Part shown: positions 1 through 64,000 of the stretch, in pieces
Layout of the letters: every line of letters starts with the position of its first letter
Position numbering within the stretch: position 1 is the first letter of the stretch
From: Candidatus Magasanikbacteria bacterium CG10_big_fil_rev_8_21_14_0_10_47_10
GTDB lineage: Bacteria; Patescibacteriota; Patescibacteriia; Magasanikbacterales; UBA922
Direction: 5' to 3'
DNA length: 64,000 nt
Assembly (NCBI GenBank): GCA_002773135.1
Contig: PFCB01000028.1
Location: 4,203-68,202 of the forward strand
Notes under the pieces: generated by a model
What the model saw: the letters and a program-made list of their open reading frames with translations, nothing else
What the model was told of the DNA's origin: nothing
The model's database searches: none
Translations under genes and position numbers: made by a program

Positions 1-303
1 CCCGCCTTTCCTCACGATGAGCGCGGCTGGTGGTCTTCAGACATCCATGGTGAAATAATGTTGTACGATGTAAACGATTTGGCGGCAGTTGCGCAAGGGA
101 CAAAATTACCGTATGAGCCGCAACCATACGCCCGTATCAACATTAATCAGTACTTGTTTGATCCGGGATTTGATTACGGCAGGTATAAAAAACAATCTCT
201 CGGTGCTGCCGCTTTTGATAGAGAACGTGGATATCTCTACGTCTTTGAAAGAATGGCTGACGAGGATGAAAAAAGTATTGTACATGTATTCGAAGTAAAA
301 TAA
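1..303 (+). CDS. C-terminal fragment (5' truncated by window edge) of secreted/membrane-anchored protein of unknown function; tandem paralogue of the next gene
   Basis: Frame-1 translation from position 1 (PAFPHDERGWWSSDIHGEIMLYDVNDLAAVAQGTKLPYEPQPYA...YLFDPGFDY...AAFDRERGYLYVFER...VHVFEVK) aligns residue-for-residue with the last ~100 aa of ORF 326..1786 (DFPFDQRGWWSEGIQAQMIFYNPADLAAVAQGKIGPHEPQPYA...YLIDPGFDF...APAFDREHGLIYLFER...VHVFAVQ). Confidence 0.6.
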   Translation, partial: PAFPHDERGWWSSDIHGEIMLYDVNDLAAVAQGTKLPYEPQPYARININQYLFDPGFDYGRYKKQSLGAAAFDRERGYLYVFERMADEDEKSIVHVFEVK

Positions 304-325
304 ATTTTCTTTTCCCACATATATT

Positions 326-1786
326 ATGCCGGATGAAACCCCAACAAAAGATCAAATGTCTCAAATTCCGCCATCGGAACCGCCTCGATCAAGGAAGTCG
401 GCACTGTTGATTGGTGGACTTATCATAATTGTCCTGATTGGCATTGGTACATTCGCTTACCTGAAAACCACGTCTCAGAATGCTCCACTCATTTATGTTC
501 CAATCAATGATACCCTGCGAACGGGTGGACAGGCGGATTCCGCCCTATCACCTCCTATTGATCCGAGCACATTGCCATCCGAGCTGATTACGCCATCGGA
601 TATTGTATATAAAGGCGCCTTTCGACTGCCGGAACCGTCCGGGGGCTCCGGCTGGGGCTGGAGTGGCTATGCGGCCACGTTCTATCCTGCCGGTGATTCT
701 ACCGGACCGAACGATGGATATCCCGGCTCGTTGTTTGCCACTGGCCACGATTACCAGCAAATGGTTTCTGAAATCAGCATTCCGGTACCCGTTATAAGCA
801 AAAATCTTGAAGATTTGAATACAGCAACCACAATTCAACCGTTTGCTGAAATCCGCGGGAAACTTTTTGGCGAGCAGGAGATCCCTCGCGCAGGACTTGC
901 GTACCTGCCTCCCCAGGCAGGGCACACAACAGGCAAGCTCTATTTTTCATGGGGTCAGCACTTTGAGGACGGTTCACCCACGCACGGATGGAGCGAGCTG
1001 AACCTTGCGAACCCCGAGCCGGCAGGGGCATGGTATGTTGATGGCTTTACCAGCTACGCAACCAACGACTACCTGTTTGAAATTCCGTCAGACTGGGCTG
1101 ACACGTATGTGCAGGGCCGCAGACTTGGTACCGGACGCTTCCGAGATGGCAACTGGTCCGGCCGAGGACCCGCGCTATTTGCTATTGGACCATGGCAACA
1201 TGGCAATCCGCCAAAGCCAAACACCACCATTGACGCGACCCCACTGCTCTTATACGGCATTCAAGAACCCGGGAACCCGGAGATAGTGAATGACCCTGAG
1301 ATGGAAATGAAAAACTTCAGTGAATCGGATGAATGGAGCGGAGCTGAATGGCTGACAAAGGGAGATACGGCGGCGCTGGTTTTTTTCGGGACAAAAGCGC
1401 TTGGTGAAACATGGTATGGATTTGGCAATGGCGTGGTCTACCCAACTAGTGGAGACGAAGATGAAGTCTATCCGGACGTGCCGGATTTTCCATTTGACCA
1501 ACGAGGGTGGTGGAGCGAAGGAATTCAAGCGCAAATGATTTTTTATAACCCGGCTGATTTGGCCGCTGTCGCGCAAGGAAAAATTGGTCCGCATGAACCG
1601 CAGCCATATGCCACACTCAATCTTGACCCATATCTGATCGATCCGGGTTTTGATTTTGTCCGCGAAAAACGATACATCCTGGGCGCTCCTGCGTTTGACC
1701 GCGAGCACGGTCTTATCTATCTGTTTGAGCGCAGAGCGGATAGTGAAGATGACCTCAGCGTCGTGCACGTATTTGCCGTGCAATAA
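326..1786 (+). CDS. Hypothetical exported protein with N-terminal TM anchor (LLIGGLIIIVLIGIGTFAYL), Pro/Ser-rich linker, Trp/Gly-rich body; unknown family
   Basis: 486-aa ORF; single N-terminal hydrophobic helix after a charged Pro-rich leader; C-terminal ~100 aa duplicated in the upstream partial ORF. Confidence 0.55.
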   Translation: MPDETPTKDQMSQIPPSEPPRSRKSALLIGGLIIIVLIGIGTFAYLKTTSQNAPLIYVPINDTLRTGGQADSALSPPIDPSTLPSELITPSDIVYKGAFRLPEPSGGSGWGWSGYAATFYPAGDSTGPNDGYPGSLFATGHDYQQMVSEISIPVPVISKNLEDLNTATTIQPFAEIRGKLFGEQEIPRAGLAYLPPQAGHTTGKLYFSWGQHFEDGSPTHGWSELNLANPEPAGAWYVDGFTSYATNDYLFEIPSDWADTYVQGRRLGTGRFRDGNWSGRGPALFAIGPWQHGNPPKPNTTIDATPLLLYGIQEPGNPEIVNDPEMEMKNFSESDEWSGAEWLTKGDTAALVFFGTKALGETWYGFGNGVVYPTSGDEDEVYPDVPDFPFDQRGWWSEGIQAQMIFYNPADLAAVAQGKIGPHEPQPYATLNLDPYLIDPGFDFVREKRYILGAPAFDREHGLIYLFERRADSEDDLSVVHVFAVQ

Positions 1787-1812
1787 ATGCGTGTAATAAC
1801 GCGAAGGGCGTG

Positions 1813-1886
1813 TATCAGGGGGGAGATTCGAACTCCCGACCTCAGGGTTATGAATCCTGTGCTCTCACCAACTGAGCTACCCTGAC
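1813..1886 (-). tRNA. tRNA with CAU anticodon (elongator Met or lysidine-Ile2 type)
   Basis: Reverse complement reads GTCAGGG-TA-GCTC-AGTTGGTGA-GAGC-A-CAGGA-TTCATAA-CCCTG-AGGTC-GGGAG-TTCGAAT-CTCCC-CCCTGAT-A. Cloverleaf with 7-bp acceptor (G1.U72 wobble), D-arm GCTC/GAGC, T-arm GGGAG/CTCCC with TTCGAAT loop, anticodon loop TTCATAA. C11:G24 and only two G-C pairs in the anticodon stem argue against initiator type. No encoded CCA. Confidence 0.8.
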
Positions 1887-1948
1887 ATGACGACTAGCAT
1901 ATCTGAAAAAAACGTCATTGTCAATCAGTTTGCAGCCGGCTCAGGTTG

Positions 1949-3739
1949 TTATCTGGCCGGCGGAACATTGTAATATTTGAGGATAAATGACGCAACCTGC
2001 GAGAACACCGGCGCTGCGGTTGACACGGAAAACGCGCGCTGCGGTTTTTCAAATTTTACAATCATGACAAACGCCGGTTCATCAACAGGAGCAAACCCGA
2101 CAAACGAATGATTGGTATCTTCAGAATATCCACCGGGGCCGGCAATTTGTGCGGTACCCGTTTTGCCGGCGACATAGTATCCCGGCACAGCCGCGGCACC
2201 GGCCTGCCCGCTATCGATAACACTTACCAACATTCCGGCAACGAGTGACGCCGCCCGACCGGACAAAACCTCTCTCACCACCTCCGGCTTTGTTCGCTCT
2301 ATTTTCCCCTGTTTTTGGCCCTCTTTGTATCGTATTTCCTCTACAATATACGGCTTCATCAACTTGCCACCATTTGCTATAGCGCCAAAGGCGGTAACCA
2401 TTTGCAGCGGCGTCACCGTAATTCCTTGCCCAAAAGACGCGGTCGCGGTATAGCAGTCAATGTCATTGCCCTTTTTTTCATAGAGCGTGTCTATCGTGCC
2501 ACTGCCCTCCGTATCCAATCCAATCCCCTTTTTGACGCCAAACCCAAAATTCTGAATGTACTCAACAAATTTTTCCTTGCCAAGCTGATTGACCACATAC
2601 ACCATGCCCGTGTTAATGGAATTTTCGAGCACGCCGGTCATGGTTTGATCACCATATTCTTTTTCACTTGAGTTACGAATCGGTTTTGTACAGCCGGCCT
2701 CGACAAAACCATTATCATGAAACACAGATCCGGGCTGAACGATATTTTCATTAATTGCCGCAGACATGGCGACCGGTTTAAACACCGAGCCCGGTTCGTA
2801 CGCGGTAAAAATTGACGTGTTATTAAAAACGTCTATGCTCTCCGCTTCGTTGTATTGATTTGGGTTAAAATCCGGCAAACTGCACATGGCTAAAATGGCC
2901 CCGGTGTACGGCTCCATCACAATTAAACTCGCACTTTGCGCCCCGTACTCATCCATCGCCTTGCGCAATATTTCACAGCTCTGAAATTGTATGGTTCGAT
3001 CAATGGTCAGCAAAAGATCAGCACCATCTTCGGCCTCTTGAAAAATTCGACCGGCCAGAGGAATTTGTTTCCCCTTCGCGCTTCTGATGCCTTCAAAAAA
3101 ACCACCCGTCCCGGCCAGCTCTCGCTGCCAGTACCCCTCCAGCCCGTAGCGGCCGACATCAGTACCCTCATCCGTTTTGCCGACAAAACCCATCACTTGA
3201 GACGCAAGCCGACCCTCGGGATAGTACCGCTGCGGCTTGCGTATAAAATGAATACCGGGCAACTGTTTGTCTTCAATCGTCTTCATGATGTCTTCTTCCA
3301 AAGATTGCTCTATCGGTTCATAGGGATCACCCCTCTTATTCAGCTGCAGATAAACCGCCAATTTTTTTTCATCGTCATACCCGAGGATACCCGACAGTTC
3401 GCTCGCGTTTCGCTCCGCTTGCGTGTCCGCGGTAATTTCGCGCGTGTCAGCGTACATGATAAAGACATCCCTGTTCATTGCCAGTGGAAACTCTTCCGCG
3501 GTTCGTGTATCCTGCGCGAATACCGTCCCCCGTTTGGGAAACAACTCGGCGTACAGCTCGTGCGCGCCGGACGCCAGCTGTACATAGAACGCGTGGTTCA
3601 AAATCATAAGGTCAAAAAGCCGAACAACGATAACACAAGCAAACACGACCAGCGCAAGTCCTATTGACCGCAGACGTGCCACCGACTGGTCGGGAGCCGA
3701 CGCGCGATTTGATGCATTATTCTTCTTTGAGAGGATCAT
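1949..3739 (-). CDS. Class B penicillin-binding protein (PBP2/FtsI-type peptidoglycan D,D-transpeptidase)
   Basis: 596 aa; N-terminal TM anchor; transpeptidase motifs SVFKP (SxxK), NSINTG (SxN) and AGKTGTA (KTG). Confidence 0.85.
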   Translation of the reverse strand: MILSKKNNASNRASAPDQSVARLRSIGLALVVFACVIVVRLFDLMILNHAFYVQLASGAHELYAELFPKRGTVFAQDTRTAEEFPLAMNRDVFIMYADTREITADTQAERNASELSGILGYDDEKKLAVYLQLNKRGDPYEPIEQSLEEDIMKTIEDKQLPGIHFIRKPQRYYPEGRLASQVMGFVGKTDEGTDVGRYGLEGYWQRELAGTGGFFEGIRSAKGKQIPLAGRIFQEAEDGADLLLTIDRTIQFQSCEILRKAMDEYGAQSASLIVMEPYTGAILAMCSLPDFNPNQYNEAESIDVFNNTSIFTAYEPGSVFKPVAMSAAINENIVQPGSVFHDNGFVEAGCTKPIRNSSEKEYGDQTMTGVLENSINTGMVYVVNQLGKEKFVEYIQNFGFGVKKGIGLDTEGSGTIDTLYEKKGNDIDCYTATASFGQGITVTPLQMVTAFGAIANGGKLMKPYIVEEIRYKEGQKQGKIERTKPEVVREVLSGRAASLVAGMLVSVIDSGQAGAAAVPGYYVAGKTGTAQIAGPGGYSEDTNHSFVGFAPVDEPAFVMIVKFEKPQRAFSVSTAAPVFSQVASFILKYYNVPPAR

Positions 3740-3791
3740 AACTCCAGTAGTTTATCATCTTTCCGCGTCCTGCTCAATCGCTTTCTTCGCT

Positions 3792-3820
3792 TTGACCAAT
3801 GGCGAAACTATTGCTACAAT
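3792..3820 (+). promoter_or_regulatory. Sigma70-like promoter for folD (TTGACC -35, 17-nt spacer, extended TGCTACAAT -10); RBS GGAG 5 nt before ATG
   Basis: TTGACC at 3792-3797, TACAAT at 3815-3820 preceded by TGC; divergent intergenic region between the PBP gene and folD. Confidence 0.5.
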
Positions 3821-3831
3821 AGCGGAGCCCT

Positions 3832-4701
3832 ATGACAAAATTGATCGATGGAAAACGCATTGCCTCTCTTATCTTGGCCAAGACCAAGGCCGCGGTGGAG
3901 CAGCTCGCTCTTGCCGGTGAAGTACCCAAATTGGCGGTTGTTTTGGTTGGTGAAGATAAGCCATCTCAAACCTATGTGGGCAGAAAGGGAAAAGCCGCTG
4001 AAAAAGTTGGCATGGCATTCTCGCTCCATACCCTTCCTTCTACTACAACCACCGAGGAGCTCCTCGCGCGCCTTACCGCCATTCAGAGCGATGCTTTGCT
4101 GTCCGGCCTTATCGTGCAACTTCCGCTTCCAAAGCACATTGATACCGGTACGGTCATCAACATGATTCGTCCGGAGGTTGATGTTGACTGCCTGACCGAC
4201 GTAAATCTTGGAAAGATTGTCATGCAAACCAACCATATGGTTCCCCCAACGCCGGGGGCGGTGATGTCTGTACTGCATCATCTGAATGTTGATTTGGTGG
4301 GAAAACGTGTCACCATTGTTGGCACCGGTCCGCTTGTTGGCAAGCCACTTGCCATTATGATGATGAATGAAAGCGCCAGTGTGCGAACCTGTAACAGCAA
4401 AACGCCGGACACGAAAGAACGGTGTTTAGACGCCGATATCATTGTCACGGGAGTCGGCAAAAAACACTTGATCAGAGGTGACATGGTTTCACCCGGAGCC
4501 ATTGTTATCGATACGGGTGTTGATTTTGACGCGGGAAAGATGTATGGAGACGTACATGTGGAAGAAGTAGAACGTGTCGCCGGCGCGGTCACACCGACCC
4601 CTGGCGGTATCGGACCGATCACTGTCGCCCGGCTGTTATGGAATACGGTACTTTGCGAAGAAAGAAAAAGGTTCCGCGAAAAAAAGCAGATCATACAATA
4701 A
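3832..4701 (+). CDS. folD: Bifunctional methylenetetrahydrofolate dehydrogenase/methenyl-THF cyclohydrolase
   Basis: 289 aa; N-terminus MTKLIDGKRIA...KLAVVLVGEDKPSQTYVGRKGKAAEKVGM typical of FolD; Rossmann GTGPLVGKP. Confidence 0.9.
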   Translation: MTKLIDGKRIASLILAKTKAAVEQLALAGEVPKLAVVLVGEDKPSQTYVGRKGKAAEKVGMAFSLHTLPSTTTTEELLARLTAIQSDALLSGLIVQLPLPKHIDTGTVINMIRPEVDVDCLTDVNLGKIVMQTNHMVPPTPGAVMSVLHHLNVDLVGKRVTIVGTGPLVGKPLAIMMMNESASVRTCNSKTPDTKERCLDADIIVTGVGKKHLIRGDMVSPGAIVIDTGVDFDAGKMYGDVHVEEVERVAGAVTPTPGGIGPITVARLLWNTVLCEERKRFREKKQIIQ

Positions 4702-4766
4702 AGAAACACGTCCTATTTGGTGAAAAATCTCAAACAGCAGCCTGTCGTGCGAAGATATATAGTTAA

Positions 4767-6086
<1,320 letters not shown>

Positions 6087-6092
6087 TAGCGG

Positions 6093-8462
6093 ATGGGTAC
6101 TAACAATATGAAATCAGGTATGGCGCATACGGTGGATACAATTGACGTCCTATCGCTTGACGATGCGCAGTTACAACGCAAATTTTTGGATTACAAAATT
6201 CAGCTCACGCGCGATGAAGCGGAAAAAATTCAACGCCATATCCTCAACCGCCCGCCAACAGTAACTGAGCTGATTTTATGGTCTATACAGGGTTCTGAAC
6301 ATTGTTCCTATAAAAGTACGCGACACCTTTTGAAACAATTTGTAACCGATGGACCCAATGTCATTTTGGGACCTGGCGAGGATGCAGGAATTGTTGAAAT
6401 TTCGCGCGATACCAGCGGACAAAAGTATGGTATTGTCATGAGTCATGAATCTCACAATCACCCATCGCAGATTGTCCCATATGAAGGAGCCGCGACCGGC
6501 ATTGGGGGGAATGTCCGTGACGTCGCCTGCATGGGTGCAAAGGTCATTGCGTGCGCGGATTCACTGCGCTTTGGAGCGCTCAACAACCCCAAAACCGGGT
6601 GGATTCACGAAGGCGTGATCGCCGGTATTGCCGGGTATGGCAATCCCATTGGTGTACCAAATATTGCCGGCGACGCGTATTATGACGAAAGCTACAATGA
6701 AAACTGCCTCGTCAACGTCGTAACGCTCGGTGTTTTGGGTGAACATGATATTATCCACTCGCGCGCGCCTGAGCATGCCGATGGCTTTGATATCATCCTT
6801 GTTGGTAAACCAACGGACAACAGCGGATTTGGCGGCGCGAGTTTTGCCTCTGTCGAACTTGCGGACGATAAAAAAGATCAAAACAAAGGAGCTGTTCAAG
6901 AGCCAAATGCTTTTTTGAAACGGCACCTGTTGAAAGCAACATACGGACTTTTTGAGTTGTTGAAAGAAAAAAATCTTATACACGCGGTTGGTTTCAAAGA
7001 TCTTGGCGCCGGCGGCATTGCCTGCGCGGCAGTAGAGCTTGCGGATAGCGCGGGCATGGGTGCTATTATTAACCTGGATCAGGTCTTTGTTGGAATGAAT
7101 GATTTGGATCCAAGCGTTATCCTCTGCTCGGAAACGCAGGAGCGATTTATGTGGGTTGCGCCGCCGGATATCACCGATATTATTGTTAAGCACTACAACC
7201 ACACATTTTCTCTCCCCCACATTGCTAAAGGGGCAATGGCCAAAGTTATTGGGACAGTAACAGACAATCCAAAATTTATCGCAACGTACCAGGGGCAGTA
7301 TGTTGTTGACGCGCCGGCGCGTGCGGTAACAGCGGGACTCAAATACGAGCGCCCATTTCAGGCGCCGCAGAGAACCTATACAGAGCCGGACCGCCCAAAC
7401 ATGTCTGCCAAGCTTGATGATTTATTTTTGCAAGTTCTATCCCACCAGCACGTATCATCGCGTTCACCTATCTATGAAAGATATGATAAGCAGGTTCAAG
7501 GAATTACTGTTATTGAACCCGGACACGCTGATGCCGGCGTGATGCGACCGTTTCATGACCCACGCTGGCCGGCCGAAATCAAAAAAATCGGCATTGCGCT
7601 GTCTGTTGATCACAACCCACGCTATTGTAAAATCAGTCCGTACTGGGGCGCTGTCAATGCCGTGGCGGAAGCATGCCGCAATGTCGCAGCCGTTGGAGCG
7701 ACACCATGGGCGCTCACTGACTGCTTGAATTTTGGCAACCCGGAAAAACCCGATCAAATGTGGGAGTTTGTCGAAGCTGTTCGTGGTATTTCCGATGCAC
7801 AGCGCGGCATTCACATTAAAGATTATCTGACAGCACCCATACCAATTATTTCCGGGAATGTTTCCCTCTACAATGAATCCGGACAGGGCGCGATAGCCCC
7901 AAGTCCTGTTATCGCCTGCCTTGGTCGTTTACGCGACGTGTCCCGGGCTATCACCATGGCATTTAAGCAGCAGGATTCCGCTATTCTTCTTGTTGGCGAG
8001 CGAAAAGATGAATGTGGAGGCAGTGTTTACTACGACATCATTGGCGAACTTGGCGCCAATGTACCAAAACCGGTCCTGCGGGACGTTGAAGCGCAAATTT
8101 TTGCGCTGACAGATGCTATTTATCATGGATATGTTTTGGCCGCGCATGATATCTCGGATGGCGGCGTTGCCGCGTGCATTGCGGAGATGTGCTTTGACAA
8201 CATGATTGGAGTGAATGCGACGATTCCGGGCAGTCTTGATCCGGAAAAATTATTATTCGGTGAAAGCGGTGGTTTTGTGATACAAGTAAAAAAAGAACGC
8301 GTAACACGCGTGGAAGAAATTTTTCAAAACAGAGGCGCGCAGGTCGTTGTGATCGGAGAGACGACGGAAAGCGAACGCATTGAACTGAATGGCTGTATTG
8401 ATGTTTTACTTACAGACGCGCGCTACGCGTGGGACAACGGTCTGCGAAAAAAATTATTGTGA
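6093..8462 (+). CDS. purL: Phosphoribosylformylglycinamidine synthase subunit PurL (FGAM synthase II)
   Basis: 789 aa; duplicated PurM-like ATP-grasp/AIRS domains; motifs SHNHPS, EGAATGIGGNVRDV. Confidence 0.85.
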   Translation: MGTNNMKSGMAHTVDTIDVLSLDDAQLQRKFLDYKIQLTRDEAEKIQRHILNRPPTVTELILWSIQGSEHCSYKSTRHLLKQFVTDGPNVILGPGEDAGIVEISRDTSGQKYGIVMSHESHNHPSQIVPYEGAATGIGGNVRDVACMGAKVIACADSLRFGALNNPKTGWIHEGVIAGIAGYGNPIGVPNIAGDAYYDESYNENCLVNVVTLGVLGEHDIIHSRAPEHADGFDIILVGKPTDNSGFGGASFASVELADDKKDQNKGAVQEPNAFLKRHLLKATYGLFELLKEKNLIHAVGFKDLGAGGIACAAVELADSAGMGAIINLDQVFVGMNDLDPSVILCSETQERFMWVAPPDITDIIVKHYNHTFSLPHIAKGAMAKVIGTVTDNPKFIATYQGQYVVDAPARAVTAGLKYERPFQAPQRTYTEPDRPNMSAKLDDLFLQVLSHQHVSSRSPIYERYDKQVQGITVIEPGHADAGVMRPFHDPRWPAEIKKIGIALSVDHNPRYCKISPYWGAVNAVAEACRNVAAVGATPWALTDCLNFGNPEKPDQMWEFVEAVRGISDAQRGIHIKDYLTAPIPIISGNVSLYNESGQGAIAPSPVIACLGRLRDVSRAITMAFKQQDSAILLVGERKDECGGSVYYDIIGELGANVPKPVLRDVEAQIFALTDAIYHGYVLAAHDISDGGVAACIAEMCFDNMIGVNATIPGSLDPEKLLFGESGGFVIQVKKERVTRVEEIFQNRGAQVVVIGETTESERIELNGCIDVLLTDARYAWDNGLRKKLL

Positions 8463-8547
8463 TGCCTTTCCGTCTGTCGATCAAGTTGAGACGAAGGACT
8501 TCCATGACGCACCCCCTTTACCCACTCCTACGAAGCAAAGCCCCACT

Positions 8548-9255
8548 ATGTCAACAGACAGTCTCTCATTGATAAGAAAAGAGCTCATGCACTATGTGGA
8601 ACCAGCATACAAAGCCGGAGCCATTCTTTTTTTTAAGGAAAAAATCAACCCACTGGGTGTACGCACACCAATTGTTCGAAAAATTGCACGCATGTATTTC
8701 CCAAAGGAGGCAACCAAACAAGAAGTCTTTGCCTTATGCGAACAGTTACTTCAAAAAAAAACATATGAGGAGACGCTTATTGCTTTTGATTGGGCTGTCA
8801 AGCAAACTCATGAATTTGAAAAAAATGATTTTGCTCGGCTTGAGCGATGGTTAAAAACATATGTCAACAACTGGGCCTTTTGTGACGACTTTTGCACGCA
8901 CGCGTTTGGCGCGTTGATTACAAGATATCCGGAACTTTTATCGAAAACAAAAAAATGGCGTGTGTCCGAAAACAGATGGCTGCGCCGCGCGTCAGCCATC
9001 ATACTGATTCATCCAATGATGAAAAAAAAGAAAGAATTTTTGAAGGATGTGTTTGAAGCAGCGGACGCACTTCTTGTTGATGACGACGATTTGGTACAAA
9101 AAGGCTATGGTTGGATGCTAAAGATAGCAAGCAATTCGTACCCTGCAGATGTGTTTCAGTTTGTTATGAAACGAAAAAACACAATGCCACGAACCGCCTT
9201 GCGCTATGCTATTGAAAAATATCCAAAAGAAATGAAAAAATCTGCAATGAAGTAA
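8548..9255 (+). CDS. DNA alkylation repair protein (AlkC/AlkD-like HEAT-repeat glycosylase family, PF08713-like)
   Basis: Start placed at internal Met (MSTDSLSL) because the upstream part of ORF 8389.. overlaps purL; motif YVNNWAFCDDFCTHAFGALI resembles the NWDLVD signature of the family; ~235 aa. Confidence 0.55.
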   Translation: MSTDSLSLIRKELMHYVEPAYKAGAILFFKEKINPLGVRTPIVRKIARMYFPKEATKQEVFALCEQLLQKKTYEETLIAFDWAVKQTHEFEKNDFARLERWLKTYVNNWAFCDDFCTHAFGALITRYPELLSKTKKWRVSENRWLRRASAIILIHPMMKKKKEFLKDVFEAADALLVDDDDLVQKGYGWMLKIASNSYPADVFQFVMKRKNTMPRTALRYAIEKYPKEMKKSAMK

Positions 9256-9257
9256 AA

Positions 9258-9290
9258 CAAAACCCCGCCTCATCCGGAGGCGGGGTTTGT
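9258..9290. terminator. Bidirectional rho-independent terminator (CCCCGCCTC-ATCCG-GAGGCGGGG flanked by A-run and T-run)
   Basis: Perfect 9-bp GC-rich stem, A-tract 5' and TTTGT 3'; sits between convergent genes. Confidence 0.75.
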
Positions 9291-9360
9291 GCCCATAGTA
9301 CACCTGTTTCTATCACGGTTGTGTGATGGAGACAGGTGTTACCATGGGCAACTCCTTTTG

Positions 9361-9849
9361 TTAGCCATCGTCAGAATCGTCTGAGTCCGCCGAGTCAAGC
9401 GTTTCGAGCCCTATATCCTCGGGCAAATCCGCCGCGCACCTCACCTGCTCGATCTTGTCGGAAATCATCCGCGCGGCCTGAAGCAGCATATGCGCGGTCA
9501 ACTCGCCGGCGATTTCATTCTCCAGGCGATATGACCCGGCGGCACACCGGATGATCCGAAATGTTTCTACACCTCCCTTGAGCGGGTTGACAATCCTGAG
9601 AATCGCGCGATCAAGCAAGTTGATCGGCTCGATAATGTGGCTCACTCGGTCGGCAAGGTCTGCCTTTCCAAGGCTCCGCAGACTTGCGGCAGCGCACAGC
9701 GTCAGCGCGGATCCGACATTGGCCAGCGCGATCATCACGCCTGGACCTACATCGCCAACCCATGCTGCCCTACTGGCCCATCTGCTACTATATCCGACAG
9801 AGTATGAAACACCGTCGCGCGTCCTCATCTGAACGATAAAATTGGCCAT
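9361..9849 (-). CDS. Hypothetical protein with acidic C-terminal tail (DSADSDDSDDG); noticeably GC-richer than neighbours
   Basis: Start placed at MANFIVQM (9849) so that it does not overlap the divergent purM start; no recognisable family from sequence alone. Confidence 0.4.
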   Translation of the reverse strand: MANFIVQMRTRDGVSYSVGYSSRWASRAAWVGDVGPGVMIALANVGSALTLCAAASLRSLGKADLADRVSHIIEPINLLDRAILRIVNPLKGGVETFRIIRCAAGSYRLENEIAGELTAHMLLQAARMISDKIEQVRCAADLPEDIGLETLDSADSDDSDDG

Positions 9850-9892
9850 TTCATTCCCCCCTTTGATTATACTTAAGCACTCCACACGCTAT

Positions 9893-10891
9893 ATGTCAAT
9901 GACGTATCAATCAGCCGGAGTCGATATCGTGGCCGGCAACCAGGTTGTCGATAATATAAAGAAACGCGTGGCGGATACGTTTTCACCCCATGTGATGACC
10001 GGCCTTGGCGCCTTTGGCGCGCTCTTTGATATTAAGGCCGCGCTCGCCCCGTACCGCTCCCCTGTTCTGGTCCAAAGTGTGGATGGTGTTGGAACAAAAC
10101 TAACCGTCGCGAAAATGATGAACCGTTTTGACACGATTGGACATGATATTGTTGCCAACTGCTGCGGTGACATTGTCGCCATGGGCGCACGCCCTCTGAC
10201 ATTTTTGGATTACGTTGCACACGAGCGACTGGACGTTGAAATCATGGACAGTATTATGAATGGCATGATTGACGCCTGTATTGAATGTGGTGTTTCTCTT
10301 GTGGGTGGTGAAACGGCGGAAATGCCCGGAACCTACACCACTGGCGAGCATGACATTGTTGGATGTGTGACCGGGGTTGTCGAGCGTGACAATATTATTA
10401 ATGGATCAGCGATACAAGCGGGTGATGTTATCATTGGCCTCTCGTCAAGTGGCCTCCATACAAATGGATATTCTCTTGCCAGAAAAATATTATTTGATGG
10501 TGCCGGCCTTGGCGTTCACTCGCGAGTAGATGGACTCGATAATTCAATCGGTGAGGAACTACTCAAACCGCATATCAACTACACGCGACCGGTTCTTGCT
10601 CTATTGGATGCCGGCATACATATAAAGGGTATCGCGCATATCACCGGAGGCGGCCTGATAGAAAATATCCCCCGCGTTCTTCCAAAGGGTATGCGCGCAA
10701 AAATATGCAAGGGGAGCTGGCCTATCCCCCCCCTCTTTCATCTGTTGGAAAAAATTGGTAAGGTAGAACCCCGTGAGATGTATAGAACCTTTAATATGGG
10801 CATCGGCATGGTGCTGATCTGTGACCCAGCAGATGCAGCATCTATTTTGCGTCAGATAAACGCGTACCGTATTGGAGATATTGTCAGGTAA
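9893..10891 (+). CDS. purM: Phosphoribosylformylglycinamidine cyclo-ligase (AIR synthetase)
   Basis: N-terminus MSMTYQSAGVDIVAGN..., PurM-family body (GLGAFGALFD, VGGETAEMPG, HITGGGL). Confidence 0.9.
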   Translation: MSMTYQSAGVDIVAGNQVVDNIKKRVADTFSPHVMTGLGAFGALFDIKAALAPYRSPVLVQSVDGVGTKLTVAKMMNRFDTIGHDIVANCCGDIVAMGARPLTFLDYVAHERLDVEIMDSIMNGMIDACIECGVSLVGGETAEMPGTYTTGEHDIVGCVTGVVERDNIINGSAIQAGDVIIGLSSSGLHTNGYSLARKILFDGAGLGVHSRVDGLDNSIGEELLKPHINYTRPVLALLDAGIHIKGIAHITGGGLIENIPRVLPKGMRAKICKGSWPIPPLFHLLEKIGKVEPREMYRTFNMGIGMVLICDPADAASILRQINAYRIGDIVR

Positions 10892-10972
10892 AAGCAGCTG
10901 GTCCCTTGCCTTCAAAAAATATTCGTAATTTCGTACAATTCCTGCCGGCAGGCAGGCGTAGTTCGTACATAT

Positions 10973-13699
10973 ATGAAGATAGCCATCATCCAATTTCCCG
11001 GCTCCAACTGCGAGCAAGAATCCAGCCAGGCCATAAAAATGGCAGGCATGGAGCCGGTTGAATTCATGTGGAATCATGACCCAAACAGCCTGAGCGAGTT
11101 TGACGGCTATTTTATTGTTGGCGGTTTTTCGTATGAGGACAGATCCCGTGCCGGCATTATCGCGGCAATGGATCCGCTTATGCCATATATTGCAGCAGAG
11201 GCGCTGAAAGGAAAACCGGTGCTTGGCATTTGCAATGGCGCCCAAATTTTGGTGGAAACGGGCCTGGTACCCGGGCTGCGGGGCAATGCCGTGGGTATGG
11301 CGATTGCCACGAACAAACGTGTGAAGCACAGCACGGTACTTGGCACCGGATTTTATAATGCCTGGGTAAACATAGCGGTATCGTGCGATCCGCACAGTTC
11401 GGCTTTTACCCGACATATGCGGCATGGCACGCCAATTCGCGTACCAGTGGCGCACGCGGAAGGCCGATTTATCATTGCCGATGAGCTGGTAACGCAAATG
11501 AAACGATACAACCAGCTCACATTTCGATACACAGACCAAAATGGCAAATGGGCTATTGAATTCCCTGACAATCCAAACGGATCGACGCAGGGCATTGCCG
11601 CGGTCAGCAACCCCGCCGGTAATGTCATGGCCATGATGCCCCATCCGGAACGGACAGACGTTGGCCAGCCCATTTTTACTTCCATGCGTGACTTTATCGC
11701 GGATGAGCGGCGCATTCAGATACGCACTCTTGACTACCGTGTACCAAAAGTCGCAGTACAAAAATATGAGCCTTCGGGCACGGGTATTGTGACGGAATTG
11801 ATCATTACGGACAATGAAGCCGTGACGGTTGAACAAACATTGCGCGCGAAAAAAATTGACGTGTCTGTATCTCGATATTCTCATTGGGCCGCGACCGGCG
11901 AAAACATATCAGCAGAGACACTATCCAAAACCGGCGAATTGTTTAACTCAAACAAAGAGCGGGTGGTAGATAATCTGCCGGCTGAAAAAAACACGCTGTA
12001 CTTGATGGTACGTGATAAAGAGGATTTTGTCGGTCAATCAAAAAAACAGACACTAAAAACGCGCTTTAGTATGAGCGGTCTGCGTGACCTTCTATACAGC
12101 CGCGTCTGGAAGATATCGGCGCAGAGTGGCAATCTTCATGAAGCGATTGAGGCGATAATGGAAACAAATATCCTATTCAACCCGCACGCGCAAGACTGCT
12201 ATATGTTTGCGCCAACTGCGGCCTCACCCGCTAAACCACAGCCTATGCAACAGGAAAAACAGCAAAACATGCCGTCATACGTGAACACAATTACGGAGCA
12301 ACGTAATAACTGTTTGACACGAACCGACGCACCGCTGGGAACGCGATTAGAAGGCAAGGTTCGCGATCGCTATGTTCAGGATGACAAAATTATTCTCATA
12401 ACCACAGACCGCCAAAGCGCCTTTGACCGCGTCCTTGCATCCATCCCTTTTAAGGGACAGGTTCTGAATCTGACCAGTGCCTGGTGGTTTGAGAAAACAA
12501 AACATATTATTCCCAATCATGTTATTGAAATCCCGGATCCAAACGTCACCGTGGGAAAAAAGGTAGATGTTTTTCCGGTTGAATTTGTCGTGCGGGGATA
12601 TATTACCGGTACGACGGATACATCTGCATGGGTTAACTACAATAAAGGCGTGCGAGATTTTTGTGGTAATCAGCTGCCGGAAGGGCTGAAAAAAAATCAA
12701 AAGTTTGACTTCCCTATTATTACGCCAACGACAAAAGCCGATGAGCACGACCGCCTTATTTCACCAAAGGATATTATTGACGAAGGCCTGATGACTCAGC
12801 AGGAATGGGATTTTTGCAGCCGTAAGGCGTTGGAGCTGTTTAGCTTTGGCCAGGCAATCGCGCGCGAGCGTGGATTGATTTTAGTGGATACTAAATACGA
12901 AATGGGCCGCGACAAGGATGGCAATATCATTCTTGTTGACGAAATTCACACACCGGACTCCAGCCGCTACTGGATCGCAGCGTCATATGAGGGACGCATG
13001 GCAAACGGCAAAGAGCCGGAAAATATTGATAAAGAATTCCTGCGACTCTGGTTTAAAGATAATTGTGATCCCTATAATGACAAGGAGCTGCCTCCTGCTC
13101 CTCCGGAGCTGGTTGCGGAGCTGTCACGCCGGTACATTATGCTCTATGAAATGATCACTGGTGAAACATTTGTCTTTCCCGAAGATGGACTGCGCGTGGA
13201 AGATAGACTGACAGAGAACCTTGCGACGTACGTCATTGAAAACAAAACACATGACACAGATACCAAAACACATATTGTTGCTGGGGAGGTAGAATTGTCG
13301 CGCGAGATGAAAGTTGTGTTAGTGCTGGGGTCAGAGAAAGACGCGGATTTTGCAAAGAGAATCACTGAGCTGCTTGCGCAGGACGGCATTGCCTTTGACC
13401 AGCACGTGGCCAGCGCGCACAAGGAAGCGGCCAAAGGCCTGGACTTGATTGAACGCTACAAGGACAAACGCGTGATCTATGTCACTATTGCCGGGAGGTC
13501 TAACGCGCTGTCCGGCTTTATGGCCGGCAATTCAGACAAGCCTGTTATCGCCTGTCCCCCATTTACTGACAAAATGGATATGCTGGTCAACATTCACTCT
13601 ACCCTGCAAATGCCAAGCAAAGTACCGGTTATGACTATTTTGGAACCTGGCAATGTTGTGCTGGCGATTAAGAGAATTATGTCACTCATTTCATCTTGA
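10973..13699 (+). CDS. Four-module fusion protein: PurQ (glutaminase) - PurS-like (possibly tandem) - PurC (SAICAR synthetase) - PurE-like (AIR carboxylase/N5-CAIR mutase)
   Basis: 908-aa uninterrupted ORF. aa 1-~240 class I GATase (MKIAIIQFPGSNCE, GICNGAQIL Cys, MPHPER His). aa ~255-430 PurS-like (AVTVEQTLRAKKIDVSVSRY ... ILFNPHAQDCYMF ~ LxNPVIEDY). aa ~445-740 PurC (LEGKVRDRYV..., ITTDRQSAFD). aa ~765-908 PurE-like (MKVVLVLGSEKD..., SAHK, VTIAGRSNALSGFMAGNSDKPVIACPP). Confidence 0.8.
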   Translation: MKIAIIQFPGSNCEQESSQAIKMAGMEPVEFMWNHDPNSLSEFDGYFIVGGFSYEDRSRAGIIAAMDPLMPYIAAEALKGKPVLGICNGAQILVETGLVPGLRGNAVGMAIATNKRVKHSTVLGTGFYNAWVNIAVSCDPHSSAFTRHMRHGTPIRVPVAHAEGRFIIADELVTQMKRYNQLTFRYTDQNGKWAIEFPDNPNGSTQGIAAVSNPAGNVMAMMPHPERTDVGQPIFTSMRDFIADERRIQIRTLDYRVPKVAVQKYEPSGTGIVTELIITDNEAVTVEQTLRAKKIDVSVSRYSHWAATGENISAETLSKTGELFNSNKERVVDNLPAEKNTLYLMVRDKEDFVGQSKKQTLKTRFSMSGLRDLLYSRVWKISAQSGNLHEAIEAIMETNILFNPHAQDCYMFAPTAASPAKPQPMQQEKQQNMPSYVNTITEQRNNCLTRTDAPLGTRLEGKVRDRYVQDDKIILITTDRQSAFDRVLASIPFKGQVLNLTSAWWFEKTKHIIPNHVIEIPDPNVTVGKKVDVFPVEFVVRGYITGTTDTSAWVNYNKGVRDFCGNQLPEGLKKNQKFDFPIITPTTKADEHDRLISPKDIIDEGLMTQQEWDFCSRKALELFSFGQAIARERGLILVDTKYEMGRDKDGNIILVDEIHTPDSSRYWIAASYEGRMANGKEPENIDKEFLRLWFKDNCDPYNDKELPPAPPELVAELSRRYIMLYEMITGETFVFPEDGLRVEDRLTENLATYVIENKTHDTDTKTHIVAGEVELSREMKVVLVLGSEKDADFAKRITELLAQDGIAFDQHVASAHKEAAKGLDLIERYKDKRVIYVTIAGRSNALSGFMAGNSDKPVIACPPFTDKMDMLVNIHSTLQMPSKVPVMTILEPGNVVLAIKRIMSLISS

Positions 13700-13707
13700 G
13701 CCTATCC

Positions 13708-13758
13708 CTTGTGTCATCCTGAACTTGTTTGCCGTGTCATCCTGAACTTGTTTCAGGA
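13708..13758. repeat. Tandem direct repeat (2 x GTGTCATCCTGAACTTGTTT, 23-bp period) whose second copy forms hairpin ATCCTGAA-CTTGT-TTCAGGAT
   Basis: Exact 20-nt copies at 13711-13730 and 13734-13753; 8-bp perfect inverted arms 13738-13745/13751-13758. Confidence 0.7.
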
Positions 13759-13779
13759 TCTCGGTACAATACGTAGTAA

Positions 13780-13800
13780 ATGCTGAAATAAATTCAGCAT
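13780..13800. promoter_or_regulatory. Perfect palindrome ATGCTGAA-ATAAA-TTCAGCAT upstream of purB; candidate operator (related to hairpin at 13738-13758; TACAAT -10-like box at 13765-13770 lies between them)
   Basis: 8-bp perfect inverted arms with 5-nt spacer; shares CTGAA-N5-TTCAG core with the upstream hairpin. Confidence 0.45.
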
Positions 13801-13881
13801 GACAACAATATGGCATAACAACACTACACAATGACATCACGATAGAGTGACAAGGAGACTTCCCTGACGAACGTTAAAAAT

Positions 13882-15243
13882 ATGAATCCCCTTTCATCCA
13901 TTTCACCAATTGACGGACGATACAGAGGCGAGGTACAAGAGCTCGCGGCGTTTTTTAGTGAAATGGCCCTGATGAAATATCGGCTCATGATTGAGGTCGA
14001 GTATTTGATTGCCCTGTCGCATGAGCGCGGTGTGCCGGAGGTAGCGCTATTCAATCCGGAACAAACTGCCTGCTTGCGAGCGGCGTATCAGCAGTTTATG
14101 CTCAATGACGCGGAAAGAGTAAAAAAAATAGAGGCCGTAACCAATCATGATGTTAAAGCCATCGAATATTTTTTGCAAATGAAGGTGAAAGGAACCGATC
14201 TGGAGAAATGCACCTCGTTCATTCACTTTGCGCTTACGAGCGAGGATGTAAACAATCTGGCCTATTCGCTGATGGTACGGGATGCACTGCATACTGTGTA
14301 TTTACCAAGCCTGCGCGCGGTCATCCGATCAATCGAAGAAAAAGCGCTGGCCTACCGTGAGCTCCCCATGCTTGCGCTCACGCACGGTCAAAGCGCCACG
14401 CCAACCACGCTAGGCAAAGAATTTTCTGTGTTTGTCTCTCGACTGTCTCGGCAACTGGAGCCGCTTTCTGCGCATCAGCTGCAGGGCAAGTTTGGTGGAG
14501 CAACCGGTACCTGGGCCGCGCATGTGGTTTCCTATCCAAATGTTGATTGGATTGGGTTTAGTAAAAAATTTATATCGAATCTAGGCCTCTCCCCGAACCT
14601 GATCACCATCCAGATAGAGGATCATGATTCATTGGCAGAGGTGTGTCACACCATGAGTCGTATCAATACCATTTTGATCGACTTTTGTCGTGATATGTGG
14701 AGCTATATCAGCCGCGGGATTATTGCGCAAAAGCCCAAAGAGGGCGAAGTCGGCTCTAGCACCATGCCGCACAAAATCAATCCGATTCAATTTGAAAATG
14801 CAGAAGGTAATTTGGGTATTGCCAATGCGTACTTTTCGCATCTGGCGGCAAAGCTCCCGATTTCCCGCATGCAGCGCGATCTTACAGACAGTACTGTTCT
14901 ACGCAACCAAGGTGTCCCACTGGCACATTCTCTTTTGGCATGTAAAAATATATGCAAAGGGCTTGAACGCGTTGCACCAAATGATATCAAGCTGCGCGAA
15001 GAACTAGATACGCATCCGGAAGTCCTTGCAGAAGCGGTTCAAACAGTATTGCGTAAGCATGGCCAGGGTGATGCCTACGAACAACTCAAGGCAGCAACGC
15101 GGGGAAAGGATATGACGCTTGAGGACCTGCGCGAGTTCATATCACATCTAGATATTTCACAGAGTGATAAAAAAAGACTCATGGAATTGAAACCAACTGA
15201 ATATATTGGTTTGGCCGAAGAAATAACAAAAAAGAATGTCTAG
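13882..15243 (+). CDS. purB: Adenylosuccinate lyase
   Basis: 453 aa; N-terminus MNPLSSISPIDGRYRGEV typical of PurB; fumarate-lyase signature GSSTMPHKINP. Confidence 0.9.
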   Translation: MNPLSSISPIDGRYRGEVQELAAFFSEMALMKYRLMIEVEYLIALSHERGVPEVALFNPEQTACLRAAYQQFMLNDAERVKKIEAVTNHDVKAIEYFLQMKVKGTDLEKCTSFIHFALTSEDVNNLAYSLMVRDALHTVYLPSLRAVIRSIEEKALAYRELPMLALTHGQSATPTTLGKEFSVFVSRLSRQLEPLSAHQLQGKFGGATGTWAAHVVSYPNVDWIGFSKKFISNLGLSPNLITIQIEDHDSLAEVCHTMSRINTILIDFCRDMWSYISRGIIAQKPKEGEVGSSTMPHKINPIQFENAEGNLGIANAYFSHLAAKLPISRMQRDLTDSTVLRNQGVPLAHSLLACKNICKGLERVAPNDIKLREELDTHPEVLAEAVQTVLRKHGQGDAYEQLKAATRGKDMTLEDLREFISHLDISQSDKKRLMELKPTEYIGLAEEITKKNV

Positions 15244-15343
15244 TGGCGTTTACTTGCATTGCTGGATGACTGGCGTGCTCACAATGCGCCGTGCATATAA
15301 CGCTGAACACCTCTGGTAAACCATACGAACTAAGAACTAATAT

Positions 15344-16816
15344 ATGTGCGGCATTATCGGTATCTACTCTCACAAACCCGTTGCGACTGAAATTTATGAC
15401 GGCATGATCCATTTGCAACACCGCGGCACTGACGCGGCCGGTATTTTGACATGCGAAAACGGCCGGTTTCATGTAAAAAAAGGCTCTGGCCTGGTTCGTG
15501 ATATATTTCACCCGGGCAACATGACACGCTTGCAAGGTAACTGGGGGCTTGGACACAATCGGTACTCAACAACAGGAGACTCTTCTGACATAGAAAACGC
15601 ACAACCACGCTATGCCAACTCGCCCTATGGTATTGCCATGGTGCACAACGGGAATCTCACCAATTATTATGATCTTAAAAAAGAGCTTGCCGAGGTGGAC
15701 CGATACAACAGCAACACTGATTCTGACATAGAAACATTGGTGAGTATTTTTGCCTCCAGACTAAATTCCCTTCCACGCCATACACCAATTTTTGAAGCCA
15801 TATGTGCAGCAGTCGAGTCTGTTTTTGATAGAGCAAAAGGTGGATATTCAGTTATTGGAATCATTGCTGGGCAAGGAATGTTTGCGTTTCGTGACCCGCA
15901 CGGCATTCGCCCTCTTGTGTATGGCGCGCGGCACAATGAAGATGGCACACATGACTATATTTTTTCATCAGAAAACACCATGTACTACCCGCTCGGCTTT
16001 CGTTTGCGCGACGATATTGGCCCGGGTGAAGTCATGCTTATCGACACCCAGGGCAACCGCTTTCGCAGAACCCTACGCCGCGACACCTTTACACCCTGCA
16101 TTTTTGAGTACGTCTATCTTGCTCGACCGGATGCTGTCATGAATAACATTTCCGTATATCGCGCGCGTTTGCGAATGGGACAGAATCTGGCTCGCAAGTG
16201 GAAACGTGAGCATCCGGATATTCTTCCTGATGTGGTTGTACCGGTTCCTTTTTCATCTAATACAGCAGCCCTGTCTATGGCACACGAGCTCGGTGTTCGG
16301 TACACTGAGGGGCTTTATAAAAATGCGTATGTGGGGCGGACGTTTATTATGCCGGGACAAGAGAAACGCCGAAAATCTGTATTGCAAAAGCTTTCACCAC
16401 AAGAAACCGAGCTTCGGGGCAAGGTTGTGATGCTTCTTGATGACTCTATTGTTCGCGGAACTACCAGTAAGGAAGTTGTCCGCCTTGTTCGCGATGCTGG
16501 TGCAGAAAAAGTATACTTTGTTTCTGCCTGTCCAGAAGTAAAATACCCAGACTTTTATGGTATTGATATACCAACACAGTCTGAGCTTATAGCATCAAAA
16601 CTGTCAGTAGAAGAAATTGAAAAATTTATTGAAGCTGATATTCTGATGTATCAAGATATTGATGATTTGGTGGAAGCAATTTTACGGCGACGTGATCATG
16701 GAATAGATCGACTCTCTATGCCATGCCTGGATGGATGGTATGTGACCGGTGATATTGATGTGGAAAAAATGGAAGAGATAGAAAGGCAGCGAACGGTGGA
16801 GCGAGCATCGGCGTAA
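15344..16816 (+). CDS. purF: Amidophosphoribosyltransferase
   Basis: 490 aa; N-terminal MCGIIGI (Ntn Cys1), PRTase domain with DDSIVRGTTS. Confidence 0.95.
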   Translation: MCGIIGIYSHKPVATEIYDGMIHLQHRGTDAAGILTCENGRFHVKKGSGLVRDIFHPGNMTRLQGNWGLGHNRYSTTGDSSDIENAQPRYANSPYGIAMVHNGNLTNYYDLKKELAEVDRYNSNTDSDIETLVSIFASRLNSLPRHTPIFEAICAAVESVFDRAKGGYSVIGIIAGQGMFAFRDPHGIRPLVYGARHNEDGTHDYIFSSENTMYYPLGFRLRDDIGPGEVMLIDTQGNRFRRTLRRDTFTPCIFEYVYLARPDAVMNNISVYRARLRMGQNLARKWKREHPDILPDVVVPVPFSSNTAALSMAHELGVRYTEGLYKNAYVGRTFIMPGQEKRRKSVLQKLSPQETELRGKVVMLLDDSIVRGTTSKEVVRLVRDAGAEKVYFVSACPEVKYPDFYGIDIPTQSELIASKLSVEEIEKFIEADILMYQDIDDLVEAILRRRDHGIDRLSMPCLDGWYVTGDIDVEKMEEIERQRTVERASA

Positions 16817-16920
16817 TTATTATTTTTATTACTTATAGTAACAAATGATTTATTGTAATGAGCGCTGATGCGTGGGAAGCACACTGCACCAACGCCCCAA
16901 GCAAACCGCCGCAGAATGTC

Positions 16921-16941
16921 CTCTCCCCTTTTAGGGGAGAG
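16921..16941. repeat. Perfect hairpin CTCTCCCC-TTTTA-GGGGAGAG immediately upstream of the DUF559 gene
   Basis: 8-bp stem, 5-nt loop, seen directly. Confidence 0.6.
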
Positions 16942-16974
16942 ACAGAGAGAGGTACAATCAAGAAAGGAGGGAAT

Positions 16975-17406
16975 ATGCAACAACAGCACAACCGTGCTCG
17001 AAGCGACGAACTGAAAGCCCGACGCAGACAGTTGCGCCAAAAGCAAACGAAGGCTGAAAAAGTATTTTGGCAAGAAGTGCGCGCCTGCCGTACTGGGTAC
17101 CACGTCCGCAGGCAGCACAATATCAGCGCTTTTATCGTTGATTTTTACTGCCATGAGGTAGCTTTGATCATAGAACTCGACGGACCGATTCACCGATATA
17201 CAAAAGACTACGACCGTTGGCGGCAAGCAAAGCTTGAAAGCTGGGGCTATTATGTCATACGATATAACAACAACGAGGTTCTCTTTGACCGAGAGCGCGT
17301 ATTGAATGAGGTTCTTCTCTTCTGTGAAGTGTTGCGTATTTCGATGGCAGTGGCTTCTAGAACCTCTCCCTGTCCCTCTCCTTGCCCTTCGCTGCGCTCG
17401 GGGTGA
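16975..17406 (+). CDS. DUF559 (Vsr-like endonuclease-domain) protein
   Basis: Start at MQQQHNRARSDELKARRRQLRQKQT; core GYHVRRQHNISAFIVDFYCHEVALIIELDGPIHRY...WGYYVIRYNNNEV matches the DUF559 pattern (RRQ...DFyc...ElDG..H....D..R...L...G..V.R..N..V). Confidence 0.75.
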   Translation: MQQQHNRARSDELKARRRQLRQKQTKAEKVFWQEVRACRTGYHVRRQHNISAFIVDFYCHEVALIIELDGPIHRYTKDYDRWRQAKLESWGYYVIRYNNNEVLFDRERVLNEVLLFCEVLRISMAVASRTSPCPSPCPSLRSG

Positions 17407-17440
17407 AGGAGAGGGAACGTTCTAAGACGCCTCTTCTCAA
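17355..17440. terminator. Long imperfect hairpin (AGAACCTCTCCCTGTCCCTCTCCTTGCCC ... GGGGTGAAGGAGAGGGAACGTTCT) overlapping the DUF559 3' end, before purD
   Basis: Arms share AGAAC and TCCCTCTCCTT cores in inverted orientation; CTCTCC motif also present in the hairpin upstream of the same gene. Confidence 0.45.
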
Positions 17441-17467
17441 CCGAATACAAGATAATTTGACCAACGT

Positions 17468-19357
17468 ATGAACATCCTCCTCATCGGATCTGGCGCAAGA
17501 GAACATGCAATCGCCAGAGCTATAAAAAAATCAAAAATACACACAAGCCTGTTTTGTTTTGGAAGCTCAAGCAATCCAGGTATTTTTGCGCTTTCAACTG
17601 GCTACGCCACCGGCACGCTGACGGCAGTGAACGATATCCTCGCATACGCACAGCTCAACCGCATTGACTGGGCAATTATTGGGCCAGAGGCACCGCTTGC
17701 CGCCGGTGTGGTGGACGCGCTGGAAGATGCCGGTATCCCCTGCGTGGGGCCACGCAAGCAGCTGGCACAGCTGGAAAGCAGCAAATCGTTTACCCGAGAG
17801 CTGATGACAAAATACAACATCCCCGGCTGTCCCAAATATACATACTTCTCTTCGCTAGAAGGCGTAGCCACATTCCTCTCTGAGCTAGGTGACGCGTACG
17901 TGATTAAGGCAGACGGCCTGATGGGTGGTAAAGGTGTAAAGGTAGCTGGTGATCACCTGACAAGCCGATACCAGGCATATGATTGGTGCAAAGAACTGCT
18001 GCATGATGGCAAGACATTTTTGATAGAAGAAAAACTGGTTGGCCAGGAATTCTCCTTTATCAGCTTGAGCGACGGAAACAACCTGGCGCACACAATATGT
18101 ATTCAAGATCACAAGCGAGCATATGAGGGCGACACCGGCCCAAATACCGGAGGCATGGGAACATACTCAGATGCCAACCACTCCCTTCCTTTTTTGGAAT
18201 CATCTAACATTGCTGCTGCCAAGCATATAAACGCACTGACAGCCGAGGCACTTCGGCAAGAATTTGGCATGGGCTACCGCGGTGTCTTGTATGGCGGATT
18301 TATGGCCACGGCTGACGGAGTTAAATTAATTGAATATAATGCACGATTTGGCGATCCGGAAGCCATGAATATTTTTGCTCTTTTGGAATCTGACTTTGTT
18401 GAGGCGTGCATGGCAACAATAGAGGGCAGACTGACACAAAATCATATGCAATTCAGTCACAAAGCAAGTGTCTGCAAATATGCAGTACCAAACGGCTATC
18501 CGGATGCCCCTGTTGCGAATCAGTTGATTAACGTTGAAGCAGTAATGAATCCTGATGCCCTTTACTTTTCCGCAGTAGACCAAAAAGCGGACGGATTGTA
18601 TGAAACAGGATCGCGAACTATTGCAGTGGTAGGCATAGCTGATACAATATTATTAGCTGAAAATAGTGCTGAAGAGGAAGTACGTAGAATTCATGGTCCC
18701 CTATTTCATAGAGCAGATATAGGAACCAAATCACTGGTTGATAAACGCGTACAAATGATGCAAGATCTGCGTGGTACGGCTTCTGTTTCTCAAAAGATAC
18801 GAATTGCAGTACTCGGCTCTACTCGAGGCACCAGTCTGCAGCCTGTTATTGATGCAATTGAGCGAGGTGGGCTTCATGGCACGATTGAAGTGGTGATCAG
18901 CAATAACCCAAATGCGTACATTTTACAGCGCGCTGCGCATCACAGTATTCCAAGCATGTACATTGATGGAGCCGGCATGACTCGTGACGAATACGATCAA
19001 AAAATCATTACCGAGCTGTCCAATTATCAAATTGATATTATTTTGCTCATTGGCTATATGCGCATTCTCTCCCCCTCCTTTGTGAAAGCGTATTCGGGAA
19101 AAATTTTAAATGTCCACCCATCTCTGCTGCCAAAGTTTGCCGGGGGCATGGACCTGAACGTACACAAAGCCGTGATTGATGCGGGTGAAACAGAAACAGG
19201 CTGCACGATTCATATGGTTGATGAGGGTGTAGATACAGGCAAAATAGTGCGGCAAAAAAAATGCGGCGTTTCGCCACTCGATACGGCAGAAAGTTTGAAA
19301 GCAAAGGTCCAGGCATTGGAAGGAGAAGCATTTATAGAGGTGATAAAATACATATGA
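17468..19357 (+). CDS. Fusion protein: phosphoribosylamine-glycine ligase (PurD, GAR synthetase) + phosphoribosylglycinamide formyltransferase (PurN, GART)
   Basis: 629 aa; N-terminal MNILLIGSGAREHAIARAI... ATP-grasp PurD (~430 aa); C-terminal IRIAVLGSTRGTSLQPVIDAI...NVHPSLLPKFAGGMDLNVHKAVIDAGETETGCTIHMVDEGVDTG formyltransferase. Stop TGA overlaps purH ATG (ATGA). Confidence 0.85.
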   Translation: MNILLIGSGAREHAIARAIKKSKIHTSLFCFGSSSNPGIFALSTGYATGTLTAVNDILAYAQLNRIDWAIIGPEAPLAAGVVDALEDAGIPCVGPRKQLAQLESSKSFTRELMTKYNIPGCPKYTYFSSLEGVATFLSELGDAYVIKADGLMGGKGVKVAGDHLTSRYQAYDWCKELLHDGKTFLIEEKLVGQEFSFISLSDGNNLAHTICIQDHKRAYEGDTGPNTGGMGTYSDANHSLPFLESSNIAAAKHINALTAEALRQEFGMGYRGVLYGGFMATADGVKLIEYNARFGDPEAMNIFALLESDFVEACMATIEGRLTQNHMQFSHKASVCKYAVPNGYPDAPVANQLINVEAVMNPDALYFSAVDQKADGLYETGSRTIAVVGIADTILLAENSAEEEVRRIHGPLFHRADIGTKSLVDKRVQMMQDLRGTASVSQKIRIAVLGSTRGTSLQPVIDAIERGGLHGTIEVVISNNPNAYILQRAAHHSIPSMYIDGAGMTRDEYDQKIITELSNYQIDIILLIGYMRILSPSFVKAYSGKILNVHPSLLPKFAGGMDLNVHKAVIDAGETETGCTIHMVDEGVDTGKIVRQKKCGVSPLDTAESLKAKVQALEGEAFIEVIKYI

Positions 19358-20943
19358 ACACAAATTCTACTCACGTCCGTCGCGCATTAATTTCAGTATC
19401 TGACAAAACCGATATTGTTGATCTTGCCCATGAATTACACCACCTTGGTGTTGAGCTATTATCTACCGGCGGCACCGCCTCAACCATTCGAGATGCAAAG
19501 ATACCGGTCACAGATGTTTCAGAGGTAACACAATTCCCTGAGATGATGCACGGACGGGTAAAAACACTTCACCCCCTTATTCACGGGGGCATTCTGGGAC
19601 TCCGCGACGAACATGCGCGCGAAGCTGCAGCAAATAATGTTGAGTGGATTGATTTGGTTGTTTGCAATCTCTATCCGTTTGCAGAAACAATCAAAAAAAC
19701 AGACGTTACCATGGATGATGTATTTGAGAATATCGATATTGGTGGCCCAAGTATGATACGCAGCGCTGCAAAAAATGTTGGGTGGACCACAGTACTGGTG
19801 GATCCTGCTGACTATGCACGCGTGCTAGATGAATTACGCGAACGAGGAAGTATTTCATTTGATGTTCGCAAAGATTTGAGCGCGAAGGCGTTTCGCCACA
19901 CAGCACACTACGACGCCATTGTCGCCGAGCACATGAACGAACGACTGAATATTCCTTTTCCAGAAGATCTTACATTTACAGCACACAAGGCATATGATTT
20001 GCGGTATGGTGAAAATCCGCATCAAGAAGCTGCTGTATATGTTGATCCGCACTTCAAAGAAACCTCGATATTAAAAGCTACTATTCACCAGGGCAAGCAG
20101 CTTTCATACAACAATATTGGTGATGCAGATGGCGCATTATCTATGGTGAAAGAATTTTCAGAACCTGCGTGTATTGTAGTCAAACACGCCAATCCGTGTG
20201 GCGCGGCAGTTGGGACGGACATCAGTGACGTCTTTCAGCGAGCCTATGCCGTTGACCCCATGTCGGCCTTTGGTGGTATTATTGCCATTAACCGCCCGTG
20301 TACTGTGGACATTGCCAATGAAATCATTAAAGTCTATGCCGAAATTGTAATAGCGCCCTGCTTTGAACCGGAGGCGCTTGGGGTTTTGGCCAAAAAAAAC
20401 AATATGCGTGTGCTGGAAGTGGGGGCTATTGTCCCCCGCAGGCCAAAGCATGAGCTAAAGTACGTGGAAGGCGGCATTCTGGTGCAAGATGTGGATACCA
20501 AACGCATTGAAAAAGATGATTTGCAGTTTGTGACGCAGGCAGAGCCCACACAAGCGCAGCTTTCTGACATGCTCTTTGCCTGGAAAGTATTGAAGCATGT
20601 GAAATCAAATGGCATTTTGCTAGCAAAGGACAGTACGACTGTTGGCCTGGGGGCAGGCCAAGTGTCACGCGTGGATGCGGTGGAATTGGCAATTAAAAAA
20701 TCTCGTTTCCATTTCCCTTCAGTCAATTCCGCCGGGCAAGCCTCAGAGCCTCAACTCACTGGTTGTATTTTGGCCTCAGATGCGTTCTTCCCATTTAGAG
20801 ACTCCATTGATCGTGCTGCAGAAGTTGGCATCAAAGCGATAATCCAGCCGGGTGGCTCCATGCGCGATGACGAGGTTATCAAAGCATGTGACGAGCATGG
20901 CATTGCCATGGTCTTTACCGGGGCAAGGTGTTTTAAACATTAA
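19354..20943 (+). CDS. purH: Bifunctional AICAR transformylase / IMP cyclohydrolase
   Basis: Start at [19 protein letters not shown] (4-nt overlap with upstream gene); MGS-like domain then AICARFT domain; ~529 aa. Confidence 0.9.
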
Positions 20944-20951
20944 ATGAAGAA

Positions 20952-20982
20952 GCCCGCCCGCGAATGTATCGCGAACGGGCTT
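20952..20982. terminator. GC-rich stem-loop (AGCCCG..CGCGA-loop-TCGCG..CGGGCT) between convergent purH and the small minus-strand ORF
   Basis: Nested 5-bp + 5-bp stems seen directly; no clean T-run, so weak. Confidence 0.35.
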
Positions 20983-21001
20983 GTACCTATACCGGCTCGT
21001 G

Positions 21002-21232
21002 TCAGTGGAGTCGGCTCCTGAGCAACTCGTCCTGCACCCACTCCGCGACAGGGAGCCCTCGCGGCTTGCTGTTCGGATCGAGCACGAGCGGCTCCCCACC
21101 TTCCACCTGAAAGGTCCAGGTTCGCGCTCCACACGACTTGGCCGTGCACCGCTCGGCCTGCGGCATAGGGCCTGCAGCCAGCCACGCAACTTGGTAACGC
21201 TCCAATGGAGCGCCGCACTTGGGACACGTCAT
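21002..21232 (-). CDS. Small GC-rich hypothetical protein with N-terminal zinc-ribbon-like CPKCG motif (76 aa)
   Basis: ORF MTCPKCGAPLERYQVAWLAAG...; local GC clearly above flanks; could alternatively be non-coding. Confidence 0.3.
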   Translation of the reverse strand: MTCPKCGAPLERYQVAWLAAGPMPQAERCTAKSCGARTWTFQVEGGEPLVLDPNSKPRGLPVAEWVQDELLRSRLH

Positions 21233-21267
21233 GATCTACCTCCTACAAAACTGATAACACAAATAAA

Positions 21268-21296
21268 GGCGCATGTCAATGCATGCACCTTTTTTA
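21268..21296. terminator. Bidirectional terminator GCATG-TCAATG-CATGC followed by TTTTTTATT (A-rich on the other side)
   Basis: Hairpin plus T-run directly visible; downstream of minus-strand membrane-protein gene. Confidence 0.5.
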
Positions 21297-21324
21297 TTCT
21301 CACGTATTAGTGCTTGATTGGTGA

Positions 21325-21675
21325 CTATCTTCCAAACAGATTGGCACCAAATAGCGCGATTGCAACGGTCACAAATAACAATATAAAACCAATATTATCC
21401 AATAATTTCTGTCGTTTTCTGAATGCTTCGAAATCTTTCCACTTTCCAGATTTCCATGCCATTTGACGCCCTTTTACACCCAGCCAAATTGCAACACCCA
21501 GCAATGAAATTTGACCAATGACAGGAACGAACGCAAGAACGATCAGGCCAAGACCTAATACATACAGTCTACTTCCTAATGCCCACAGCGGACCCATCAA
21601 AAATCCTCCCCAGCTCGCTTTTTTTACAAATACCTCAGGCGGATATGAGTGGGGTTTTTTCGACTCTTGTTCCAT
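21325..21675 (-). CDS. Small integral membrane protein (2 predicted TM helices), unknown function
   Basis: 116 aa; hydrophobic segments LWALGSRLYVLGLGLIVLAFVPVIGQISLLGVAIWLGV and IGFILLFVTVAIALFGANLFG. Confidence 0.5.
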   Translation of the reverse strand: MEQESKKPHSYPPEVFVKKASWGGFLMGPLWALGSRLYVLGLGLIVLAFVPVIGQISLLGVAIWLGVKGRQMAWKSGKWKDFEAFRKRQKLLDNIGFILLFVTVAIALFGANLFGR

Positions 21676-21720
21676 ATATTCGATATTTTAGTAACATTAC
21701 GTATAAGTATACCATATTTG

Positions 21721-23196
21721 CTACTCCCCCACCCGATAATTCGGCGCGTCTTCAATTCGCCCCAAATCATGCGGATGGCTCTCTTTGAGTGATGATCCTG
21801 ATATTTTTACAAAATGGGCATTGCGCTGCAAATCAGCAATCGTGCGTGAGCCGGTATACCCCATGCCGGATCGCAAACCGCCGGCCAGCTGATATAGAAT
21901 GCGGTCCACCGTGCCCTTGTACGGAACGCGGCCACTCACACCCTCAGGGACAAACTTCATCTTTTGTGTGACATCTGCTTGGCCATAGCGATCTTTGCTT
22001 CCCTGTTCCATGGCTTGCAAAGACCCCATGCCACGATATGTTTTAAACATACGACCATCTATAAATTCAACACGCCCTGGTGATTCATCTGTCCCTGCAA
22101 ACAGGTTCCCCATCATTACGGTGGAAGCTCCTGCGGCAAGTGCTTTTACAATATCACCGGATGTTTTGATACCACCATCTGCAATAAGCGGTACAATTTT
22201 CTTCGCTGCGTGCACACCTTTTGCAACTTCCAAAATGGCTGACAACTGTGGCACGCCAATGCCGGCCACCACGCGCGTGGTGCAAATTGAGCCTGGCCCA
22301 ATGCCGACTTTCACAGCATCCGCACCCGCGTTAATTAGCGCGTGTGCTGCTTCTGCGGTTGCAATATTCCCTGCAATTACTTGCGCGCTTGGGTATGCTG
22401 CTTTTATTTCCAATACCGTAGAAATAACACCATCCGAATCACCATGTGCCGTATCTACCACCAGCACATCCGCGCGCTCGCGCAACAACGCTTCTGCGCG
22501 CGCAAGACCGGCTTGACCAACACCAACTGCTGCACCAACACGCAACTGTTTATTTTCGTCTTTTGCAGCGTCAGGATATTTGTGATTTTTTTCTATATCA
22601 TGTCGCGTTACCATACTCACCAATCGCCTTTTTTCATCAACAATACAAAGCGTGCGAAGTTTAAACTCTCGAATCATCATATTTGCCTGGTCCAAGGTAA
22701 TACCATCCTTTGCCAAAATCAATTCAGTGGCAGGCGTCATTCTATCTTTAACCAAAAGATGTGCGTCATCCGGAATAAAATAATCAACATCAGAAATAAT
22801 ACCCAGAAGAATGCCATTTTCATCAACAACAGGTGTCTTTTTAAACCCCTGCTGTTCACGAATATCCATCACCCGCTGTATAGTGTCATTTGGCCCCACT
22901 GTGGCTGGCCGCATAATAAACCCATTTTCAAAACGTTTTACTTTGTGAACTTCATACGCTTGCTCCTCTATTGAAAGATTTTTATGTATCACACCCAGCC
23001 CACCGGCCAACGCCATGGATATAGCCATTTTTGCTTGCGTCACCGTGTCCATTGGCGCAGACAAAAAAGGATTATTTAGCTGTATACTGCGTGTTAGTTG
23101 CGCATGGAGCGTGACATCCTTTGGCAACACATCAGAGTGCTGCGGAATAAGCAGCACATCATCAAATGTCAGAGTTGCCTCAAAAGGATCAAACAT
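21721..23196 (-). CDS. guaB: Inosine-5'-monophosphate dehydrogenase
   Basis: Start placed at MFDPFEATLTFDDVLLIPQ (third Met of ORF; upstream part is translated repeat element IPAFAGMTP); CBS pair, catalytic loop, GGIKTSGDIVKALAAGASTVMMG. Confidence 0.9.
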   Translation of the reverse strand: MFDPFEATLTFDDVLLIPQHSDVLPKDVTLHAQLTRSIQLNNPFLSAPMDTVTQAKMAISMALAGGLGVIHKNLSIEEQAYEVHKVKRFENGFIMRPATVGPNDTIQRVMDIREQQGFKKTPVVDENGILLGIISDVDYFIPDDAHLLVKDRMTPATELILAKDGITLDQANMMIREFKLRTLCIVDEKRRLVSMVTRHDIEKNHKYPDAAKDENKQLRVGAAVGVGQAGLARAEALLRERADVLVVDTAHGDSDGVISTVLEIKAAYPSAQVIAGNIATAEAAHALINAGADAVKVGIGPGSICTTRVVAGIGVPQLSAILEVAKGVHAAKKIVPLIADGGIKTSGDIVKALAAGASTVMMGNLFAGTDESPGRVEFIDGRMFKTYRGMGSLQAMEQGSKDRYGQADVTQKMKFVPEGVSGRVPYKGTVDRILYQLAGGLRSGMGYTGSRTIADLQRNAHFVKISGSSLKESHPHDLGRIEDAPNYRVGE

Positions 23197-23225
23197 AGAT
23201 ATTAAGCATAAAATTGAGCATATTC

Positions 23226-23307
23226 CAGGTGTCATTCCCGCGAAAGCGGGAATCCAGTAAAACAATGTTCCTGCTAACTGGATCCCCGCTTTCGCGGGGA
23301 TGACACG
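23226..23307. repeat. MITE-like palindromic element: GTGTCATTCCCGCGAAAGCGGGAATCCAG - 24-nt spacer - CTGGATCCCCGCTTTCGCGGGGATGACAC (two inverted units), in the guaB-guaA divergent intergenic region
   Basis: Each unit is itself a hairpin (CCCGC-GAAA-GCGGG); units are inverted copies of each other; third and fourth copies at 25303-25420. Confidence 0.8.
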
Positions 23308-23391
23308 ATTAGTCCTTTATGCGCTCAATACACGCTACAAGTTACAGGATAATTGCATTCTATCATCCTTATTGTTATGATTCAAACCACT

Positions 23392-25269
23392 ATGAAAGAC
23401 CATATTGCCATACTGGATTTTGGATCTCAGTACACACATCTGATTGCCCGGCGCGTGCGTGAGTTGGGTGTCCGATCACATATTTATTCGTCTACCACGC
23501 TCGCCGATGACCTGGTTCATGCGGCCGGCATTATCCTTTCAGGTGGACCGGGTAGCATTGTAAAAAATGGACCACTCACTCATGATCCGGATATTTTTGA
23601 AATAGGGGTCCCTATGCTCGGCCTGTGCTATGGGCATCAGCTCATGGCATACCATTTTGGCGGACGGCTTGCTGCAGGAACAGCTAGAGAATACGGCAGC
23701 GCGGATCTTCATATTTCAGATTCTGCTATTTTTAATCAAATTGGTAATACAACAACGGTGTGGATGAGTCATGGCGAGCATGTTGCAGACCTGCCGGATG
23801 AATTTGTATGCATTGCCAATACAGGTAATGGCAGCGTTGGTGCTATGTCGCATGAAGAAAGACGCTTATTTGGTTTTCAATACCATCCGGAAGTGCATCA
23901 TTCTTCAGATGGCATAACCATGCTGCGCAATTTCATCTTTGATATTTGCAATGCTCAGAAAAATTGGAGCACAGCAAACCAACTGGAACAAATACAATGT
24001 CAAATTATTTCTGAAGCAGGCAACAAAAATGTTTTTCTTTTGCTCAGCGGTGGTGTTGATTCTACTGTCTGCTATGCACTGCTGAAAAAAACGTTGGGCA
24101 AACACCGCGTCTATGGTCTGCATGTGGATCATGGCATGATGAGAAAAAATGAGTCTACACAAGTTACCAAGGCACTTGCAGCTATTGGCCTCGATGACTT
24201 ACATGTGGCCAATGCGGAAACTACTTTTTTGGAAGCGCTTCGCGGTGTTGTTGATCCGGAACAAAAACGAAAGATTATCGGTGATCTATTTATTGATATT
24301 GCCAATACTGTCATGGCTGACCTGAAAATGAACAACGGAAATTGGCTGCTTGGCCAAGGTACTATTTATCCGGATACAATTGAATCAGGTGGTACAAAAA
24401 ATGCTGATACGATCAAAACACATCACAATCGAGTAGACAAAATTAATGAAATGATTGCGCAAGGATTAGTAATTGAACCAATTAAAGATTTGTATAAAGA
24501 CGAAGTGCGCGCAGTTGGCCGCGAGCTTGGTCTTCCATCAGAAATTGTTGACCGACATCCGTTTCCCGGACCTGGCCTGGCAATACGATGTTTGTGTTCC
24601 GACGGAAGTACTGAGCGAGCATCCGTCATTGCGAGCCCAGATCACAATACTCGTCATTGCGAGCGAAGCGAAGCAATCCCCCACATCAATGGGATTGCCG
24701 CGGTCGCTGCGCTCCCTCGCAATAACGAAATAAAATCTAGTACTGCTTATACTATATACAGGCTTCCCATCAAATCTGTGGGCGTCCAAGGTGATGAACG
24801 CAGTTACGCGCACCCGGCCGTGCTCACTGGATCATATAGTCTCCATGAACTGCAACAACTGTCCCCTACCATCACCAATCAGCATCATGATATAAACCGG
24901 GTACTTGGTCTGATATACGGCGATATAAATAAACTGAATGCATCGCTGATGCATAAAGCGGATGTGTGCAACGCGCGCCTTGATTTGCTACGCAATATAG
25001 ATCAGCGAGTAAATACTATTGTGCAGCGTGATCCAAACTGGAACAAGGTGTGGCAAATGCCTATTGTTCTTATTCCGTTTGGACATACAAAAAAAGAATC
25101 ACTTGTGATCCGGCCGGTAGAGTCAAGCGAGGCCATGACTGTTTCATTTGCGCCGCTGCATCCGGACACGCTGCGCGTAATAATAGAAGACCTGACTGTT
25201 TCTCAGCAGGTCGATTATATCTTCTACGATCTGACCAATAAACCACCCGGGACAATCGAATGGGAATGA
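23392..25269 (+). CDS. guaA: GMP synthase (glutamine-hydrolysing), unusually long (~625 aa) owing to internal insertions
   Basis: Start at MKDHIAILDFGSQY; class I GATase, PP-loop LLSGGVDSTV, C-terminal dimerisation domain ending KPPGTIEWE. Confidence 0.9.
   Translation: MKDHIAILDFGSQYTHLIARRVRELGVRSHIYSSTTLADDLVHAAGIILSGGPGSIVKNGPLTHDPDIFEIGVPMLGLCYGHQLMAYHFGGRLAAGTAREYGSADLHISDSAIFNQIGNTTTVWMSHGEHVADLPDEFVCIANTGNGSVGAMSHEERRLFGFQYHPEVHHSSDGITMLRNFIFDICNAQKNWSTANQLEQIQCQIISEAGNKNVFLLLSGGVDSTVCYALLKKTLGKHRVYGLHVDHGMMRKNESTQVTKALAAIGLDDLHVANAETTFLEALRGVVDPEQKRKIIGDLFIDIANTVMADLKMNNGNWLLGQGTIYPDTIESGGTKNADTIKTHHNRVDKINEMIAQGLVIEPIKDLYKDEVRAVGRELGLPSEIVDRHPFPGPGLAIRCLCSDGSTERASVIASPDHNTRHCERSEAIPHINGIAAVAALPRNNEIKSSTAYTIYRLPIKSVGVQGDERSYAHPAVLTGSYSLHELQQLSPTITNQHHDINRVLGLIYGDINKLNASLMHKADVCNARLDLLRNIDQRVNTIVQRDPNWNKVWQMPIVLIPFGHTKKESLVIRPVESSEAMTVSFAPLHPDTLRVIIEDLTVSQQVDYIFYDLTNKPPGTIEWE
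24620..24730. repeat. Palindromic repeat element inserted IN-FRAME within guaA (units CGTCATTGCGAGC, CGTCATTGCGAGCGAAGCGAAGCAATCCC, and inverted GGGATTGCCGCGGTCGCTGCGCTCCCTCGCAATAACG)
   Basis: Shares GTCATT...AATCC termini with the intergenic repeats; translated as ...SVIASPDHNTRHCERSEAIPHINGIAAVAALPRNNE... at the position where canonical GuaA has a shorter T.E.L..LR.AD.I segment. Confidence 0.65.
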
Positions 25270-25302
25270 ATGTACGAATGGCTACTGAGTACAAAATACA
25301 CT

Positions 25303-25420
25303 TGTCATTCCCGCGAATGCGGGAATCCAGTCAGCTCAGCTATCCGCCCTGCCTGGATCCCCGATAGTCGACGCTCCGCGTCGTACTTCGAGGATGACAA
25401 TGTCATCTGACATTATCCGA
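25303..25420. repeat. Second composite copy of the GTCATTCCCGCGAA(A/T)GCGGGAATCCAG element (one intact unit + one inverted unit disrupted by a ~28-nt insert containing the TCGACGC-TCC-GCGTCGA palindrome), between convergent guaA and epimerase genes
   Basis: CTTGTCATTCCCGCGAATGCGGGAATCCAGTC at 25303-25334; CTGGATCCCC...GAGGATGACAATGTCATC at ~25352-25420. Confidence 0.7.
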
Positions 25421-25439
25421 AAATCTAAATCATCAAAGG

Positions 25440-26354
25440 TTATTCAATCCCCATTTCTTCTTTCAACGCTTTTATTCCTTCTTCCAGCTCAATACTTGGT
25501 GCCCAGCCCAACAGTTGCTTTGCTTTTGTAATATCAGCACCGGAAAAACGAGGATCACCAGGGCGTTCCGGAACATTCACATGTTCCCCACCAATCAAGT
25601 CAACAAGCTGATTCACTGTTGTTGGTCTGCTATTACCAATATTGATTACGTCTCCCTTTCCTACTGTGTCCTTTGTCATTGCAAGTATGTTTGCTCGCAC
25701 CACATCAGACACATGCGTATAGTCACGATAATACTCTCCATCCCCGCAAACTGTCATGGGCTCGCCATTCTTTTTTTGTGTTAAAAATTTTCCAATAACC
25801 AATGCATAGGCACCCTCCGGATCAAAATATGGACCATACACATTAAAATAAATCAAACTGACTGTTTCAATATCATATAACTGCGCAAACAAACGACAAT
25901 AATGTTCTCCGGTCAACTTATGAAGCGCATACGGACTAATTGGCATTTTCACCGCACCATCTTCCTTCAGCAGCTCCTTTTCCTCTGCGCCATATGTTGA
26001 TGATGACGAGCTAAAGATAACACGCTTCACACCAGCGTCGCGCGCGGCTAGCAGCACGTTGAGCGTTCCATTAACATTTACATCATTTGTTTCAAGCGGA
26101 TGTTCAACAGAAAATGTTACCCGTGGCAATGCTGCCATGTGAAACACACCATCAACATTTTCCATTGCCCGAAGCAATGCATCAAAATCACGAATATCTC
26201 CTTCAATGTACGCAACGCCTTGTTGCAGCCGCTCCTCTTTTTTGCCACCTGCGTAGTTATCAAAAACACGAACTGTGTGACCCTCCGCAATAAGCTGAAC
26301 AACTAAATTTGTTCCAATAAAGCCTGCACCGCCTGTTACCAAATAATTTGCCAT
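25440..26354 (-). CDS. NAD-dependent nucleotide-sugar epimerase/dehydratase (GalE/WbpP-like SDR)
   Basis: 304 aa; MANYLVTGGAGFIGTNLV Rossmann, YxxxK-type SDR body. Confidence 0.8.
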   Translation of the reverse strand: MANYLVTGGAGFIGTNLVVQLIAEGHTVRVFDNYAGGKKEERLQQGVAYIEGDIRDFDALLRAMENVDGVFHMAALPRVTFSVEHPLETNDVNVNGTLNVLLAARDAGVKRVIFSSSSSTYGAEEKELLKEDGAVKMPISPYALHKLTGEHYCRLFAQLYDIETVSLIYFNVYGPYFDPEGAYALVIGKFLTQKKNGEPMTVCGDGEYYRDYTHVSDVVRANILAMTKDTVGKGDVINIGNSRPTTVNQLVDLIGGEHVNVPERPGDPRFSGADITKAKQLLGWAPSIELEEGIKALKEEMGIE

Positions 26355-26441
26355 AGTATGTGTGTTACGTCACAAAATTTACGGTTCAGATAATAATACA
26401 TGGCACCAATCACCATGAACTGTTAACATAAAACTTTAAAC

Positions 26442-27749
26442 CTACAAGGACCAGTATGTCAGGCCCGCTTGTTCTATATCATCTTTATTATATATGTGCT
26501 TTACATCAAAAAGCAACCGCGGCCCGCTCTTTTGCAGCAACTGGAGTAACGCCTCCGCGTTCATCTGTGCAAATTCCGTGTGCTTTACGGCAACGATACA
26601 TCCGTCGACGGTTACATCATCCAGCGAATCAATGAGATCAATACCATATTCGTGTTTCACTTCCGCCTTGTCTGCATGAGGATCATATACCAACACAGTG
26701 CAGCCATGCTTTTCTGTCAACGCCTTATAGAGTCCTGCGACTTTTGAGTTGCGTACATCTGGAATATTTTCTTTAAATGTTACACCCAACATGACCAACG
26801 TTGGAGACTCAACACCGCGTTGCGCGCACAACGTGTGAATAGAACGAGCTACAATATTATGCATGTCATCATTAATTTTTCTGCCGGACAAAATAACGTC
26901 CGGCCTATAACCATAAAACTGTGTCGCAGCATGCGTGAGATAATACGGGTCAACACCAATGCAATGACCACCAACCAAACCGGGCTGAAAATGTAAAAAA
27001 TTCCATTTGGTGCCGGCAGCTTCTAGCACGTCATATACACTAATTCCCATTTTGTTAAAAATGACAGCCAGCTCATTTACCAGCGCAATATTGACATCTC
27101 GCTGCGTATTTTCAATAACTTTTGCCGCTTCTGCAGCACGAATTGACGCGGCGCGAAATGTTGGCGCTATGGTGCCATATACTTTCTCAATCACGTCTGC
27201 TGACTCATCATCCATTCCAGAAACAACTTTCACCACTTTATCTATGGTGTGTTCTTTGTCACCTGGATTTACACGCTCCGGTGAATAACCAACCTTGAAA
27301 TCACTTCCAGCAACAAGATTTGATTCCTTTTCAAGGATAGGAACACATACATCCTGTGTTACGCCCGGATACACTGTCGACTCATACACAACAACAGAGT
27401 CGTTTACCATGTATTTTCCAACCATTTCGGTTGCACGCTCCACAATAGATAGGTCCGGAACAGTATTCTCGTCCACTGGCGTTGGCACAGCCACAATAAT
27501 AAATTTCGACTGTGCAATAACAGCCGGATCACTATTGAACGTCATCGTGCTAGCTGCCAAATTTGCTGCATCCACCTCACCAGTTCTATCAATCCCCTTT
27601 TTCAACTCTTCAATTTTTTTTGTATCAACATCAAGCCCGGCAACATCAAAATGCTTTGCCAAAAGTACGGAAAGCGGTAGCCCAACATAGCCGAGTCCAA
27701 CTACACAAATTTTTTCCTTTTTGGATTGAAGATCTGTAAATTGAAGCAT
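26442..27749 (-). CDS. UDP-sugar 6-dehydrogenase family (UDP-ManNAc/UDP-GlcNAc dehydrogenase-like, WecC/WbpA-type)
   Basis: Start at MLQFTDLQSKKEKICVVGLGYVGLPLSVLLAK; three-domain UDPG_MGDP_dh architecture. Confidence 0.8.
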   Translation of the reverse strand: MLQFTDLQSKKEKICVVGLGYVGLPLSVLLAKHFDVAGLDVDTKKIEELKKGIDRTGEVDAANLAASTMTFNSDPAVIAQSKFIIVAVPTPVDENTVPDLSIVERATEMVGKYMVNDSVVVYESTVYPGVTQDVCVPILEKESNLVAGSDFKVGYSPERVNPGDKEHTIDKVVKVVSGMDDESADVIEKVYGTIAPTFRAASIRAAEAAKVIENTQRDVNIALVNELAVIFNKMGISVYDVLEAAGTKWNFLHFQPGLVGGHCIGVDPYYLTHAATQFYGYRPDVILSGRKINDDMHNIVARSIHTLCAQRGVESPTLVMLGVTFKENIPDVRNSKVAGLYKALTEKHGCTVLVYDPHADKAEVKHEYGIDLIDSLDDVTVDGCIVAVKHTEFAQMNAEALLQLLQKSGPRLLFDVKHIYNKDDIEQAGLTYWSL

Positions 27750-27852
27750 ATTCCATCCGAGACACCTAACACTGAAAACTCGACACAATTTTTTTACAGT
27801 ATGTGTCACGTTATTAGTGACATGTGTTATGTAAAGTCTTAAACTATGCGTA

Positions 27853-29241
27853 TTACGCGTGCCCCCTTATAAACGGGCTTCCTACCGCTATCACGTCAAA
27901 CCCGGCATTCCGTAAATCAGCATACCGATGATGGAGCATCCGTCGACCATCCATAATAAGTGGTCGCGTTTGCAGTTCACTCACAATCACGTCTGCCAAA
28001 CCGCGAAACTGCGGCCAATCTGTGGCAATAATAATGACATCCGCATCTTTGACAGCATCAAACTCATGCGATGCATAGGTTCTTTTTTCTGTTTCAGCAA
28101 ACATGCTTTTGAACATATCCGATGCAGCAGGATCATAGAGCGACACATGTGATACGTTTTTTCCCTCCAAAAAATGCATGATATCAATACTTGGCGAATT
28201 GCGCGTATCGTTGGTATCACGTTTAAATGCAAGACCAAGCAAGGCAACACGTTTACCTGCCCAATCAAATCCCGCGTCCTTCTGCGCGCGACCTAAAAAT
28301 GTTTCCAACTGCCTTTTGTTGGCAATATAGGTTTCATTCACCAATACGGCTTCTTGCCCTGCTGTTTGCAATTGATGCGACAGTGACCGCGCATCTTTTA
28401 TAAAACAACTGCCGCCAGCGTACAGGCTATCGTAAAAACCCCACTTTCCAATTCTGTCGTCATTGATCAAAATACGACGCAAATTTTCAAATGATATTGC
28501 GTCAAACGCTTCTGCTGTACGACCAATCACATCAAAGCAAATTGCCAATTTATTAAACAAATAAAAATTCGCAAGCAGCTTTCCTGCAGCGGCTTCTTTT
28601 GGATTGACTTCAATATACTCAACATCAGGTGAATCATAAAAGCGTCTATAGACATTGCGCATAACATCAAAATCTTTTTCTTGCCACGCACCAACCACAA
28701 TTCTGTCTGGCTTCAGTGATCCCTGTATTGCCTTTCCCTCCACCAAAAATTCAGGGTTCGACACAACCCCCACATTGCGCACGCCTGCTTTATCCAAAAT
28801 TTCTTGCGTGTGATCAACCGTATCAATAGGAACCGTACTCTTATTTACAATAACAATATATTTTTGCTGTGCACCACCATCTCTTTTTGCAAGCGCAGTC
28901 GCGAGTTGCTCTGCCGCGCTATTGTAATACTCCATGTTGCTCTCTCCTGTTTCACCAATCTCCGGTGTTGGCAAACACATAAAAATAGCATCTACAGATG
29001 CCAAAAAATTCACTACATTGCTGTAGTCAGTTGTGAAGGCAATCCGCTCTTTATTGCGAACAAGCAAGTCGCCCAAACCTTTTTCAAAAAGACATGACTC
29101 TATGGTATCTCTGTCGCCAGAGGCAAGCATTTGAATCTTTTTCTGATCAATATCAAAAACAAGCGTGCTATGCCCACTGTCTGCTGCCACGGCCGCGCTG
29201 CACGCGCCGACAAATCCAGCACCAATATAAAGTATGTTCAT
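27853..29241 (-). CDS. UDP-glucose/GDP-mannose 6-dehydrogenase family protein (Ugd-like)
   Basis: Start at MNILYIGAGFVGACSAAV; UDPG_MGDP_dh N, central (GGSCFIKD catalytic Cys) and C domains. Confidence 0.8.
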   Translation of the reverse strand: MNILYIGAGFVGACSAAVAADSGHSTLVFDIDQKKIQMLASGDRDTIESCLFEKGLGDLLVRNKERIAFTTDYSNVVNFLASVDAIFMCLPTPEIGETGESNMEYYNSAAEQLATALAKRDGGAQQKYIVIVNKSTVPIDTVDHTQEILDKAGVRNVGVVSNPEFLVEGKAIQGSLKPDRIVVGAWQEKDFDVMRNVYRRFYDSPDVEYIEVNPKEAAAGKLLANFYLFNKLAICFDVIGRTAEAFDAISFENLRRILINDDRIGKWGFYDSLYAGGSCFIKDARSLSHQLQTAGQEAVLVNETYIANKRQLETFLGRAQKDAGFDWAGKRVALLGLAFKRDTNDTRNSPSIDIMHFLEGKNVSHVSLYDPAASDMFKSMFAETEKRTYASHEFDAVKDADVIIIATDWPQFRGLADVIVSELQTRPLIMDGRRMLHHRYADLRNAGFDVIAVGSPFIRGHA

Positions 29242-29363
29242 ATGAAGGATATAGTACATTTTGCAGCACTCTTCGTCAAGCAATTGCGCTAATATAAGGG
29301 AAAATATTGACTTTAGCAATTATGTATGGTATACACACAGTCAAATCAACAGGGGGTGAAATC

Positions 29364-30179
29364 ATGCGCAAGATCGTGAACATCATCATTTGGATTGTTG
29401 CCATTGGCCTGCTGGTCATCTACCCGCTTGTAAGCCGCGCGGATGAGGCGGCCGAGGCAGATGCCGACGAGGTGTCCGCGTTCGACAAGGGCTCAGCCCT
29501 GTTCGAAGCACGCGACTACGAGGCAGCAAAAGCTGCGCTGCTGAAAGTGATCGCAGACTCCGAGCTCACCCTAGGCCAGCGCGAGGAAGTACTCTTCATG
29601 CTCGGAGCGTCGTGCCACGAGCTTGGCAACCTCACATGCGCTGTCTTCTACTTGGAGAACTATCTCGCGATTGCAACAATCGCGAGCCCTCACCTCATTG
29701 AGGCGCGCAACCGCGTGAAGCGCATCAAGAATCCACCTCCACCTGTTGTCGAGGCTCCAAAGGAGGAGCCACTGCCTCCACCGGCAACCATGCCATCACC
29801 GGCAGAAGAGCACAAAGATGCGGAAGCATTGGCAAAGGCAGCTGAGCCAAGCCGAGGCATCATGCCGAACTGGTACGTATGGACACTGGGTGGAGCAGCT
29901 CTTGCCTGCGGAGTTGGAACAGTGGTGTACGGAGTCGAAGCGTTGAACCGCGAAAAGCAGACCCACTCACAGGACATCCAAAGCCGCGCCGAATATAGGC
30001 AACGCGTGGATGACATGGAGTCTGCGCAGACAGCCACGAACGTCTTCCTGCTCTCATCTGCTGTGCTTGGCGCCTCGGCCGGTGTGCTCTGGTGGCTGGA
30101 TCTGCGCGAATCCACACCATCGAACGCTCTTTCTCTCACCCCCACCCCTTCCGGCGCGACGCTTTCTGTCGCTTTCTAG
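29364..30179 (+). CDS. GC-rich island gene 1: membrane protein with N-terminal signal/anchor, TPR-like helical region, Pro-rich linker (KNPPPPVVEAPKEEPLPPPATMPSP) and C-terminal TM helix
   Basis: Start at MRKIVNIIIWIVAIGLLVIYPLVSRA preceded by GGGGGTG RBS; GC content rises abruptly here. Confidence 0.55.
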   Translation: MRKIVNIIIWIVAIGLLVIYPLVSRADEAAEADADEVSAFDKGSALFEARDYEAAKAALLKVIADSELTLGQREEVLFMLGASCHELGNLTCAVFYLENYLAIATIASPHLIEARNRVKRIKNPPPPVVEAPKEEPLPPPATMPSPAEEHKDAEALAKAAEPSRGIMPNWYVWTLGGAALACGVGTVVYGVEALNREKQTHSQDIQSRAEYRQRVDDMESAQTATNVFLLSSAVLGASAGVLWWLDLRESTPSNALSLTPTPSGATLSVAF

Positions 30180-30198
30180 CCGGCATGAGGCTGTCCAA

Positions 30199-30267
30199 AA
30201 GACCGCCCCATTCCCCTGTTATTCTGATCAAATCGGAATAAAAGGAGGAGATGGGCGGTCTTTTTTT
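30199..30267 (+). terminator. Structured terminator-like element: outer stem AAGACCGCCC/GGGCGGTCTT enclosing a 44-nt loop with inner stem TTATTC/GAATAA, followed by TTTTTTT
   Basis: Seen directly; AT-rich (host-like) composition unlike flanking coding DNA. Confidence 0.5.
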
Positions 30268-30327
30268 GCTAAAATTAGGTAAAAAAAGGAAAATACAAGA
30301 ATGTTCCCTATTCTTTCAGTCTTCATA

Positions 30328-30356
30328 TTGACAAAACCGCTTAATTATGCTAAATT
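30328..30356 (+). promoter_or_regulatory. Sigma70-like promoter (TTGACA - 17 nt - TAAATT) for the repeat-protein gene
   Basis: Consensus -35 hexamer and spacing; AT-rich intergenic. Confidence 0.45.
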
Positions 30357-30425
30357 ATCCTGTCTCGGTATACTAATATCGGACGTGTTTCTTACAACTC
30401 GCAGCCCTGTGGGCAAGGACAAGTC

Positions 30426-32639
30426 ATGAACCTCCGTAGCCTCGTCGGAATCGTTTTTTTCTTCAACTTCGCGGCGTGCATCGTGGGGGCGCCCGCCGGC
30501 GGCCCGGCTGAGTGCTACTCTGTCCGCGACTGCGCGGACAGCGGGCACTTCGCCTGCGTCAACGAGGAGTGCGTCGAGGTTGAGGACCCCGACGCCGATG
30601 TCAGCGGCAACGGCGGCGCGGGCGGCAGCATCGGCAGCCCGGACTTTGGTCCGGACGCCGAGCTGCCCGACATGATGGGCCCGCCCCCGTGCGAACCCGA
30701 CGTCGAGTGCGTTGTCCCCGATGCGCTCGGCCCGTGTGCCGATGGTGTCACGGTCTGCACCGAAGGCGGCGAGGTCTGCGATCCGGTCGCAACTCCGCAA
30801 GAGGAAGTGTGCGACGGCGTGGACAACAACTGCAACGGCGAGACGGACGAAGGCGACCTCGACAGGTCGTGCTTCTCCGGCAGGCCCGAGCAGATCGACG
30901 TCGGCATCTGCCACGCAGGCACCCAAGCCTGCGTCAACGGCGCCTACGGCGACTGCGACGGCGAGACCCTGCCCGAGCTCGAGGGCGACGTGCCCGACGG
31001 CGAGGACAACAACTGCGACGGATCCGCTGACGAGGGCTTCGACTGCCTCCCTGGCATCGAAGACCGCGAATGCGGCCGCTTGCAGGTTGGCACGTGCCGA
31101 CCCGGCCTTCAGTCCTGTCAGCCCGACGGAACCTGGAGCGATTGCGAGGGACAAACCCTCCCCGCGCCCGAGTTCTGCGATGGCATGGACAACAACTGCG
31201 ACGGCATGGTCGACAACAACGCCATGGACGCCGATGGTGTCTGCGCCCTGGGCACTGGTGCATGCGTGCGCCAAGGCCTCGGAATCTGCTTCGATGGCAG
31301 AATCATCTGCAACGCGGTCCCGGGAGTTCCGGGGACCGAGCGCTGCAGCGACAACATGGACAACGACTGCGACGGCCAGATCGATGAAGGCTTCCCCGAC
31401 CTGGGAATGGCCTGCGAGGCCGGCATCGGCGAGTGCGCTCGTCAGGGCACACTCGTCTGCGCGGGCGATCGACTCGCCTGCAGCGCGGTTCCAGGACAGA
31501 CCGCCGCCGAGATCTGTGACGGACTCGACAACGACTGCGACGGTGAGACAGACGAGGACATGCTGGGCAACCCGCTGTCCCAGCTGTGCTACACCGGCCC
31601 TGTCGGGACTCAAGGCGTTGGACTGTGCCGCACCGGCGTACAGACCTGCCAGAACAGTCGCTTCGGCGACTGCCTCGGGCAGGTCCTGCCAGTGCAGGAA
31701 CAGTGTGGCGACGGAAACGATGAAGACTGCAACGGCATGATCGACGAGTCCTGCTGCGACCCCAGCCCCGAGATCTGTAACGGTCGCGACGACGACTGCG
31801 ACCGCCAGATCGACGAGGGCAACCCGGGTGGCGGCGCGGCCTGCGACACCGGACAGTTCGGACTCTGCGGACCCGGCACCATGACCTGCCAGAACGGACA
31901 GGTCGAGTGTGCCGGCGTGGATCCGGCTGCCGAGATCTGCGATGGTCTGGACAACGACTGCAACGGTGAAGTCGACGATGGCTTCAACGTAGGAGCGGCC
32001 TGCGCGGTCGGCATCGGTCTGTGCGAACGCACCGGCCGCATTGCTTGCCAGGCCGGCTTGGCCGCGTGCGACGCGGTCCCGGGACAGCCCGCCGTCGAGA
32101 TCTGCAACGGACTCGACGACGACTGCGACGGGATGGCCGACGAACACAACGTGCCGCTGGTGCAAGACGGAGACCTCTCGGTCTACACCTGCTCCCCCGA
32201 CTTCGTGGTGCAGGATCTCGGAGGCGGTCAGTTTCTGCGGATCGACCGCAACAGTCAGCCCATCCTCCAGCAAGCCGCGGCGGCCAACGCCTGCGCGGCG
32301 CGGGGCATGCGCCTCCCCACCATCGCAGAGCTGCGGTCGTGGATCGAGGGCTGCCCGACTACGGAAACGGGCGGTGCCTGCCGCATCACAGACGCGGCTG
32401 GCTGTGCCGGCCTTGCCGCTTGCGAGGACCGGGCGAACTGCCAGTGCGCCGCGGCCATGGGGCCGGCTGCCGATGGCTGCTACTGGGCAGCCGGCGTCTG
32501 GCAGGGCGAGTGCAGCCAGAACTGGAGCAGCCGCGTTGATGGCGCCTACGCCATCGCGGCAGTCTTCATCTCCGGCCGCGTCACCGGGTACCAACCACAG
32601 CCCTACGCCTACCGTTGCGTGGCCCCCGGCCTGCCCTAA
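30426..32639 (+). CDS. GC-rich island gene 2: secreted lipoprotein (lipobox FAAC) with ~9 Cys/Asp-rich CDGxDNDCDGxxDE(G) repeats (MopE-type putative metal-binding / thrombospondin-type-3-like Ca-binding motif) and a C-terminal ~170-aa lectin-fold/DUF1566-like domain (GMRLPTIAELRSW)
   Basis: 737 aa; repeats CDGVDNNCNGETDEG, DGEDNNCDGSADEGF, CDGMDNNCDGMVDNN, CSDNMDNDCDGQIDEGF, CDGLDNDCDGETDED, CGDGNDEDCNGMIDES, CNGRDDDCDRQIDEG, CDGLDNDCNGEVDDGF, CNGLDDDCDGMADEH; strongly C-ending codons. Confidence 0.7.
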   Translation: MNLRSLVGIVFFFNFAACIVGAPAGGPAECYSVRDCADSGHFACVNEECVEVEDPDADVSGNGGAGGSIGSPDFGPDAELPDMMGPPPCEPDVECVVPDALGPCADGVTVCTEGGEVCDPVATPQEEVCDGVDNNCNGETDEGDLDRSCFSGRPEQIDVGICHAGTQACVNGAYGDCDGETLPELEGDVPDGEDNNCDGSADEGFDCLPGIEDRECGRLQVGTCRPGLQSCQPDGTWSDCEGQTLPAPEFCDGMDNNCDGMVDNNAMDADGVCALGTGACVRQGLGICFDGRIICNAVPGVPGTERCSDNMDNDCDGQIDEGFPDLGMACEAGIGECARQGTLVCAGDRLACSAVPGQTAAEICDGLDNDCDGETDEDMLGNPLSQLCYTGPVGTQGVGLCRTGVQTCQNSRFGDCLGQVLPVQEQCGDGNDEDCNGMIDESCCDPSPEICNGRDDDCDRQIDEGNPGGGAACDTGQFGLCGPGTMTCQNGQVECAGVDPAAEICDGLDNDCNGEVDDGFNVGAACAVGIGLCERTGRIACQAGLAACDAVPGQPAVEICNGLDDDCDGMADEHNVPLVQDGDLSVYTCSPDFVVQDLGGGQFLRIDRNSQPILQQAAAANACAARGMRLPTIAELRSWIEGCPTTETGGACRITDAAGCAGLAACEDRANCQCAAAMGPAADGCYWAAGVWQGECSQNWSSRVDGAYAIAAVFISGRVTGYQPQPYAYRCVAPGLP

Positions 32640-32722
32640 CCCACTTCTTCCATTTTTCCCTGGAAGTCCGCCACGGCGGACTCGGGAACCTACCAAGGAG
32701 CGCCTCTCTTCATGTTGAAGAG

Positions 32723-32756
32723 GGGCACAAACAAAAACCCGCCTTATAAAAGGCGG
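32723..32756. terminator. Bidirectional rho-independent terminator AAAAACCCGCCTT-ATAA-AAGGCGGGTTTTT
   Basis: Perfect stem, A-tract and T-tract. Confidence 0.8.
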
Positions 32757-32853
32757 GTTTTTGTTTGTACATACCGTTGACAAACACGCTTTTTTTTGCT
32801 AAAGTTTGCAGGCAAATTGCTGTCCAATTCGGACGGCAGCGCATGGAGGAACT

Positions 32854-33645
32854 GTGTCCGATCATCCGATCAAGAGCGCCGCGCACGACGCGGCGGAGAA
32901 GTTCACCCGAGACGGCCGACCGGCAGATGGGGTGGTCTACCGCGCCGTCCTGCCGGACAGCCGATCGAGCAGCTACTTCACCAGCTTCGGCTTCCAAGGC
33001 GTGGGGATGACCGCCCTTGGGTACCAGGTCGTGATGACCAGCTACTTCGAACCCATGATCAGAATGGGAGCGATCACGGGCTGGCGCGACAACGCCCCGC
33101 GCTACATCTATGCCCTGAGGGGAGGTGAGGCCATCGCGTGGACCGAGCTGGGTTGTCTGGCCAAGAAGGGCCAGAGCCAGCAGGAGAAGGTCCGCCTCTT
33201 CCCCGGCATCATGCCGGGCAGCGGCGCTGCGCGCGCCCAGACCGTCATGATGGACGCAGGCGGCACGCTCTGGCTGACGCGCAACGGAGAGACCGACCGC
33301 TTCTACCGCCTGGTCAAGACCGAGAGCGGCAGCTGGCGGCACATCGAACCGGTCATCCTGCAGGGACGACACACGGGGTGCTACATCGAGGCTGCCTCCA
33401 TGAGGAGCGATCACATCGCCGTGATCCGCTCGCGCCAAGATGGCACTCCGGCCTGGATGGAATCCTACGGGTTCAACGGTCGCTTTATTCCGGGCGCAGC
33501 CGACGAAGGACCCCGCACCCCTTGGCTGTACGGGTTGACCTTCCGAGCCGGCGATCCGGAACCATGGACCGTGATCGATACCACCACGCGCAAGGCCACG
33601 GTGCCGCGCGGCATCTACCGCGGCACCAAGTTGGTGCGGCGGTAG
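32854..33645 (+). CDS. GC-rich island gene 3: hypothetical cytoplasmic protein (no signal peptide), unknown family
   Basis: GTG start 7 nt after GGAGG RBS chosen; alternative ATG at 32806. Complex (non-low-complexity) amino-acid composition, in contrast to the antisense ORF. Confidence 0.4.
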   Translation: MSDHPIKSAAHDAAEKFTRDGRPADGVVYRAVLPDSRSSSYFTSFGFQGVGMTALGYQVVMTSYFEPMIRMGAITGWRDNAPRYIYALRGGEAIAWTELGCLAKKGQSQQEKVRLFPGIMPGSGAARAQTVMMDAGGTLWLTRNGETDRFYRLVKTESGSWRHIEPVILQGRHTGCYIEAASMRSDHIAVIRSRQDGTPAWMESYGFNGRFIPGAADEGPRTPWLYGLTFRAGDPEPWTVIDTTTRKATVPRGIYRGTKLVRR

Positions 33646-33864
33646 ATGCCGCGCGGCACCGCCCTCGCCTTCCTGCCCAATGGCGACCTGCTGGTCCTGC
33701 AGTACCGCCATGGCCATGGCGCCTTTGGCCGACCCGGCCGACTGGCCATCGTCAGCGCGGGCGCCCTTCCACCGCCGGTGTGACATGTTCCACCGCCTAC
33801 CGCATGGGGACTGGCCATCCCCTTCCATTCAATGCGTAGAATACATATTGTATTCATTGAAAAC

Positions 33865-33896
33865 AAAACACCGCCCTCTCTGAGGCGGTGTTTTGT
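33865..33896. terminator. Bidirectional terminator AAACACCGCC-CTCTCTGA-GGCGGTGTTTTGTTT
   Basis: 10-bp stem with A-tract and T-tract; marks the right edge of the GC-rich island. Confidence 0.75.
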
Positions 33897-33908
33897 TTCT
33901 TAAAATAT

Positions 33909-34787
33909 TTATTGCAAGTAGTACCCCAAAAGCAGACAAATAGCACCAACACCACCAACCACCATGCCAATGACATCACGCTTGCGCACCTGCCGCGCTT
34001 CACGAAAAATGTACAACCCTACCATCACTGCGCCCAGCGTATAAAAAAACGCTTGCAATGGATAAAGGACTGTCGCTGGATACACAAGCAGCGCATAGTA
34101 CACCGATGAAAGCGACCCGACAATGCACAGTGACAACAATACTGAGTGCGCGTAAACCTTCTTTCCTCGCATCAAACTCCAATCGCGCTCTACGATACGC
34201 GGCACAAATGATCCTGCGCACCCCCCAATGTACCACGATGTGACGTAGGTAATTAATGGGATCCCCTTTACCGCAAAAAAATTAACCAAAAAATTGATCA
34301 CACCGACCACTAACACAAACCCGACCAGAGCGAATAGCCAGTCCTTTTGCTCTTGTGAGCGATCGGTCGATGATTTTTTATAAAATAATGTAATGGCCCC
34401 GAGTGTTGCCAGGACGCCGACCCAAACAAGCGCGCCAGGAGCTGTCCGAAAATCAAAAAACGCCCATTCTCCCAAAAAAAGAGCACTCAGTCCGACGGCC
34501 AAGCCATTGATGAAAGGCAAGAATAAAATTGTCTTCGACAAACTCAGATGAACACCCCGAGCAAAAAACCACGCCCCGATTGCGTTGAATGCTCCTATCA
34601 AAAAAACCGGTAAGAGAACCGGAACACTTTGGGTAAAGAAAAAAGCGATCATCGTGACGAGCAAGGCAGACCAAATATACATGGTATTCACCACCACGCT
34701 CGCCTTGTGCCGCGCAAGAAGCTTTTTATTGAAATACTGACTAACGATTGCCGCGAGAATTCCAAGGACAAAAATGACAGGCACCAT
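33909..34787 (-). CDS. Polytopic membrane protein (~9-10 TM; DMT/EamA-like or polysaccharide-associated permease), last gene of long minus-strand operon
   Basis: 292 aa, almost entirely hydrophobic helices. Confidence 0.4.
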   Translation of the reverse strand: MVPVIFVLGILAAIVSQYFNKKLLARHKASVVVNTMYIWSALLVTMIAFFFTQSVPVLLPVFLIGAFNAIGAWFFARGVHLSLSKTILFLPFINGLAVGLSALFLGEWAFFDFRTAPGALVWVGVLATLGAITLFYKKSSTDRSQEQKDWLFALVGFVLVVGVINFLVNFFAVKGIPLITYVTSWYIGGCAGSFVPRIVERDWSLMRGKKVYAHSVLLSLCIVGSLSSVYYALLVYPATVLYPLQAFFYTLGAVMVGLYIFREARQVRKRDVIGMVVGGVGAICLLLGYYLQ

Positions 34788-34790
34788 ACG

Positions 34791-35546
34791 CTAACTGTTA
34801 TCCTCTGCGAGTGATTTGATATATCCTTCATTTCTTTCATACATCCCATTCAACTCCCGCCACTGTGGGTGAGCATCCACAAGCGCGCGAATATCAGCCA
34901 TTGAGCAGGGTCCTCCTGCTTCTTTGCAGGCCGCGGCAACATGTCGCAAAAAATCCAAATCTTCCGGGGTGTCCAGCGTCCATCGATATCCCGACCAATC
35001 TGCATCATGCACAATATTGCCTATAGCAAACAGAGTGGGATTCTTCCATATATAGGGCGTGACATGCTCACGCTCAGAAGAGAGCCCTGCTTCATTCCAC
35101 GCGCGTTCCAGAGCCTGAAACGAAAATACTTCAACGTCGATTCCGTCCGGATAGGTTGCCGGCTGCGTATTTGCGACATAGTCGTAGCCCCCTTTTTGAA
35201 ATTCTTGAACAATCCGGTCAATAACAGCAGGATCCATAAAAGGGCAATCGCCGGTTATTCTGATGACACTGTCGGCGTTTACTTTTTTTGCGGCCTGATA
35301 ATATCGATCAAGGACATCATCTTCACTTCCTCTGTACACCGTGAGTCCCCGCTCCTCCGCCCACGTTGCAAGCGGATCATCTTTCGCGTCAGTGGTTGTT
35401 GCCAACACAACCTGCTGAGTTGTGAGAGATCGTTTCACCGCATCCACAACATGCGCTATTGCCGGTCTGCCAGCGATATCAAGAAGCATCTTTCCCGGCA
35501 AGCGCGAAGACCCCATTCGCGCCTGAATAATAGCGACAACCTTCAT
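34791..35546 (-). CDS. CMP-nonulosonic acid synthetase-type cytidylyltransferase (NeuA/PseF/LegF/SpsF family)
   Basis: MKVVAIIQARMGSSRLPGKML N-terminal signature of acylneuraminate cytidylyltransferases; 251 aa. Confidence 0.75.
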   Translation of the reverse strand: MKVVAIIQARMGSSRLPGKMLLDIAGRPAIAHVVDAVKRSLTTQQVVLATTTDAKDDPLATWAEERGLTVYRGSEDDVLDRYYQAAKKVNADSVIRITGDCPFMDPAVIDRIVQEFQKGGYDYVANTQPATYPDGIDVEVFSFQALERAWNEAGLSSEREHVTPYIWKNPTLFAIGNIVHDADWSGYRWTLDTPEDLDFLRHVAAACKEAGGPCSMADIRALVDAHPQWRELNGMYERNEGYIKSLAEDNS

Positions 35547-36541
35547 ACGTAAGAAATAGAAATAAATCGCCCGGTCTCGTTGGACTCCTTTGCCGCAACT
35601 ATCAACCGCACGACGGCCGCACCGGAGGCAAGCGGCGTTTTTGTTTGCGTCCGCGCGTCTACGGCCTCCAAAAAATGGCGCGCTTCTTCTACATACATAT
35701 CATTAATGTCGTAATCCTCTACAAGGGGAAACTCCTCTTCATCGTGTTCCTTGGTCTTGAGAATGATTTTCTTTTCCGGCATAGACCAAAGAATAGTCCC
35801 TTTTTCGCCGACAAACTCAAAATTTCGTTGATAAAACCGCTGCAAGTAATCAAGGTGTATTTCCCCAATAGCACCGTTTTCAAATCGTAAAATCGTAGCG
35901 GCAACGTCTTCTACATCTATGTCAAGATCACTTACTGTATCAGCAAAGCAGGCAAGCTGTTTTACCGGCCCCACAAACCATGTAAGATAATCAAACTCAT
36001 GTGAATCAAGCAAAATTCCTCCACCTAATTTCTTATTTGCACTATACCCCTGTTTATAATCTTCCCAAGGATGCCAGTCTGGCAAATATTGGCCAAACTG
36101 ACAGCGAGCTGTCAAAATTTTTCCAATCGTCCCGGCATCAATAAGTTCTTTCATTTTGATAAACAATGGATAAAACTTCCAATTGCTCCCAACCATGGTG
36201 ATCAGATTCTTTTCTTTGGCTACTGCAATGAGTTGATCCATACCTTCCAATGAATGCGATACTGGCTTTTCTATAAACAAATGACACCCCTTATCTGCAC
36301 AATACAGAGCTTGCTCCATATGATATAGAGAAGGAGAGCAAACAAAAGCAATGTCAAAGGATTCGGCTTCAAACGCTTCCTCCATTGAGGGATAGACAGG
36401 AATGCCAAATTCATCTTTCAACGGCTGAATTCTGTCGGCATTCACCTCTACAATTGCCACTCCTTTTTCGCCCAACGAAATAAGATTCCTGGCGTGACGC
36501 TTTCCAATGGATCCGCCTCCCAAAACGAGAATGTGTTTCAT
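35543..36541 (-). CDS. Gfo/Idh/MocA-family NAD(P)-dependent oxidoreductase
   Basis: MKHILVLGGGSIGKRHARNL...EKPVS motif; 332 aa; start overlaps upstream stop. Confidence 0.8.
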   Translation of the reverse strand: MKHILVLGGGSIGKRHARNLISLGEKGVAIVEVNADRIQPLKDEFGIPVYPSMEEAFEAESFDIAFVCSPSLYHMEQALYCADKGCHLFIEKPVSHSLEGMDQLIAVAKEKNLITMVGSNWKFYPLFIKMKELIDAGTIGKILTARCQFGQYLPDWHPWEDYKQGYSANKKLGGGILLDSHEFDYLTWFVGPVKQLACFADTVSDLDIDVEDVAATILRFENGAIGEIHLDYLQRFYQRNFEFVGEKGTILWSMPEKKIILKTKEHDEEEFPLVEDYDINDMYVEEARHFLEAVDARTQTKTPLASGAAVVRLIVAAKESNETGRFISISYV

Positions 36542-37179
36542 AGGTAGGGCTGTATATCACAAAAAAATTGATCCTTGTTCTCAAAAAGAATAGTGCGTAA
36601 CCCCACCTCACGCGCCACCGCGATCTTGCTTTTGGAATTATCAATAAAGAGTGCCTCTTCCGGTGTCGCTCCCATCTGTTCCAGCATCTGCTCAAAAATC
36701 TCAGGACCGTCCGTTTTCATGCGGCCAACACCGGCATCGCAGCTAAACAGTATGGATTCAAATATTTCATTCAAATCGTGTTCCTGCCGGATATGGTCTC
36801 GCATTTCAACAGTTAAATCGGACAACAACCCGACACGGTATGTCTTTTGCAATTGCTTTGCAACGGTCAGCATATCGGGCCACAATGTATAGGAAGACAA
36901 ATACGCAGCAGAAAGCGCGCCCGGATTGATATCACTGTCTTCTGACAATCCAAAATGATTCATAACCCGTTGCCAAAATTCTGTTCCCTCGTATTTGCCG
37001 CGATAATAATCATTATACAGGGGGCGAACCGCTTTTGCGATATCGTCCGGGCCAAGCCTAACTTTTTGCTGCAACGCAGCCGACGCGAACGGTTCACCCT
37101 CGCTACAACAAACACCGCCCCAATCAAAAATAATGGCATGTATTTTCTCTTTCATGTTGTCTGCCGTGTCTTGTGCCAT
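36538..37179 (-). CDS. HAD-superfamily hydrolase/phosphatase
   Basis: Start at internal Met (MAQDTADN..) because the 5' part of the ORF overlaps the upstream gene; motif I IIFDWGGV (DxDGx-like). Confidence 0.65.
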   Translation of the reverse strand: MAQDTADNMKEKIHAIIFDWGGVCCSEGEPFASAALQQKVRLGPDDIAKAVRPLYNDYYRGKYEGTEFWQRVMNHFGLSEDSDINPGALSAAYLSSYTLWPDMLTVAKQLQKTYRVGLLSDLTVEMRDHIRQEHDLNEIFESILFSCDAGVGRMKTDGPEIFEQMLEQMGATPEEALFIDNSKSKIAVAREVGLRTILFENKDQFFCDIQPYL

Positions 37180-37180
37180 A

Positions 37181-39544
37181 TTATTGCGTATTACGAACAG
37201 TCCGCGGCGCGACAATGTCACCCTCGAGTGACGCGACAATTGCGTCAATTGATTCAAAAGACGCCAACATATCACACGCTCGGTCAAATACGGTCAAAAA
37301 TTCATCCACGTGTTCACGGGTATGCAAATAACTCAGAAGCACGGAGCTTGTAAATAAGATACCGGATTTATGCAAGTGTTCATATACAAATGTTTTGTAC
37401 ACGCGCGCTTCATAGTCATCTTGCAACTGAATGGTCATGACCGGATGCGGTCCGCAACCGCTCAATATGATTGGAACCTCATACTTCCGGGCAATCGCGT
37501 TGCCCCGGTCTATCATGTATTGACCAATATCAAATAAGTGGGAATGCACATCACCAAACTCCCTCATCATGGCAATGGTTTCCAGGGCGGCGACCATCCC
37601 GGGAACATAGCCCCCAAAGGTTGTGGAGACAAATACTTCATCCATCCGGCGCATATATTCCGCTTTCCCGCAAATGGCGGACAAAGGAAATCCCCCTGAA
37701 ATAGCTTTCCCAAAACACCCTATGTCTGGCGTCACACCATAATACTCCTGCGCGCCACCCAACGCCCATCGAAACCCTGTGACCATTTCGTCAAAGATAA
37801 GCAGCGCACCGTGCGCGTGCGCTATTTCCTTTATTTTTGCAAGAAAATCATCGGTTGGATGCTCGGATGATGCAGGCTCCAGTATAACCGCGCAAATTGA
37901 GTCCGGATTCTCCCGAAATATTTTTTCCAATGACGCCGGATTGTTGTACTCAAAATCATGTGTCATTGTTTTTATACTCTCTGGCACGCCATTGCTGCGC
38001 CCGGCCTTCGTGCAAATACTCCAGTCTTGCCAGCCATGATAGCCGCACTTTGCAACGTGATCTCGGCCGGTCACATATCGTGCGAGACGGATGGCGCCGC
38101 TTGTCGCGTCATTACCATTGATTAAAAAACGGCTCATTTCCGCACAAGGTACGACCTCTCGTAAAACAGTGGCCAACTCCAATTCTTTTTCCGATGGCAA
38201 TGAAAAAATAGTGCCGCGGTCAATTTGTTCTTTCACCGCCGTATTTATTCTGTTATGCGCGTAACCAAATACCATGGGACCCAGCGCCATCAGAAAGTCG
38301 AGATACTTATTTCCGTCCGCATCCCATATATGCACGCCCTGCGCGCGTGCAATCGTAAGCGGCGTTACCCCCACCACAAACTGCGTTGGTGTTTTGCTCA
38401 ATGTCTGCGATGCCCCCGGGATATATTGTTGTATTTCTTTTAATTGTTCTCGTTTGTCCATATGAATTTGCGGCGTAAAGTAAGTGATTTCATCAAACGC
38501 CGTTAAAAATTTTGTGATATCTCCAGCCCAGGCGCTATCGGTTTTCGTATACATCTCCCGCAAGACATAAAGCGTTTTAATCAAAAAATCATCCAATATA
38601 AGCACGTGCAAAAGATCCTTCTCTTGGCGCGCCAGTGGCATTTCTGCTTCATACGCGCTCAAAAATATTTTGGTCAAAGACAGCGCTGTTGTCGCAACAT
38701 CTGCAGTGGACTGATCAACAAAAAATTGCCTGCCAAACCGATAGATCGCAAACGCGACATCACGCGCACGCTGACTCACGCGCAGTGCGTCAAAATCAAG
38801 AATCGCCGCGAGCGTATCTCCTTTCATGATCACGTTGTGAGGATGCAAATCAGAATGAATAATTTGCGTTGGTAGCGCGTCGATCTTGGCTCTGTTGGCA
38901 TCAACACGGACAACAGCGGCGCGGAGCGCCGGCATGGACGCTATGACCATTTCATCTGTCTGAGTGCGCACGTCCTTCTGCTCTATGTGCTCCGCAATTT
39001 CTACAAAATCTTTCTCTGTATAGGATGGTATGACATTAAAATATGCCTTTGTCTGTTTACTATGGCCTTCAATATCAGAAGCAAGAGTGGCCTCTAATCC
39101 CGCCAGCCCCTTGTGGACCTTTGCGACTGCCATGGCAACAGACGCCAGAGCCTCCTGCGTTGGAACAAAATGAGATCCATCAATAAAACGGAATACGGTG
39201 TACAATATGCCGTGACGCTGAACATATCCCTGCCCGTCAATGGTTTTAATGGCTTCACTTACAGGAATGCCCAGATCCATCAGCGCCTCCACAACCGACA
39301 TATATCTGCGAACTTGCGCTTCGCTATCAATCAGTTGATTTCTTCGCACCAGCAATGTTTCGTTCTCAAGTACCACCTTGTAGTTGCTCGAATTTATTTC
39401 ATTTCTACTCAATTGCGTAATATCGTGAATACCACCATTCTTTCCATACGCAGCCAAAATTTCAGCAAACATGCCCCAGTCCCCGGCATACGGCTCGTAG
39501 GTGATCAGCGGGTCAGAAAAATTGTCTTTTGGGAATACTGTCAT
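37181..39544 (-). CDS. Bifunctional fusion: N-terminal APH/choline-kinase-like small-molecule kinase + C-terminal class III (PLP) aminotransferase (GSA-aminomutase-like)
   Basis: 787 aa; kinase catalytic motif IIHSDLHPHNVIM and DFD; aminotransferase-III motifs GVHIWDADGNKYLDF, LIFDEMVTGFR, CFGKAISGG (Lys). Confidence 0.75.
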   Translation of the reverse strand: MTVFPKDNFSDPLITYEPYAGDWGMFAEILAAYGKNGGIHDITQLSRNEINSSNYKVVLENETLLVRRNQLIDSEAQVRRYMSVVEALMDLGIPVSEAIKTIDGQGYVQRHGILYTVFRFIDGSHFVPTQEALASVAMAVAKVHKGLAGLEATLASDIEGHSKQTKAYFNVIPSYTEKDFVEIAEHIEQKDVRTQTDEMVIASMPALRAAVVRVDANRAKIDALPTQIIHSDLHPHNVIMKGDTLAAILDFDALRVSQRARDVAFAIYRFGRQFFVDQSTADVATTALSLTKIFLSAYEAEMPLARQEKDLLHVLILDDFLIKTLYVLREMYTKTDSAWAGDITKFLTAFDEITYFTPQIHMDKREQLKEIQQYIPGASQTLSKTPTQFVVGVTPLTIARAQGVHIWDADGNKYLDFLMALGPMVFGYAHNRINTAVKEQIDRGTIFSLPSEKELELATVLREVVPCAEMSRFLINGNDATSGAIRLARYVTGRDHVAKCGYHGWQDWSICTKAGRSNGVPESIKTMTHDFEYNNPASLEKIFRENPDSICAVILEPASSEHPTDDFLAKIKEIAHAHGALLIFDEMVTGFRWALGGAQEYYGVTPDIGCFGKAISGGFPLSAICGKAEYMRRMDEVFVSTTFGGYVPGMVAALETIAMMREFGDVHSHLFDIGQYMIDRGNAIARKYEVPIILSGCGPHPVMTIQLQDDYEARVYKTFVYEHLHKSGILFTSSVLLSYLHTREHVDEFLTVFDRACDMLASFESIDAIVASLEGDIVAPRTVRNTQ

Positions 39545-39939
39545 ACAGCTGAATAGTCCGCCTCTGAATATGAATCCGCTTTTGCCGGATCAAATAGCGT
39601 CGCACGATATTCAATGAATATCACATCTGTCAGGGCCTCCATTTCATGGTATACATCCTTTTCAATTATCACATACGACATTGGATCAATATCCTGGCGC
39701 AGATCCTCCCCTTTTCTATTTTTTGCATACAATCGAATTTGTCCGGAAATCAAAAAAAATAGCTCCGGATCTTTTGAAGGATCAATGCCGGTATGGAAAT
39801 GATTTGCAAATGTACTGCCCTGCTTTCGCGTATACAGCGTCACTTGCTTGCCGGGAAGATTCCGGAACAACTCAAAAACATCACCACGATCATCCGATGG
39901 GCTGTTTGAGACACCCTTTGTGATGGTAATGCCTTTCAT
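39541..39939 (-). CDS. Cupin-fold protein (WxcM/FdtA-like sugar 3,4-ketoisomerase-type domain)
   Basis: Start at MKGITITKG; motif SDDRGDVFELF...HFH resembles DxRGxLxxxE...HAH of FdtA/WxcM cupins. Confidence 0.5.
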   Translation of the reverse strand: MKGITITKGVSNSPSDDRGDVFELFRNLPGKQVTLYTRKQGSTFANHFHTGIDPSKDPELFFLISGQIRLYAKNRKGEDLRQDIDPMSYVIIEKDVYHEMEALTDVIFIEYRATLFDPAKADSYSEADYSAV

Positions 39940-39940
39940 A

Positions 39941-40696
39941 TTAGGTGTTGAGCGCCTCCTTAAAAAACTGCATGTTTTTGACATCATTTGACAATCCATC
40001 CTGCTTGGGTGTTTCAAAAACGAGCTGCGCATCTGATTGAATAAATCGGTTATTCAACTCGCTGCGAACCCAGGCAGCGTCAATGCGGCTCTCCCACAAA
40101 TTTGTATGCTCATCCACGGCATGAGATATGTCGCCTCCGGAAATATGAAAATATGTTGGCTTCAACGCATCCAAGCAGTCTGCTACAAATGTTTTGTAAT
40201 CAAGCCCTTGATAGACCGCCGCTTTTGCTGCCTTTTCAAAATCAAAGCAAATTGGTTTGACTGCGGCGATCTGCTTAAGCTGTTCAAGCGTTTGTGCGTA
40301 CATTGGCTGCTCGTTGGTATCAAGACCTGCCATGTTTTCTATCAGAATGCGCGGATCATCAATCCTCTCCAGCTCATGAAAAAATGATTCAAACGTATGA
40401 TTCTGCCCGGGATGAACAATAATCTTCTGCGCGCCCAGATAATCAGCAAGCCGTCTGGTTCCCTCCCATATTTTTAATTGCTCGGGGCCAATCATGAACT
40501 CGTGAAATCCGCTTGTATGGGTATGATGAATTTCAACTGGCACCTCTTGGAGCGAGTCAAAATGTTCCATTTCATCAGCGGATCCCGGGTTGTGGTACAG
40601 TTCAATAAAATCAACAATCCCTTTCTTGTATAGCAAAACGGCCTCTGTAAAAAGGTCTTTATTATTGGTCCAAAGCTTTAATCCGTACTTAATCAT
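39941..40696 (-). CDS. Xylose-isomerase-like TIM-barrel (sugar phosphate isomerase/epimerase family) protein
   Basis: Start at MIKYGLKLWT; His/Glu-rich barrel pattern (EIHHTHTSGFHE, HPG); family assignment tentative. Confidence 0.4.
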   Translation of the reverse strand: MIKYGLKLWTNNKDLFTEAVLLYKKGIVDFIELYHNPGSADEMEHFDSLQEVPVEIHHTHTSGFHEFMIGPEQLKIWEGTRRLADYLGAQKIIVHPGQNHTFESFFHELERIDDPRILIENMAGLDTNEQPMYAQTLEQLKQIAAVKPICFDFEKAAKAAVYQGLDYKTFVADCLDALKPTYFHISGGDISHAVDEHTNLWESRIDAAWVRSELNNRFIQSDAQLVFETPKQDGLSNDVKNMQFFKEALNT

Positions 40697-41154
40697 ACAG
40701 GAATAGCTTTGGTCATGTGCAGCCACGCATCATCACGCGTCCGTTCCGTAAAGCCATATTTGGAAAGAAGCCTTTGCGAGCCACTGTTTGTACGAGAAAC
40801 AATCGCGTGAATCTCTGCTCCCTTCTGCATCATGGCAAGCGTTTCTCCAAGAAGCCGCGAGCCCACGCCTTGCCCATGATATGCAGGATCAAGGGCAATG
40901 GAAAGCACATACGATCCATCATTATCAACATCATATCGGCAATACCCGATGACCTCAGCCGCAGTACGCATCACATAACAACGATTGAGCCCGCCACCTA
41001 TATATGCCTTGGTAAACCACTGAATGTGGTTTGAAAGAGCCGGTATCTCTTTGGTCCGTGCAAAGGCATTCACTTCCGAAGAATACCGAATACGCCAGAC
41101 AGCCTCTGCATCATCCGCGTTTGCTTCATCGATTGTCATTTGAGCAGGCTCCAT
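40693..41154 (-). CDS. GNAT N-acetyltransferase (PseH-like candidate)
   Basis: 153 aa; acetyl-CoA motif QGVGSRLLGETLAMMQ; position between aminotransferase and NeuB-like synthase. Confidence 0.6.
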   Translation of the reverse strand: MEPAQMTIDEANADDAEAVWRIRYSSEVNAFARTKEIPALSNHIQWFTKAYIGGGLNRCYVMRTAAEVIGYCRYDVDNDGSYVLSIALDPAYHGQGVGSRLLGETLAMMQKGAEIHAIVSRTNSGSQRLLSKYGFTERTRDDAWLHMTKAIPV

Positions 41155-41159
41155 ATGGG

Positions 41160-42263
41160 TTACAGGTCACTGCGTCCTTCCATGCCAATAATCTGACGCC
41201 ACGCGAGCGGTGTTCCGGACTCAATATCTTCCGCAGCGGCCTTTCCCAATACTTCTTCATAATACCTCGGCTGCAGCCCAAAATTCGGGCGAATCACGCG
41301 AATCGTATCCGGTGTAAAAATATCCCCTTTTTTAATATCGCGTGTCACAAAAATGGATTTTCGATATCTGATATTGTGTTCCTCCGGCTTGCTCTGGATT
41401 CCATAATTCACTTTTCCCTTTATTTTTTCGGCGCGGCGCACATCGCGCACAAATTGCGTAAATTCTGCAGGCCCCACAGAAAAATTTGCGTCAAATGTTT
41501 TGTCATCAGAATCGGCCACAACATGCTTTTCAATCATTGACGCTCCCATAATCGCCGCCTGCAATGGAATTTCACTGCCGGCGTTATTATCAGAAAATCC
41601 AACAACCACATCAAATTGCTTCGCAATATCCAGCATGGTGGCCATATTGGTGTCTTCGGGCTGAGGATCACCCGAATACGCGGTCACGCAATGAAAAATA
41701 CCAATATCACTTGCTCCATGCTGACGCAACGTATCAACAGCCAACTTGATTTCTTGTTCCGATGCAAAGCCCGTTGACATGATCACCGGCTTCCCCGTCT
41801 GCGCAATGCGTTTGAGAAGTGGAATATCAGTGACTTCGTAGGAAGCGACTTTATATAAAGGAACATCTAATGTCTCCAAAAAATCAACTGCGGTCGAATC
41901 AAATGGCGTGCTAAAAAAAACAAGATCCAATTCCTCTGCGATTTTCTGCAATGGCGCGTGCCACTCACGCGGTGTATACGCCTTTTGATAAATACTATAC
42001 AATGTCTCACCGGTCCACGAATCAGGATTACCACCACCGCCCACTTGAAAATATTCTTTTCTTGAATCAATGGTCATCCCGTCGGCAGTGTATGTTTGCA
42101 ACTTGATCGCATCCGCCCCGGCCGCGGCCGCGGCCTTCACAATATCAACCGCTTTTTCATACACGCCGCCATGATTTGCAGACATTTCGGCAATAATAAA
42201 ACACGGATTGTTTCCACCAATCTCCCGCTTCCCCTTTGGCGTGTTGATCGTAAATGTCTGCAT
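41160..42263 (-). CDS. Nonulosonic acid synthase (NeuB/PseI/LegI family, PEP-dependent) with C-terminal SAF/antifreeze-like domain
   Basis: 367 aa; CFIIAEMSANHGG, AIKLQTY motifs; SAF-like tail FVTRDIKKGDIFTPDTIRVIRP. Confidence 0.85.
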   Translation of the reverse strand: MQTFTINTPKGKREIGGNNPCFIIAEMSANHGGVYEKAVDIVKAAAAAGADAIKLQTYTADGMTIDSRKEYFQVGGGGNPDSWTGETLYSIYQKAYTPREWHAPLQKIAEELDLVFFSTPFDSTAVDFLETLDVPLYKVASYEVTDIPLLKRIAQTGKPVIMSTGFASEQEIKLAVDTLRQHGASDIGIFHCVTAYSGDPQPEDTNMATMLDIAKQFDVVVGFSDNNAGSEIPLQAAIMGASMIEKHVVADSDDKTFDANFSVGPAEFTQFVRDVRRAEKIKGKVNYGIQSKPEEHNIRYRKSIFVTRDIKKGDIFTPDTIRVIRPNFGLQPRYYEEVLGKAAAEDIESGTPLAWRQIIGMEGRSDL

Positions 42264-42272
42264 ATACGGTAG

Positions 42273-43415
42273 CTACGTGGATTGATGCCCAACGCACTCT
42301 TTTATCGTTTCAATAACATACGCTTGCTCATCGGGCTGCAAGGTTGGATATATTGGCAGTGACAAGATAGACTCATACCATTTTTCAGCAACAGGACAGT
42401 GCCCTTTTTGATATCCTAGTGAACGGTAGTATGGGTGGTAATAAACCGGAATATAGTGCACCTGCACCCACATATTTTTTGCTCTCAATGCGGCGAATAC
42501 CTCTGCCCGCTTTCCCTCTGCCGCACCGGCGAGCCGAATAACATATAAATGCCACGCGGATTGGTACAGGGAGTCGTCCGCCATGGGTGTCTCAATTTCC
42601 GTAACCGACGCAAATGCGTCATGATAGCGTGCGGCAATATCACGCCTTTTGGCAATAAACTCATTAAGCTTGCCAAGTTGACTCCTCCCCAGTGCCGCGT
42701 GGATATCGCTCAGCCGGTAATTATTGCCAAGCAACTGCATCTCATGATACCAACCCCCCGGTGATTCGGATTGCAAGTCTGTGCTCGTTATCCCATGCGT
42801 GGCAAACTGTTTCATTGTTTTATATACATGACGGTCGTTGGTCAACACTGCTCCCCCTTCCCCTGTTGTAATGCTTTTGACCGGATGAAAACTAAACGCT
42901 GTCATATCGGCAATTGATCCAACCATTTTTTCATTGTACGTTGCTCCCAGCGCGTGGCAACCATCTGCAATAACCAAGAGCCCATGACGGTCCGCGATTG
43001 CGCGAATAGCATCATAATCAACCGGACGCCCCGTATAGTCGATAGGAACAATGGCCTTTGTCCGCGGTGTGATTGCCGCTTCAATTTTTGATGGATCAAT
43101 GTTGCCGGTTGCTGGATCAATATCAACAAAAATGGGCGTTGCTCCCTGGAACAATGCGGCGTTCCCGGTTGCGGCAAACGTCATGGGGGATGTAATAATT
43201 TCATCACCCGGGCCAATGCCCGCGGCAACATACGCGGCATGCAGGGCCGCTGTCCCGTTTGAAACGGCAACCGCATATGACGCGCCACAAAAATCCGCCA
43301 GCGCTTCTTCAAACGCTGTTACTGCCGGCCCCTGAGTCAGATAGTCCGAGCGAAGAACACTGACAACAGCATCAATATCATCATCTCCAATAGTTTGTTT
43401 GCCGTAGGATATCAT
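42273..43415 (-). CDS. DegT/DnrJ/EryC1-family PLP aminotransferase (PseC/LegC-like UDP-4-keto-sugar aminotransferase)
   Basis: 380 aa; MISYGKQTIGDDDIDAVVSVLRSDYLTQGP N-terminus typical of PseC; HPVKS(I)TTGEGG PLP-Lys. Confidence 0.85.
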   Translation of the reverse strand: MISYGKQTIGDDDIDAVVSVLRSDYLTQGPAVTAFEEALADFCGASYAVAVSNGTAALHAAYVAAGIGPGDEIITSPMTFAATGNAALFQGATPIFVDIDPATGNIDPSKIEAAITPRTKAIVPIDYTGRPVDYDAIRAIADRHGLLVIADGCHALGATYNEKMVGSIADMTAFSFHPVKSITTGEGGAVLTNDRHVYKTMKQFATHGITSTDLQSESPGGWYHEMQLLGNNYRLSDIHAALGRSQLGKLNEFIAKRRDIAARYHDAFASVTEIETPMADDSLYQSAWHLYVIRLAGAAEGKRAEVFAALRAKNMWVQVHYIPVYYHPYYRSLGYQKGHCPVAEKWYESILSLPIYPTLQPDEQAYVIETIKECVGHQST

Positions 43416-44416
43416 ATTGATGCAAGAAGCTCTTTTAATGTCTGCTCATTGAGCCACACTGGATTATTGTCACTGGAGTAAAAAAAATCTTTGCGTACAT
43501 CAGGCAAATTCTCGTATACACTTCGCAGCCGTTCATCCCCATGTGGCAAAATAACAAAATGCCGATCCGTCTCTTTTGCGTTTCTCGCTTCCTCCTTTGT
43601 CACCAAGGTCTCATGCATTTTTTCTCCGGGACGAATCCCAACTTCATGAATCCGGCACTCCGGAGCAACAATAGCAATAAACTCTTGAACCTTCATGCTT
43701 GGAATTTTTGGAATAAACATTTCTCCGCCGTGCATGTGTTCCAAGGCGTGGAGAACCAAGTCAACACCGGCATCAAGCGTGATCCAAAATCGTGTCATTT
43801 CCGAATGTGTCAAGGTGATCGCGCCGGTTGCTCGTTGACGTTCAATCACTTGCAACAGGCTTCCGCGACTTCCCAACACATTGCCATAGCGCACAACACT
43901 CATGCGTGTCGCGCGATCATTAAAGGCGGTTGAACTGCTCACAACCAATTTTTCAGCGCAAAGCTTTGTCGCGCCGTACAAATTTGCCGGCCCTGCCGCC
44001 TTGTCGGTCGATACCAGTACCAACCGTTGTACATTATTGTCCACTGCCGCCTGAATCACGTTTTGCGTCCCCAAAATATTTGTTTTAATCGCCTCAAACG
44101 GATTATACTCAAGCGCGGGCACCTGCTTGAGCGCGGCGGCATGCACGACATAGTCCACGCCACAAAATGCGCTGCGGAGTCTATCAATATCACGAACATC
44201 ACCAATAAAAAAACGAAGTTTACCCTGCGGATCCTCAATATCAGTCATCATGACTGATTGCTTGAGCTCATCACGACTAAAAATAATAATGCGCCGCGCA
44301 TCGCTGTCCGCCAGCAAGCGTCGAATAAACTGCTGACCGAATGATCCGGTCCCGCCGGTGATCAAAATTGACTTATTTTTGAGAAATTCGAGAGACATAG
44401 AGTGGTTAAAAGACAA
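43412..44416 (-). CDS. UDP-N-acetylglucosamine 4,6-dehydratase (PseB/FlaA1-type short-form)
   Basis: 334 aa; KSILITGGTGSFGQQF signature. Confidence 0.85.
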   Translation of the reverse strand: MSFNHSMSLEFLKNKSILITGGTGSFGQQFIRRLLADSDARRIIIFSRDELKQSVMMTDIEDPQGKLRFFIGDVRDIDRLRSAFCGVDYVVHAAALKQVPALEYNPFEAIKTNILGTQNVIQAAVDNNVQRLVLVSTDKAAGPANLYGATKLCAEKLVVSSSTAFNDRATRMSVVRYGNVLGSRGSLLQVIERQRATGAITLTHSEMTRFWITLDAGVDLVLHALEHMHGGEMFIPKIPSMKVQEFIAIVAPECRIHEVGIRPGEKMHETLVTKEEARNAKETDRHFVILPHGDERLRSVYENLPDVRKDFFYSSDNNPVWLNEQTLKELLASI

Positions 44417-44463
44417 AGAATATCATAGCACCTTTTGGTGCGAAAAGCAAGGGCGTGGAGAGG

Positions 44464-45561
44464 TTATTTTTCATATGTATTTCTTTCCCTAATTATTGCG
44501 AGTATCTGCTCAGCCACGCGTCCTTTTCCGTACAAGTCGCGCCACTGAATATCTTTGGTATACATCGTTTTTGCGGCTGATGCCATTGCCTCAGGACTCA
44601 CGTCAGATAAGCAATTCATCCCCGCCTCAACAGTCTCCGGCCGCTCCGTGCGTACCCGAATTGTAACACAGGGAACATGCAAAATGCTGGCTTCTTCTTG
44701 CAAACCACCGGAATCTGTAACAATAAGAGCCGCGTGTGCCTGGAGCTGCAAAAAATCAAGGTACCCCATAGGCTCAATGGTGCGAACAGCGTCAGGAACA
44801 TCAAGTCCAAAGGATTGAATATTATGTTTTGTCCGCGGATGCACAGGGAGCACAAGCGGCATCTGCAGTTCCTCCGATATACGCGACAACCCGAGCAAAA
44901 TGTTGTTCAGGACATTTTTTTGGTCGACATTTTCTGCCCGATGCGCTGTCACCAATACGTACTTCTTCTTTTCAAGTCCAAGCATGCTGCACACATTTTC
45001 ACGTGATTCGGATATCGCAAGATTTTGATAAACCGCATCTGACACAGTATTCCCGGTTACATATACCTTCTCTGCCGCTATCCCTTCATCCAAAAGATTT
45101 GTTTTTGCAATTCCCGTCGGCGCAAACAGATACTCGGCGAGATGATCTGTAAGGATCCTATTTCTTTCCTCTATCATGTTCATATCCCCACTGCGTAAAC
45201 CGGCTTCTACATGCCCAATCGGTATCTGCAATTTGTTTGCCGCCAACGCCCCGGCAAGCACGGTATTTGTATCGCCCTGCACCAACACAATATCGGGGCA
45301 GGCCTGCTTCAACACAGTCTCCAAAGCTCTCATCATATACCCCATTTGTGACGCATAGTCACGACTCCCCACACGCACGTTATGCGCAGGCGGGGAAAGG
45401 CCAAGATCGTCAAAAAAGGCGCCATCCATTGTGTGATCATAATGCTGTCCCGTATGTATCAAAACAAACGCGACCCCGTTACTCTCACAGGCCCGAATAA
45501 CCGGCGACATTTTGATAATTTCCGGGCGCGTTCCTACAATAATGGCGACAGTATAGGGCAT
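44464..45561 (-). CDS. UDP-N-acetylglucosamine 2-epimerase family (WecB/NeuC/LegG-type)
   Basis: 365 aa; MPYTVAIIVGTRPEIIKMSPVI N-terminus, HVEAGLRS motif. Confidence 0.85.
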   Translation of the reverse strand: MPYTVAIIVGTRPEIIKMSPVIRACESNGVAFVLIHTGQHYDHTMDGAFFDDLGLSPPAHNVRVGSRDYASQMGYMMRALETVLKQACPDIVLVQGDTNTVLAGALAANKLQIPIGHVEAGLRSGDMNMIEERNRILTDHLAEYLFAPTGIAKTNLLDEGIAAEKVYVTGNTVSDAVYQNLAISESRENVCSMLGLEKKKYVLVTAHRAENVDQKNVLNNILLGLSRISEELQMPLVLPVHPRTKHNIQSFGLDVPDAVRTIEPMGYLDFLQLQAHAALIVTDSGGLQEEASILHVPCVTIRVRTERPETVEAGMNCLSDVSPEAMASAAKTMYTKDIQWRDLYGKGRVAEQILAIIRERNTYEK

Positions 45562-45562
45562 A

Positions 45563-46747
45563 TCAAAAATTTAAATGGCGCAATGTATGAAAAAGTGATA
45601 CATATCGCGCCGTGGTATTACGCACATGAAATATCTCAGCCTCATGATCCTTTCTGATCGGGTGTTCATCACCGCAAATCAAGCCCGCCATATATGTGGC
45701 AAGTGCCTCTGTCTCTGAGTAAGAAAATGAACGATATCCAACTTGAGTAAGAACCGCCGCTGTCGGGCTGTTGTCTGGCGTTATTCCAATAATCGCACTT
45801 CCACTCCCAACATAATCTATCACCTTTGATGGGAGAAACGGACTATCCGGATAGTTAGCGTCAATTGCAATCAGGCAGTCTGCCCGAGTCATATGTTCCA
45901 AGCTTGTTTCATACGAAACCGGGTCAGATACCATTACAATATCCGCAAGGTCATACTTCTTTACCAGATTCATTACATCATCCTTTCCATAGCCGGAATA
46001 GGGATTGCTTGCACCAATAAGATGTACGCGCACCCGTGATCTCAGCTCCGGCTTTTCCCGCAGCATACGGCTCAGAGAATCAAACAAGACAGAAGGGGTA
46101 CGCTGTTTGTAAAAAGCGCCGATGTGGCTCAACACAAATTTTGAACGGCCAGGCTTCGCCGCCGCGGGATATTCAGAATAACAATGTGGCACAACCAGTG
46201 CCTTCTCTTGGAAAGAAGCCGGGTATTTACTCATTACCACTCTTTTTGCCACGTCATTGGTAAAAATAATACTGTCACTCTGCTTCATGACAAATGCTTC
46301 ACGTCTTTTTTCCAAAATACCTCCCATGCCGGAAAATGCCTTATATGGATTGTCGATCCATGGATCACTAAAATGAGAGACAAAAGGTCGCTTCAAAATC
46401 TTTTTGAGCATGGCTCCCAGAATGTTGCTATCCTGCGGATTGGAAAATGAAAATATCACATCAATATCATGTTCCGCGCAAATAGCAACAACTCGTTTTT
46501 TGAGATCCCGAAAATACCGCGTCCTGTACATGGCTCGCTTGAATCGGCCAAGCAGGCCACTCCCACCGCATGAAAACTGGGGGATGAAATATACCGGAAA
46601 GTCGCTTTTATACACCTGCTCGCTTTCATACGTAACCACTACCGGATCAATCCCCTGCTTGTGCCATTCCGGTAACATTTTGCCAATTAAAATAGCTTGC
46701 GGGCGAATGGCCGGTGGTGTCCAGAAGCTGAGTACAAGAATCTTCAT
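45563..46747 (-). CDS. GT-B-fold glycosyltransferase-like protein
   Basis: Start at MKILVLSFWTPP; C-terminal half resembles GT1/GT4 nucleotide-binding domain (LPSKVIDYVGSGSAIIGI). Confidence 0.45.
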   Translation of the reverse strand: MKILVLSFWTPPAIRPQAILIGKMLPEWHKQGIDPVVVTYESEQVYKSDFPVYFIPQFSCGGSGLLGRFKRAMYRTRYFRDLKKRVVAICAEHDIDVIFSFSNPQDSNILGAMLKKILKRPFVSHFSDPWIDNPYKAFSGMGGILEKRREAFVMKQSDSIIFTNDVAKRVVMSKYPASFQEKALVVPHCYSEYPAAAKPGRSKFVLSHIGAFYKQRTPSVLFDSLSRMLREKPELRSRVRVHLIGASNPYSGYGKDDVMNLVKKYDLADIVMVSDPVSYETSLEHMTRADCLIAIDANYPDSPFLPSKVIDYVGSGSAIIGITPDNSPTAAVLTQVGYRSFSYSETEALATYMAGLICGDEHPIRKDHEAEIFHVRNTTARYVSLFHTLRHLNF

Positions 46748-46748
46748 A

Positions 46749-48011
46749 TTATGACATGAGTGGTTTCCCGTGAACAAGAAGATATTTAAACCAGGATCCG
46801 GCGAGCAAGGAGGTAACAATTGCAATAAGCACGAGCGTAACAAAAAACATTTCATTAATAATACCAAGATCAAACGCTACCGTGGCAAGGACTATGCCGG
46901 GACCACCGCGCGTATTCATAGCCACGGCAAAATTCACGCTGGTCAGCCAATCTTGCTTTGCAAGACGGGCGGCAAACAATGTGCCCGCAGCCTCAAAGGC
47001 AGTAGTAAACACCAGAAACCCAATGAAGAATGAAATATCAAGGTGATGTATAAGATCCAACTTCAGCCCAACAATGGCAAAATACAGGGGAATGAAAAAA
47101 GCCAATGACATATCTTTGATTCCCGTTTTGACCGTGGCAAACGTCTCTTCCGGCAGTGTTCCCACAACAATACCCGCAAGGAAAGCCCCAAATACAATGT
47201 TCACATTAAGAATACTCGCGATTGCCGCAAACAAAAAACAGATAAAAAGAGTATATGCCGCAACAGATGATTTAATGAGAAAATTTAAACGGAGGGTGTT
47301 AGTGTACCGAATCAGTTTTGGCATTACAAAAAGCGTAACGGCAAAAAAGGAGCACGTTATCAAAATGGTTGTTATGATGTTCGATTGAGTCAACGAGTCA
47401 CTGCTCACCAGTCCTGTGGCAATTGCGAGCGCAACCCACAAGAGAACATCCTGAATCGTGGCGGTCGACAGAACAATTCTGGCAAAGCGTGTATGTATTA
47501 TTTTTAAATCCAAAAAAATTCGAGATATCACGGGAATCGATGTGACGGCCATCGCAATGGCTATCACCATTGTCAGAGCTGCCATATTCCCCTTTACCCC
47601 AAGGACGGAAGAAAAATCGTAGTACTGTGGAGATAGCCAGCCGACAACAAATGGTATCGCCGTTGCGCCAATAATAAGAGCCCCAATAATCTTTTTATCA
47701 CCCTTGTTTACTGTTTGCCGCAGCTCAAATCCTGAAATGAACATCAGCAGTATCAACCCCATCCAGGAAAGTATTGCAAGCAGTTTCCCCTCACCATCAA
47801 ACGCGTGAAAGAGCCAGCTATATATGTTTGGAAACATGTACCCCAATACGGTCGGCCCCATCACAAGACCACCAACAATTTCGCCGATAACCTTTGGCAT
47901 CCTGTATTTTTGAAACAAATAGCCGCCATAATGCGCCGCAGCCAAAAGAATCACAATCGCCAAAAAAAAATGCGTTAATTCAAAATTTGTGAGTGTGATA
48001 AATTCCGGCAT
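46749..48011 (-). CDS. Cation:proton antiporter (CPA2/KefB/NapA-like Na+(K+)/H+ exchanger)
   Basis: 420 aa, ~12 TM; N-terminal FFLAIVILLAAAHYGGYLFQKYRMPKVIGEIVGGLVMGP typical of Na_H_Exchanger family. Confidence 0.75.
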   Translation of the reverse strand: MPEFITLTNFELTHFFLAIVILLAAAHYGGYLFQKYRMPKVIGEIVGGLVMGPTVLGYMFPNIYSWLFHAFDGEGKLLAILSWMGLILLMFISGFELRQTVNKGDKKIIGALIIGATAIPFVVGWLSPQYYDFSSVLGVKGNMAALTMVIAIAMAVTSIPVISRIFLDLKIIHTRFARIVLSTATIQDVLLWVALAIATGLVSSDSLTQSNIITTILITCSFFAVTLFVMPKLIRYTNTLRLNFLIKSSVAAYTLFICFLFAAIASILNVNIVFGAFLAGIVVGTLPEETFATVKTGIKDMSLAFFIPLYFAIVGLKLDLIHHLDISFFIGFLVFTTAFEAAGTLFAARLAKQDWLTSVNFAVAMNTRGGPGIVLATVAFDLGIINEMFFVTLVLIAIVTSLLAGSWFKYLLVHGKPLMS

Positions 48012-48016
48012 ATGAG

Positions 48017-48562
48017 CTACTCATTTTCACGATACGGATGAAAAATCACCCCATGCAATTCGAGGATATCTATCCCGCATGCTTTGGCTTTCTGTCTGGC
48101 CTGCTCAATCAGCTCCATAAAAAGCTCGTGGTCTCTATCTATATCTATATACAAATCTTCTTTGTCGAGCATGATATATTTCGCGTCGATTTTTTGAATA
48201 ATTGATTCAAGATTATCAATGCCCGTCTTTGTTTCAATTTTTGGTACCAGTCCCACGTGGGGGGGCAACTGAACGCGGATTTTGTATATTTCTTCCGGAT
48301 CTTCCACATTTGATACAGCAAAGTGCTTTATATGCGGGAACCGATCGACCAATGTGATCGTATCCTCCAGCGAAATGCTTGGCCGTGGCGGTTTTGACCT
48401 TCCTTGCGGATAGTCCAAATATACGTCATAGTCGACAAGCTCGCCTAATAGCTTCACAAGCGCGTCTCTATCCTTTAGCCAAGCAACATTAATCCGGATG
48501 ACGGCGTCCGCCGGGACATTCAAAGGGGTGGCCGTAAGAAGATGATTTGAAATGACAAGCAT
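48017..48562 (-). CDS. Pyruvate-kinase-like / PEP-utilising TIM-barrel domain protein (short, 181 aa)
   Basis: Segment HVGLVPKIETKTGIDNLESIIQKIDAKYIMLDKEDLYIDI resembles the PK/HpcH barrel strand-loop (KIENQEGVDN...GDLGVEI). Confidence 0.3.
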   Translation of the reverse strand: MLVISNHLLTATPLNVPADAVIRINVAWLKDRDALVKLLGELVDYDVYLDYPQGRSKPPRPSISLEDTITLVDRFPHIKHFAVSNVEDPEEIYKIRVQLPPHVGLVPKIETKTGIDNLESIIQKIDAKYIMLDKEDLYIDIDRDHELFMELIEQARQKAKACGIDILELHGVIFHPYRENE

Positions 48563-48567
48563 AAGTT

Positions 48568-49005
48568 TTATTTAAGATCCTGAATTTTTTTGATAATTTG
48601 GCTTGTTGATATGCCATCGTGATAGCCAAGCTTTACGATAACACCGCCAACCTCGGCAATTGCGCCCGCTCCCGGCGTCTCCTCGCCTTCCCCCCACCCT
48701 GCTCCTGGACCTTTGGCAAGGATATGAGGCTTTACCAACCGAATATTCTTACATGGCGTGAGCTGATCTTGTATCATGACTTCGTCAACGCACGACAAAT
48801 GCTCTACGACGTACAATCGCTGTTCCTGACTTATGATAGGACGACGCTTAAACTCTTCGGCAACTTCATCGGTAAAAATTCCAACAACAAGTTTGTCGCC
48901 CAGCGCTCTTGCCTCCTTGAGGAGTTCAACATGGCCGCTATGAAGCATATCAAATACTCCATATGTATAGACAATTTTTTGTTCGCTATTCATAGTATGA
49001 TTCAT
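48568..49005 (-). CDS. Cytidylyltransferase-like nucleotidyltransferase (TagD glycerol-3-phosphate cytidylyltransferase / RfaE domain II family)
   Basis: 145 aa; (H/T)xGH motif GVFDMLHSGH. Confidence 0.75.
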   Translation of the reverse strand: MNHTMNSEQKIVYTYGVFDMLHSGHVELLKEARALGDKLVVGIFTDEVAEEFKRRPIISQEQRLYVVEHLSCVDEVMIQDQLTPCKNIRLVKPHILAKGPGAGWGEGEETPGAGAIAEVGGVIVKLGYHDGISTSQIIKKIQDLK

Positions 49006-50207
49006 TAGGTATGATTGAGATACATTTGCTTAAACAACGCCACGGTTTCATCTGTTGCATTTCCACGATTGAACAAAAGTTGATCGTGAAGCGCCGGCGC
49101 GTCTCTTCTTTTAATACTGCCGCGTATTAATCCATCTATGTGCGTATCAAGATCCTGAAGGTCTTTTACCAAATACCCATACTCATCCCGGAAATCTCCC
49201 AGCGAGTTCATTTCATGTGTCTCAAAAAATTTTGGTATGTCCAAAAAAATCATCGGCTTGCCAAGCAAGTAATATTCAATCCATATCGTGCTAATGCATG
49301 TCATAGCGATATCACTTGCCATGACATATTCAGTTGAATCTTGATTCATGAGATTATAGATTCGCTTCGCTCTTAAATTTTCTTCCTTGAAAAATTCTTC
49401 CCAGTCAACAGCGCCGCTGCTCTTTTTGTTGGATGGATCTATATACGCACCGGGATGTACTTTGATAATGAGGTTTACATTGTGTCTATCGGGAATAGTT
49501 AGAATATCCTCCAGCCAAGTAAAAATACTGGTGTGCTGATTCCATGTAGGCGCATAAAATACTGTCGGCAGATCTGGGTTAAGTCCAATGCGTTCAAAAA
49601 GCGCTTTTTTATCAACTGTTTTACGAAATAAATCATCTGATTTTGGCCCCCCCAATCTATGGATCATCGGAATGGCTTCAATCGCATGATCAGCGCAGTA
49701 CGCAAGGAAATCCTTTTCATAGGCAGGTCCGGTAATAATCGTATCCGTCATACGCTCAATTGCCGGTGAAAACACATCATACTTTGTTTTTGATGTGATG
49801 GTATGGGGAAAATTGATTTTATACCTCGCACGTTTATGCACATGAATATCATAGGAAAGCGTCGCGTTTACATAAAAATCAACACCAAATAACCAATTCG
49901 TCCAGACCACATTCGCCCACTTCGGAAGCGGCGGCCCGAAATCTTTTCGAATTAACGCTCGAAGCGGTCCACCGACTGCGGCGTTGGATGTATATACCAC
50001 CAAAGCACCGTCCTCGTGGACACGCATCATCACATTGTATATATAGAAAAATTCATTTGTCGTGGTTGTTTCGACAACATACACAGGATGCTTTCGCATT
50101 CGTGCTTTCACAATCGCGCCGTTAATGACCACAATATGAGGTACTTCGCATAGCCGAACCCCAATATTATATAAGCGAATCCAAATTTTCTTCAGTAGTT
50201 CTTCCAT
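49005..50207 (-). CDS. CDP-glycerol (CDP-alditol) glycerophosphotransferase, TagB/TagF family
   Basis: 400 aa; motif TVFYAPTWNQ matches the YAPTWR signature of Glyphos_transf. Confidence 0.7.
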   Translation of the reverse strand: MEELLKKIWIRLYNIGVRLCEVPHIVVINGAIVKARMRKHPVYVVETTTTNEFFYIYNVMMRVHEDGALVVYTSNAAVGGPLRALIRKDFGPPLPKWANVVWTNWLFGVDFYVNATLSYDIHVHKRARYKINFPHTITSKTKYDVFSPAIERMTDTIITGPAYEKDFLAYCADHAIEAIPMIHRLGGPKSDDLFRKTVDKKALFERIGLNPDLPTVFYAPTWNQHTSIFTWLEDILTIPDRHNVNLIIKVHPGAYIDPSNKKSSGAVDWEEFFKEENLRAKRIYNLMNQDSTEYVMASDIAMTCISTIWIEYYLLGKPMIFLDIPKFFETHEMNSLGDFRDEYGYLVKDLQDLDTHIDGLIRGSIKRRDAPALHDQLLFNRGNATDETVALFKQMYLNHT

Positions 50208-50225
50208 ACTTTGTACGAGGATATC

Positions 50226-52406
50226 TTAATTCTTCCCATTCCCTTCTATCGATACCAATAGTACGTCAGCCATATATTTCACCGCCCAATTCAGCGCTTC
50301 GTACCTTCCATACTCACCCGAAATCGGCCAACTTCCCCACACAGCTCCCAAACCGCCAAACCGCGGCTCCATCATATTTTGTCTCGCTTTCAAATACCCC
50401 TTCATGTTTTCCGCGGCATGCGTATACGTTTCAATACCCGTCTTTTTGTACACTTTTTGGCAAGTAACTGCTGTTTGTGCAATACCTGTTAGACATGCCC
50501 AGTCAGCGGTTCCCTGCCAATCAGATCCCAGTCTTCCCGGAATCATTCCAATATCGTCCATCTGAGATACTATCCCGTCAATTGCTTTGCGCGCGGCACT
50601 CATATACCGCTGATCATCCAGCATTTCACCAATATCCCACAAACCATCAACCGTATAGGCCATGGTATGGAGCAAGGCATCATCCTTTTTTTGAAAATCG
50701 GCGTCAGCAAACCATCCATATTCATTCTGACACGTTGTGGTGTGTTCTGCTGCTCTGCGGCCCGCCTCTACCAACGTTTGATCCTTTTGATCAAGACCAA
50801 GGGCAACCAGCGGGGCTATTGCGTATATATTGTATGTTGTGGTTTCCGTGTTGACACTGGATGCGTTATCAATAATCCAACGCCCCTCTTTATTCTGTTC
50901 CCTACTTGCTATCCAATTTGCTGCTTTGTTTGCTCCGTCAAGATATTTTTCAAGTCCGGTTTCCTTGTACAGCGCAAACAGCCCACGGATGACTTGTCCC
51001 GTATCAAAGACTGCTTTATTTGGGCTTACCCTGATGTTGCCGCCGTGCACTGCGCCATCATCATGCATTATTGCCAACTCCCAATTTCCCATTTGTTTCG
51101 CACGCTGCATGAGATCGCTATCTGAAAAAAATTTGGAGGCATGAATCATGGTTGGAATGATATATCCCGTTGTCTCCGGATATGATGGCTGCCAGCCACT
51201 GCCATTTTCTTTTCCATTTGACACAATACTAACGCCTCGACTCACGCCCCCATCAGGCGTTGCATCATGCGCCCGCACCAGCCAGTCCACACTATGGCGC
51301 AAGTGCGTTGTATCAGTGCCGGCAAACGCGTAGTTGCGACTTTCGAGTGCGCCACTAAAAACGGCAGCCTGCTTTTTTTGCTTCTTTCTCTTTGACCGAG
51401 CGACAATACGTTTCAAAAACGAAGCTTTTTTCTTTGGCGCCGCCTGTATACTGCCAATAAAACATATCTTCTCCAAGGTCACTCGAAAAAAAGGCATTGT
51501 ACTGACAAGGTTCTCGAGCCCAAGAAAAAAATTGAATAGAGGCACCTGCACCCACTTTGGTGCAATATATCGAAAACGTAATTCTTCAAACAACCAAAAG
51601 TGAATGCCCCACCCTGCCCCTGAGTAGCCAATTGGCGTGACAAATGTTTGATCACACCATTTTTCAATGTCGCGATACGAAAAATATGCGTCATATGCCA
51701 GGCCCCAACTTCGGCGCTTTTCCATGGCAGGCATCATACGAAATCGTTTGTACAATTCCTTTGAATTATACTTATTGTACACCTCCAACGCGACATATCC
51801 CTGTGGCTTTGTTGTCCGTGCCATTTCGGCAAAAGCTTGTTCCGGCGCGCGCAAATGCTGATAGACTCGAATGCTAATGGAAAAATCCGCGACAGCATCC
51901 TTGAACGGCATATCTTCCAACTGGGCGCATACCAACCAATACCCCGGCTCACGACGCTTTGTTGCTTGAAGAAGCGTCAGGGATGTATCAACGCCAATAT
52001 GCACTGCTGCTTCTGGATAGCTTGATAACAATCTTCCGTTTCCACATCCGCCATCAATAATAGTCTTACCCGCCAAATCTATGTCTTTTGTGAGTCTCTT
52101 TACCGCCCGGAGCTCTGATTCATGGGTATAGAGTCCCCAAGGTGTCCCTTGCTTTTGCAGATAACTATCATATTTTTTTGCGTAACTGGTTGCGTTTTTG
52201 TCCTGATCCCAATGCCGCTTATGCGTGGATGGCGCGTATGTATCATTTGGGTACAAAATTGGTATGCCATCCACAATCGGATAGGTGCTGTGACAATCTG
52301 CGCATCTCAGTAGGTTGTTCCCTTCTTTTTGTGACAGACTCAAGTCACCGCGACATCGTCGTGATGGACAGCAAAGTGCAGCAATGAATTCACGAGAAAG
52401 AGACAT
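50226..52406 (-). CDS. Three-module protein: Trm112-like zinc-ribbon + class I SAM methyltransferase + large C-terminal domain of unknown function
   Basis: 726 aa; CPSRRC...CADCHSTYPIVDGIPIL; SAM motif IIDGGCGNGRLL; C-terminal ~400 aa unassigned. Confidence 0.5.
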   Translation of the reverse strand: MSLSREFIAALCCPSRRCRGDLSLSQKEGNNLLRCADCHSTYPIVDGIPILYPNDTYAPSTHKRHWDQDKNATSYAKKYDSYLQKQGTPWGLYTHESELRAVKRLTKDIDLAGKTIIDGGCGNGRLLSSYPEAAVHIGVDTSLTLLQATKRREPGYWLVCAQLEDMPFKDAVADFSISIRVYQHLRAPEQAFAEMARTTKPQGYVALEVYNKYNSKELYKRFRMMPAMEKRRSWGLAYDAYFSYRDIEKWCDQTFVTPIGYSGAGWGIHFWLFEELRFRYIAPKWVQVPLFNFFLGLENLVSTMPFFRVTLEKICFIGSIQAAPKKKASFLKRIVARSKRKKQKKQAAVFSGALESRNYAFAGTDTTHLRHSVDWLVRAHDATPDGGVSRGVSIVSNGKENGSGWQPSYPETTGYIIPTMIHASKFFSDSDLMQRAKQMGNWELAIMHDDGAVHGGNIRVSPNKAVFDTGQVIRGLFALYKETGLEKYLDGANKAANWIASREQNKEGRWIIDNASSVNTETTTYNIYAIAPLVALGLDQKDQTLVEAGRRAAEHTTTCQNEYGWFADADFQKKDDALLHTMAYTVDGLWDIGEMLDDQRYMSAARKAIDGIVSQMDDIGMIPGRLGSDWQGTADWACLTGIAQTAVTCQKVYKKTGIETYTHAAENMKGYLKARQNMMEPRFGGLGAVWGSWPISGEYGRYEALNWAVKYMADVLLVSIEGNGKN

Positions 52407-52409
52407 ATT

Positions 52410-53951
52410 TTATGATTTAAATATTACGTTTTTCATTATTTCTTTTTTGTAAATAGTCCAAAGGGCTTCCATACTTTCCCCGCCACGCTCCCACGCCTTA
52501 AAATAATTGTACTCGTGACCGGTACCCAAAACGGCTGCCACGTATTGCTCAAGCGCGCGTTCGTACTTCTCATTTTTAAAATCCTTTTTTAATACTTCTA
52601 GAATTTTTGCGGCAAGCGTTGTCATATCATGGTGCACAAAGACATTTGGCAATTTTTTTGTTGTACCCAAATTTCCCAGTTGAATCGCCGGCTTATTGTA
52701 AAATGCCGCCTCAGCAATGCTGGTACTGTTGGGGCTAATGATCATATCCATTTTTTGCAAGATACTATCGTTTGGGATCCTATAATCAACCAGTTTCACG
52801 TTGACAGTTCGCGCCACCTTTTCAATGTATGATGGCGGACGAAATCCAACCATACCGGGATGCTCCTTTACCACCAATGTGTAGTCCTTTGGCAATGACA
52901 TGGCCACCTGTCGAGCGGTTTCTATCTGATTGCTAAAATATGGTGCCATTACATCAATGGTTGCTTCGGGCTGAAACTGGAGTGGAAAATACACAAATGC
53001 GCCAGCCTTTTCCAAAGGATAATATTCTCGCGTCTGCATCTTGCGTGTATATATCTTTGGCGCGTAGTGATCTCTAAGCTTGATTACAGGTGGCCTGTAA
53101 TCAACGGTTATTCCTGTGCTCTCCAACTCATTCACTTGTTTTTTTGTATACCACTTTACAATTTGGTAGTATGGCGAAATTTCAGTCCGCAGCCACTGTT
53201 TCAGTGGTGTTTTCTTTCCTTTCAGAACAGGTATTTGATAGTCCGGAACCTTAAATTCTTTCCGAAATTCCGCAATGTACTCCTTTGCTTTATCCAAACG
53301 TGGGGAGCGTATCTTTCCTTCGCGCAACTGATCCACATAGTCATAAAAAGGCCCCTCATCATCAAAATGATTGTAGGTAAAGAGAAAGTATCCCTTTATT
53401 TTTGAGTCTGTCACAGCCATCATGGGAACGCCTTGCCTGTGCGCATACAGGTTAAACATAATATGTGGAAGGGAGACAAAATTCGGCGCAATGATTAAAT
53501 CCGGCTTAAATGTCTCAAAAAATTGTTTACTGTACTTGTATACGGCCATGACAAAATCAATGATTTCTTCATCGGATACATTCTGCCGAAAGCTATAGTA
53601 ATATTTATCCTTGTAGCACTTCACGTGATTGCGAAGTGTGGATACAACGGGCCAGATGGAGTCAATCCCCAAAGCATCACAAATTTCTTCCAGTGAATAT
53701 CTGTCACCGGCCAAATAGTCTTTTGGCCGACTCATTATTTCGTCGTTATTGATAATAAGTTCATATTTCGCGTCCGGCTGATTGACAATAAGGTCATGGG
53801 TTGTATTTTTGAATGTTAACGCGGCCAATACCGCACCATTTTCATATAACTTCCGTGCCAAAAATCGGCCAATGCCTTTCCCCCAGCCACGCTGTTGAAA
53901 AAGAATGATTCGTTTCCCTTGAAATTCATTTTGCTGACGTGCTTCACTCAT
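52410..53951 (-). CDS. Capsule-polysaccharide-biosynthesis family protein (KpsC/KpsS-like, PF05159-type) paralogue 1
   Basis: 513 aa; motif VYFPLQFQPEATID resembles LQ..xDS motif of KpsC/KpsS beta-Kdo transferases; paralogous to 55015..56451. Confidence 0.45.
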   Translation of the reverse strand: MSEARQQNEFQGKRIILFQQRGWGKGIGRFLARKLYENGAVLAALTFKNTTHDLIVNQPDAKYELIINNDEIMSRPKDYLAGDRYSLEEICDALGIDSIWPVVSTLRNHVKCYKDKYYYSFRQNVSDEEIIDFVMAVYKYSKQFFETFKPDLIIAPNFVSLPHIMFNLYAHRQGVPMMAVTDSKIKGYFLFTYNHFDDEGPFYDYVDQLREGKIRSPRLDKAKEYIAEFRKEFKVPDYQIPVLKGKKTPLKQWLRTEISPYYQIVKWYTKKQVNELESTGITVDYRPPVIKLRDHYAPKIYTRKMQTREYYPLEKAGAFVYFPLQFQPEATIDVMAPYFSNQIETARQVAMSLPKDYTLVVKEHPGMVGFRPPSYIEKVARTVNVKLVDYRIPNDSILQKMDMIISPNSTSIAEAAFYNKPAIQLGNLGTTKKLPNVFVHHDMTTLAAKILEVLKKDFKNEKYERALEQYVAAVLGTGHEYNYFKAWERGGESMEALWTIYKKEIMKNVIFKS

Positions 53952-55018
53952 ATAATAGTCTGTTTGTATGCGTTCATTCGATCAGTATACACTTCCAAAA
54001 AATACTCTTTGTCATAATATTTTTCACCGGCAAAAACCGTCACAGGCTCCCCGCCAAATCCTCTTTTAAATTTACTAATATCAATCTCCTTCTGTGAAGG
54101 AACTGAAAGTAACGTGGGACCATAATCTTGCCAGCCCACTTCATACGAAGATACTTGCTGTCGGTGCATATACTCTATTGCTGCCCATTGAATACAATGG
54201 GCAATTGGTAAAGTTGAAGCATCCGGATCATTGCACGCGGATCCCAAATAGGCATGTTTATTGTAGATATAAAAATATGCAAAACCGACCCAATTTTCCC
54301 CCTGCTTTGCTCCTATCAAAAATGCGTTCCTATCGCGGATAAAGTTCTCCATCATATCAAATGTCAGTGAAGAACGTGTTTTCCGGCCGGCAGCCTTCTC
54401 GTGCAAGTTTTCATATTGGACATATATATCTCTTGTGAGAACAGACGCATCAAATATCTCCGTACGAAGTACTTTTTCCCCCCTCTTCAAGTCATATTGA
54501 TGGCCATGTCGAATGCCTTTTTTTAGTGAATCCAAGGGCGCGTCAAGCAACATGCACTGCGATATCCATGACGTATCAAGGAATCCAAATTGCACCAAGG
54601 GGTTAGCCTTCAGCGTATTCCTCTCACTGGCACACAACATTAGTGGACTGTAGCTTACTGCGCACCGTTTCACACCATGATCAGTTGCCAAACCATCCAA
54701 TTCTTCGAACAACATTTTTTGGGCTTTCTTTTTTTGCTTATCGCCCAGTAGCGGCGCAAATATTGGATTCGGCCCCGGTTGGCCGTTCAAACCAAACACG
54801 CGCGTTCCCTGCTCGGACATCTCTATCAAGGGTATGCCACCAACAATCTGGCCATCATGCACAACAACAAACGATCGGTCTACTGGTTCAAATGGCGCCG
54901 CATATGCCAGTTGATACTGTAGCCCACCGGACGTGTGCCAAAACCATGCGTCATTGCTTTTATTGCATAGGTCATCCCACTGGCTGTATCGTTGCCGCTT
55001 GAGTGATTCAATATTCAT
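53948..55018 (-). CDS. FemAB-like / GNAT-fold aminoacyl- or acyl-transferase (Acetyltransf_6-type)
   Basis: 356 aa; family call tentative, based on overall GNAT-duplicated architecture and Trp-rich N-terminus. Confidence 0.35.
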   Translation of the reverse strand: MNIESLKRQRYSQWDDLCNKSNDAWFWHTSGGLQYQLAYAAPFEPVDRSFVVVHDGQIVGGIPLIEMSEQGTRVFGLNGQPGPNPIFAPLLGDKQKKKAQKMLFEELDGLATDHGVKRCAVSYSPLMLCASERNTLKANPLVQFGFLDTSWISQCMLLDAPLDSLKKGIRHGHQYDLKRGEKVLRTEIFDASVLTRDIYVQYENLHEKAAGRKTRSSLTFDMMENFIRDRNAFLIGAKQGENWVGFAYFYIYNKHAYLGSACNDPDASTLPIAHCIQWAAIEYMHRQQVSSYEVGWQDYGPTLLSVPSQKEIDISKFKRGFGGEPVTVFAGEKYYDKEYFLEVYTDRMNAYKQTII

Positions 55019-56451
55019 AGATCCGAAGCCTTTAACTCTCCAACAATTATTCCTGTAAGTTCTGCCATGCTTTCTTCAAAACTGAGTTCGGAAATCTTGT
55101 CAACAAATCCTTCAACATATGCATGTACAGTGGCATCATCAAATGCTTTCAAAAATCGAAGAACATCTTGTTCTGTTACCGAAAAACCATCTGCGATAGA
55201 TCGAAGCGCTGCTTTGCAGCTTTCTACGTCTGCAATGCGAAATAATTTTGGAAAATCTCTATACCATGGATAGCCAAATATTAAAACAGGCTTTTTCCTT
55301 ATAGTTGCCTCCCAGCCCGCAGTCCCTGTTACTGTTGCTACGGCCTTGGCTTTTTCGCTTAGGGTAAACGAATTCATGTGTATGGGAACCAACTGCACCC
55401 GCGGGATCTGCGCGAGTTGCTTGTAATACCCAGGATATCTATTTGATGAATACGCCGTTCCACTGCGCAGCCACCATTGAGACGGATGCTCCTTCACATA
55501 CACCCTCCACCCTTTCGGTAATGAGGCCGCGAGTGTCTCTATCATCAATGTTTGATCCACAAAAATATCTCCCTGTGGGCTGGTTGTCCTTTCCGGCTGA
55601 AAATTAAGCGGCACATACACATACGCATGGTCCAAATCAGGATGCAGCTCAACCACGCGTGCGTATTCCTTCTCCAAATTTGGTTTGAATTGCTTCACAA
55701 AATATCGTGGTCCCCGTTGTATAATAGAGCCATCCAAGATGCTCTTAATAAGCTTTTTTATCTTTTTTATAAATGGTTTAACACCCGTAAACTGCTTCTT
55801 CCAATGCGTCATGTAAATGGGTGTGGAATCAACGGTACTGTCAGTTTGCTTTTGGTAGTAATCCCCAATATCCCGGCTCAAATCTTCAGATTGTATTGTT
55901 GTATGGTCATACAATGCAATTTTTTCTTGCAACAAAGGGCTTCCCTGTTCCCAATCACAATATGTTAACAGACGGTCTGAGACCCAGGAGTCTTCAAACA
56001 TTATGGTCTTGATTCCTGCTCGTTTTGCCAGAGCGTATAGGATGTAATTATAGACGGTGTGTGGAACAGTAGGAAATATAATAGCGTCAGGTTTGTGCTT
56101 TTCCAACAACCCATGCCAATATTGCAGCATGATGTAATACCGGTGCCTGCGCTTATCAACACAATCTGTATCAAAACGTTTATTCATCATGGTCAACACC
56201 AACGATTCAGTTCTGTGCATACTATCAATAAGCGCCTTGCTTGGCGGCGGAAAATCGTACACGTCCACATTTTTTGCTGGCAACCCATCCCACGCGTCAA
56301 TGTGAGAATGAAACACAGTCCCCTGTGGTACCTCTTCCTCGGATGCCTGTGTCCCCACCCAATACAAAATCTCATGGCCATCTTGCTGCAGCCCATCAAT
56401 CAAACCTGAAATTTCTGAACGATTCGCAGCCCAAATCAAAAATAATTTCAT
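55015..56451 (-). CDS. Capsule-polysaccharide-biosynthesis family protein (KpsC/KpsS-like) paralogue 2
   Basis: 478 aa; motif VYVPLNFQPERTTS; similar domain order to 52410..53951. Confidence 0.45.
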   Translation of the reverse strand: MKLFLIWAANRSEISGLIDGLQQDGHEILYWVGTQASEEEVPQGTVFHSHIDAWDGLPAKNVDVYDFPPPSKALIDSMHRTESLVLTMMNKRFDTDCVDKRRHRYYIMLQYWHGLLEKHKPDAIIFPTVPHTVYNYILYALAKRAGIKTIMFEDSWVSDRLLTYCDWEQGSPLLQEKIALYDHTTIQSEDLSRDIGDYYQKQTDSTVDSTPIYMTHWKKQFTGVKPFIKKIKKLIKSILDGSIIQRGPRYFVKQFKPNLEKEYARVVELHPDLDHAYVYVPLNFQPERTTSPQGDIFVDQTLMIETLAASLPKGWRVYVKEHPSQWWLRSGTAYSSNRYPGYYKQLAQIPRVQLVPIHMNSFTLSEKAKAVATVTGTAGWEATIRKKPVLIFGYPWYRDFPKLFRIADVESCKAALRSIADGFSVTEQDVLRFLKAFDDATVHAYVEGFVDKISELSFEESMAELTGIIVGELKASDL

Positions 56452-58256
56452 ACGTTTTTCCCTAGTATTGAATGCATCCTGGACAAATAACTTGTTCCAT
56501 CCGCTAGCAATTGCTTTGGAGATCCTTGCTCTATCACAGTCCCCTTATCGATTGCCACAATGGTGTCGGAGCCCAACACGGTTGATAATCTGTGCGCAAT
56601 AATAATTACTGTAATTTCGCCCTTCAACCCGTCTATAACCTGCCTAATTTTTGCCTCTGACTCATTATCCAGCGCACTCGTGGCTTCATCCAAAATAAGC
56701 AACTTCGGCTTTCGCGCCAGAACGCGGGCAATGCTCAGGCGCTGTCTTTGCCCACCTGAAAGACGGATTCCTCTGTCACCAATGACTGTATCAAATCCGT
56801 CAGGACAGTCCATAATGGCATTGTACATGTTTGCTTGCTGTGCAGCCAAGGCAATATCCTCCTGGGTTATTGTTTCATCAAAAAAAGAAATATTGTTGGC
56901 AATTGTGTCATGAAACAAAAAAATGTCCTGCGATACATACCCAATGCTGTTTCTGTATTCCTGCAATGATATTTGTTGAATGTCTGTCCCATCGATGCAA
57001 ACCCGCCCCTCTGTTGGCTGCAACAATCGTAAAAGAATATCAACCAACGTTGTCTTTCCTGCTCCGGATTCTCCTATTATCCCCACCGTCTCCCCCTTTG
57101 CGATGCTAAAATTCAATCCGGACAACACAGAACTTCCACCAGCATACGCAAATCCGGTGTTTTCAAATGTAATACTTTTGTTCAATGTGAACGGCGTCCC
57201 TTCTATATCGGACTCCCTCTGATCGTGTGCAAGCAACTCGTAGTCAAGAACATTTTTCAAAAAAGGATAATTGGCATTAATCCCGATGATAATCGTATTT
57301 AATCGTTTGATATACACAAAAATCTGCTTGATCAGATAAATTATGACAAGCAACGCCGCAAAATCAAACGTCGGTGACTGGTAAAAAAAATAAAAAACGA
57401 GAACAATAAAAAGAAGGCTTACTGGCTGCATCAAATGCGTTGACGTAATGTTAACAAAAAAAAGTCGGATTTGGAGCTCCTTAACTTTTTCAAAGAAGGA
57501 AACGCCCACCCGACGAACTCGATCCTGCACATTCATGGCTTTAATTGTTTTCATCCCTGTGATCGCTTCGTTAATCTGGTGAGATAATTCTTTATAAATA
57601 TTTGTCTCCGCAACCGAAATTTCACGTATCTTGCGAATAAACGGCCTGATTGCCAAAAAAAGAACAATACCAAGAAAAAAAGTACCCAATGTTATAACAG
57701 GTGAAATACTTATTGCTACCGCAGAATATACCGCTAAATTCACCAGCGTCATCACCGCCATGCTAATGATGCTGAGATAATTTTTACTCCGAACGACATC
57801 TGTCAAAAGTACTTGCTCAAGATATCCCAATTTCTGCTTCATCAGGTAAGACCATGATGATTCCAACGTAGCAGAAAGAAGCCTCGTCCTCGTCTCAGCC
57901 TCGTACTCCGCATTAATTTTCAAGCTGATATACGAAAAAGCTATGGTGATGACTGATGTGGCAATAAAAAGAAGAGAAATAAATATGAGCAAATACGGAA
58001 CACTAAAATTAACACCTACAAGTTGAAAACCAGCTTCAATGTACGTTGAAATTGGATCAGTCGCGCTATTTTCAGCGCCAACAATAAGTGAAAAAAGTGG
58101 AATCAACGCGTTAATCCCGATTCCTTCAAAAACGCCACTCACAAAGGCAAGAATAACCAAAATAATAATTCTGCCTTTGTATTCGCCAAATGCGCGATTT
58201 GACAGGTGAATCGCGTTCTGTATGGTTGCGATATATCGATGTATCATACCTTCCAC
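56448..58256 (-). CDS. ABC exporter, fused permease-ATPase (MsbA/ type I exporter-like)
   Basis: 602 aa; 6 TM N-terminal; Walker A GESGAGKTT, signature LSGGQRQRLSIAR, Walker B LLILDEATSALD. Confidence 0.9.
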   Translation of the reverse strand: MEGMIHRYIATIQNAIHLSNRAFGEYKGRIIILVILAFVSGVFEGIGINALIPLFSLIVGAENSATDPISTYIEAGFQLVGVNFSVPYLLIFISLLFIATSVITIAFSYISLKINAEYEAETRTRLLSATLESSWSYLMKQKLGYLEQVLLTDVVRSKNYLSIISMAVMTLVNLAVYSAVAISISPVITLGTFFLGIVLFLAIRPFIRKIREISVAETNIYKELSHQINEAITGMKTIKAMNVQDRVRRVGVSFFEKVKELQIRLFFVNITSTHLMQPVSLLFIVLVFYFFYQSPTFDFAALLVIIYLIKQIFVYIKRLNTIIIGINANYPFLKNVLDYELLAHDQRESDIEGTPFTLNKSITFENTGFAYAGGSSVLSGLNFSIAKGETVGIIGESGAGKTTLVDILLRLLQPTEGRVCIDGTDIQQISLQEYRNSIGYVSQDIFLFHDTIANNISFFDETITQEDIALAAQQANMYNAIMDCPDGFDTVIGDRGIRLSGGQRQRLSIARVLARKPKLLILDEATSALDNESEAKIRQVIDGLKGEITVIIIAHRLSTVLGSDTIVAIDKGTVIEQGSPKQLLADGTSYLSRMHSILGKNV

Positions 58257-58513
58257 TCATTAATCGTATCCACAACTTTCTTCTTCACGTTCAAATACTT
58301 TTCTGTTGCTTTTTTTTCAAGCTCCGGTGAGACCAGCCGCAATATTTCCTTTCCAAGAATTCTATACTGGCCCCCTACTTTATTTGCCTTAATCAAGCCT
58401 TTTTTTAAAAGCCGTTTCATTGTGCTCGAGCTTATCTTGAGCAGTTGCTGAGCCTCTGACGTCGTATAGATGCCATTGGGATCAACCGCATTGTGGGTTA
58501 TGTCGTCGTGCAT
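58244..58513 (-). CDS. Excisionase/AlpA-type helix-turn-helix DNA-binding protein (HTH_17-like)
   Basis: 89 aa; YTTSEAQQLLKISSSTMKRLLKKGLIKANKVGGQYRI matches the HTH_17 excisionase-family pattern; 13-nt overlap with the ABC gene start. Confidence 0.55.
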   Translation of the reverse strand: MHDDITHNAVDPNGIYTTSEAQQLLKISSSTMKRLLKKGLIKANKVGGQYRILGKEILRLVSPELEKKATEKYLNVKKKVVDTINEWKV

Positions 58514-58566
58514 ACGTTGCTTTCAGATACAGTGTATCATACTGATCTATCAGGTGTCAAAAAGGG

Positions 58567-60807
58567 TCATATGGTATCAAGTATGCGTTTTACCCGCCTT
58601 TCCCATGTATATGTATCCATCACCAACCGGTATGCCCTCTGTGCTGCAGCATTGGCACTTTCCCGGCTGTGACGCAGGCCATTGACTGCCCGGGCAATAC
58701 TGTTTGGATCACCCGGCTGGCAAAAAAAGGCCCTCTCCTCTGACAGTACTTCTCTGACACTTGGAAGATCTGAAGCAAGAATCGGACGATTGCTTGCCAT
58801 ATACTCAAACATCTTGAGGGGTGACATAAAGTACGCAAAGTGCTCTGTCCAGGGAAATGGCATAAGCAGTACATCGCAGGCCTTCTGATACCGAGCAATA
58901 ACCGGCTGCGCAAAATGCTCAACAAGCAACACCCTGTCACCAACACCTATTTCTTCTGCCATCTGCTGATATTCCTCTCTATGCCGTTTTTTACCCCCCA
59001 CAGCAAGAAACATCACATTTGAATCAAGCTGTTTCAATGCGGACAAAATATCTGCAATCCCTTTGTCCATTTCCAGTGTTTTGAATCGCCCCATGTAGCC
59101 AATAATAAATTTTTCTTGTGGCAAACCAAACGCGTCACGCGCCTGCTCTTTTGTTGTTGGGATATCAAAGATTGCAGGATCTACAGCATCAGGAAACACA
59201 TGTGTTTGTTTTTTTCGCGCATAGGTATCTGCGTATGTCTTTTCCAAATGCTGTGTGACAAAAATAATTGTATCTACTGTGCGAGATAGGAAGCGTTCAA
59301 CCACCTGATCAATGCCATTTCTTGGCATCTCATGGATCTCATACACGGTCTTGATGCGCAGACGAAAGAGGAGTATCAAAACCGATACCAGCAGCAGCAA
59401 ACGAGGTTCCCTACAGTATACGTGTGTTATGTGTTGTTCCCGTGCATATTGAATGTATTGAAATGCCCGTAACAAACTGTTGGGTGCATTACATTCTTGA
59501 ATGTCAAATTCTTCCCCACCACTACGCAATTTTTTTACCCCCAATACAAATTCGCAATCATGCTGTTTACCAAAAGCACGAGACATGGCAGCAATCTGTG
59601 CCCCACTTCCGGTACTTAGTGGAAATGTTATTGACGTCGCGTATAACAGATGCGCCTTTTGTTCACGCATACGTGTTAGAATGTGATCTGCTCTGGCATA
59701 CCATGTATATCTCTGCACGTCTTCAAATGCTTGCAAGCAAAGGCGCGTAGACACTGACGTATTGTTCTGAATATCTCTTATCGCATGTGCCAGTGACTTG
59801 CTATCTCCGGGCTTGACCAGCAACGCGTTCTTCTGATCTGCCAGGATCTCTCGTACACTTGGCAGATCACTTGCAATAATAGGACGCTTGCTTGCCATGT
59901 ATTCAAACATCTTTAGTGGTGACATACAATACGCAAAATGCTCTGTATATGGAAATGGCATCAGGAGCGCATTACAGGCCTTCTGATACAATGCCACCTC
60001 TCTTCTGGTCACAAATCCCTTAAAGTGAACCCTCTTTTTGACACCAAGTGCGTCTGCTTTGCGTGTATAGTGTGCAATGTCCGTGTCTGTTCCTCCAACA
60101 CAAAGAAAATGAGCAGTAGGAACCGACACCAATGATTCTAAAATAGAATCTATCCCCTTTTGCATGCCCATGGTACTAAATCTGCCAAAGTACCCAACAA
60201 CATATGATCCCAAAAGCATGCCCAGGCCTGCTTGCTGTCTTGCCTGCTCAATTGAAATATCTGATGCAAAAATGTCCATATCTACTGCATCTGGTTGGAT
60301 GAGTATATCTCTGCTAGGATGCATTTTTTTATACTGTTGCTTGAGCCCTTCTGTCACGGCAATGACATGCGTGACTCGTTTTGTAAAGAGCTGGAAGGCC
60401 CACTGCTTTGTCGCAAACACACGATGAACTTCAAAGGCAGTCTTGAATCCACGCAAACCAAATACCCACGCAACTTCTGGCTGTCTTGTATACACTAGAG
60501 TGTCTTTGTCCAATTTGAAAAAAAATAATTGCAGCAAAAACCACATTGTCTGTAGATGAAAACTTATTTTTCCTATCTTAGGATGCCACCTAAGAAAATC
60601 ATAGCTCTTGATCCGTTCTACATGAAATGAATCCTTTTTAAGACCATAGTAATCAAAAATAGTTGCATCTACTTCTTGCTTTCTTGTTGGCAAATACACC
60701 GTCACATCTGCGCCATGCATCGCAAACTGCTCACACATTTTGGTGATTTGGTATCCGCTGGCCTTTTGGCTTGGAATCGTAAGATTTGCGATGTATGCCA
60801 GTTTCAT
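58567..60807 (-). CDS. Dual-domain glycosyltransferase: two tandem GT-B (GT4-like) modules in one polypeptide
   Basis: 746 aa; near-identical C-terminal GT4 motifs in each half (LLMPFPYTEHFAYCMSPLKMFEYMASKRPIIASDLPSVREIL / LLMPFPWTEHFAYFMSPLKMFEYMASNRPILASDLPSVREVL); DNA-level direct repeat ~1.1 kb apart. Confidence 0.8.
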   Translation of the reverse strand: MKLAYIANLTIPSQKASGYQITKMCEQFAMHGADVTVYLPTRKQEVDATIFDYYGLKKDSFHVERIKSYDFLRWHPKIGKISFHLQTMWFLLQLFFFKLDKDTLVYTRQPEVAWVFGLRGFKTAFEVHRVFATKQWAFQLFTKRVTHVIAVTEGLKQQYKKMHPSRDILIQPDAVDMDIFASDISIEQARQQAGLGMLLGSYVVGYFGRFSTMGMQKGIDSILESLVSVPTAHFLCVGGTDTDIAHYTRKADALGVKKRVHFKGFVTRREVALYQKACNALLMPFPYTEHFAYCMSPLKMFEYMASKRPIIASDLPSVREILADQKNALLVKPGDSKSLAHAIRDIQNNTSVSTRLCLQAFEDVQRYTWYARADHILTRMREQKAHLLYATSITFPLSTGSGAQIAAMSRAFGKQHDCEFVLGVKKLRSGGEEFDIQECNAPNSLLRAFQYIQYAREQHITHVYCREPRLLLLVSVLILLFRLRIKTVYEIHEMPRNGIDQVVERFLSRTVDTIIFVTQHLEKTYADTYARKKQTHVFPDAVDPAIFDIPTTKEQARDAFGLPQEKFIIGYMGRFKTLEMDKGIADILSALKQLDSNVMFLAVGGKKRHREEYQQMAEEIGVGDRVLLVEHFAQPVIARYQKACDVLLMPFPWTEHFAYFMSPLKMFEYMASNRPILASDLPSVREVLSEERAFFCQPGDPNSIARAVNGLRHSRESANAAAQRAYRLVMDTYTWERRVKRILDTI

Positions 60808-60816
60808 AATCTGCTT

Positions 60817-62523
60817 CTACTTTTTTGCAATAAAGAAATAGCCGAGCGGCACGTGCTTTTCTGAAAGATGATTGCTCGGTCGTATGCGCGTTAGAAATTT
60901 TTTTATAAGCAAATAATCGAGCACCAGATGAATTTTTTCTGCGATCCGCTTCACAAATCGCGGCCGGTACAGCCCAAATTGCAATTGGAATCGCGTACTA
61001 AAGACGCCGGTACCCAGCTCGTGAATATGGATATCGGTAAAACCCGCGCGTTCGAACATTTTTTTCAATGCGGAGCCTGTGTACCGAAAATAGTCATCCG
61101 GCGAACCATGTACATGAAATAAAAATGGTGTGCACCCAACAAACCGACCACCTGATTTTAGAACTCGAAATCCCTCGTTCAAAACCGTTTGATAATCAAA
61201 TATATGTTCCAGCACGTTCATGCACACAATACCGTCATATGACCCGTCTTCCATTGGAAATGGCTGTTGAATGTCAAAACACAAATCACAGCCGGTATCG
61301 GGATTGATATTCACCACAAAAATATCATGCTCCCCTTTCATACGTTCATGGTAGCCGGAGCGTCTGTCTCCCCCAAGATCCAGGACCTTCCCATTGATTG
61401 ACTCTATCTTGGATAAGGCATCATACTCAAGACGCCGGAGTAATGACATTGGTGATTTCTTCATAGGAGTATTTTTTTGTATGTGAGTAAATATCTTTTT
61501 TATCAGGGCAGTGACACTATGTTGTTTCACAACGATGTCTCGTAAATGTACTCCAAGCGCTGTGCGCTCATTTTTTGATAATGTATATATCTCCTCTATT
61601 TTCTGCACGAATGCTGAAACATTATTTTTTTCATACATCAATTTTTCTGTATGAGAACCAAGGACATCAACCAGTGCATCATTGCATGTAAGGATCGGAG
61701 TCCCGCATGCCATTGCCTCAAGAATGGCTTTATCCAAGCTTCCGGTTGTGCTCATGTTTACAAACAAGTCAGCCTTTTGCAAATGTTCCGCGAGATCCTT
61801 ATTTGGCACAGACCCAACAAATGAAATATGCTGATCAAGCCCCATATTTCTTACTGCGTGCTTCAGCTCTTCCAAATATATCTCCTGAGAGGGAGTACCC
61901 GGTGCTCCAATAATGTCTGCTCTCAGCTCAATCCCCTTTTGTTTCAAAACATCAACAGCATGAATCATCAAGCCGTACCCTTTTACCGGTGAAATTCGTC
62001 CAACAGTAACTAATGTAAATACTTGACCTGACTCTGATTCCAAGCGTGGAGTAAATTGTTTTATATCTATCCCCTGATGAAGCACCCGGATCTTCTTGCT
62101 ATCTAATCGGCATCCTTTTGGCGTGGAGGTAAAAATGATGTTGACAAGTATTTCTGCAAGTCGCAATCGTGGAGACACATGACCATGTGCATACCACAGA
62201 GCGATTGGTTTGCGCATAAGTTTCCAAAGGAACCCGCCCAGCAACACATATTCAACAATCATGTGCACATAGACTTGATCGTAGTCTTTTCTATATTTCC
62301 AAATATACGAATAGAGACGCCTAAGATATGTAAAACGAGAAGCGCCGTCTTCTTTGCCAAGACTATGTACAGTTACAGTATCCGGCAAATCAATAGCTCC
62401 TTTACTCAAGCAAACAACAGTAACCGTATCTACATATTGAGATAATTCTGCTACCCAGCGGTGTGTAAACGCCAACACATCGTCATTCGCATCCATCTTT
62501 TCACATAAAAAAAGCAACCTCAT
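60817..62523 (-). CDS. Glycosyltransferase (GT4) - class I SAM methyltransferase fusion (candidate chain-terminating/modifying enzyme)
   Basis: N-terminal GT-B; C-terminal SAM motif VLDLGGDRRSGY...GGRFVG; start set at second Met to abut upstream stop. Confidence 0.7.
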   Translation of the reverse strand: MRLLFLCEKMDANDDVLAFTHRWVAELSQYVDTVTVVCLSKGAIDLPDTVTVHSLGKEDGASRFTYLRRLYSYIWKYRKDYDQVYVHMIVEYVLLGGFLWKLMRKPIALWYAHGHVSPRLRLAEILVNIIFTSTPKGCRLDSKKIRVLHQGIDIKQFTPRLESESGQVFTLVTVGRISPVKGYGLMIHAVDVLKQKGIELRADIIGAPGTPSQEIYLEELKHAVRNMGLDQHISFVGSVPNKDLAEHLQKADLFVNMSTTGSLDKAILEAMACGTPILTCNDALVDVLGSHTEKLMYEKNNVSAFVQKIEEIYTLSKNERTALGVHLRDIVVKQHSVTALIKKIFTHIQKNTPMKKSPMSLLRRLEYDALSKIESINGKVLDLGGDRRSGYHERMKGEHDIFVVNINPDTGCDLCFDIQQPFPMEDGSYDGIVCMNVLEHIFDYQTVLNEGFRVLKSGGRFVGCTPFLFHVHGSPDDYFRYTGSALKKMFERAGFTDIHIHELGTGVFSTRFQLQFGLYRPRFVKRIAEKIHLVLDYLLIKKFLTRIRPSNHLSEKHVPLGYFFIAKK

Positions 62524-63515
62524 AAAACAAAATTTGCAATTGCGTCTATCCACGCGTCTTTTCTATCTGTTGAAATTATTCTAATTGTATCGCCGGATTT
62601 GGTTTCATACCCGGCACTCCCAACCGCGCTCATGATAATGGGCGTGCCGGCACACTCGGCTTCGCGAATGACCGAGCTATACCCCTCACTACGACTTGGC
62701 GACAAAAGGCAGTCCACGGTTTTTATATACCCTATTGGGTCGTCGGTCCATGCCTCAAAAAAAACATGTCGCTCCAGCACGAGATCCGCGACCTTCTGCA
62801 TAAGCATCTTTTTTTGCGAGCCATCTCCAACAATCAAGAGCCGGTAGCCCGGCTTTAGCACTGCGACCTGCGCCCACACATCTATCAGCCATGATACATT
62901 CTTTACCGGTTCCAGCCGCCCCAGAAACAAAAAAATAGCATCCGCACCGGGATATTTTTTTTTCGCGTCATTTCTTGGTATGTGATCTTTGATGATGCTG
63001 CCATCCATGATCAAGGGAGCGACAGTCAGCGTATGCTCGGGCACGCCCATTACCCGCATGCTCTGTTTTATCCGCTCGCCAACAACACGCACGCGGCTCG
63101 CACGTTTAATCACAAACAAACCGAGATGATATTGAATCCGCTCTTTGGCTGATCCCTTTTTATAATATTCTGATCCGTAAAAGTCACCATGCACCTGGAC
63201 TTCCAGCTCCGCGCGCGACATGATGGCAAGAACCCAACCTGCCAACCCGGTAAAAAAAGGATCCTGCGTTGTTATTTTTTTTATATGGTATTTCCCAATA
63301 ATCCGATCACCCAGCAGCACAAGGCGAAAAAATTGCGCAGCCTTGTTGCCGCCCGTACCGGTGACTGTTACCTCATCCGACAAAGCAATTTTTTGATACA
63401 CTCGCGTCGGAATGATAATTTCCAGCGCTTCATTTTTTCCATACTCAATCATGCGCTGAGCAACACCGCCGGTAGAATCAAATATTTTCCTATCCAAACT
63501 AATCATGAGTTGCAT
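62520..63515 (-). CDS. Glycosyltransferase family 4 (GT-B)
   Basis: 331 aa; EX7E-region GTPIIMSAVGSAGYE. Confidence 0.75.
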   Translation of the reverse strand: MQLMISLDRKIFDSTGGVAQRMIEYGKNEALEIIIPTRVYQKIALSDEVTVTGTGGNKAAQFFRLVLLGDRIIGKYHIKKITTQDPFFTGLAGWVLAIMSRAELEVQVHGDFYGSEYYKKGSAKERIQYHLGLFVIKRASRVRVVGERIKQSMRVMGVPEHTLTVAPLIMDGSIIKDHIPRNDAKKKYPGADAIFLFLGRLEPVKNVSWLIDVWAQVAVLKPGYRLLIVGDGSQKKMLMQKVADLVLERHVFFEAWTDDPIGYIKTVDCLLSPSRSEGYSSVIREAECAGTPIIMSAVGSAGYETKSGDTIRIISTDRKDAWIDAIANFVL

Positions 63516-64000
63516 ATCTGTCGCAATGCTTGCTGAGTATTATTCATCATAGTATCAAACGAAAACGTTTCAAAAAAATCTTCCGGAGGTCGCCCATTGG
63601 GTCTATCAATCAAAAAAGTCCGTATGGCTTTTTCCAAATCATCGCGGTCATTGTACACAAAGAGTGTTCCTGTGCCGGCCGCCCGTATCAACTCCGGATT
63701 CCCAGAACTGTTACTTGCCAGAACAAAGGTACCCAGCATCATCGCCTCCAATATCGCATGAGAGAGTCCTTCGTAACCGCTGTTGAGGATAAACGCGTCA
63801 GCCTGCCGCATGTGTGACAGTGTTTCATTTCTTGAACACACGCCAAGCAGGTGGACTGTTTCATCCAGAGCCAAACGCGATACATGTGACTCGATATCTT
63901 TTCGTGTAGGGCCGTCGCCAATAATTTTTAGTTGTAATGCGGGAAAATCATTTTTTAATCGATGCATGACATCAATGAGAACAATCATTCCCTTCCACGG
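63503..64000 (-). CDS. Glycosyltransferase family 4, C-terminal part (gene continues beyond window end)
   Basis: IIGDGPTRKDIESH...AFILNSGYEGLSHAILEAMMLGTFVLASNSSGNPELI; no stop between 63989 and 64000 in frame. Confidence 0.6.
   Translation of the reverse strand, partial: PWKGMIVLIDVMHRLKNDFPALQLKIIGDGPTRKDIESHVSRLALDETVHLLGVCSRNETLSHMRQADAFILNSGYEGLSHAILEAMMLGTFVLASNSSGNPELIRAAGTGTLFVYNDRDDLEKAIRTFLIDRPNGRPPEDFFETFSFDTMMNNTQQALRQICNS

Follow-up and report, generated by a model that had tools for sequence, protein, structure and literature searches.

Bacterial surface proteins in which an elongated stalk carries a lectin-like head have been described in Legionella, Bdellovibrio and Myxococcus. 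In the Legionella pneumophila adhesin Lcl, a collagen stalk is tipped by a C-terminal domain (Lcl-CTD) that has zero disulfides and binds sulphated glycosaminoglycans through a Lys/Arg patch (PMC11162425). In Bdellovibrio bacteriovorus, the C-terminal domain of the MAT fibre protein Bd2740 is a lectin-fold tip lacking a Ca/sugar motif, which ends the long prey-recognition fibre by which this predator recognises bacteria (PMC10769870). For TraA of Myxococcus xanthus, a cell-cell recognition receptor with a PA14 head, TIGR04201 repeats and MYXO-CTERM, a Cys-rich tandem-repeat 'rigid stalk' has been proposed to hold the lectin-like head (PMC3325183).

A second group of comparable systems concerns the building of such stalks. 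The teneurin C-rich domain, thrombospondin type-3 repeats and LDL-receptor class A modules are short disulfide-locked modules with acidic D-x-D/N-x-D-G Ca2+ loops. The linear motif Dx[DN]xDG binds Ca2+ in a near-identical manner across many protein families (PMC3123361), and the crystal structure of the teneurin Cys-rich domain contains three Ca2+ ions coordinated by acidic residues and three disulfides, with a Ca2+ geometry that is both TSP3-like and LA-like (PMC9058538). The teneurin Cys-rich motif has been aligned with the consensus of PF11617 (Tucker et al.; PMC3278476), a family which carries the Pfam name Cu-binding_MopE and is also referred to as the 'MopE-related' repeat. The Cu(I) site of MopE* itself consists of His132, His203 and kynurenine130 (PMC3423442).

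The 737-aa protein considered here combines features of both groups. It is encoded in the MAG of a CPR bacterium with a tiny genome (Candidatus Magasanikbacteria) at positions 30426..32639 (+ strand, stop codon included) of the window, meaning the whole 64,000-nucleotide stretch of DNA that was analysed. With a probability of roughly 0.55, it is a stalk-and-head protein that is exported to the cell surface or secreted, most likely an adhesin, whose gene was transferred from a high-GC Myxococcota-like donor.

Gene and N-Terminal Region

The open reading frame starts with ATG and is present where the preliminary description had placed it; its product (P0001) is identical to the NCBI entry 'hypothetical protein COU35_03840 [Candidatus Magasanikbacteria bacterium CG10_big_fil_rev...]'. 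The GC contents at its three codon positions (0.68/0.52/0.83) are those usual for a coding frame in high-GC DNA. On the opposite strand, an 812-aa open reading frame (30345..32783, - strand) has values of 0.80/0.52/0.66 that mirror the sense frame, and a Pfam search with it returned zero matches, while homologs of the sense-strand protein number in the thousands. These observations identify it as a shadow ORF and not a gene, in agreement with the earlier advice against annotating it.

The sequence of the first 24 residues (30426..30497, + strand) is that of an N-terminal signal sequence with a hydrophobic core, a segment that is disordered in the AlphaFold2 model (pLDDT 35). The core is followed by Cys18 within a non-canonical lipobox, NFAAC, or alternatively by A-P-A at residues 22-24 as a putative site for signal peptidase I. 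Owing to the Asn at position -4 and the Phe at -3, NFAAC conforms to none of three standard patterns (PROSITE PS51257, G+LPPv2 and the classic [LVI][ASTVI][GAS]C) and is accepted only when the pattern is relaxed to allow Phe at -3. Good lipoboxes are present in the homologs P0040 and P0121 and in the L058 protein. The designation as a lipoprotein, made at the outset, is consequently unproven, and the protein may be either membrane-tethered or secreted, with display at the cell surface as the presumed outcome.

The remainder of the N-terminal region (residues 25-124; 30498..30797, + strand) was delimited from the sequence, the AlphaFold2 model and the Cys count. It contains a 4-Cys module (C30-C49) modelled at pLDDT 72-84, then an acidic Gly/Pro-rich linker at approximately residues 50-88 (pLDDT 30-40), and is closed by a 5-Cys hairpin segment.

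The Repeat Array

Pfam matches, unit alignment and the structural model together define an array of nine PF11617 units at residues 125-573 (30798..32144, + strand). The Pfam match comprises 9 stretches with 121.7 bits (E = 1.3e-35) against a gathering score of 27 bits, which substantiates the MopE-type motif proposed from inspection. Every unit contains a C-x-G-x-D-N-D-C-D-G-x-x-D-E loop of the Dx[DN]xDG type, to which seven of the nine add a 4-Cys beta-hairpin module. The D[NDE][ND]C[DN] cores lie at residues 133, 194, 255, 312, 368, 432, 455, 509 and 564, giving spacings of 61, 61, 57, 56, 64, 23, 54 and 55 residues. The initial count of about nine evenly spaced Cys/Asp/Asn/Gly repeats has therefore held, save for one short unit. 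The repeats are also detectable at the DNA level, as 8-10 copies with 61-83% identity. In the AlphaFold2 model the array consists of folded beta-hairpin modules (pLDDT 75-96), so that the strong family match is accompanied by an ordered model, the opposite of the disordered, unmatched sequence that had been named as the contrary outcome.

The protein has 69 Cys in total, with 68 of them downstream of Cys18, a number that would permit 34 disulfides. In an alignment of 60 homologs the repeat Cys and Asp columns are near-invariant, and the array Cys are conserved in even numbers, for which reason disulfides are expected. The computed net charge of the whole protein is about -102 and its pI about 4.05. 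Absence of Lys was considered as a special feature and rejected, being a family-wide trait (median 0.4% Lys).

Searches for other relationships of the array gave negative results. At E <= 1, a Pfam search with the whole protein matched only PF11617, with none for TSP_3 (PF02412), Ldl_recept_a (PF00057) or EGF-type families, and the thrombospondin type-3 resemblance put forward in the preliminary description is not borne out as family membership. An NCBIfam search at E <= 0.001 returned no family, including TIGR04201, the TraA-type Myxococcus Cys-rich repeat. PDB sequence searches with the whole protein, a 56-residue unit profile and a 25-residue motif profile recovered no chain, LA modules included, and a Foldseek comparison of the complete model with PDB structures gave no match below E = 2. 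As the unit and motif profiles find no PDB chain, the searches do not establish homology to the modules of teneurin, TSP or LDLa; the Cys spacing of the array differs from theirs and the likeness is at the motif level only.

The loops nevertheless follow the calcium pattern. Strict Dx[DN]xDG matches occur in five of the nine units and in eight if position 5 may also be Asn, and one unit carries Arg instead of Gly in this loop. By analogy with the characterised motif, the stalk loops probably bind Ca2+.

The closest relatives of the array are PF11617 proteins of Myxococcota (for example the Sandaracinus, Polyangiaceae and Myxococcales MAG proteins P0004, P0016 and P0114), which share the unit, that is, the same acidic loop and 4-Cys hairpin, and are 35-43% identical to the array. 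Like the 737-aa protein, these relatives are extremely Lys-poor, acidic and exported, often with a lectin-type domain at the end. The protein differs from these homologs in being encoded by a CPR bacterium and is shorter, with nine units where many of them have more.

The C-Terminal Head

The array is followed by a 164-aa domain (residues 574-737; 32145..32636, + strand) that phmmer, profile searches and modelling characterise as a divergent Lcl_C/DUF1566 domain with a Cys-rich insert. It has 11 Cys and an MRLPTIAEL motif. The Pfam match of the head to Lcl_C (PF07603) covers positions 32-116 of the 117 in the profile and, at 15.4 bits (E = 0.023), stays under the gathering score of 34.9 bits. 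A phmmer search with the head against 1.84 billion representatives gave 1,441 matches at E <= 0.001, with a best non-self E of 1.9e-32 and E = 1.9e-32 to 1e-25 for Pfam-confirmed Lcl_C proteins. All ten top matches tested are Lcl_C (Pfam E = 1e-32 to 1e-91), and PF07603 is carried by the homologs P0121 and P0122. When the signature motifs of Lcl_C (GLxWQ, W..A..YC, WRLPT..EL, YWSS, AW.V.F..G and VRCVR) are compared, the C-terminal ones are present in the head in degenerate form (MRLPTIAEL, NWSSR, AIAAVFISG and YRCVA), and the N-terminal GLxWQ and W..A..YC have been replaced.

A head family profile matched a single PDB entry, the Lcl-CTD (8Q4E; E = 0.012), aligning at the WRLPT..EL and YWSS...VRxVR motifs. 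A three-sequence head profile gave Tctex matches alone, which were judged spurious. The first full model had a head pLDDT of about 30, which a deeper alignment raised to 85.4 with a pTM of 0.81. In a Foldseek search with this AlphaFold2 model, the top 50 PDB matches were almost all CTLD, Link-module, intimin or FGE folds, every one at E >= 0.04. The best was the Bd2740 C-terminal domain (8OKS; probability 0.98, TM 0.65 on target); at 12% sequence identity and a Foldseek E of 0.1, homology between the two is not established. The phmmer, profile and model results together agree with the earlier suggestion of a DUF1566-like domain, and the head, as modelled, is a divergent member of this family with a C-type-lectin-like fold.

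By analogy, the design of the protein is comparable to those of Lcl, Bd2740 and TraA. The likeness to Lcl is that of an exported surface protein with an elongated repetitive stalk and a C-terminal Lcl_C head. The stalk in Lcl is a collagen triple helix and that of Bd2740 a trimeric fibre, whereas here it is a Cys-rich array of Ca-type repeats. The heads also differ, that of the 737-aa protein having 11 Cys and a Cys-rich insert where Lcl-CTD has no disulfide. Lacking Lys altogether and being negatively charged overall, the head cannot bind polyanions as Lcl does. TraA, from the presumed donor phylum, has a different repeat family, a different head family and the reverse polarity, with an N-terminal head and a C-terminal anchor. 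Among the matches listed (119 other repeat homologs and 151 Lcl_C relatives), the 737-aa protein is alone in joining a PF11617 array to an Lcl_C head. In the search for a donor or ortholog, L089 proved to have a head of FGE type and not Lcl_C. The broader design of repeats plus a lectin-fold head recurs in homologs with PF03781 or PF00059 heads.

Expression Signals and Genomic Context

A sigma-70-type promoter-like site lies upstream of the gene at 30328..30356 (+ strand), consisting of TTGACA, a 17-nt spacer and TAAATT with a TG extended -10. It agrees at 10 of 12 positions plus the TG, is among the two best matches within 27-36 kb and is 81% identical to a site at 32777 (DNA repeat family D9); across the window, the degenerate promoter pattern has 4 occurrences where 0.36 would be expected. 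A Shine-Dalgarno-like AAGGA (30415..30419, + strand) is found 6 nt ahead of the ATG. Downstream, a host-style intrinsic terminator (32727..32768, + strand) forms a perfect 19-bp hairpin between A and T tracts, with a folding energy of -30.1 kcal/mol (z = -6.6) and a design shared with the host terminator at 9254 and a terminator at 33860. Judging by these sequence signals, the gene is apparently intact and ready for expression.

The gene belongs to a GC-rich island of about 4.5 kb (29307..33838), delimited by composition and located inside the surface-polysaccharide/glycan and capsule locus of this genome. The island bears two further ORFs, which like the gene itself are monocistronic units, ORF1 (29364..30179, + strand) and an ORFan (32854..33645, + strand) in which an in-frame TAG is followed by 45 further sense codons. 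A GC-rich non-coding tail (33662-33838) completes the island. The GC3 of ORF1, the 737-aa gene and the ORFan is 0.63, 0.83 and 0.82, respectively, compared with 0.35-0.55 in the flanks. The foreign ORFs are parted by host-style AT-rich spacers, each ORF with its own promoter and terminator.

Homolog taxonomy points to the source of the gene. Myxococcota or 'Deltaproteobacteria' account for 17 of the 21 organism-named repeat homologs and for approximately half of the 80 head-domain loci found, the remainder of the latter being mostly unclassified. As the nearest named relatives of both halves of the protein are Myxococcota or 'Deltaproteobacteria', horizontal acquisition from a high-GC Myxococcota-like donor is well supported. 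The same taxonomy, together with the contrast in GC3, confirms the first impression of a Myxococcota-like protein foreign to this genome.

Within the window, the borders of the island showed neither an integrase or transposase nor direct repeats flanking it, and there was no phage match. The match to a 'MopE-related protein' gene on a Sandaracinus plasmid extends over 56 bp and is at the motif level only. A reading of a 63-nt palindrome as an integron cassette was dropped, an IntI gene and attC-like R'/R'' cores not being evident. In Uhrbacteria, a MopE-repeat gene is located beside a large serine recombinase and adjoins homologous sugar-nucleotide genes. A conserved pairing of ORF1 with the MopE-repeat gene was rejected, the resemblance of the Uhrbacteria upstream ORF being weak (E = 0.07). 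Three deltaproteobacterial/Myxococcales homolog loci had no neighbour in common, and a tblastn search of all the loci compared, with ORF1 and the ORFan as queries, returned nothing. It is tempting, though speculative and rather doubtful, to picture the island as more than a simple insertion, namely as the product of gene-by-gene capture or promoter-terminator 'cassetting' by which CPR bacteria take up foreign genes for surface proteins into a hypervariable glycan locus, with Magasanikbacterium recruiting a predator-type (Myxococcota) stalk-and-lectin adhesin for attachment to its host cell and the Uhrbacteria locus as a second instance.

Proposed Function and Alternative Explanations

In the proposed mechanism, the gene would have come by horizontal transfer from the high-GC donor; it shares the surface-polysaccharide locus with two more ORFs of foreign origin, and each of the three lies between a promoter and a terminator of host style. 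The signal sequence would export the protein, which a putative lipidation of Cys18 may tether to the membrane, and the flexible acidic linker would come next. A stalk of about 450 residues, built of nine small modules each with an acidic Dx[DN]xDG-type loop and putative disulfide-locked beta-hairpins, would hold the Lcl_C head at its far end, where the head may have as its ligand a glycan or protein carried by another surface. Adhesion, and with it the kind of ligand, is what we infer from this architecture.

The earlier account had offered metal scavenging or adhesion as possible functions, and of these adhesion is the better supported. Scavenging of copper or another transition metal for uptake is suggested by the Pfam name and the strong PF11617 match, by the surface location and copper repressibility of full-length MopE (PMC3423442), and by the abundant Cys and Asp, which could in principle chelate metals. 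The sole characterised copper site in MopE*/CorA, nevertheless, consists of a pair of His together with a kynurenine that derives from Trp, residue types missing from the PF11617 motif, and the 3 His and 5 Trp of the whole protein occupy none of the conserved repeat positions. Cys conservation in even numbers is what disulfides predict, the acidic O-donor loop is a hard-metal (Ca2+) site, and the PDB chains missed by the unit and motif profiles include MopE*/CorA, which together make such scavenging very improbable. A Ca2+-dependent structural protein of the envelope or matrix without a specific ligand, acting as an anionic spacer, calcium buffer or biofilm-matrix component and using the head for oligomerisation only, would suit the strongly negative charge, the nine acidic loops and the position of the gene within a surface-glycan and capsule locus. 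This explanation is unlikely, given that all characterised stalk-borne heads of this fold (Lcl, Bd2740, intimin and collectins) bind, and that homologs keep the stalk and exchange the head for other lectin-type domains. Such swapping of heads on a constant stalk argues for a modular binding tip.

Two further explanations concern the gene rather than the protein. It might be a recently transferred passenger without function in its host, either unexpressed or unfoldable in an anaerobic, monoderm-like CPR cell. The un-ameliorated GC3 of 0.83 is consistent with this, as are the decay-like state of the neighbouring ORFan, the very high predicted disulfide demand, and the outcome of searches in which no ortholog of the same architecture was found among the homologs listed or, with the repeat-9/head junction, in the JGI metagenomes. 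For a CPR bacterium of an anoxic aquifer, a protein that needs some 34 disulfides may be hard to fold, and no thiol-oxidase gene was seen within the 64-kb window. Against this stand the intact 2.2-kb ORF, the promoter, ribosome-binding and terminator signals described above, and two related proteins encoded by other Patescibacteria MAGs, namely the L058 lipoprotein of the same Lcl_C subtype at native GC and the Uhrbacteria MopE-repeat protein (P0040); a functionless passenger thus appears improbable. An assembly or binning artefact, by which a GC-rich segment of a Myxococcota-like genome was mis-joined into a CPR contig, would account for the abrupt jump in composition. Yet a Logan contig (L001) from a different assembler is 100% identical to window positions 28582-33762, reproducing the left junction and the whole interior. 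It ends about 75 bp short of the right junction, so that this independent confirmation stops at the interior, and the chimera is accordingly rejected for the left junction and interior only. The host genes on both flanks are uniform in composition and share a functional class, and the high-GC ORFs alternate with AT-rich spacers whose signals, promoters as well as terminators, match those of the host (the terminator at 9254, for instance), a pattern impossible for a chimeric join. An artefact is thus hardly credible, and transfer of an adhesin gene is preferred.

Significance

Both domain families and the stalk-plus-head design were already known, and current understanding is not overturned; as the component families are familiar, the protein is a modest rather than surprising find. 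To our knowledge, no member of the very large family of PF11617 repeat proteins has been characterised experimentally. With nine units and one head, the 737-aa protein is a compact representative of thousands of relatives, mostly in Myxococcota. Binding of Ca2+ by the repeats, if true, would correct the Pfam name 'Cu-binding', which is unsupported for the PF11617 motif. The donor-like coding sequence set between host-like spacers poses a small puzzle on how foreign genes are wired into reduced genomes. Attachment to other microbes is the way of life of cultivated CPR/Patescibacteria, and beyond type IV pili its means are little understood. For Magasanikbacterium, the stalk-and-lectin protein described here is a concrete, testable candidate for an adhesin.

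Architecture of the repeat protein

The open reading frame at 30426..32639 on the forward strand begins with ATG and encodes 737 aa, as the preliminary description had proposed, and its product is recorded as 'hypothetical protein COU35_03840' on a contig of 95 kb that belongs to a MAG of Candidatus Magasanikbacteria. A single family is recognized in the protein by Pfam, PF11617 (Cu-binding_MopE, 'putative metal-binding motif'), which covers nine stretches with a score of 121.7 bits against a cut-off of 27 bits (E = 1.3e-35), bearing out the MopE-type repeats that had been described. A signal sequence (residues 1-24) is followed by an N-terminal region (residues 25-124) with a small 4-Cys module, an acidic Gly/Pro-rich linker that is disordered in the AlphaFold2 model and a 5-Cys hairpin segment, then by the PF11617 array of nine units (residues 125-573) and a C-terminal head domain (residues 574-737). 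The nine D[NDE][ND]C[DN] cores, at residues 133, 194, 255, 312, 368, 432, 455, 509 and 564, are spaced 54-64 residues apart with the exception of one 23-residue half-unit, and the DNA of the gene is likewise repetitive (8-10 copies, 61-83% identity). The protein contains 69 Cys, 82 Asp, 107 Gly and zero Lys, with a predicted charge of about -102; the absence of lysine is a trait of the whole family, the median content of the homologs being 0.4%.

Export of the protein is very likely and lipidation only possible. The candidate lipobox, NFAAC, fails PROSITE PS51257, G+LPPv2 and the classic pattern, and the reading as a canonical lipoprotein is not supported. The 812-aa antisense frame at 30345..32783 (-) has no Pfam match and a codon-position GC that mirrors the sense frame; it is therefore a shadow ORF, as had been suspected.

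Predicted fold and putative metal binding of the repeat array

In an alignment of the units, seven of nine show a 'C-x-G-x-D-N-D-C-D-G-x-x-D-E' loop and, behind it, a hairpin segment with four Cys, which exists in short and long variants. An AlphaFold2 model based on a 61-sequence alignment depicts the array as a string of beta-hairpin modules with pLDDT values of 75-96. The array is therefore not disordered low-complexity sequence; such disorder, combined with the lack of a repeat-family match, was the outcome that the preliminary description had set against its own reading. Cysteine columns are nearly invariant across homologs and exactly 68 Cys follow Cys18, an even count which fits an all-disulfide protein with predicted pairing.

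Two metals have to be considered for these units. A MopE-type copper function, which the family name suggests, is not supported, because the Cu(I) site known in MopE* and CorA is formed by two His and one kynurenine (PMC3423442), only three His occur in the entire protein, and no chain among the PDB sequences, MopE*/CorA included, matches the whole protein, the unit profile or the motif profile. PF11617 also spans only a small part of MopE/CorA and is considered to lack specificity for these proteins. Regarding calcium, the motif core fits the Dx[DN]xDG loop strictly in five of the nine units, and in eight if position 5 may also be Asn; this loop serves to bind Ca2+, almost identically, in no fewer than a dozen unrelated families (PMC3123361). 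The PF11617 consensus has been aligned to the teneurin Cys-rich motif (PMC3278476), and the crystal structure of the teneurin Cys-rich domain contains three Ca2+ on acidic residues and three disulfides, with a Ca2+ geometry that is thrombospondin-type-3-like and LDLR-A-like (PMC9058538). Structural Ca2+ is present in MopE* and CorA as well. From the motif and by analogy, we infer that the units are probably small modules stabilised by Ca2+ and locked by disulfides, which together would make up a stiff stalk. Membership in TSP_3 itself, a family that the repeats had been said to resemble, is not supported, since neither TSP_3 nor LDLa was found in the protein with Pfam.

The C-terminal head domain

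When searched alone, the 164-aa head scores 15.4 bits (E = 0.023) with Pfam Lcl_C/DUF1566, which is below the cut-off of 34.9 bits. It is nonetheless filed as a divergent Lcl_C superfamily member with a predicted C-type-lectin-like fold, because phmmer, family profile and fold evidence agree beyond the Pfam score. An exhaustive phmmer search over 1.84 billion cluster representatives gave 1,441 matches at E <= 0.001, the top non-self match having E = 1.9e-32, and the ten top matches that were examined all proved to be strong Lcl_C proteins, in which the domain often occurs several times in tandem. The two nearest word-indexed relatives (P0121 and P0122) are Lcl_C proteins of ~270 aa with lipoprotein-like N-termini, and have in common the motif block WRLPTISELRSLIRGCPxTxTGGACRVTD...GPAADGCYW. 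An alignment of 48 family sequences displays the usual DUF1566 signature with a Cys-rich insert; in the present head, the C-terminal DUF1566 motifs are degenerate but present, and the N-terminal ones are lost. The profile made from these 48 sequences has a sole match in the PDB, 8Q4E (E = 0.012), which is the C-terminal domain of Legionella Lcl. A head model with a deeper alignment reached pLDDT 85.4 and pTM 0.81, and its Foldseek matches in the PDB, each of them weak (E >= 0.04), nearly all have folds of the C-type-lectin-like, Link-module, intimin or FGE classes, the best being the C-terminal domain of Bdellovibrio Bd2740 (probability 0.98, TM 0.65 on target). The DUF1566/C-type-lectin-like ending that had been guessed from the sequence was thus correct.

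A 495-aa protein of Patescibacteria group bacterium SO_2017_LW4_132 (locus L058, 1311-2798), with a good lipobox and TSP3-like D-rich stretches (DMDGDEIPNADDADIDGDGFLNANDV), has a head of this Lcl_C subtype with the Cys-rich insert (Pfam 51.8 bits). Its gene has the native GC of ~47%, and this head type is therefore in use by other CPR bacteria.

Genomic context and origin of the island

The gene lies within an island of 4.5 kb (~29307-33838) with 60-73% GC, in a window with ~45% GC, bordered by a UDP-glucose dehydrogenase gene (27853-29319) on the left and a membrane-protein gene (33909-34787) on the right. GC3 values of its three ORFs are 0.63, 0.83 and 0.82, against 0.35-0.55 in 25 flanking genes. 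An independent Logan assembly is identical (100%) to window positions 28582-33762, which confirms the left junction and the island interior; the right junction at ~33838 is beyond its end. Myxococcota or 'Deltaproteobacteria' labels are carried by 17 of the 21 repeat homologs with an organism name and by about half of 80 genome loci with the head domain, most of the remaining loci being unclassified. Horizontal acquisition from a Myxococcota-like donor, already suggested from the sequence, is the straightforward reading of the GC3 contrast and these labels; no specific donor can be named, because the best identities are only 35-45%.

In the 271-aa product of the first island ORF (29364-30179, +; GC3 0.63), a weak TPR-like region and a linker rich in proline accompany a signal or anchor sequence, and the C-terminal part is a TM-helix-TM segment; the product may be a partner protein. 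For a 263-aa ORFan (32854-33645, +; GC3 0.82), 5.8 billion proteins contained no homolog besides itself. The TAG stop of the ORFan is central in a 63-nt near-perfect palindrome (33599-33661; z = -10.8, -69.6 kcal/mol) and 45 further codons of the frame are open beyond it, which suggests either that a nonsense codon has interrupted the gene or that the hairpin is a terminator of donor type; next comes a GC-rich non-coding stretch of ~180 nt (33646-33838).

Each island ORF is predicted to be its own unit, with a sigma-70-like promoter, a Shine-Dalgarno sequence and a strong hairpin terminator (z-scores -6.6 to -7.6). Promoters of the TTGACAAA...TGCTAAA type occur in the island, where sites lie at 29307, 30328 (TTGACAAAACCGCTTAATTATGCTAAATT, extended -10) and 32777 (TTGACAAACACGCTTTTTTTTGCTAAAGT, extended -10); the sites at 30328 and 32777 share 81% identity and score highest within 27-36 kb. 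AT-rich, host-like spacers carry these elements, at 30180-30425 and 32640-32853 (and also at 29307-29363 and 33839-33908). The first two have GC contents of 41.5% and 49.5%, with a lowest 200-nt window of 37%, against a host intergenic mean of 45%; in a control of 27 high-GC loci (160 kb), no locus had a minimum below 42%, the median of the minima being 54%. The terminator after the gene (32729) is an A-tract/CCGCC...GGCGG/T-tract of the same design as a host terminator at 9254, 20 kb away, which the terminator at 33861 also resembles. Amelioration cannot account for the spacers, because the coding GC3 is still 0.83; the genes may have been captured one at a time behind host signals, or recombination or an unusual donor may be responsible.

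The one other repeat homolog with a CPR label is found in Candidatus Uhrbacteria (locus L002, JAZDHL010000052.1), with a raised gene GC3 of 0.70. It follows a sugar-nucleotide dehydrogenase and an epimerase, the latter 50% identical to that of the window, and a low-GC (0.41) segment beside it (within 6787-9766) encodes a large serine recombinase (Resolvase/Recombinase/Zn_ribbon_recom), an arrangement which hints at integrative elements as the vehicle of such genes into CPR glycan loci. A 325-aa ORF upstream of the Uhrbacteria repeat gene (8789-9766) has a C-terminal architecture like that of the first island ORF, with weak similarity (E = 0.07).

On the left, the island is preceded by three sugar-nucleotide genes and a block for de novo purine/GMP synthesis, and on the right genes for nonulosonic acid, glycosyltransferases, capsule and ABC exporters occupy ~30 kb. 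The purine/GMP pathway (3832-25269) is apparently complete, with folD, purA, purL, purM, purB, purF, purH, IMPDH and guaA. Two of its proteins are fusions, one of 908 aa (10973-13699) with GATase_5, SAICAR synthetase and AIR carboxylase domains and one of 629 aa (17468-19357) in which a GAR synthetase domain is joined to a formyltransferase domain; in the block, a 182-aa DUF559/REase_MTES_1575-type endonuclease-like ORF (16858-17406, +) is inserted. To our knowledge, most CPR bacteria are devoid of nucleotide biosynthesis, and a complete pathway would be unusual in a CPR genome. On the right, a 786-aa protein (37181-39544, -) in which a class-III aminotransferase is fused with a phosphotransferase domain of the APH type sits in a nonulosonic-acid/glycan cluster with NeuB, DegT, PseB-like, GNAT and UDP-GlcNAc 2-epimerase genes. 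Two overlapping ORFs at 39541-40726 (-) may be one flippase-type gene broken by a frameshift; the ORF at 39541-40032 is a Polysacc_synt_C fragment, and that at 39941-40726 has no Pfam match.

Functional implications

The protein, in which PF11617 repeats are joined to a lectin-like head of the Lcl_C family, adds a member to known kinds. The pairing of repeats and Lcl_C head is absent in the other 119 listed repeat homologs and in 151 Lcl_C relatives, and a metagenome scan with the junction region yielded no second instance. Other lectin-type heads are joined to the repeat stalk in several homologs, with FGE-sulfatase (PF03781) in P0032, P0089, P0090, P0106, P0114 and L089 and Lectin_C in P0092, and this argues for a modular binding tip. 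In L089 (JGI metagenome contig Ga0113563_10393420), the MopE-type repeats end in ...CNGLDDDCDGMADE, identical to repeat 9 of the present protein, and an FGE-sulfatase-like head takes the place of Lcl_C, which illustrates head swapping on a conserved stalk.

By analogy, an exported long repetitive stalk with a distal lectin-fold head is the design of known adhesins. Legionella Lcl carries a DUF1566 head on a collagen stalk and binds glycosaminoglycans (PMC11162425), Bd2740, a MAT fibre of Bdellovibrio that takes part in prey entry, ends in a tip with a lectin fold (PMC10769870), and Myxococcus TraA has a PA14 head on a 'rigid stalk' of Cys-rich repeats (PMC3325183). Unlike that of Lcl, the present head has no Lys and is net negative, and therefore cannot copy the polyanion binding of Lcl. 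Taken together, the observations of the preliminary description were confirmed and its interpretation was supported in part, with the exceptions of copper, TSP_3 and canonical lipoprotein status. We consider the chance that the protein is a Ca2+-stabilised stalk-and-head adhesin to be slightly better than even (about 0.55), the domain assignments being much firmer than this functional reading. Two aspects merit further attention, namely the host-style wiring of foreign ORFs and the part that the protein may play in CPR attachment.

Follow-up and report, generated by a model that had tools for sequence, protein, structure and literature searches.

A predicted pseudaminic-acid-type nonulosonate locus with a conserved, putative side-chain-tailoring module in Candidatus Magasanikbacteria

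Which nonulosonic acid might be made by a compact gene run in a Candidatus Magasanikbacteria MAG, a member of the candidate phyla radiation (CPR), and by which enzymes? The run lies in the 64,000-nucleotide stretch of DNA analysed here (the window), in which 11 co-directional, tightly packed minus-strand ORFs fill positions 34791-45561. Their junctions measure -4, -4, +1, -4, +1, -4, +20, +9, -4 and +65 nt, and the gene order is identical in two independent assemblies, in agreement with the original prediction of eleven co-directional genes. That prediction counted the genes correctly, but left the largest one undescribed (37181-39544, 787 aa). Pfam matches far beyond chance are found for Polysacc_synt_2 (1e-93), DegT (3e-128), NeuB (3e-75) with SAF, CTP_transf_3 (2e-33), Gfo/Idh/MocA (1e-22 to 5e-26), HAD (1.5e-12), GNAT (~2e-11) and Epimerase_2 (2e-105).

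The core of the locus is, by sequence, pseudaminic and not legionaminic, because PseB, PseC and PseI exceed their NCBIfam equivalog cut-offs and their closest solved relatives are Pse enzymes. PseB (43412-44398; 328 aa from ATG), an inverting UDP-GlcNAc 4,6-dehydratase/5-epimerase, scores 428.4 with TIGR03589 (cut-off 407.75) and 71.8 with the LegB model (cut-off 475). Among solved structures, H. pylori FlaA1/PseB (2GN4, 336 bits) is closest to it, ahead of CapE/FnlA-type (~230) and PglF-type (~122) enzymes. The PseB ORF reaches further, to a TTG at 44416. PseC (42273-43415; 380 aa), the UDP-4-keto-6-deoxy-AltNAc 4-aminotransferase, scores 487.2 with TIGR03588 (cut-off 423.5) and 238 with the LegC family (cut-off 420). 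PseI (41160-42263; 367 aa), a pseudaminic acid synthase with NeuB and SAF domains, scores 406.6 with TIGR03586 (cut-off 340.25) and 273 with NeuB_NnaB (cut-off 399.65), and the Pse synthase 8H2C (250 bits) is its best structural match, ahead of SpsE (180) and NeuB (149). Thus, a nonulosonic-acid locus was correctly recognized, with a dehydratase, aminotransferase and synthase that group with Pse enzymes rather than with dTDP-sugar pathways or Neu5Ac synthases. The proposed mixture of pseudaminic and legionaminic features was not found, and a hybrid pathway was rejected: the LegB, LegC, NeuB/LegI and NeuC/LegG models of NCBIfam all score far under their cut-offs at the locus, whereas PseB, PseC and PseI pass.

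The 2-epimerase gene (44464-45561; 365 aa) had been read as a WecB/NeuC-type enzyme of the LegG route that takes the place of a PseG-type hydrolase. Its product is a WecB/MnaA-type non-hydrolysing UDP-GlcNAc 2-epimerase, with 378.5 bits for TIGR00236 (cut-off 210) versus 89.3 for NeuC (cut-off 235.9), and 371 bits for the non-hydrolysing M. jannaschii epimerase 4NEQ versus 39.5 for the hydrolysing LegG 5XVS. None of the related loci has a WecB homologue beside the module. The LegG route is unsupported because the enzyme is of the non-hydrolysing type and is missing from related loci. If the epimerase were nonetheless LegG-like, it would hydrolyse and 2-epimerise the UDP-diacetamido sugar, and PseI would then produce a C5 epimer of Pse with acinetaminic-like stereochemistry. 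Such a route would fit the lack of PseG and the co-directional position of the epimerase just 65 nt upstream of PseB, and by our own reasoning an L-altro sugar that is 2-epimerised would chemically yield the L-glycero-L-altro series. However, we regard it as very unlikely, because every test (TIGR00236, NeuC, and 4NEQ versus 5XVS) returns a non-hydrolysing epimerase, because an Epimerase_2 gene occurs in none of the related loci that likewise lack PseG, and because all Leg-specific models fail. Most likely, WecB is part of the surrounding glycopolymer cluster rather than of the nonulosonate module, and supplies UDP-ManNAc to the polymer, since it is absent beside related modules, is separated from PseB by the largest intergenic gap of the run (65 nt), and is adjoined by teichoic-acid-like genes (TagD-like and TagF-like).

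How, then, would the pathway proceed from the PseC product to the substrate of PseI? The small GNAT N-acetyltransferase (40693-41139; 148 aa) is an acetyltransferase, as originally stated, but it is PseH-like only by position and by a 29.3-bit match to the PseH model TIGR03585 (cut-off 93.1), and no PseH structure was matched among solved structures. The next gene (39941-40696; 251 aa) encodes a TIM-barrel metalloenzyme that resembles endonuclease IV. Its TIM fold is upheld by an AF2 model (pLDDT 96), whereas the previously suggested likeness to xylose isomerases is weak in Pfam (17.7, cut-off 31.1), and the top fold match is endonuclease IV (3AAM, TM 0.72). The family profile also matches Endo IV (E=4e-6), with H57, H95, E120, D152, H184, D195, H197 and E228 aligned as ligands, and the protein is predicted to carry an Endo-IV-type metal-phosphoesterase site.

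The distribution of this TIM-barrel family suggests a role. The gene adjoins NeuB or cytidylyltransferase genes in five nonulosonate loci (L095, L117, L118, L119 and L120), three of which have no APH kinase or class-III aminotransferase (L117, L118 and L120). An HMM built from 10 PseG-like sequences found no PseG-like gene in the 64-kb window, nor in the TIM-type loci to which it was applied (L095, L105 and L117-L120). Among the nonulosonate loci compared, PseG, the TIM-barrel protein and DUF218 are mutually exclusive, and we therefore consider the TIM-barrel protein a candidate UDP-sugar hydrolase, non-orthologous to PseG, that would replace it; a weak PseG-like match (17 bits) on one contig with a GNAT-TIM fusion counts against this exclusion. 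GNAT domains homologous to the one in our locus are fused to the N terminus of TIM-barrel proteins (P0392, P0431 and P0457), much as in PseG-GNAT fusions of the PseH-PseG type. The TIM-barrel protein is thus a more plausible candidate for the PseG step than is the 2-epimerase.

Alternatively, the TIM-barrel protein might be a metal-dependent sugar epimerase or isomerase that acts, for example, on the carbon beside a keto group of an intermediate, with PseG activity provided elsewhere or by another unrecognised protein. L-xylulose-5-P 3-epimerase, D-allulose 3-epimerase and xylose isomerase match the fold at TM 0.6-0.7; E120, D152, H184 and E228 are invariant in the family, a set that also corresponds to the E-D-H-E pattern of ketose 3-epimerases; and the replacement of TIM by DUF218 in some loci indicates that other solutions exist. 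We consider this alternative less likely, because endonuclease IV is the best match by both fold and profile and the ligand motifs D-x-H and H-x-G align with it, because loci L117 and L120 hold the TIM-barrel gene without an oxidoreductase that could provide a keto intermediate, and because the fusion to an N-acetyltransferase mirrors PseH-PseG fusions. PseG or PseF could also be encoded elsewhere in the genome, because the window covers 64 kb of a 95-kb contig from an incomplete MAG.

The remaining genes form the putative tailoring module. A small beta-rich protein (39541-39939; 132 aa) has sub-cut-off matches to WbuC (23, cut-off 42) and Polysacc_synt_C (26.8, cut-off 28.7). The earlier description of it as a cupin is therefore weakly supported, and its proposed FdtA/WxcM likeness is not, as no such match was found in Pfam or NCBIfam. 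No homologue is present in any related locus, and unrelated Cupin_2 genes fill the same position ahead of the APH gene in two loci (L088 and L090). The 787-aa protein is an APH-family kinase fused to a class-III aminotransferase. The APH small-molecule kinase domain (residues 1-360, 38465-39544; Pfam APH 1.2e-19) contains HSDLHPHN and DFD motifs that are invariant across the family, and its AF2 model (pLDDT 94) is closest to homoserine kinase II, N-acetylhexosamine 1-kinase and aminopropanol kinase. Stand-alone relatives of about 360 aa are always encoded directly upstream of the aminotransferase. The aminotransferase domain, AT3 (residues 361-787, 37181-38464; Aminotran_3 1.4e-50), is a GSA-aminomutase-like PLP enzyme with an invariant catalytic Lys (GKAISGG) and FDE motif. 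It is not HemL, because TIGR00713 scores 255 (cut-off 527). GSA-AM (207 bits) is its closest solved relative, followed by PctV, FumI and GenB C-6' aminotransferases; solved relatives such as GSA-AM, GenB and FumI aminate aldehydes or ketones remote from a carboxylate.

A HAD-IA hydrolase (36538-37179; 213 aa; Pfam Hydrolase 1.5e-12) is always encoded directly downstream of AT3 in APH-type loci. In the family alignment, the Asp nucleophile, the Ser of motif II, the Lys of motif III and the Asp of motif IV are conserved, whereas in motif I, which is atypical and reads DWGG here, Gly takes the place of the Asp+2 general acid in 17/17 sequences. This general acid is expected of a sugar-phosphate phosphatase, and its absence counts against the route proposed below. 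The HAD gene is followed by that of a Gfo/Idh/MocA NAD(P) oxidoreductase (35543-36541; 332 aa; Pfam 1e-22 to 5e-26), whose best NCBIfam neighbours, both sub-cut-off, are inositol 2-dehydrogenase (132 bits) and UDP-GlcNAc 3-dehydrogenase (108 bits); the HAD and Gfo/Idh/MocA families had been named correctly at the outset. The last gene (34791-35546; 251 aa; CTP_transf_3 1.9e-33) encodes a presumed CMP-nonulosonate synthetase of the SpsF type, not of the NeuA/PseF type as first assigned. PseF was rejected with 28.5 bits (cut-off 205.7), and the top structure is an uncharacterised cytidylyltransferase (6OEW, 141 bits). In B. subtilis, spsF is required for legionaminic acid use, but not for its synthesis (PMC7439481).

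The module, [cupin]-APH-AT3-HAD-Gfo-SpsF-type cytidylyltransferase, is conserved in about 20 independent metagenomic loci, in which the APH-AT3-HAD order recurs, usually with Gfo and the cytidylyltransferase (CTP). On every contig that extends far enough it adjoins a PseI/NeuB gene, and in some loci PseB and PseC as well. Gfo adjoins CTP in L094, L095, L102 and L119, and Rosetta-stone fusions join Gfo-CTP-AT3 (P0021), CTP-APH-AT3 (P0002), GNAT-CTP-AT3 (P0053) and AKR-CTP-AT3 (P0286). CTP-AT3 fusions comprise at least 8000 clusters, and their CTP domain is homologous to our cytidylyltransferase (150-250 bits). Genomes from several phyla, both cultured and MAG, have the order PseB-PseC-(GNAT-AKR)-CTP-AT3-PseG-PseI, and L. 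pneumophila Sg6/12 LPS loci share this arrangement (PMC3694923). In most related Pse-type loci, no cytidylyltransferase other than the SpsF-like enzyme was found; L003 and L017 have a second one. Additional acyltransferases, GNAT or FemAB-like, are found with AT3 loci. Counting against the route proposed below, AT3 homologues (35-43% identity) are also found outside nonulosonate clusters (L006, L116 and L122). Loci without APH and HAD keep the same Gfo-or-AKR, CTP and AT3 set; therefore, the kinase and phosphatase are not needed for simple oxidation and amination. Synteny and fusions thus agree with the earlier expectation of a non-canonical product made by extra enzymes, though not with hybrid Pse/Leg stereochemistry.

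These observations are consistent with the following route. By equivalog-level homology, PseB and PseC would convert UDP-GlcNAc to UDP-4-amino-4,6-dideoxy-L-AltNAc, which the small GNAT, judging from its position and its fusion to TIM barrels elsewhere, may N-acylate. The TIM-barrel metalloenzyme may stand in for the missing PseG to free the hexose from UDP, and PseI, by homology, would join it with PEP. Canonical PseF appears to be absent, and the conserved module would complete the sugar. The Gfo/Idh/MocA dehydrogenase would oxidize a side-chain hydroxyl (most likely the C8-OH) and so form a methyl ketone, from which the class-III aminotransferase would make an amine, and the SpsF-type enzyme would activate the tailored product with CMP after oxidation and amination. 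The APH kinase and atypical HAD would bracket the PLP step, and transient phosphorylation is probable. By analogy with two systems, we infer that C8 is oxidized and aminated before the sugar is activated with CMP. EpaA (CTP_transf_3 and aldo-keto reductase) acts together with EpaB (SDR) to epimerise Pse5Ac7Ac at C8, as established by complementation and NMR (PMC12053666), and the O-antigen of Flexibacter/Tenacibaculum maritimum contains the Pse-like 8-amino-3,5,7,8,9-pentadeoxy-L-manno-nonulosonate (PMC3210612).

The constant pairing of kinase and PLP domain across this AT3 subclade, in which APH is without exception fused to AT3 or encoded right next to it, admits a different chemistry. APH might phosphorylate the C8-OH of a nonulosonate (or hexose) with a free N7 amine, and AT3 might be an O-phospho-amino-alcohol phospho-lyase that eliminates phosphate and ammonia to leave a 7-keto-8-deoxy side chain, whose ketone Gfo would reduce; the product would then be deaminated and deoxygenated, not aminated. 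Class-III-fold phospho-lyases are the partners of the mycobacterial aminopropanol kinase and of human hydroxylysine kinase, the former kinase (6EF6, from the aminoacetone microcompartment) is among the nearest APH folds, and the Pse tail C7(NH2)-C8(OH)-C9H3 is a substituted 1-amino-2-propanol. However, the nearest relatives of AT3 are GSA-aminomutase and true transaminases, AT3 is 40-45% identical to AT3s from kinase-less loci, the HAD, as conserved as the kinase, would have no role, and we know of no such deaminated, deoxygenated nonulosonate. This chemistry is therefore unlikely.

We judge it similarly improbable that the six downstream genes, from cupin to cytidylyltransferase, bypass the nonulosonate and instead yield a small amino alcohol or aminocyclitol, either free or CDP/CMP-activated, that decorates the polymer, with a plain Pse5Ac7Ac and a PseF encoded elsewhere. 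A kinase, dehydrogenase, aminotransferase and HAD phosphatase follow the logic of phosphoserine/serinol-phosphate-type pathways, Gfo is nearest to inositol 2-dehydrogenases, the same cluster contains the TagD-like and TagF-like genes for phosphodiester substituents, and AT3 relatives exist in the three non-nonulosonate contexts mentioned above. However, to our knowledge all CTP_transf_3 enzymes of known function activate 2-keto-3-deoxy-ulosonic acids, and the SpsF-like enzyme is the sole cytidylyltransferase of most related Pse-type loci. The constant proximity of the module to NeuB/PseI genes and the EpaA precedent, which ties this domain combination to Pse itself, also argue for tailoring of the nonulosonate.

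Genes around the run are suggestive of a glycopolymer. Directly downstream of the cytidylyltransferase, a 292-aa multi-pass membrane protein (33909-34787, minus strand) has no Pfam or NCBIfam match, and homologues of it (family F7) lie beside the module in L088, L090 and L094; a 291-aa gene without a family match has the same position in L119 and is a counterpart by position. Farther away (52410-56451, minus strand), two KpsS/KpsC-like Capsule_synth proteins (PF05159, 8e-5 and 2.4e-10) flank a FemAB-like protein (8e-21), and a FemAB-like and Capsule_synth-like pair also follows PseI in L009. KpsS1, a homologue of KpsS, has been characterised as a pseudaminyltransferase (PMC12887879); the KpsS/KpsC-like proteins are candidate nonulosonate transferases, and the FemAB-like protein is a candidate acyl/aminoacyl transferase of the same cluster. 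Judged from gene content, unrelated enzymes take the place of two standard Pse enzymes, and a kinase/aminotransferase/phosphatase/oxidoreductase/cytidylyltransferase module is added. With moderate confidence, we propose that the product of the locus would be a pseudaminic-acid-type nonulosonate, modified on its side chain and activated with CMP, that serves a large ABC-exported glycopolymer of the Magasanikbacteria cell.

The array is composed of eleven co-directional genes on the minus strand (34791-45561), packed with almost no intergenic space as the original prediction stated; successive junctions measure -4, -4, +1, -4, +1, -4, +20, +9, -4 and +65 nt. Its gene order is identical in two independent assemblies (JGI 3300004210 and SRR6240789), and the NCBI record of the 787-amino-acid protein that it encodes comes from a Candidatus Magasanikbacteria MAG. 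Pfam and NCBIfam matches are very strong for most of the genes, which shows that the array is genuine and that its open reading frames are no chance collection. A scan for promoters and terminators gave counts equal to the shuffle background, with terminators only modestly above it.

Three of the six enzymes that define the pseudaminic acid (Pse) pathway pass their NCBIfam cut-offs, namely PseB (TIGR03589, 428.4 versus 407.75), PseC (TIGR03588, 487.2 versus 423.5) and PseI (TIGR03586, 406.6 versus 340.25), and PseG and PseF fail. The best solved relative of PseB is the H. pylori enzyme (2GN4, 336 bits; PglF-type enzymes reach about 122), and that of PseI is the pseudaminic acid synthase 8H2C (250 bits; SpsE 180, NeuB 149). 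The predicted nonulosonate identity therefore stands: the dehydratase, aminotransferase and synthase are Pse-type, and no grouping with Neu5Ac synthases or unrelated dTDP-sugar enzymes is seen. In contrast, the idea of mixed pseudaminic and legionaminic features does not survive, because the models for LegB (71.8, cut-off 475), the LegC family (238, cut-off 420), NeuB_NnaB (273, cut-off 399.65) and NeuC all remain below their cut-offs. The eleven genes include no hexapeptide-repeat protein that could represent a LegH/PglD-type left-handed beta-helix acetyltransferase. Their sole acetyltransferase is a small GNAT protein (40693-41139), which occupies the place of PseH, scores 29.3 with the PseH model TIGR03585 (cut-off 93.1) and matches no PseH structure. 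The cytidylyltransferase (CTP, 34791-35546) scores 28.5 with the PseF model TIGR03584 (cut-off 205.7) and belongs to an SpsF-like branch of the same superfamily, CTP_transf_3.

Compared with the canonical CMP-Pse pathway of Helicobacter pylori and Campylobacter jejuni (PseB, C, H, G, I and F), the array shares equivalog-level PseB, PseC and PseI with a GNAT in the PseH position, and thus a common product up to the synthase, a 5,7-diamino-9-deoxy nonulosonate of the L-manno series, as well as a CMP-activated end product. It lacks PseG, which is a GT-B hydrolase, and a PseF-type synthetase, and no PseH is recognizable. Unlike the canonical pathway, it includes an endonuclease-IV-like TIM barrel, the SpsF-type cytidylyltransferase and five further enzymes. 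Judged by its sequences, the array follows the pseudaminic pathway up to the synthase step and is not a legionaminic one. This is held with much higher confidence than the explanation as a whole, in which a Pse core is joined by a tailoring module of a kinase (APH), a class-III PLP aminotransferase (AT3), a HAD hydrolase (36538-37179), a Gfo/Idh/MocA oxidoreductase (Gfo, 35543-36541) and CTP. We slightly favor that explanation, and hold its exact chemistry with lower confidence.

The 365-amino-acid epimerase encoded at 44464-45561 had been taken as a sign of the LegG route, yet by every measure it is a non-hydrolyzing enzyme. It scores 378.5 with the wecB model TIGR00236 (cut-off 210) and 89.3 with the NeuC model TIGR03568, below the cut-off of 235.9. 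The structure nearest to it is M. jannaschii 4NEQ (371 bits), and epimerases of the WbpI type and CapG come next; the hydrolyzing LegG structure 5XVS reaches 39.5 bits. On these cut-offs and PDB comparisons, a Leg/NeuC route was rejected. The gap between the epimerase gene and pseB, at +65 nt, is the widest in the array, and an Epimerase_2 gene beside the module is absent from all related loci searched. Most likely, the epimerase belongs to the surrounding polymer and supplies UDP-ManNAc, as it adjoins TagD/TagF-like genes. A homologue of the window's putative cupin is likewise absent from every related locus searched, and the cupin is left out of the argument.

A PseG model built from 10 PseG-like proteins finds no match in the 64-kb window or in related loci of the TIM-barrel type (L095, L105 and L117-L120). 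The GT-B protein at 45563-46747 was considered as a PseG and rejected: it has weak GT4 matches only, matches neither the PDB nor the PseG model, and is missing from related loci. The 251-amino-acid TIM barrel (39941-40696) scores 17.7 with Pfam PF01261, below the cut-off of 31.1. A sequence search of the PDB found no match for it, so its structure was predicted instead. Endonuclease IV (3AAM, TM 0.72) is the nearest fold to the AF2 model (pLDDT 96.3), and the family profile matches Endo IV with E = 4e-6, with eight of the nine metal ligands aligned. The barrel differs from Endo IV in that it is shorter, has Lys in place of His182, has no DNA-repair setting and is always found in nonulosonate (NulO) clusters, where some relatives are fused to a GNAT.

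The TIM family is common in Patescibacteria (119 matches). Its gene adjoins NeuB/CTP genes in Magasanikbacteria, Staskawiczbacteria, one Bacteroidetes MAG and one Firestonebacteria MAG, and some of these loci have no APH or AT3. In three proteins (P0392, P0431 and P0457), the barrel forms the C-terminal part of a fusion with a GNAT that is homologous to that of the window, which parallels the PseG-GNAT fusions of canonical clusters. Across all the gathered NulO loci, no two of the PseG-like (12 loci), TIM (about 7) and DUF218 (8) proteins occur together, except for a weak 17-bit PseG-like match on one GNAT-TIM contig. We infer that the barrel acts as a metal-dependent phosphoesterase and releases the hexose from UDP. 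Alternatively, it is possible that the barrel is an epimerase, or that PseG is encoded elsewhere. The DUF218 (YdcF/SanA-like) genes adjoin PseI in kinase-type loci that lack both PseG and TIM (L088, L090, L091, L093, L094, L102 and L104; for example, L090 5643-6305), and their products are possibly a third solution for the PseG step.

Although the count of eleven genes was right, the gene at 37181-39544 was absent from the original description. It encodes the 787-amino-acid protein, of which residues 1-360 form an APH-family kinase with an invariant Brenner motif (HSDLHPHN) and DFD, and residues 361-787 form AT3, a member of the GSA-aminomutase branch with a conserved catalytic Lys. The fusion is real: three assemblies yield the same translation, and P0002 is an independent CTP-APH-AT3 fusion. 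AT3 was also considered as HemL, and this was rejected: scores with TIGR00713 (254.8) and PRK06209 (331) are below the cut-offs of 527.3 and 486, and the setting is a sugar cluster, not heme synthesis.

According to domain mapping of homologues, AT3 very often shares a polypeptide with a cytidylyltransferase domain that is homologous (150-250 bits) to the SpsF-like enzyme, which has a gene of its own in the window. Further arrangements are Gfo-CTP-AT3 (P0021), GNAT-CTP-AT3 (P0053 and P0058) and, with an aldo-keto reductase (AKR), AKR-CTP-AT3 (P0286 and others). A second protein search, seeded with the fusion from Flexibacter sp., returned at least 8000 clusters at E <= 1e-30. The closest AT3 relatives in GTDB genomes lie in Pse-type clusters with the order PseB-PseC-x-CTP-AT3-PseG-x-PseI, which is seen in Coriobacteriia, in Paenibacillus, Janthinobacterium, Undibacterium, Colwellia and Endozoicomonas, and in others. 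For example, the order in Janthinobacterium sp. CG3 is PseB, PseC, GNAT, aldo-keto reductase, CTP, AT3, a PseG-GNAT fusion, PseI, a FemAB-like protein and a Capsule_synth-like protein. A gene table for the LPS loci of Legionella pneumophila Sg6/Sg12 lists the same genes as these clusters (PMC3694923). A literature search for functional studies of a 'glutamate-1-semialdehyde aminotransferase' with SpsF in Pse clusters found none, only gene tables and a note on Moritella. Plasmid matches were set aside: those of Piscirickettsia are true HemL, that of S. fredii lies outside a NulO cluster, and a haloarchaeal one has PIG-L, DegT and sulfotransferase genes as neighbors. The sequence families of the module are abundant in databases under generic names; the novelty lies in the function proposed for them and in the proposed PseG replacement.

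The SpsF-like enzyme is the sole cytidylyltransferase found in most Pse-type CTP-AT3 loci (L003 and L017 have a second), and on this count it must be the presumptive CMP-nonulosonate synthetase. In B. subtilis, spsF is required for the use of legionaminic acid and not for its synthesis (PMC7439481), which fits the predicted role. The Sps pathway of that organism (SpsM, C, D, G, E and F) shares with the array an SpsF-type cytidylyltransferase, UDP-linked precursors and a GNAT. Unlike the array, it makes legionaminic acid, uses a retaining dehydratase and a PseG-like SpsG, and lacks genes for an aminotransferase-III, a kinase, a HAD protein and Gfo (PMC7439481).

There is a 4-nt overlap between the CTP and Gfo genes, and the Pse core adjoins them. 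In A. baumannii, Pse5Ac7Ac is converted to 8-epi-Pse5Ac7Ac by EpaA, in which CTP_transf_3 is joined to an aldo-keto reductase, and by EpaB, an SDR, as established by complementation and NMR (PMC12053666), and a Pse cluster in Moritella has an SpsF-like/AKR fusion followed by a dehydrogenase (PMC7371886). These cases imply that cytidylyltransferases of this type occur together with redox enzymes acting on C8 and activate the sugar altered there. Like the EpaA/EpaB system, which resides in prophages, the array couples CTP_transf_3 to an NAD(P) oxidoreductase, and a tailored sugar would have its own activating enzyme. The coupling is a fusion in EpaA and a 4-nt gene overlap in the array, with fusions in its relatives (Gfo-CTP-AT3 and AKR-CTP-AT3). 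Compared by domain description, EpaA/EpaB combine an aldo-keto reductase and an SDR with epimerization as the outcome, whereas the array has Gfo with AT3, a kinase and a HAD protein, and by analogy amination or some other change would be expected. A search for EpaA-like genes in a phage collection gave a single distant, unannotated match.

A sugar of the corresponding kind exists in nature: 8-amino-3,5,7,8,9-pentadeoxy-L-manno-nonulosonate occurs in the O-antigen of Flexibacter (Tenacibaculum) maritimum (PMC3210612). It is Pse-like with a third amino group at C8, which is the product expected from oxidation of the C8 hydroxyl and transamination, and by this analogy we hypothesize that it is tied to the module. 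The O-antigen paper contains no class-III aminotransferase detail, and no named Tenacibaculum is among the matches listed for the search seeded with the Flexibacter sp. fusion. Solved relatives of AT3 in the PDB aminate carbonyls remote from a carboxylate. Oxidation of the C8 hydroxyl yields a methyl ketone, a typical substrate of class-III transaminases. A third amine would have to be acylated, and the extra GNAT or FemAB-like acyltransferases of AT3 loci agree with this. Because of the C8 chemistry of EpaA/EpaB, the natural 8-amino sugar, the AT3 relatives and these acyltransferases, a route is proposed in which Gfo (an AKR elsewhere) would oxidize the sugar to an 8-keto form, AT3 would turn this into the 8-amino form, and CTP would make the CMP-sugar from the 8-amino product.

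The window's APH domain belongs to a family of kinases of about 360 amino acids (40 representatives at E <= 1e-30, 1511 at E <= 1e-3). About 20 metagenomic loci share the order APH-AT3-HAD without exception, usually with Gfo and CTP next, and in some loci a small cupin or the TIM barrel precedes. On every contig of sufficient length these genes lie beside PseI, and at some loci PseB/PseC are neighbors too. The AT3 proteins of kinase-type loci score 520-660 bits against the window AT3, versus at most 410 for kinase-less loci, and therefore form a distinct subclade. A sequence search of the PDB found no match for the APH domain; the structure predicted instead (AF2, pLDDT 94) has homoserine kinase II, N-acetylhexosamine 1-kinase, antibiotic kinases and aminopropanol kinase as its nearest folds. 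In all 17 HAD sequences, motif I is DWGG and not DxD; the nucleophilic Asp and motifs II-IV are kept, and the general acid at Asp+2 is absent. For this reason, the HAD protein is no textbook sugar-phosphate phosphatase. The DWGG motif in the window gene and the 16 related genes recalls phosphonatase (DWAGT) more than sugar phosphatases.

The kinase and HAD proteins are add-ons of one subclade, and the simplest reading is that they would bring about a transient phosphorylation around the PLP step. A serious rival is that APH and AT3 act as a kinase/phospho-lyase pair. Such pairs are known for amino alcohols, namely the mycobacterial aminopropanol kinase and phospho-lyase, and human hydroxylysine kinase and AGXT2L2. 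As in these pairs, APH is genetically coupled to a PLP enzyme of the class-III fold, and aminopropanol kinase is among its fold neighbors. Unlike them, the PLP domain belongs to the GSA-aminomutase/transaminase branch, the pathway concerns a sugar and not catabolism, and HAD, oxidoreductase and cytidylyltransferase are obligatory partners in the module. Neither transient phosphorylation nor a kinase/phospho-lyase pair accounts for every observation. We put forward only tentatively, and consider rather doubtful, the joint proposal that the TIM barrel is an unrecognized PseG replacement in Patescibacteria and some other phyla and that the module turns the C7-C9 side chain of Pse, via phosphorylated intermediates, into an undescribed sugar. 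Candidates for that sugar under the proposal are an 8-amino (triamino) and a 7-keto/8-deoxy nonulosonate.

The array sits within a longer minus-strand glycopolymer cluster (about 25.4-64 kb) that includes GT4 glycosyltransferases, an MsbA/HepA-like ABC exporter, methyltransferase-containing proteins, TagF-like and TagD-like genes, and UDP-sugar dehydrogenases with a TviC-like epimerase. At 52410-56451, a gene for a FemAB-like protein (aminoacyl-transferase family) lies between two KpsS/KpsC-like genes. The same FemAB-like and Capsule_synth-like pair follows PseI in Janthinobacterium sp. CG3 (L009 13867-16395). A FemAB-like protein with KpsS1-type nonulosonate transferases could mean that an amino sugar is aminoacylated. 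Three adjacent genes at 48017-50207 encode a TagD-like cytidylyltransferase (most similar to RfaE domain II, with a score under the cut-off), a 181-amino-acid protein with a weak pyruvate-kinase-barrel/HpcH-like match, and a TagF-like glycerophosphotransferase, which suggests a phosphodiester-linked substituent. A Na+/H+ exchanger gene (46749-48011) also lies amid the glycan genes.

A 292-amino-acid multi-pass membrane protein without a family match (33909-34787) is kept beside the module in L088, L090 and L094, and a 291-amino-acid gene product in L119, also without a family match and encoded directly after the cytidylyltransferase, resembles it in size. A 3.5-kb island (30345-33828) of 63-64% G+C, in a contig of 42-50% G+C, breaks the minus-strand glycan cluster. 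On its plus strand (30426-32639), the island encodes a secreted protein of 737 amino acids that is rich in Cys and carries six CxxDxDCDG repeats of the MopE type ('putative metal-binding'). Two independent short assemblies stop about 0.4 kb past the membrane-protein gene, just inside the island, which is possibly a horizontal acquisition or a mis-join.

The window also contains a near-complete de novo purine pathway (3832-25269), which is unusual for a CPR bacterium. It includes two uncommon fusions, one of a PurQ-like GATase, SAICAR synthetase and AIR carboxylase (908 amino acids, 10973-13699) and one of GARS and GART (629 amino acids, 17468-19357), and a DUF559 endonuclease-like gene (16858-17406) is inserted among the purine genes.

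Further tailoring genes are found in related loci (L093/L102 2400-8000; L094 6003-7445; L119 5214-7253; L120 906-2327 and 8762-10276). Among them are genes for B12-radical-SAM enzymes and ATP-grasp, for an AMP-binding ligase together with a phosphopantetheinyl transferase and a protein of the VOC fold, for a SerA-like dehydrogenase with a class-I/II aminotransferase, and for PseA/HisH/HisF-like sets that form acetamidino groups. They point to nonulosonates that vary widely in N-acyl and C-methyl groups among groundwater CPR bacteria. NulO loci of CPR bacteria and Bacteroidetes also carry fusions of a DegT aminotransferase with a PseB-like dehydratase (775 amino acids) and of NeuB with CTP_transf_3 (about 600 amino acids), as in L117 (2126-4453 and 10407-12215) and L118 (2861-4642).

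Nonulosonic acids are major surface determinants of flagellin, capsule and LPS, and are targets of vaccines, phages and antibody therapy. To our knowledge, the known biosynthetic repertoire for these sugars is small. The locus exposes a widespread enzyme set without assigned function, with at least 8000 cytidylyltransferase/aminotransferase-III fusion clusters. Synteny and fusion tie this set to pseudaminic acid, and suggest a genetic basis for triamino or side-chain-modified nonulosonates. If the side-chain reading of the module is true, a function would be assigned to a very large unannotated family of CTP_transf_3-aminotransferase-III fusions, and if the TIM barrel replaces PseG, the recognition of Pse pathways in seemingly 'incomplete' genomes would change. 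For the organism itself, the locus means that an ultra-small CPR bacterium devotes more than 30 kb to an elaborate acidic glycopolymer.

Follow-up and report, generated by a model that had tools for sequence, protein, structure and literature searches.

[quoted passage not shown] Its start codon overlaps the stop of the upstream gene (ATGA). Throughout, KIN stands for kinase, AT for aminotransferase, CT for cytidylyltransferase, Gfo for Gfo/Idh/MocA dehydrogenase and Pse for pseudaminic acid; L0nn labels denote related loci and P0nnn labels homologous proteins in the analysis, P0001 being identical to the fusion. An earlier note on this DNA had described a single ORF combining an APH-type kinase with a GSA-aminomutase-like class III PLP enzyme, and both the Pfam domains and the motifs bear this description out: HSDLHPHN (aa 230-237), DFD (aa 250-252) and CFGKAISGG (aa 610-618, with Lys613) are all present. 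The note gave no strand for the ORF, which lies on the minus strand. Its further claim, that the fusion lies outside the canonical Pse/Leg pathway, agrees with our searches, as the protein matches no canonical Pse/Leg enzyme model, and none of the Pse equivalog models (PseB, PseC, PseH, PseG, PseI, PseF) is among the best 25 of its 73 matches.

Table 1. Features of the fusion and its surroundings (positions in the window).
Feature	Position	Strand	Basis or remark
292-aa protein, no family match	33909-34787	minus	after CT; likewise in L017 and L018
SpsF/KdsB-type cytidylyltransferase (PF02348)	34791-35546	minus	domain match
Gfo/Idh/MocA NAD(P) oxidoreductase	35543-36541	minus	start overlaps HAD stop by 4 nt
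HAD-IA hydrolase, 213 aa, YihX-like	36538-37179	minus	begins 1 nt past the fusion stop
KIN-AT fusion ORF, 787 aa	37181-39544	minus	ATG-to-TAA, Pfam APH and Aminotran_3
Class III PLP aminotransferase domain, aa 362-787 and stop	37181-38461	minus	Pfam Aminotran_3; NCBIfam PRK06209 below cutoff
Schiff-base Lys613	37706-37708	minus	CFGKAISGG, AT domain
Junction: CAA (Gln359, 38468-38470), ATT, CAT, ATG (Met362, 38459-38461)	38459-38470	minus	DNA read
Kinase domain, aa 1-358	38471-39544	minus	Pfam APH, conserved motifs, AF2 model
DFD, Mg-binding	38789-38797	minus	kinase domain
HSDLHPHN catalytic loop	38834-38857	minus	kinase domain
132-aa ORF, no reliable family match	39541-39939	minus	directly upstream of the fusion
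251-aa protein (orf251)	39941-40696	minus	weak xylose-isomerase-like TIM-barrel match
GNAT N-acetyltransferase	40693-41139	minus	weak PseH-like match
PseI	41160-42263	minus	above NCBIfam equivalog cutoff
PseC	42273-43415	minus	above NCBIfam equivalog cutoff
PseB	43412-44416	minus	above NCBIfam equivalog cutoff

In the kinase half, Pfam APH (PF01636) matches aa 42-274 with an E-value of 1.2e-19 (71.4 bits against a cutoff of 23.2). Across 17 kinase homologues the HSDLHPHN loop and the DFD vary little or not at all, and Arg67 is invariant. The AF2 model of the domain (pLDDT 90) lies nearest to type II homoserine kinase and N-acetylhexosamine 1-kinase (NahK), with TM scores of 0.63-0.73. The profile score, the HxDxxxxN loop, the metal site and the fold superposition together place the domain in the APH/choline-kinase-like superfamily. 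NahK and type II homoserine kinase share its catalytic loop, but identity to them is only 14-17%, and their substrate-binding regions are not comparable with it by sequence. On the type II homoserine kinase models (ThrB_alt, PRK05231) the domain scores 66 bits (cutoff 271) and 58 bits (cutoff 256), and the aminoglycoside-resistance model APH(3') scores 13 bits against 205. An aminoglycoside-resistance kinase followed by an unrelated gene, which the earlier note had held up as a counter-explanation, was rejected on this last score and on the conserved synteny with AT; likewise, we found no close homologue with an established unrelated function.

Pfam Aminotran_3 (PF00202) covers aa 394-754 of the second half (E-value 1.4e-50, 172.6 bits against a cutoff of 30.5). 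Lys613 and the pyridine-nitrogen Asp585, which lies within the motif FDEMVTGFR, are kept in at least 90% of 70 AT homologues, and these two residues together with the profile score identify the domain as a class III (fold type I) PLP aminotransferase. HemL provides its best sequence and PDB matches (2e7u, 207 bits) and has the PLP-binding residues in common with it, but works in tetrapyrrole synthesis, whereas the setting in the window is glycan synthesis. The HemL equivalogs TIGR00713, PRK00062 and PRK06209 score 254.8, 267.5 and 331.2 bits against cutoffs of 527, 398 and 486. Given these scores, far below cutoff, and the glycan-synthesis context, a role of this half in heme synthesis was discarded.

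The surrounding genes fit the nonulosonate operon proposed in the earlier note, with a HAD enzyme, a Gfo/Idh/MocA dehydrogenase and a CT downstream of the fusion, and PseB, PseC, PseI and a GNAT acetyltransferase upstream. The genes of the module that the fusion opens are translationally coupled, through 4-nt overlaps or a 1-nt gap. Motif I of the HAD enzyme reads FDWGGV, with Gly at Asp+2 in place of the usual general acid, and motif IV reads FIDNS; the protein matches NF006991, and its distant relatives are named glucose-1-phosphatase. Fusion partners of the HAD enzyme were sought as a clue to its step, and all of its homologues proved to be stand-alone proteins of about 205 aa. For the Gfo protein, inositol 2-dehydrogenase and UDP-GlcNAc 3-dehydrogenase come out as the best matches, none of which reaches its cutoff. 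A tblastn search of the window with three PF02348 queries detected a single NeuA/KdsB-type cytidylyltransferase, the CT of the module; neither a second cytidylyltransferase nor PseG was found elsewhere in the window. For orf251 the AP_endonuc_2 match is below cutoff (E-value 0.003), and in three further distinct loci a counterpart separates PseI from the kinase. The idea that orf251 is a divergent PseG was rejected, as it resembles neither of two bona fide PseG proteins and has only a weak TIM-barrel match.

At the junction of the two halves, Gln359 falls where the kinases of relatives end: two of them stop at the preceding Pro and others one to three residues later. The ATG of Met362, as we read the DNA, is the former AT start codon, retained within the fusion. 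In 16 of the 18 related loci kinase and AT are encoded by two genes, most of these pairs lying 4-38 nt apart and some in-frame. With CAA at the position where the relatives' kinases end and the old AT start next to it, one TAA-to-CAA change would create the fusion. Most simply, then, the fusion would reflect a lineage-specific loss of the kinase stop codon between two normally separate genes, an evolutionarily ordinary event that takes one base change between adjacent co-translated genes. Of the interpretation in the earlier note, the single fused, non-canonical and neighbour-linked ORF stands, and it has to be amended in that the fusion itself would be particular to a lineage. At least three independent fusion events can be recognised, namely that in the window, a CT-KIN-AT protein (P0002, locus L023) and a KIN-AT protein with a 45-aa linker (P0124), and the three types sit at different places on the AT tree.

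That a single base, TAA or CAA at 38468-38470, separates the fused from the unfused state, and that most relatives are unfused, would also suit an artefact, with two genes that are in fact distinct and a sense codon put into the junction by a mistake in base calling or consensus. We regard this as highly improbable. Three contigs, drawn from two or more assemblies, encode the identical 787-aa product, although these contigs are not fully independent, as they may share samples; one of them, a JGI metagenome contig, is 100% identical to the window across 8364 bp. The same two genes have also fused independently elsewhere. A frameshift separating two genes, which the earlier note had named as grounds for abandoning the fusion, is absent from the ORF; with similar GC in the two halves (0.465 and 0.484) and the identical sequence in a second assembly, both a frameshift and an assembly chimera were rejected. 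Because the same sequence is present on three contigs, the fusion is probably genuine.

Comparison of the related loci showed that the fusion belongs to a larger syntenic unit. KIN lies directly upstream of AT in 18 of 18 loci (one gene is inserted in L012), a HAD gene follows AT in all 15 loci whose sequence continues beyond AT, Gfo and CT usually come next, and genes for PseB, PseC and PseI adjoin the module wherever the contig extends far enough. The window contains the complete module, in the same order as in L005, L010, L013, L015, L017, L018, L021 and L024, with variants elsewhere. This KIN-AT-HAD-Gfo-CT synteny, found in about 16 species-level genomes, lends support to the functional tie to the adjacent HAD and oxidoreductase genes that the earlier note had suspected. 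In some proteins a GNAT domain is fused to the kinase, which places the kinase just after a PseH-type step in gene order, and several kinase loci contain PIG-L deacetylases. PseG and canonical PseF were not detected in the kinase-containing loci (in other genomes, within ±10 kb of the locus, PseG being searched for with an HMM built from two sequences), whereas AT-CT loci that lack the kinase do carry PseG. In Pse clusters the module takes up the position that one would expect PseG and canonical PseF to fill. We infer that it is rare, confined to a few, mostly candidate-phyla, bacteria, and that it replaces the usual last Pse steps there.

The AT family itself is widespread, with matches that include Aeromonas, Legionella, Bacteroidota, archaea and cyanobacteria, and it is very often fused to the SpsF-type CT of Pse clusters, as well as to Gfo or GNAT proteins. 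Members with about 41-48% identity to the AT of the window, sharing its GxQTxSK and GYHGW motifs, are found in the Aeromonas group I flagellin islands, the Legionella pneumophila Sg6/Sg12 O-antigen locus and Flexibacter-type CT-AT fusions. There, AT stands beside or is fused to a pseF/SpsF-type CT and is accompanied by an aldo-keto or Gfo reductase, as in the Pse setting of the window; unlike the window, these clusters have PseG and lack both kinase and HAD. Literature searches returned no characterisation of GSA-aminomutase-like genes in Pse/Leg clusters or of a class III AT combined with a cytidylyltransferase, and none from queries on kinases or phosphatases with pseudaminic acid, the aci genes of acinetaminic acid, PA1088-PA1090 or triamino ulosonic acids.

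Our best guess at the function of the module, made with low confidence, is the amination of a Pse-pathway sugar by way of a phosphate handle. The kinase would phosphorylate one hydroxyl of the sugar, the Gfo dehydrogenase would oxidise another to a carbonyl, the PLP domain would turn this carbonyl into an amine by transamination while the intermediate still bears its phosphate, the HAD enzyme would take the phosphate off and CT would yield a CMP-activated, modified nonulosonate. The fusion would then hard-wire the hand-over from kinase to aminotransferase. In kanosamine synthesis, a phosphorylated sugar is oxidised by the dehydrogenase NtdC, transaminated by NtdA and dephosphorylated by the HAD phosphatase NtdB, and in the synthesis of Kdo8N by KdnB and KdnA an ulosonic acid is oxidised and then aminated before CMP activation. 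At the family level the Gfo/Idh/MocA, aminotransferase and HAD set of the window matches the logic of NtdC/NtdA/NtdB and SerA/SerC/SerB, and this match, like the Kdo8N precedent, supports the proposed amination; unlike the window, the kanosamine system employs a DegT-type aminotransferase (NtdA) and the housekeeping glucokinase as its kinase, and includes neither an ulosonate synthase nor a CT. Further support comes from the HAD gene that follows AT in every continuing locus, with its relatives named glucose-1-phosphatase, and from a kinase fold closest to small-molecule kinases, among them the anomeric HexNAc kinase NahK.

Several observations count against amination on a phosphorylated intermediate. 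In pseudaminic acid the free hydroxyls are limited to O4 and O8, and in the hexose precursor to O1 and O3, which leaves few sites for a phosphate plus a new amine, and no report of a tri-amino nonulosonic acid turned up in the literature searched. The HAD enzyme lacks the Asp+2 general acid. Moreover, Aeromonas, Legionella and Flexibacter-type clusters run the AT-oxidoreductase-CT module with neither kinase nor HAD, so phosphorylation is not intrinsic to the AT chemistry. On balance, a lineage-specific fusion that opens a five-gene Pse module, with phosphate-handle amination as its most likely mechanism, is the account we tentatively prefer, without calling it probable.

The main rival to this account takes its cue from known pairings of the same two enzyme types. 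Hydroxylysine kinase pairs with 5-phosphohydroxylysine phospho-lyase, and GenP acts with GenB3 in gentamicin dideoxygenation; as far as is known, those pairs of an APH kinase and a class III PLP enzyme that have been characterised (HYKK/PHYKPL, GenP/GenB3) catalyse phosphate eliminations rather than transaminations, which speaks against a transamination in the module. By analogy, the kinase would phosphorylate a hydroxyl beside a free amine, the PLP domain would eliminate the phosphate to give a deoxy-keto or deoxy-amino product, and the dehydrogenase would reduce the carbonyl. Sequence matches of the AT half in the PDB do include GenB-type enzymes, the PIG-L deacetylases of several kinase loci could free an amine, and the repeated fusion argues for direct hand-over of a phosphorylated product. 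The PRK06148/PRK06149 proteins and human HYKK with PHYKPL/ETNPPL resemble the window in combining an APH-fold kinase with a fold-type-I class III PLP enzyme, and a distant bacterial APH+AT fusion with an AGXT2-like AT exists (P0102, 23% identity to the window fusion). Unlike the window, however, PRK06148/9-type systems use the AGXT2-like AT subfamily and have no nonulosonate context, and their enzymes eliminate phosphate. On the PRK06148/PRK06149 models the kinase half reaches just 21.3 bits against 1128 and 16.9 against 973, neither model is among the best 25 matches of the full fusion protein, and membership in this APH-M23-AT fusion family was ruled out on score. The AT half is nearest to GSA-aminomutase and transaminases, not to AGXT2-like lyases, and the same AT family occurs kinase-free in many clusters. 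A lyase that releases phosphate would need no phosphatase, yet a HAD gene follows AT in every locus that continues. We consider elimination unlikely.

PseG, although present in kinase-less AT-CT loci, is undetectable both in the window and in every kinase locus. This suits another scheme, in which an anomeric kinase and a sugar-1-phosphate HAD stand in for PseG in a bypass or salvage route, or CT turns the sugar-1-phosphate into a CDP-sugar that serves Gfo and AT as substrate. The place of NahK among the top structural matches of the kinase, the YihX-like HAD enzyme with its NF006991 match and glucose-1-phosphatase relatives, the CT-KIN fusion of P0002 and L023, reminiscent of bifunctional kinase/pyrophosphorylases, and the GNAT-KIN fusions that set the kinase right after a PseH-type step are all compatible with it. 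The NahK match and the YihX-like HAD enzyme lend some support to the anomeric-kinase salvage that the earlier note had offered among its possibilities. A kinase and a phosphatase acting on one anomeric position would, however, form a futile cycle, and the absence of PseG in other genomes depends on a ±10 kb search with a two-sequence HMM. To our knowledge, characterised PF02348 enzymes make CMP-ulosonates and not CDP-sugars, and the CT of the module is the window's only candidate CMP-Pse synthetase. Overall, this scheme seems to us quite unlikely.

The earlier note had also suggested a phosphorylated or aminated side chain, such as an aminoalkyl-phosphate or N-acyl precursor; along these lines, the module would build a small phospho- or amino-alcohol, or an amino-acid-like unit, that is later attached to a glycan. 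Ethanolamine, aminopropanol and homoserine kinases are indeed among the structural and profile matches of the kinase, class III ATs typically act on small-molecule aldehydes or omega-amines, and CDP-threonine offers a precedent in the flagellin glycans of Clostridioides difficile and P. aeruginosa (PMC11833859). Against this stand the fusions of AT to the CT, GNAT or oxidoreductase of Pse clusters, seen in dozens of clusters, which tie AT to the nonulosonate itself; in addition, no phosphotransferase or ligase for attaching a small unit is conserved with the module. We judge such a side-chain role to be very unlikely.

Taken further, the preferred amination on a phosphorylated sugar would amount to a new late branch of the Pse pathway, without PseG and PseF, that passes through a transient sugar phosphate and gives a CMP-nonulosonate with an additional, third nitrogen (such as a 4-amino pseudaminic acid, or an 8-amino-8-deoxy one derived from a methyl ketone), mainly on surface glycans of CPR bacteria. 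In this full form we hold the proposal to be doubtful. Flagella, capsules and S-layers carry nonulosonic acids, which influence immune recognition and susceptibility to phages. Should the product be an aminated or deoxygenated nonulosonate not described before, the chemistry known for these sugars would widen, and it would become clear how reduced-genome CPR bacteria make them without PseG and PseF. The kinase/HAD version, a small set of enzymes coupled in translation and fused more than once, offers an assayable route to the reaction of the AT family. The kinase-associated ATs form a clade of their own, with 58-70% identity to the AT of the window, and a search of this subfamily for extra conserved basic residues that might bind phosphate gave Lys513 in the lid-loop region and Arg781 and Arg784 in the C-terminal tail as candidates, with basic residues lost elsewhere too.

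The reading frame that the earlier note had taken for a kinase–aminotransferase fusion proved to be a single ORF, its ATG overlapping the stop codon of the upstream gene (ATGA). Both proposed halves were recognized by Pfam far above the gathering score, the APH-type phosphotransferase domain at residues 42–274 and the class III aminotransferase domain at residues 394–754. The motifs quoted for them were found at residues 230–237 (HSDLHPHN), at 250–252 (DFD) and around Lys613 (CFGKAISGG), and their residues were invariant or nearly so in alignments of 17 kinase and 70 aminotransferase homologues. The fusion protein is encoded on three contigs, one of which, a JGI metagenome contig, is identical to the window along 8364 bp; an identical protein is annotated as "hypothetical protein" in a Candidatus Magasanikbacteria MAG. 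While the observation itself was thus confirmed, the interpretation offered with it, a phosphorylated or aminated side-chain precursor or an anomeric-kinase salvage route, was supported only in part.

Full-length relatives of the fusion were very few. When 5.8 billion proteins were searched through a word index, a sole close one emerged (P0002, 50% identity), a 1035-aa cytidylyltransferase–kinase–aminotransferase triple fusion, together with a distant APH plus aminotransferase protein (P0102, aligned to 76% of the query at 23% identity). Exhaustive phmmer against 1.84 billion cluster representatives added one more, P0124, of 838 aa with a linker of ~45 residues between the halves. Kinase and aminotransferase are separate genes in 16 of 18 pairs, mostly 4–38 nt apart, and four separate pairs share one frame with a single stop between them. 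The kinases of the relatives end in ...YFWP, most with zero to few residues more, and their aminotransferases start with MDK...LKEI..YIP. As the window junction reads ...YFTP-Q-I-H-MDKREQLKEIQQYIP, with a CAA codon for Gln359 and the ATG retained, one TAA-to-CAA transition suffices for the fusion. In a neighbour-joining tree of aminotransferase domains, the window adjoins the unfused related locus L013, the two triple fusions group together away from it and P0124 is basal, a topology that speaks for three or more independent fusion events. A base-calling artefact or single-base consensus error could also lie behind the join, but the repeated occurrence of fusions, the close spacing of the genes and the sequence identity between several assemblies speak for a genuine one. 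The same points further suggest that both enzymes act on one intermediate. The fusion event is, evolutionarily, mundane.

On the minus strand, WecB is followed by PseB, PseC, PseI, a GNAT, a protein of 251 aa, an ORF of 132 aa and the fusion; after it come the genes for the HAD-IA hydrolase, the Gfo/Idh/MocA oxidoreductase, the SpsF/KdsB-type cytidylyltransferase and a 292-aa protein. Neighbouring genes share 4 nt or are separated by 1–3 nt. In line with the adjacency claimed for the hydrolase and oxidoreductase, the former begins one base past the fusion stop. Comparison of the window proteins with all fetched loci by tblastn gave a uniform picture: the kinase lies directly 5′ of an aminotransferase 58–70% identical to that of the window, followed by HAD, Gfo/Idh/MocA and cytidylyltransferase genes. 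Some loci depart from this order, with the last two genes ahead of the kinase or with an additional methyltransferase, GT2 or PduL-like gene. On every contig of sufficient length the module is flanked by PseB, PseC and PseI, and the ORF is very likely part of a conserved tailoring or late-pathway module for pseudaminic acid (Pse). Stand-alone kinase homologues measure ~360 aa (36–47% identity). In a scan of one genome per species (185,579 species), the kinase family occurred in only ~16 genomes, mostly Patescibacteria (Magasanik-, Portnoy-, Peregrini- and Paceibacterota), the others being one Firestonebacteria and three "Gammaproteobacteria" MAGs.

The aminotransferase half, by comparison, has thousands of relatives. 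Among the closest several hundred, many carry an N-terminal SpsF-type cytidylyltransferase (~680 aa); some others are fusions with Gfo/Idh/MocA and cytidylyltransferase (~1030 aa), with Gfo/Idh/MocA alone (~770 aa) or with GNAT and cytidylyltransferase (~860 aa). Those with available context are encoded in Pse clusters, with PseB/PseC on one side and PseG/PseI on the other. The window's aminotransferase is a member of a family typical of such clusters, in a rare variant with kinase and HAD, and we class it with nonulosonate tailoring or late-pathway enzymes. Published work describes the same aminotransferase as a "class III aminotransferase" or "GSA aminomutase": most flagellin glycosylation islands of Aeromonas group I, a group of 96 strains, have it next to pseF and an aldo-keto reductase (PMC7874193), and the serogroup 6/12 O-antigen locus of Legionella pneumophila also contains it (PMC3694923). 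A Vibrio cluster encodes an aldo-keto-reductase–SpsF fusion (PMC7371886), and Bacillus subtilis SpsF is needed for legionaminic acid transfer and dispensable for its synthesis, fitting its predicted role as CMP-Leg synthetase (PMC7439481). The module could instead be a separate side-chain factory, as CDP-threonine sets a precedent for a side-chain precursor route (PMC11833859), but the aminotransferase is many times fused to core Pse enzymes. The module offers a compact, testable route to the function of this widespread family and may lead to a new nonulosonate; the literature searched mentions no tri-amino ulosonic acid.

The kinase half passed no curated family cutoff, which excluded both a resistance APH and a homoserine kinase; it also matched the CotS/CotI spore-coat kinase families weakly. 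Its confident structural model (pLDDT 90) had as nearest solved folds type II homoserine kinase, N-acetylhexosamine 1-kinase (NahK), APH(9), B. subtilis YtaA (CotI/CotS family), ethanolamine kinase and aminopropanol kinase, marking it as a probable small-molecule hydroxyl kinase. The aminotransferase half was closest to GSA aminomutases (2e7u, 207 bits) and, scoring below every HemL cutoff, was not classed as HemL. The HAD protein and its counterparts in 15 related loci share an invariant motif I (FDWGGV), with Gly where typical HAD phosphatases have the Asp+2 general acid, and have FIDNS as motif IV; its homologues are stand-alone without exception, and the nearest labelled ones, which are distant, bear the name glucose-1-phosphatase. 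The oxidoreductase came nearest to inositol 2-dehydrogenase and to sugar 3-dehydrogenases, without reaching any of their cutoffs.

Kinase, aminotransferase and phosphatase form a constant trio in constant order, and the reading we prefer, tentatively and at somewhat below even odds, is an amination that uses a transient phosphate as a handle. Beyond a shared pathway, we infer every step. The kinase would phosphorylate a substrate hydroxyl, Gfo/Idh/MocA would oxidize a second one to a carbonyl, the aminotransferase would transaminate it, the HAD phosphatase would remove the phosphate and the cytidylyltransferase would CMP-activate the product. The logic of NtdC/NtdA/NtdB and SerA/SerC/SerB resembles such amination of a phosphorylated intermediate, and the Kdo8N route likewise proceeds by oxidation, then amination. 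The architecture of APH plus class III aminotransferase is already known from PRK06148/9 and HYKK/PHYKPL, but the window fusion lies outside that family (kinase half 17–21 bits versus cutoffs near 1000; representative 23% identical). A kinase paired with a PLP phospho-lyase is a rival reading of the module; characterized APH/class III pairs work in this way, but it would leave the ever-present HAD superfluous.

PseG had no tblastn or HMM match in the 64-kb window and, with a two-sequence HMM and ±10 kb flanks inspected, was found in none of the kinase loci; it was detected in kinase-less aminotransferase–cytidylyltransferase loci. This anticorrelation, the NahK-like fold and the YihX-like HAD (a weak model match) would suit an anomeric kinase and sugar-1-phosphatase by which the pathway bypasses its lack of PseG, or else a route via a CDP-sugar, but such schemes face a futile-cycle problem and the cytidylyltransferase comes from the CMP-ulosonate family. 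This cytidylyltransferase matched the PseF model weakly (28 bits across the first 70 residues), and tblastn across the 64 kb revealed no second PF02348 cytidylyltransferase.

Features of the window and of related loci in other genomes (L numbers, locus-internal coordinates)
Feature	Position	Strand	Remarks
UDP-sugar 6-dehydrogenases (two, tandem)	26442–29319		
High-GC block	29300–33800		~4.5 kb, 54–69% GC; 66–69% over most of 30500–33700; window mean 47.5%
737-aa protein	30426–32639	+	four MopE-type putative metal-binding repeats (Pfam E 1e-35)
372-aa ORF	32710–33828	−	63.8% GC
292-aa protein		−	after cytidylyltransferase; no family assignment
HAD-IA hydrolase	36538–37179	−	
Fusion ORF	37181–39544	−	787 residues
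Retained ATG	38459–38461	−	
Gln359 codon	38468–38470	−	
~250-aa protein	39941–40696; L005 8595–9353; L010 543–1295; L017 8515–9273		between PseI and kinase
PseB, PseC, PseI		−	each above NCBIfam equivalog cutoff
WecB	44464–45561	−	non-hydrolysing UDP-GlcNAc 2-epimerase; above cutoff
Putative activation unit	48017–50207		
TagD/RfaE-domain-II-like gene	48568–49005		small cytidylyl/adenylyltransferase
513-aa protein	52410–53951		
Extra NeuB-type synthase	L005 13996–14991; L012 12375–13370; L013 14003–14998		between Gfo and cytidylyltransferase
Further fusions	L007 10001–11590; L015 9329–11089; L023 5528–7063		GNAT–kinase (two), PseI–GNAT (one)
PduL-type phosphate acyltransferase	L014 3764–4261		Pfam E 2e-29
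Two large CotH-domain proteins	L005 15797–20453		directly downstream of module

Accessory genes in the kinase loci comprise a WbuX/WbuZ/HisH acetamidino set, formyltransferases, PIG-L deacetylases, DUF218 proteins and PseH-like GNATs, the last kinase-fused in two cases. Three distinct loci encode an extra NeuB-type synthase, which scored 223 bits with the Neu5Ac synthase model versus 171 bits with that of PseI, both below cutoff; its paired cytidylyltransferase is ~30% identical to the window's, versus 52–57% elsewhere, which hints at a second ulosonic acid. In L014, a GT2 glycosyltransferase and the PduL-type gene replace Gfo/Idh/MocA between HAD and cytidylyltransferase; the CotH-domain proteins of L005 belong to another Magasanikbacteria genome. 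The ~250-aa protein (43–48% identity among loci) matched a xylose-isomerase-like TIM barrel weakly (E 0.003), a fold often paired with Gfo/Idh/MocA dehydrogenases in 3-keto-sugar chemistry.

The UDP-sugar 6-dehydrogenase pair and WecB flank the Pse operon, an arrangement that would fit a ManNAcA-type sugar as a component of the same glycan. The TagD/RfaE-like gene lies between a 181-aa ORF that resembles pyruvate kinase weakly and a 400-aa protein without family match; it may belong to a glycerol-phosphate or heptose activation unit of this glycan region. For the 513-aa protein, the BFO_1060 family glycosyltransferase model gave a weak score (28.7 bits, cutoff 200); the protein may be a candidate nonulosonate transferase. 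Directly downstream of the operon, the high-GC block has long ORFs on both strands, including an antisense 812-aa ORF without family match, and its 372-aa ORF may be a shadow ORF rather than the operon's last gene.
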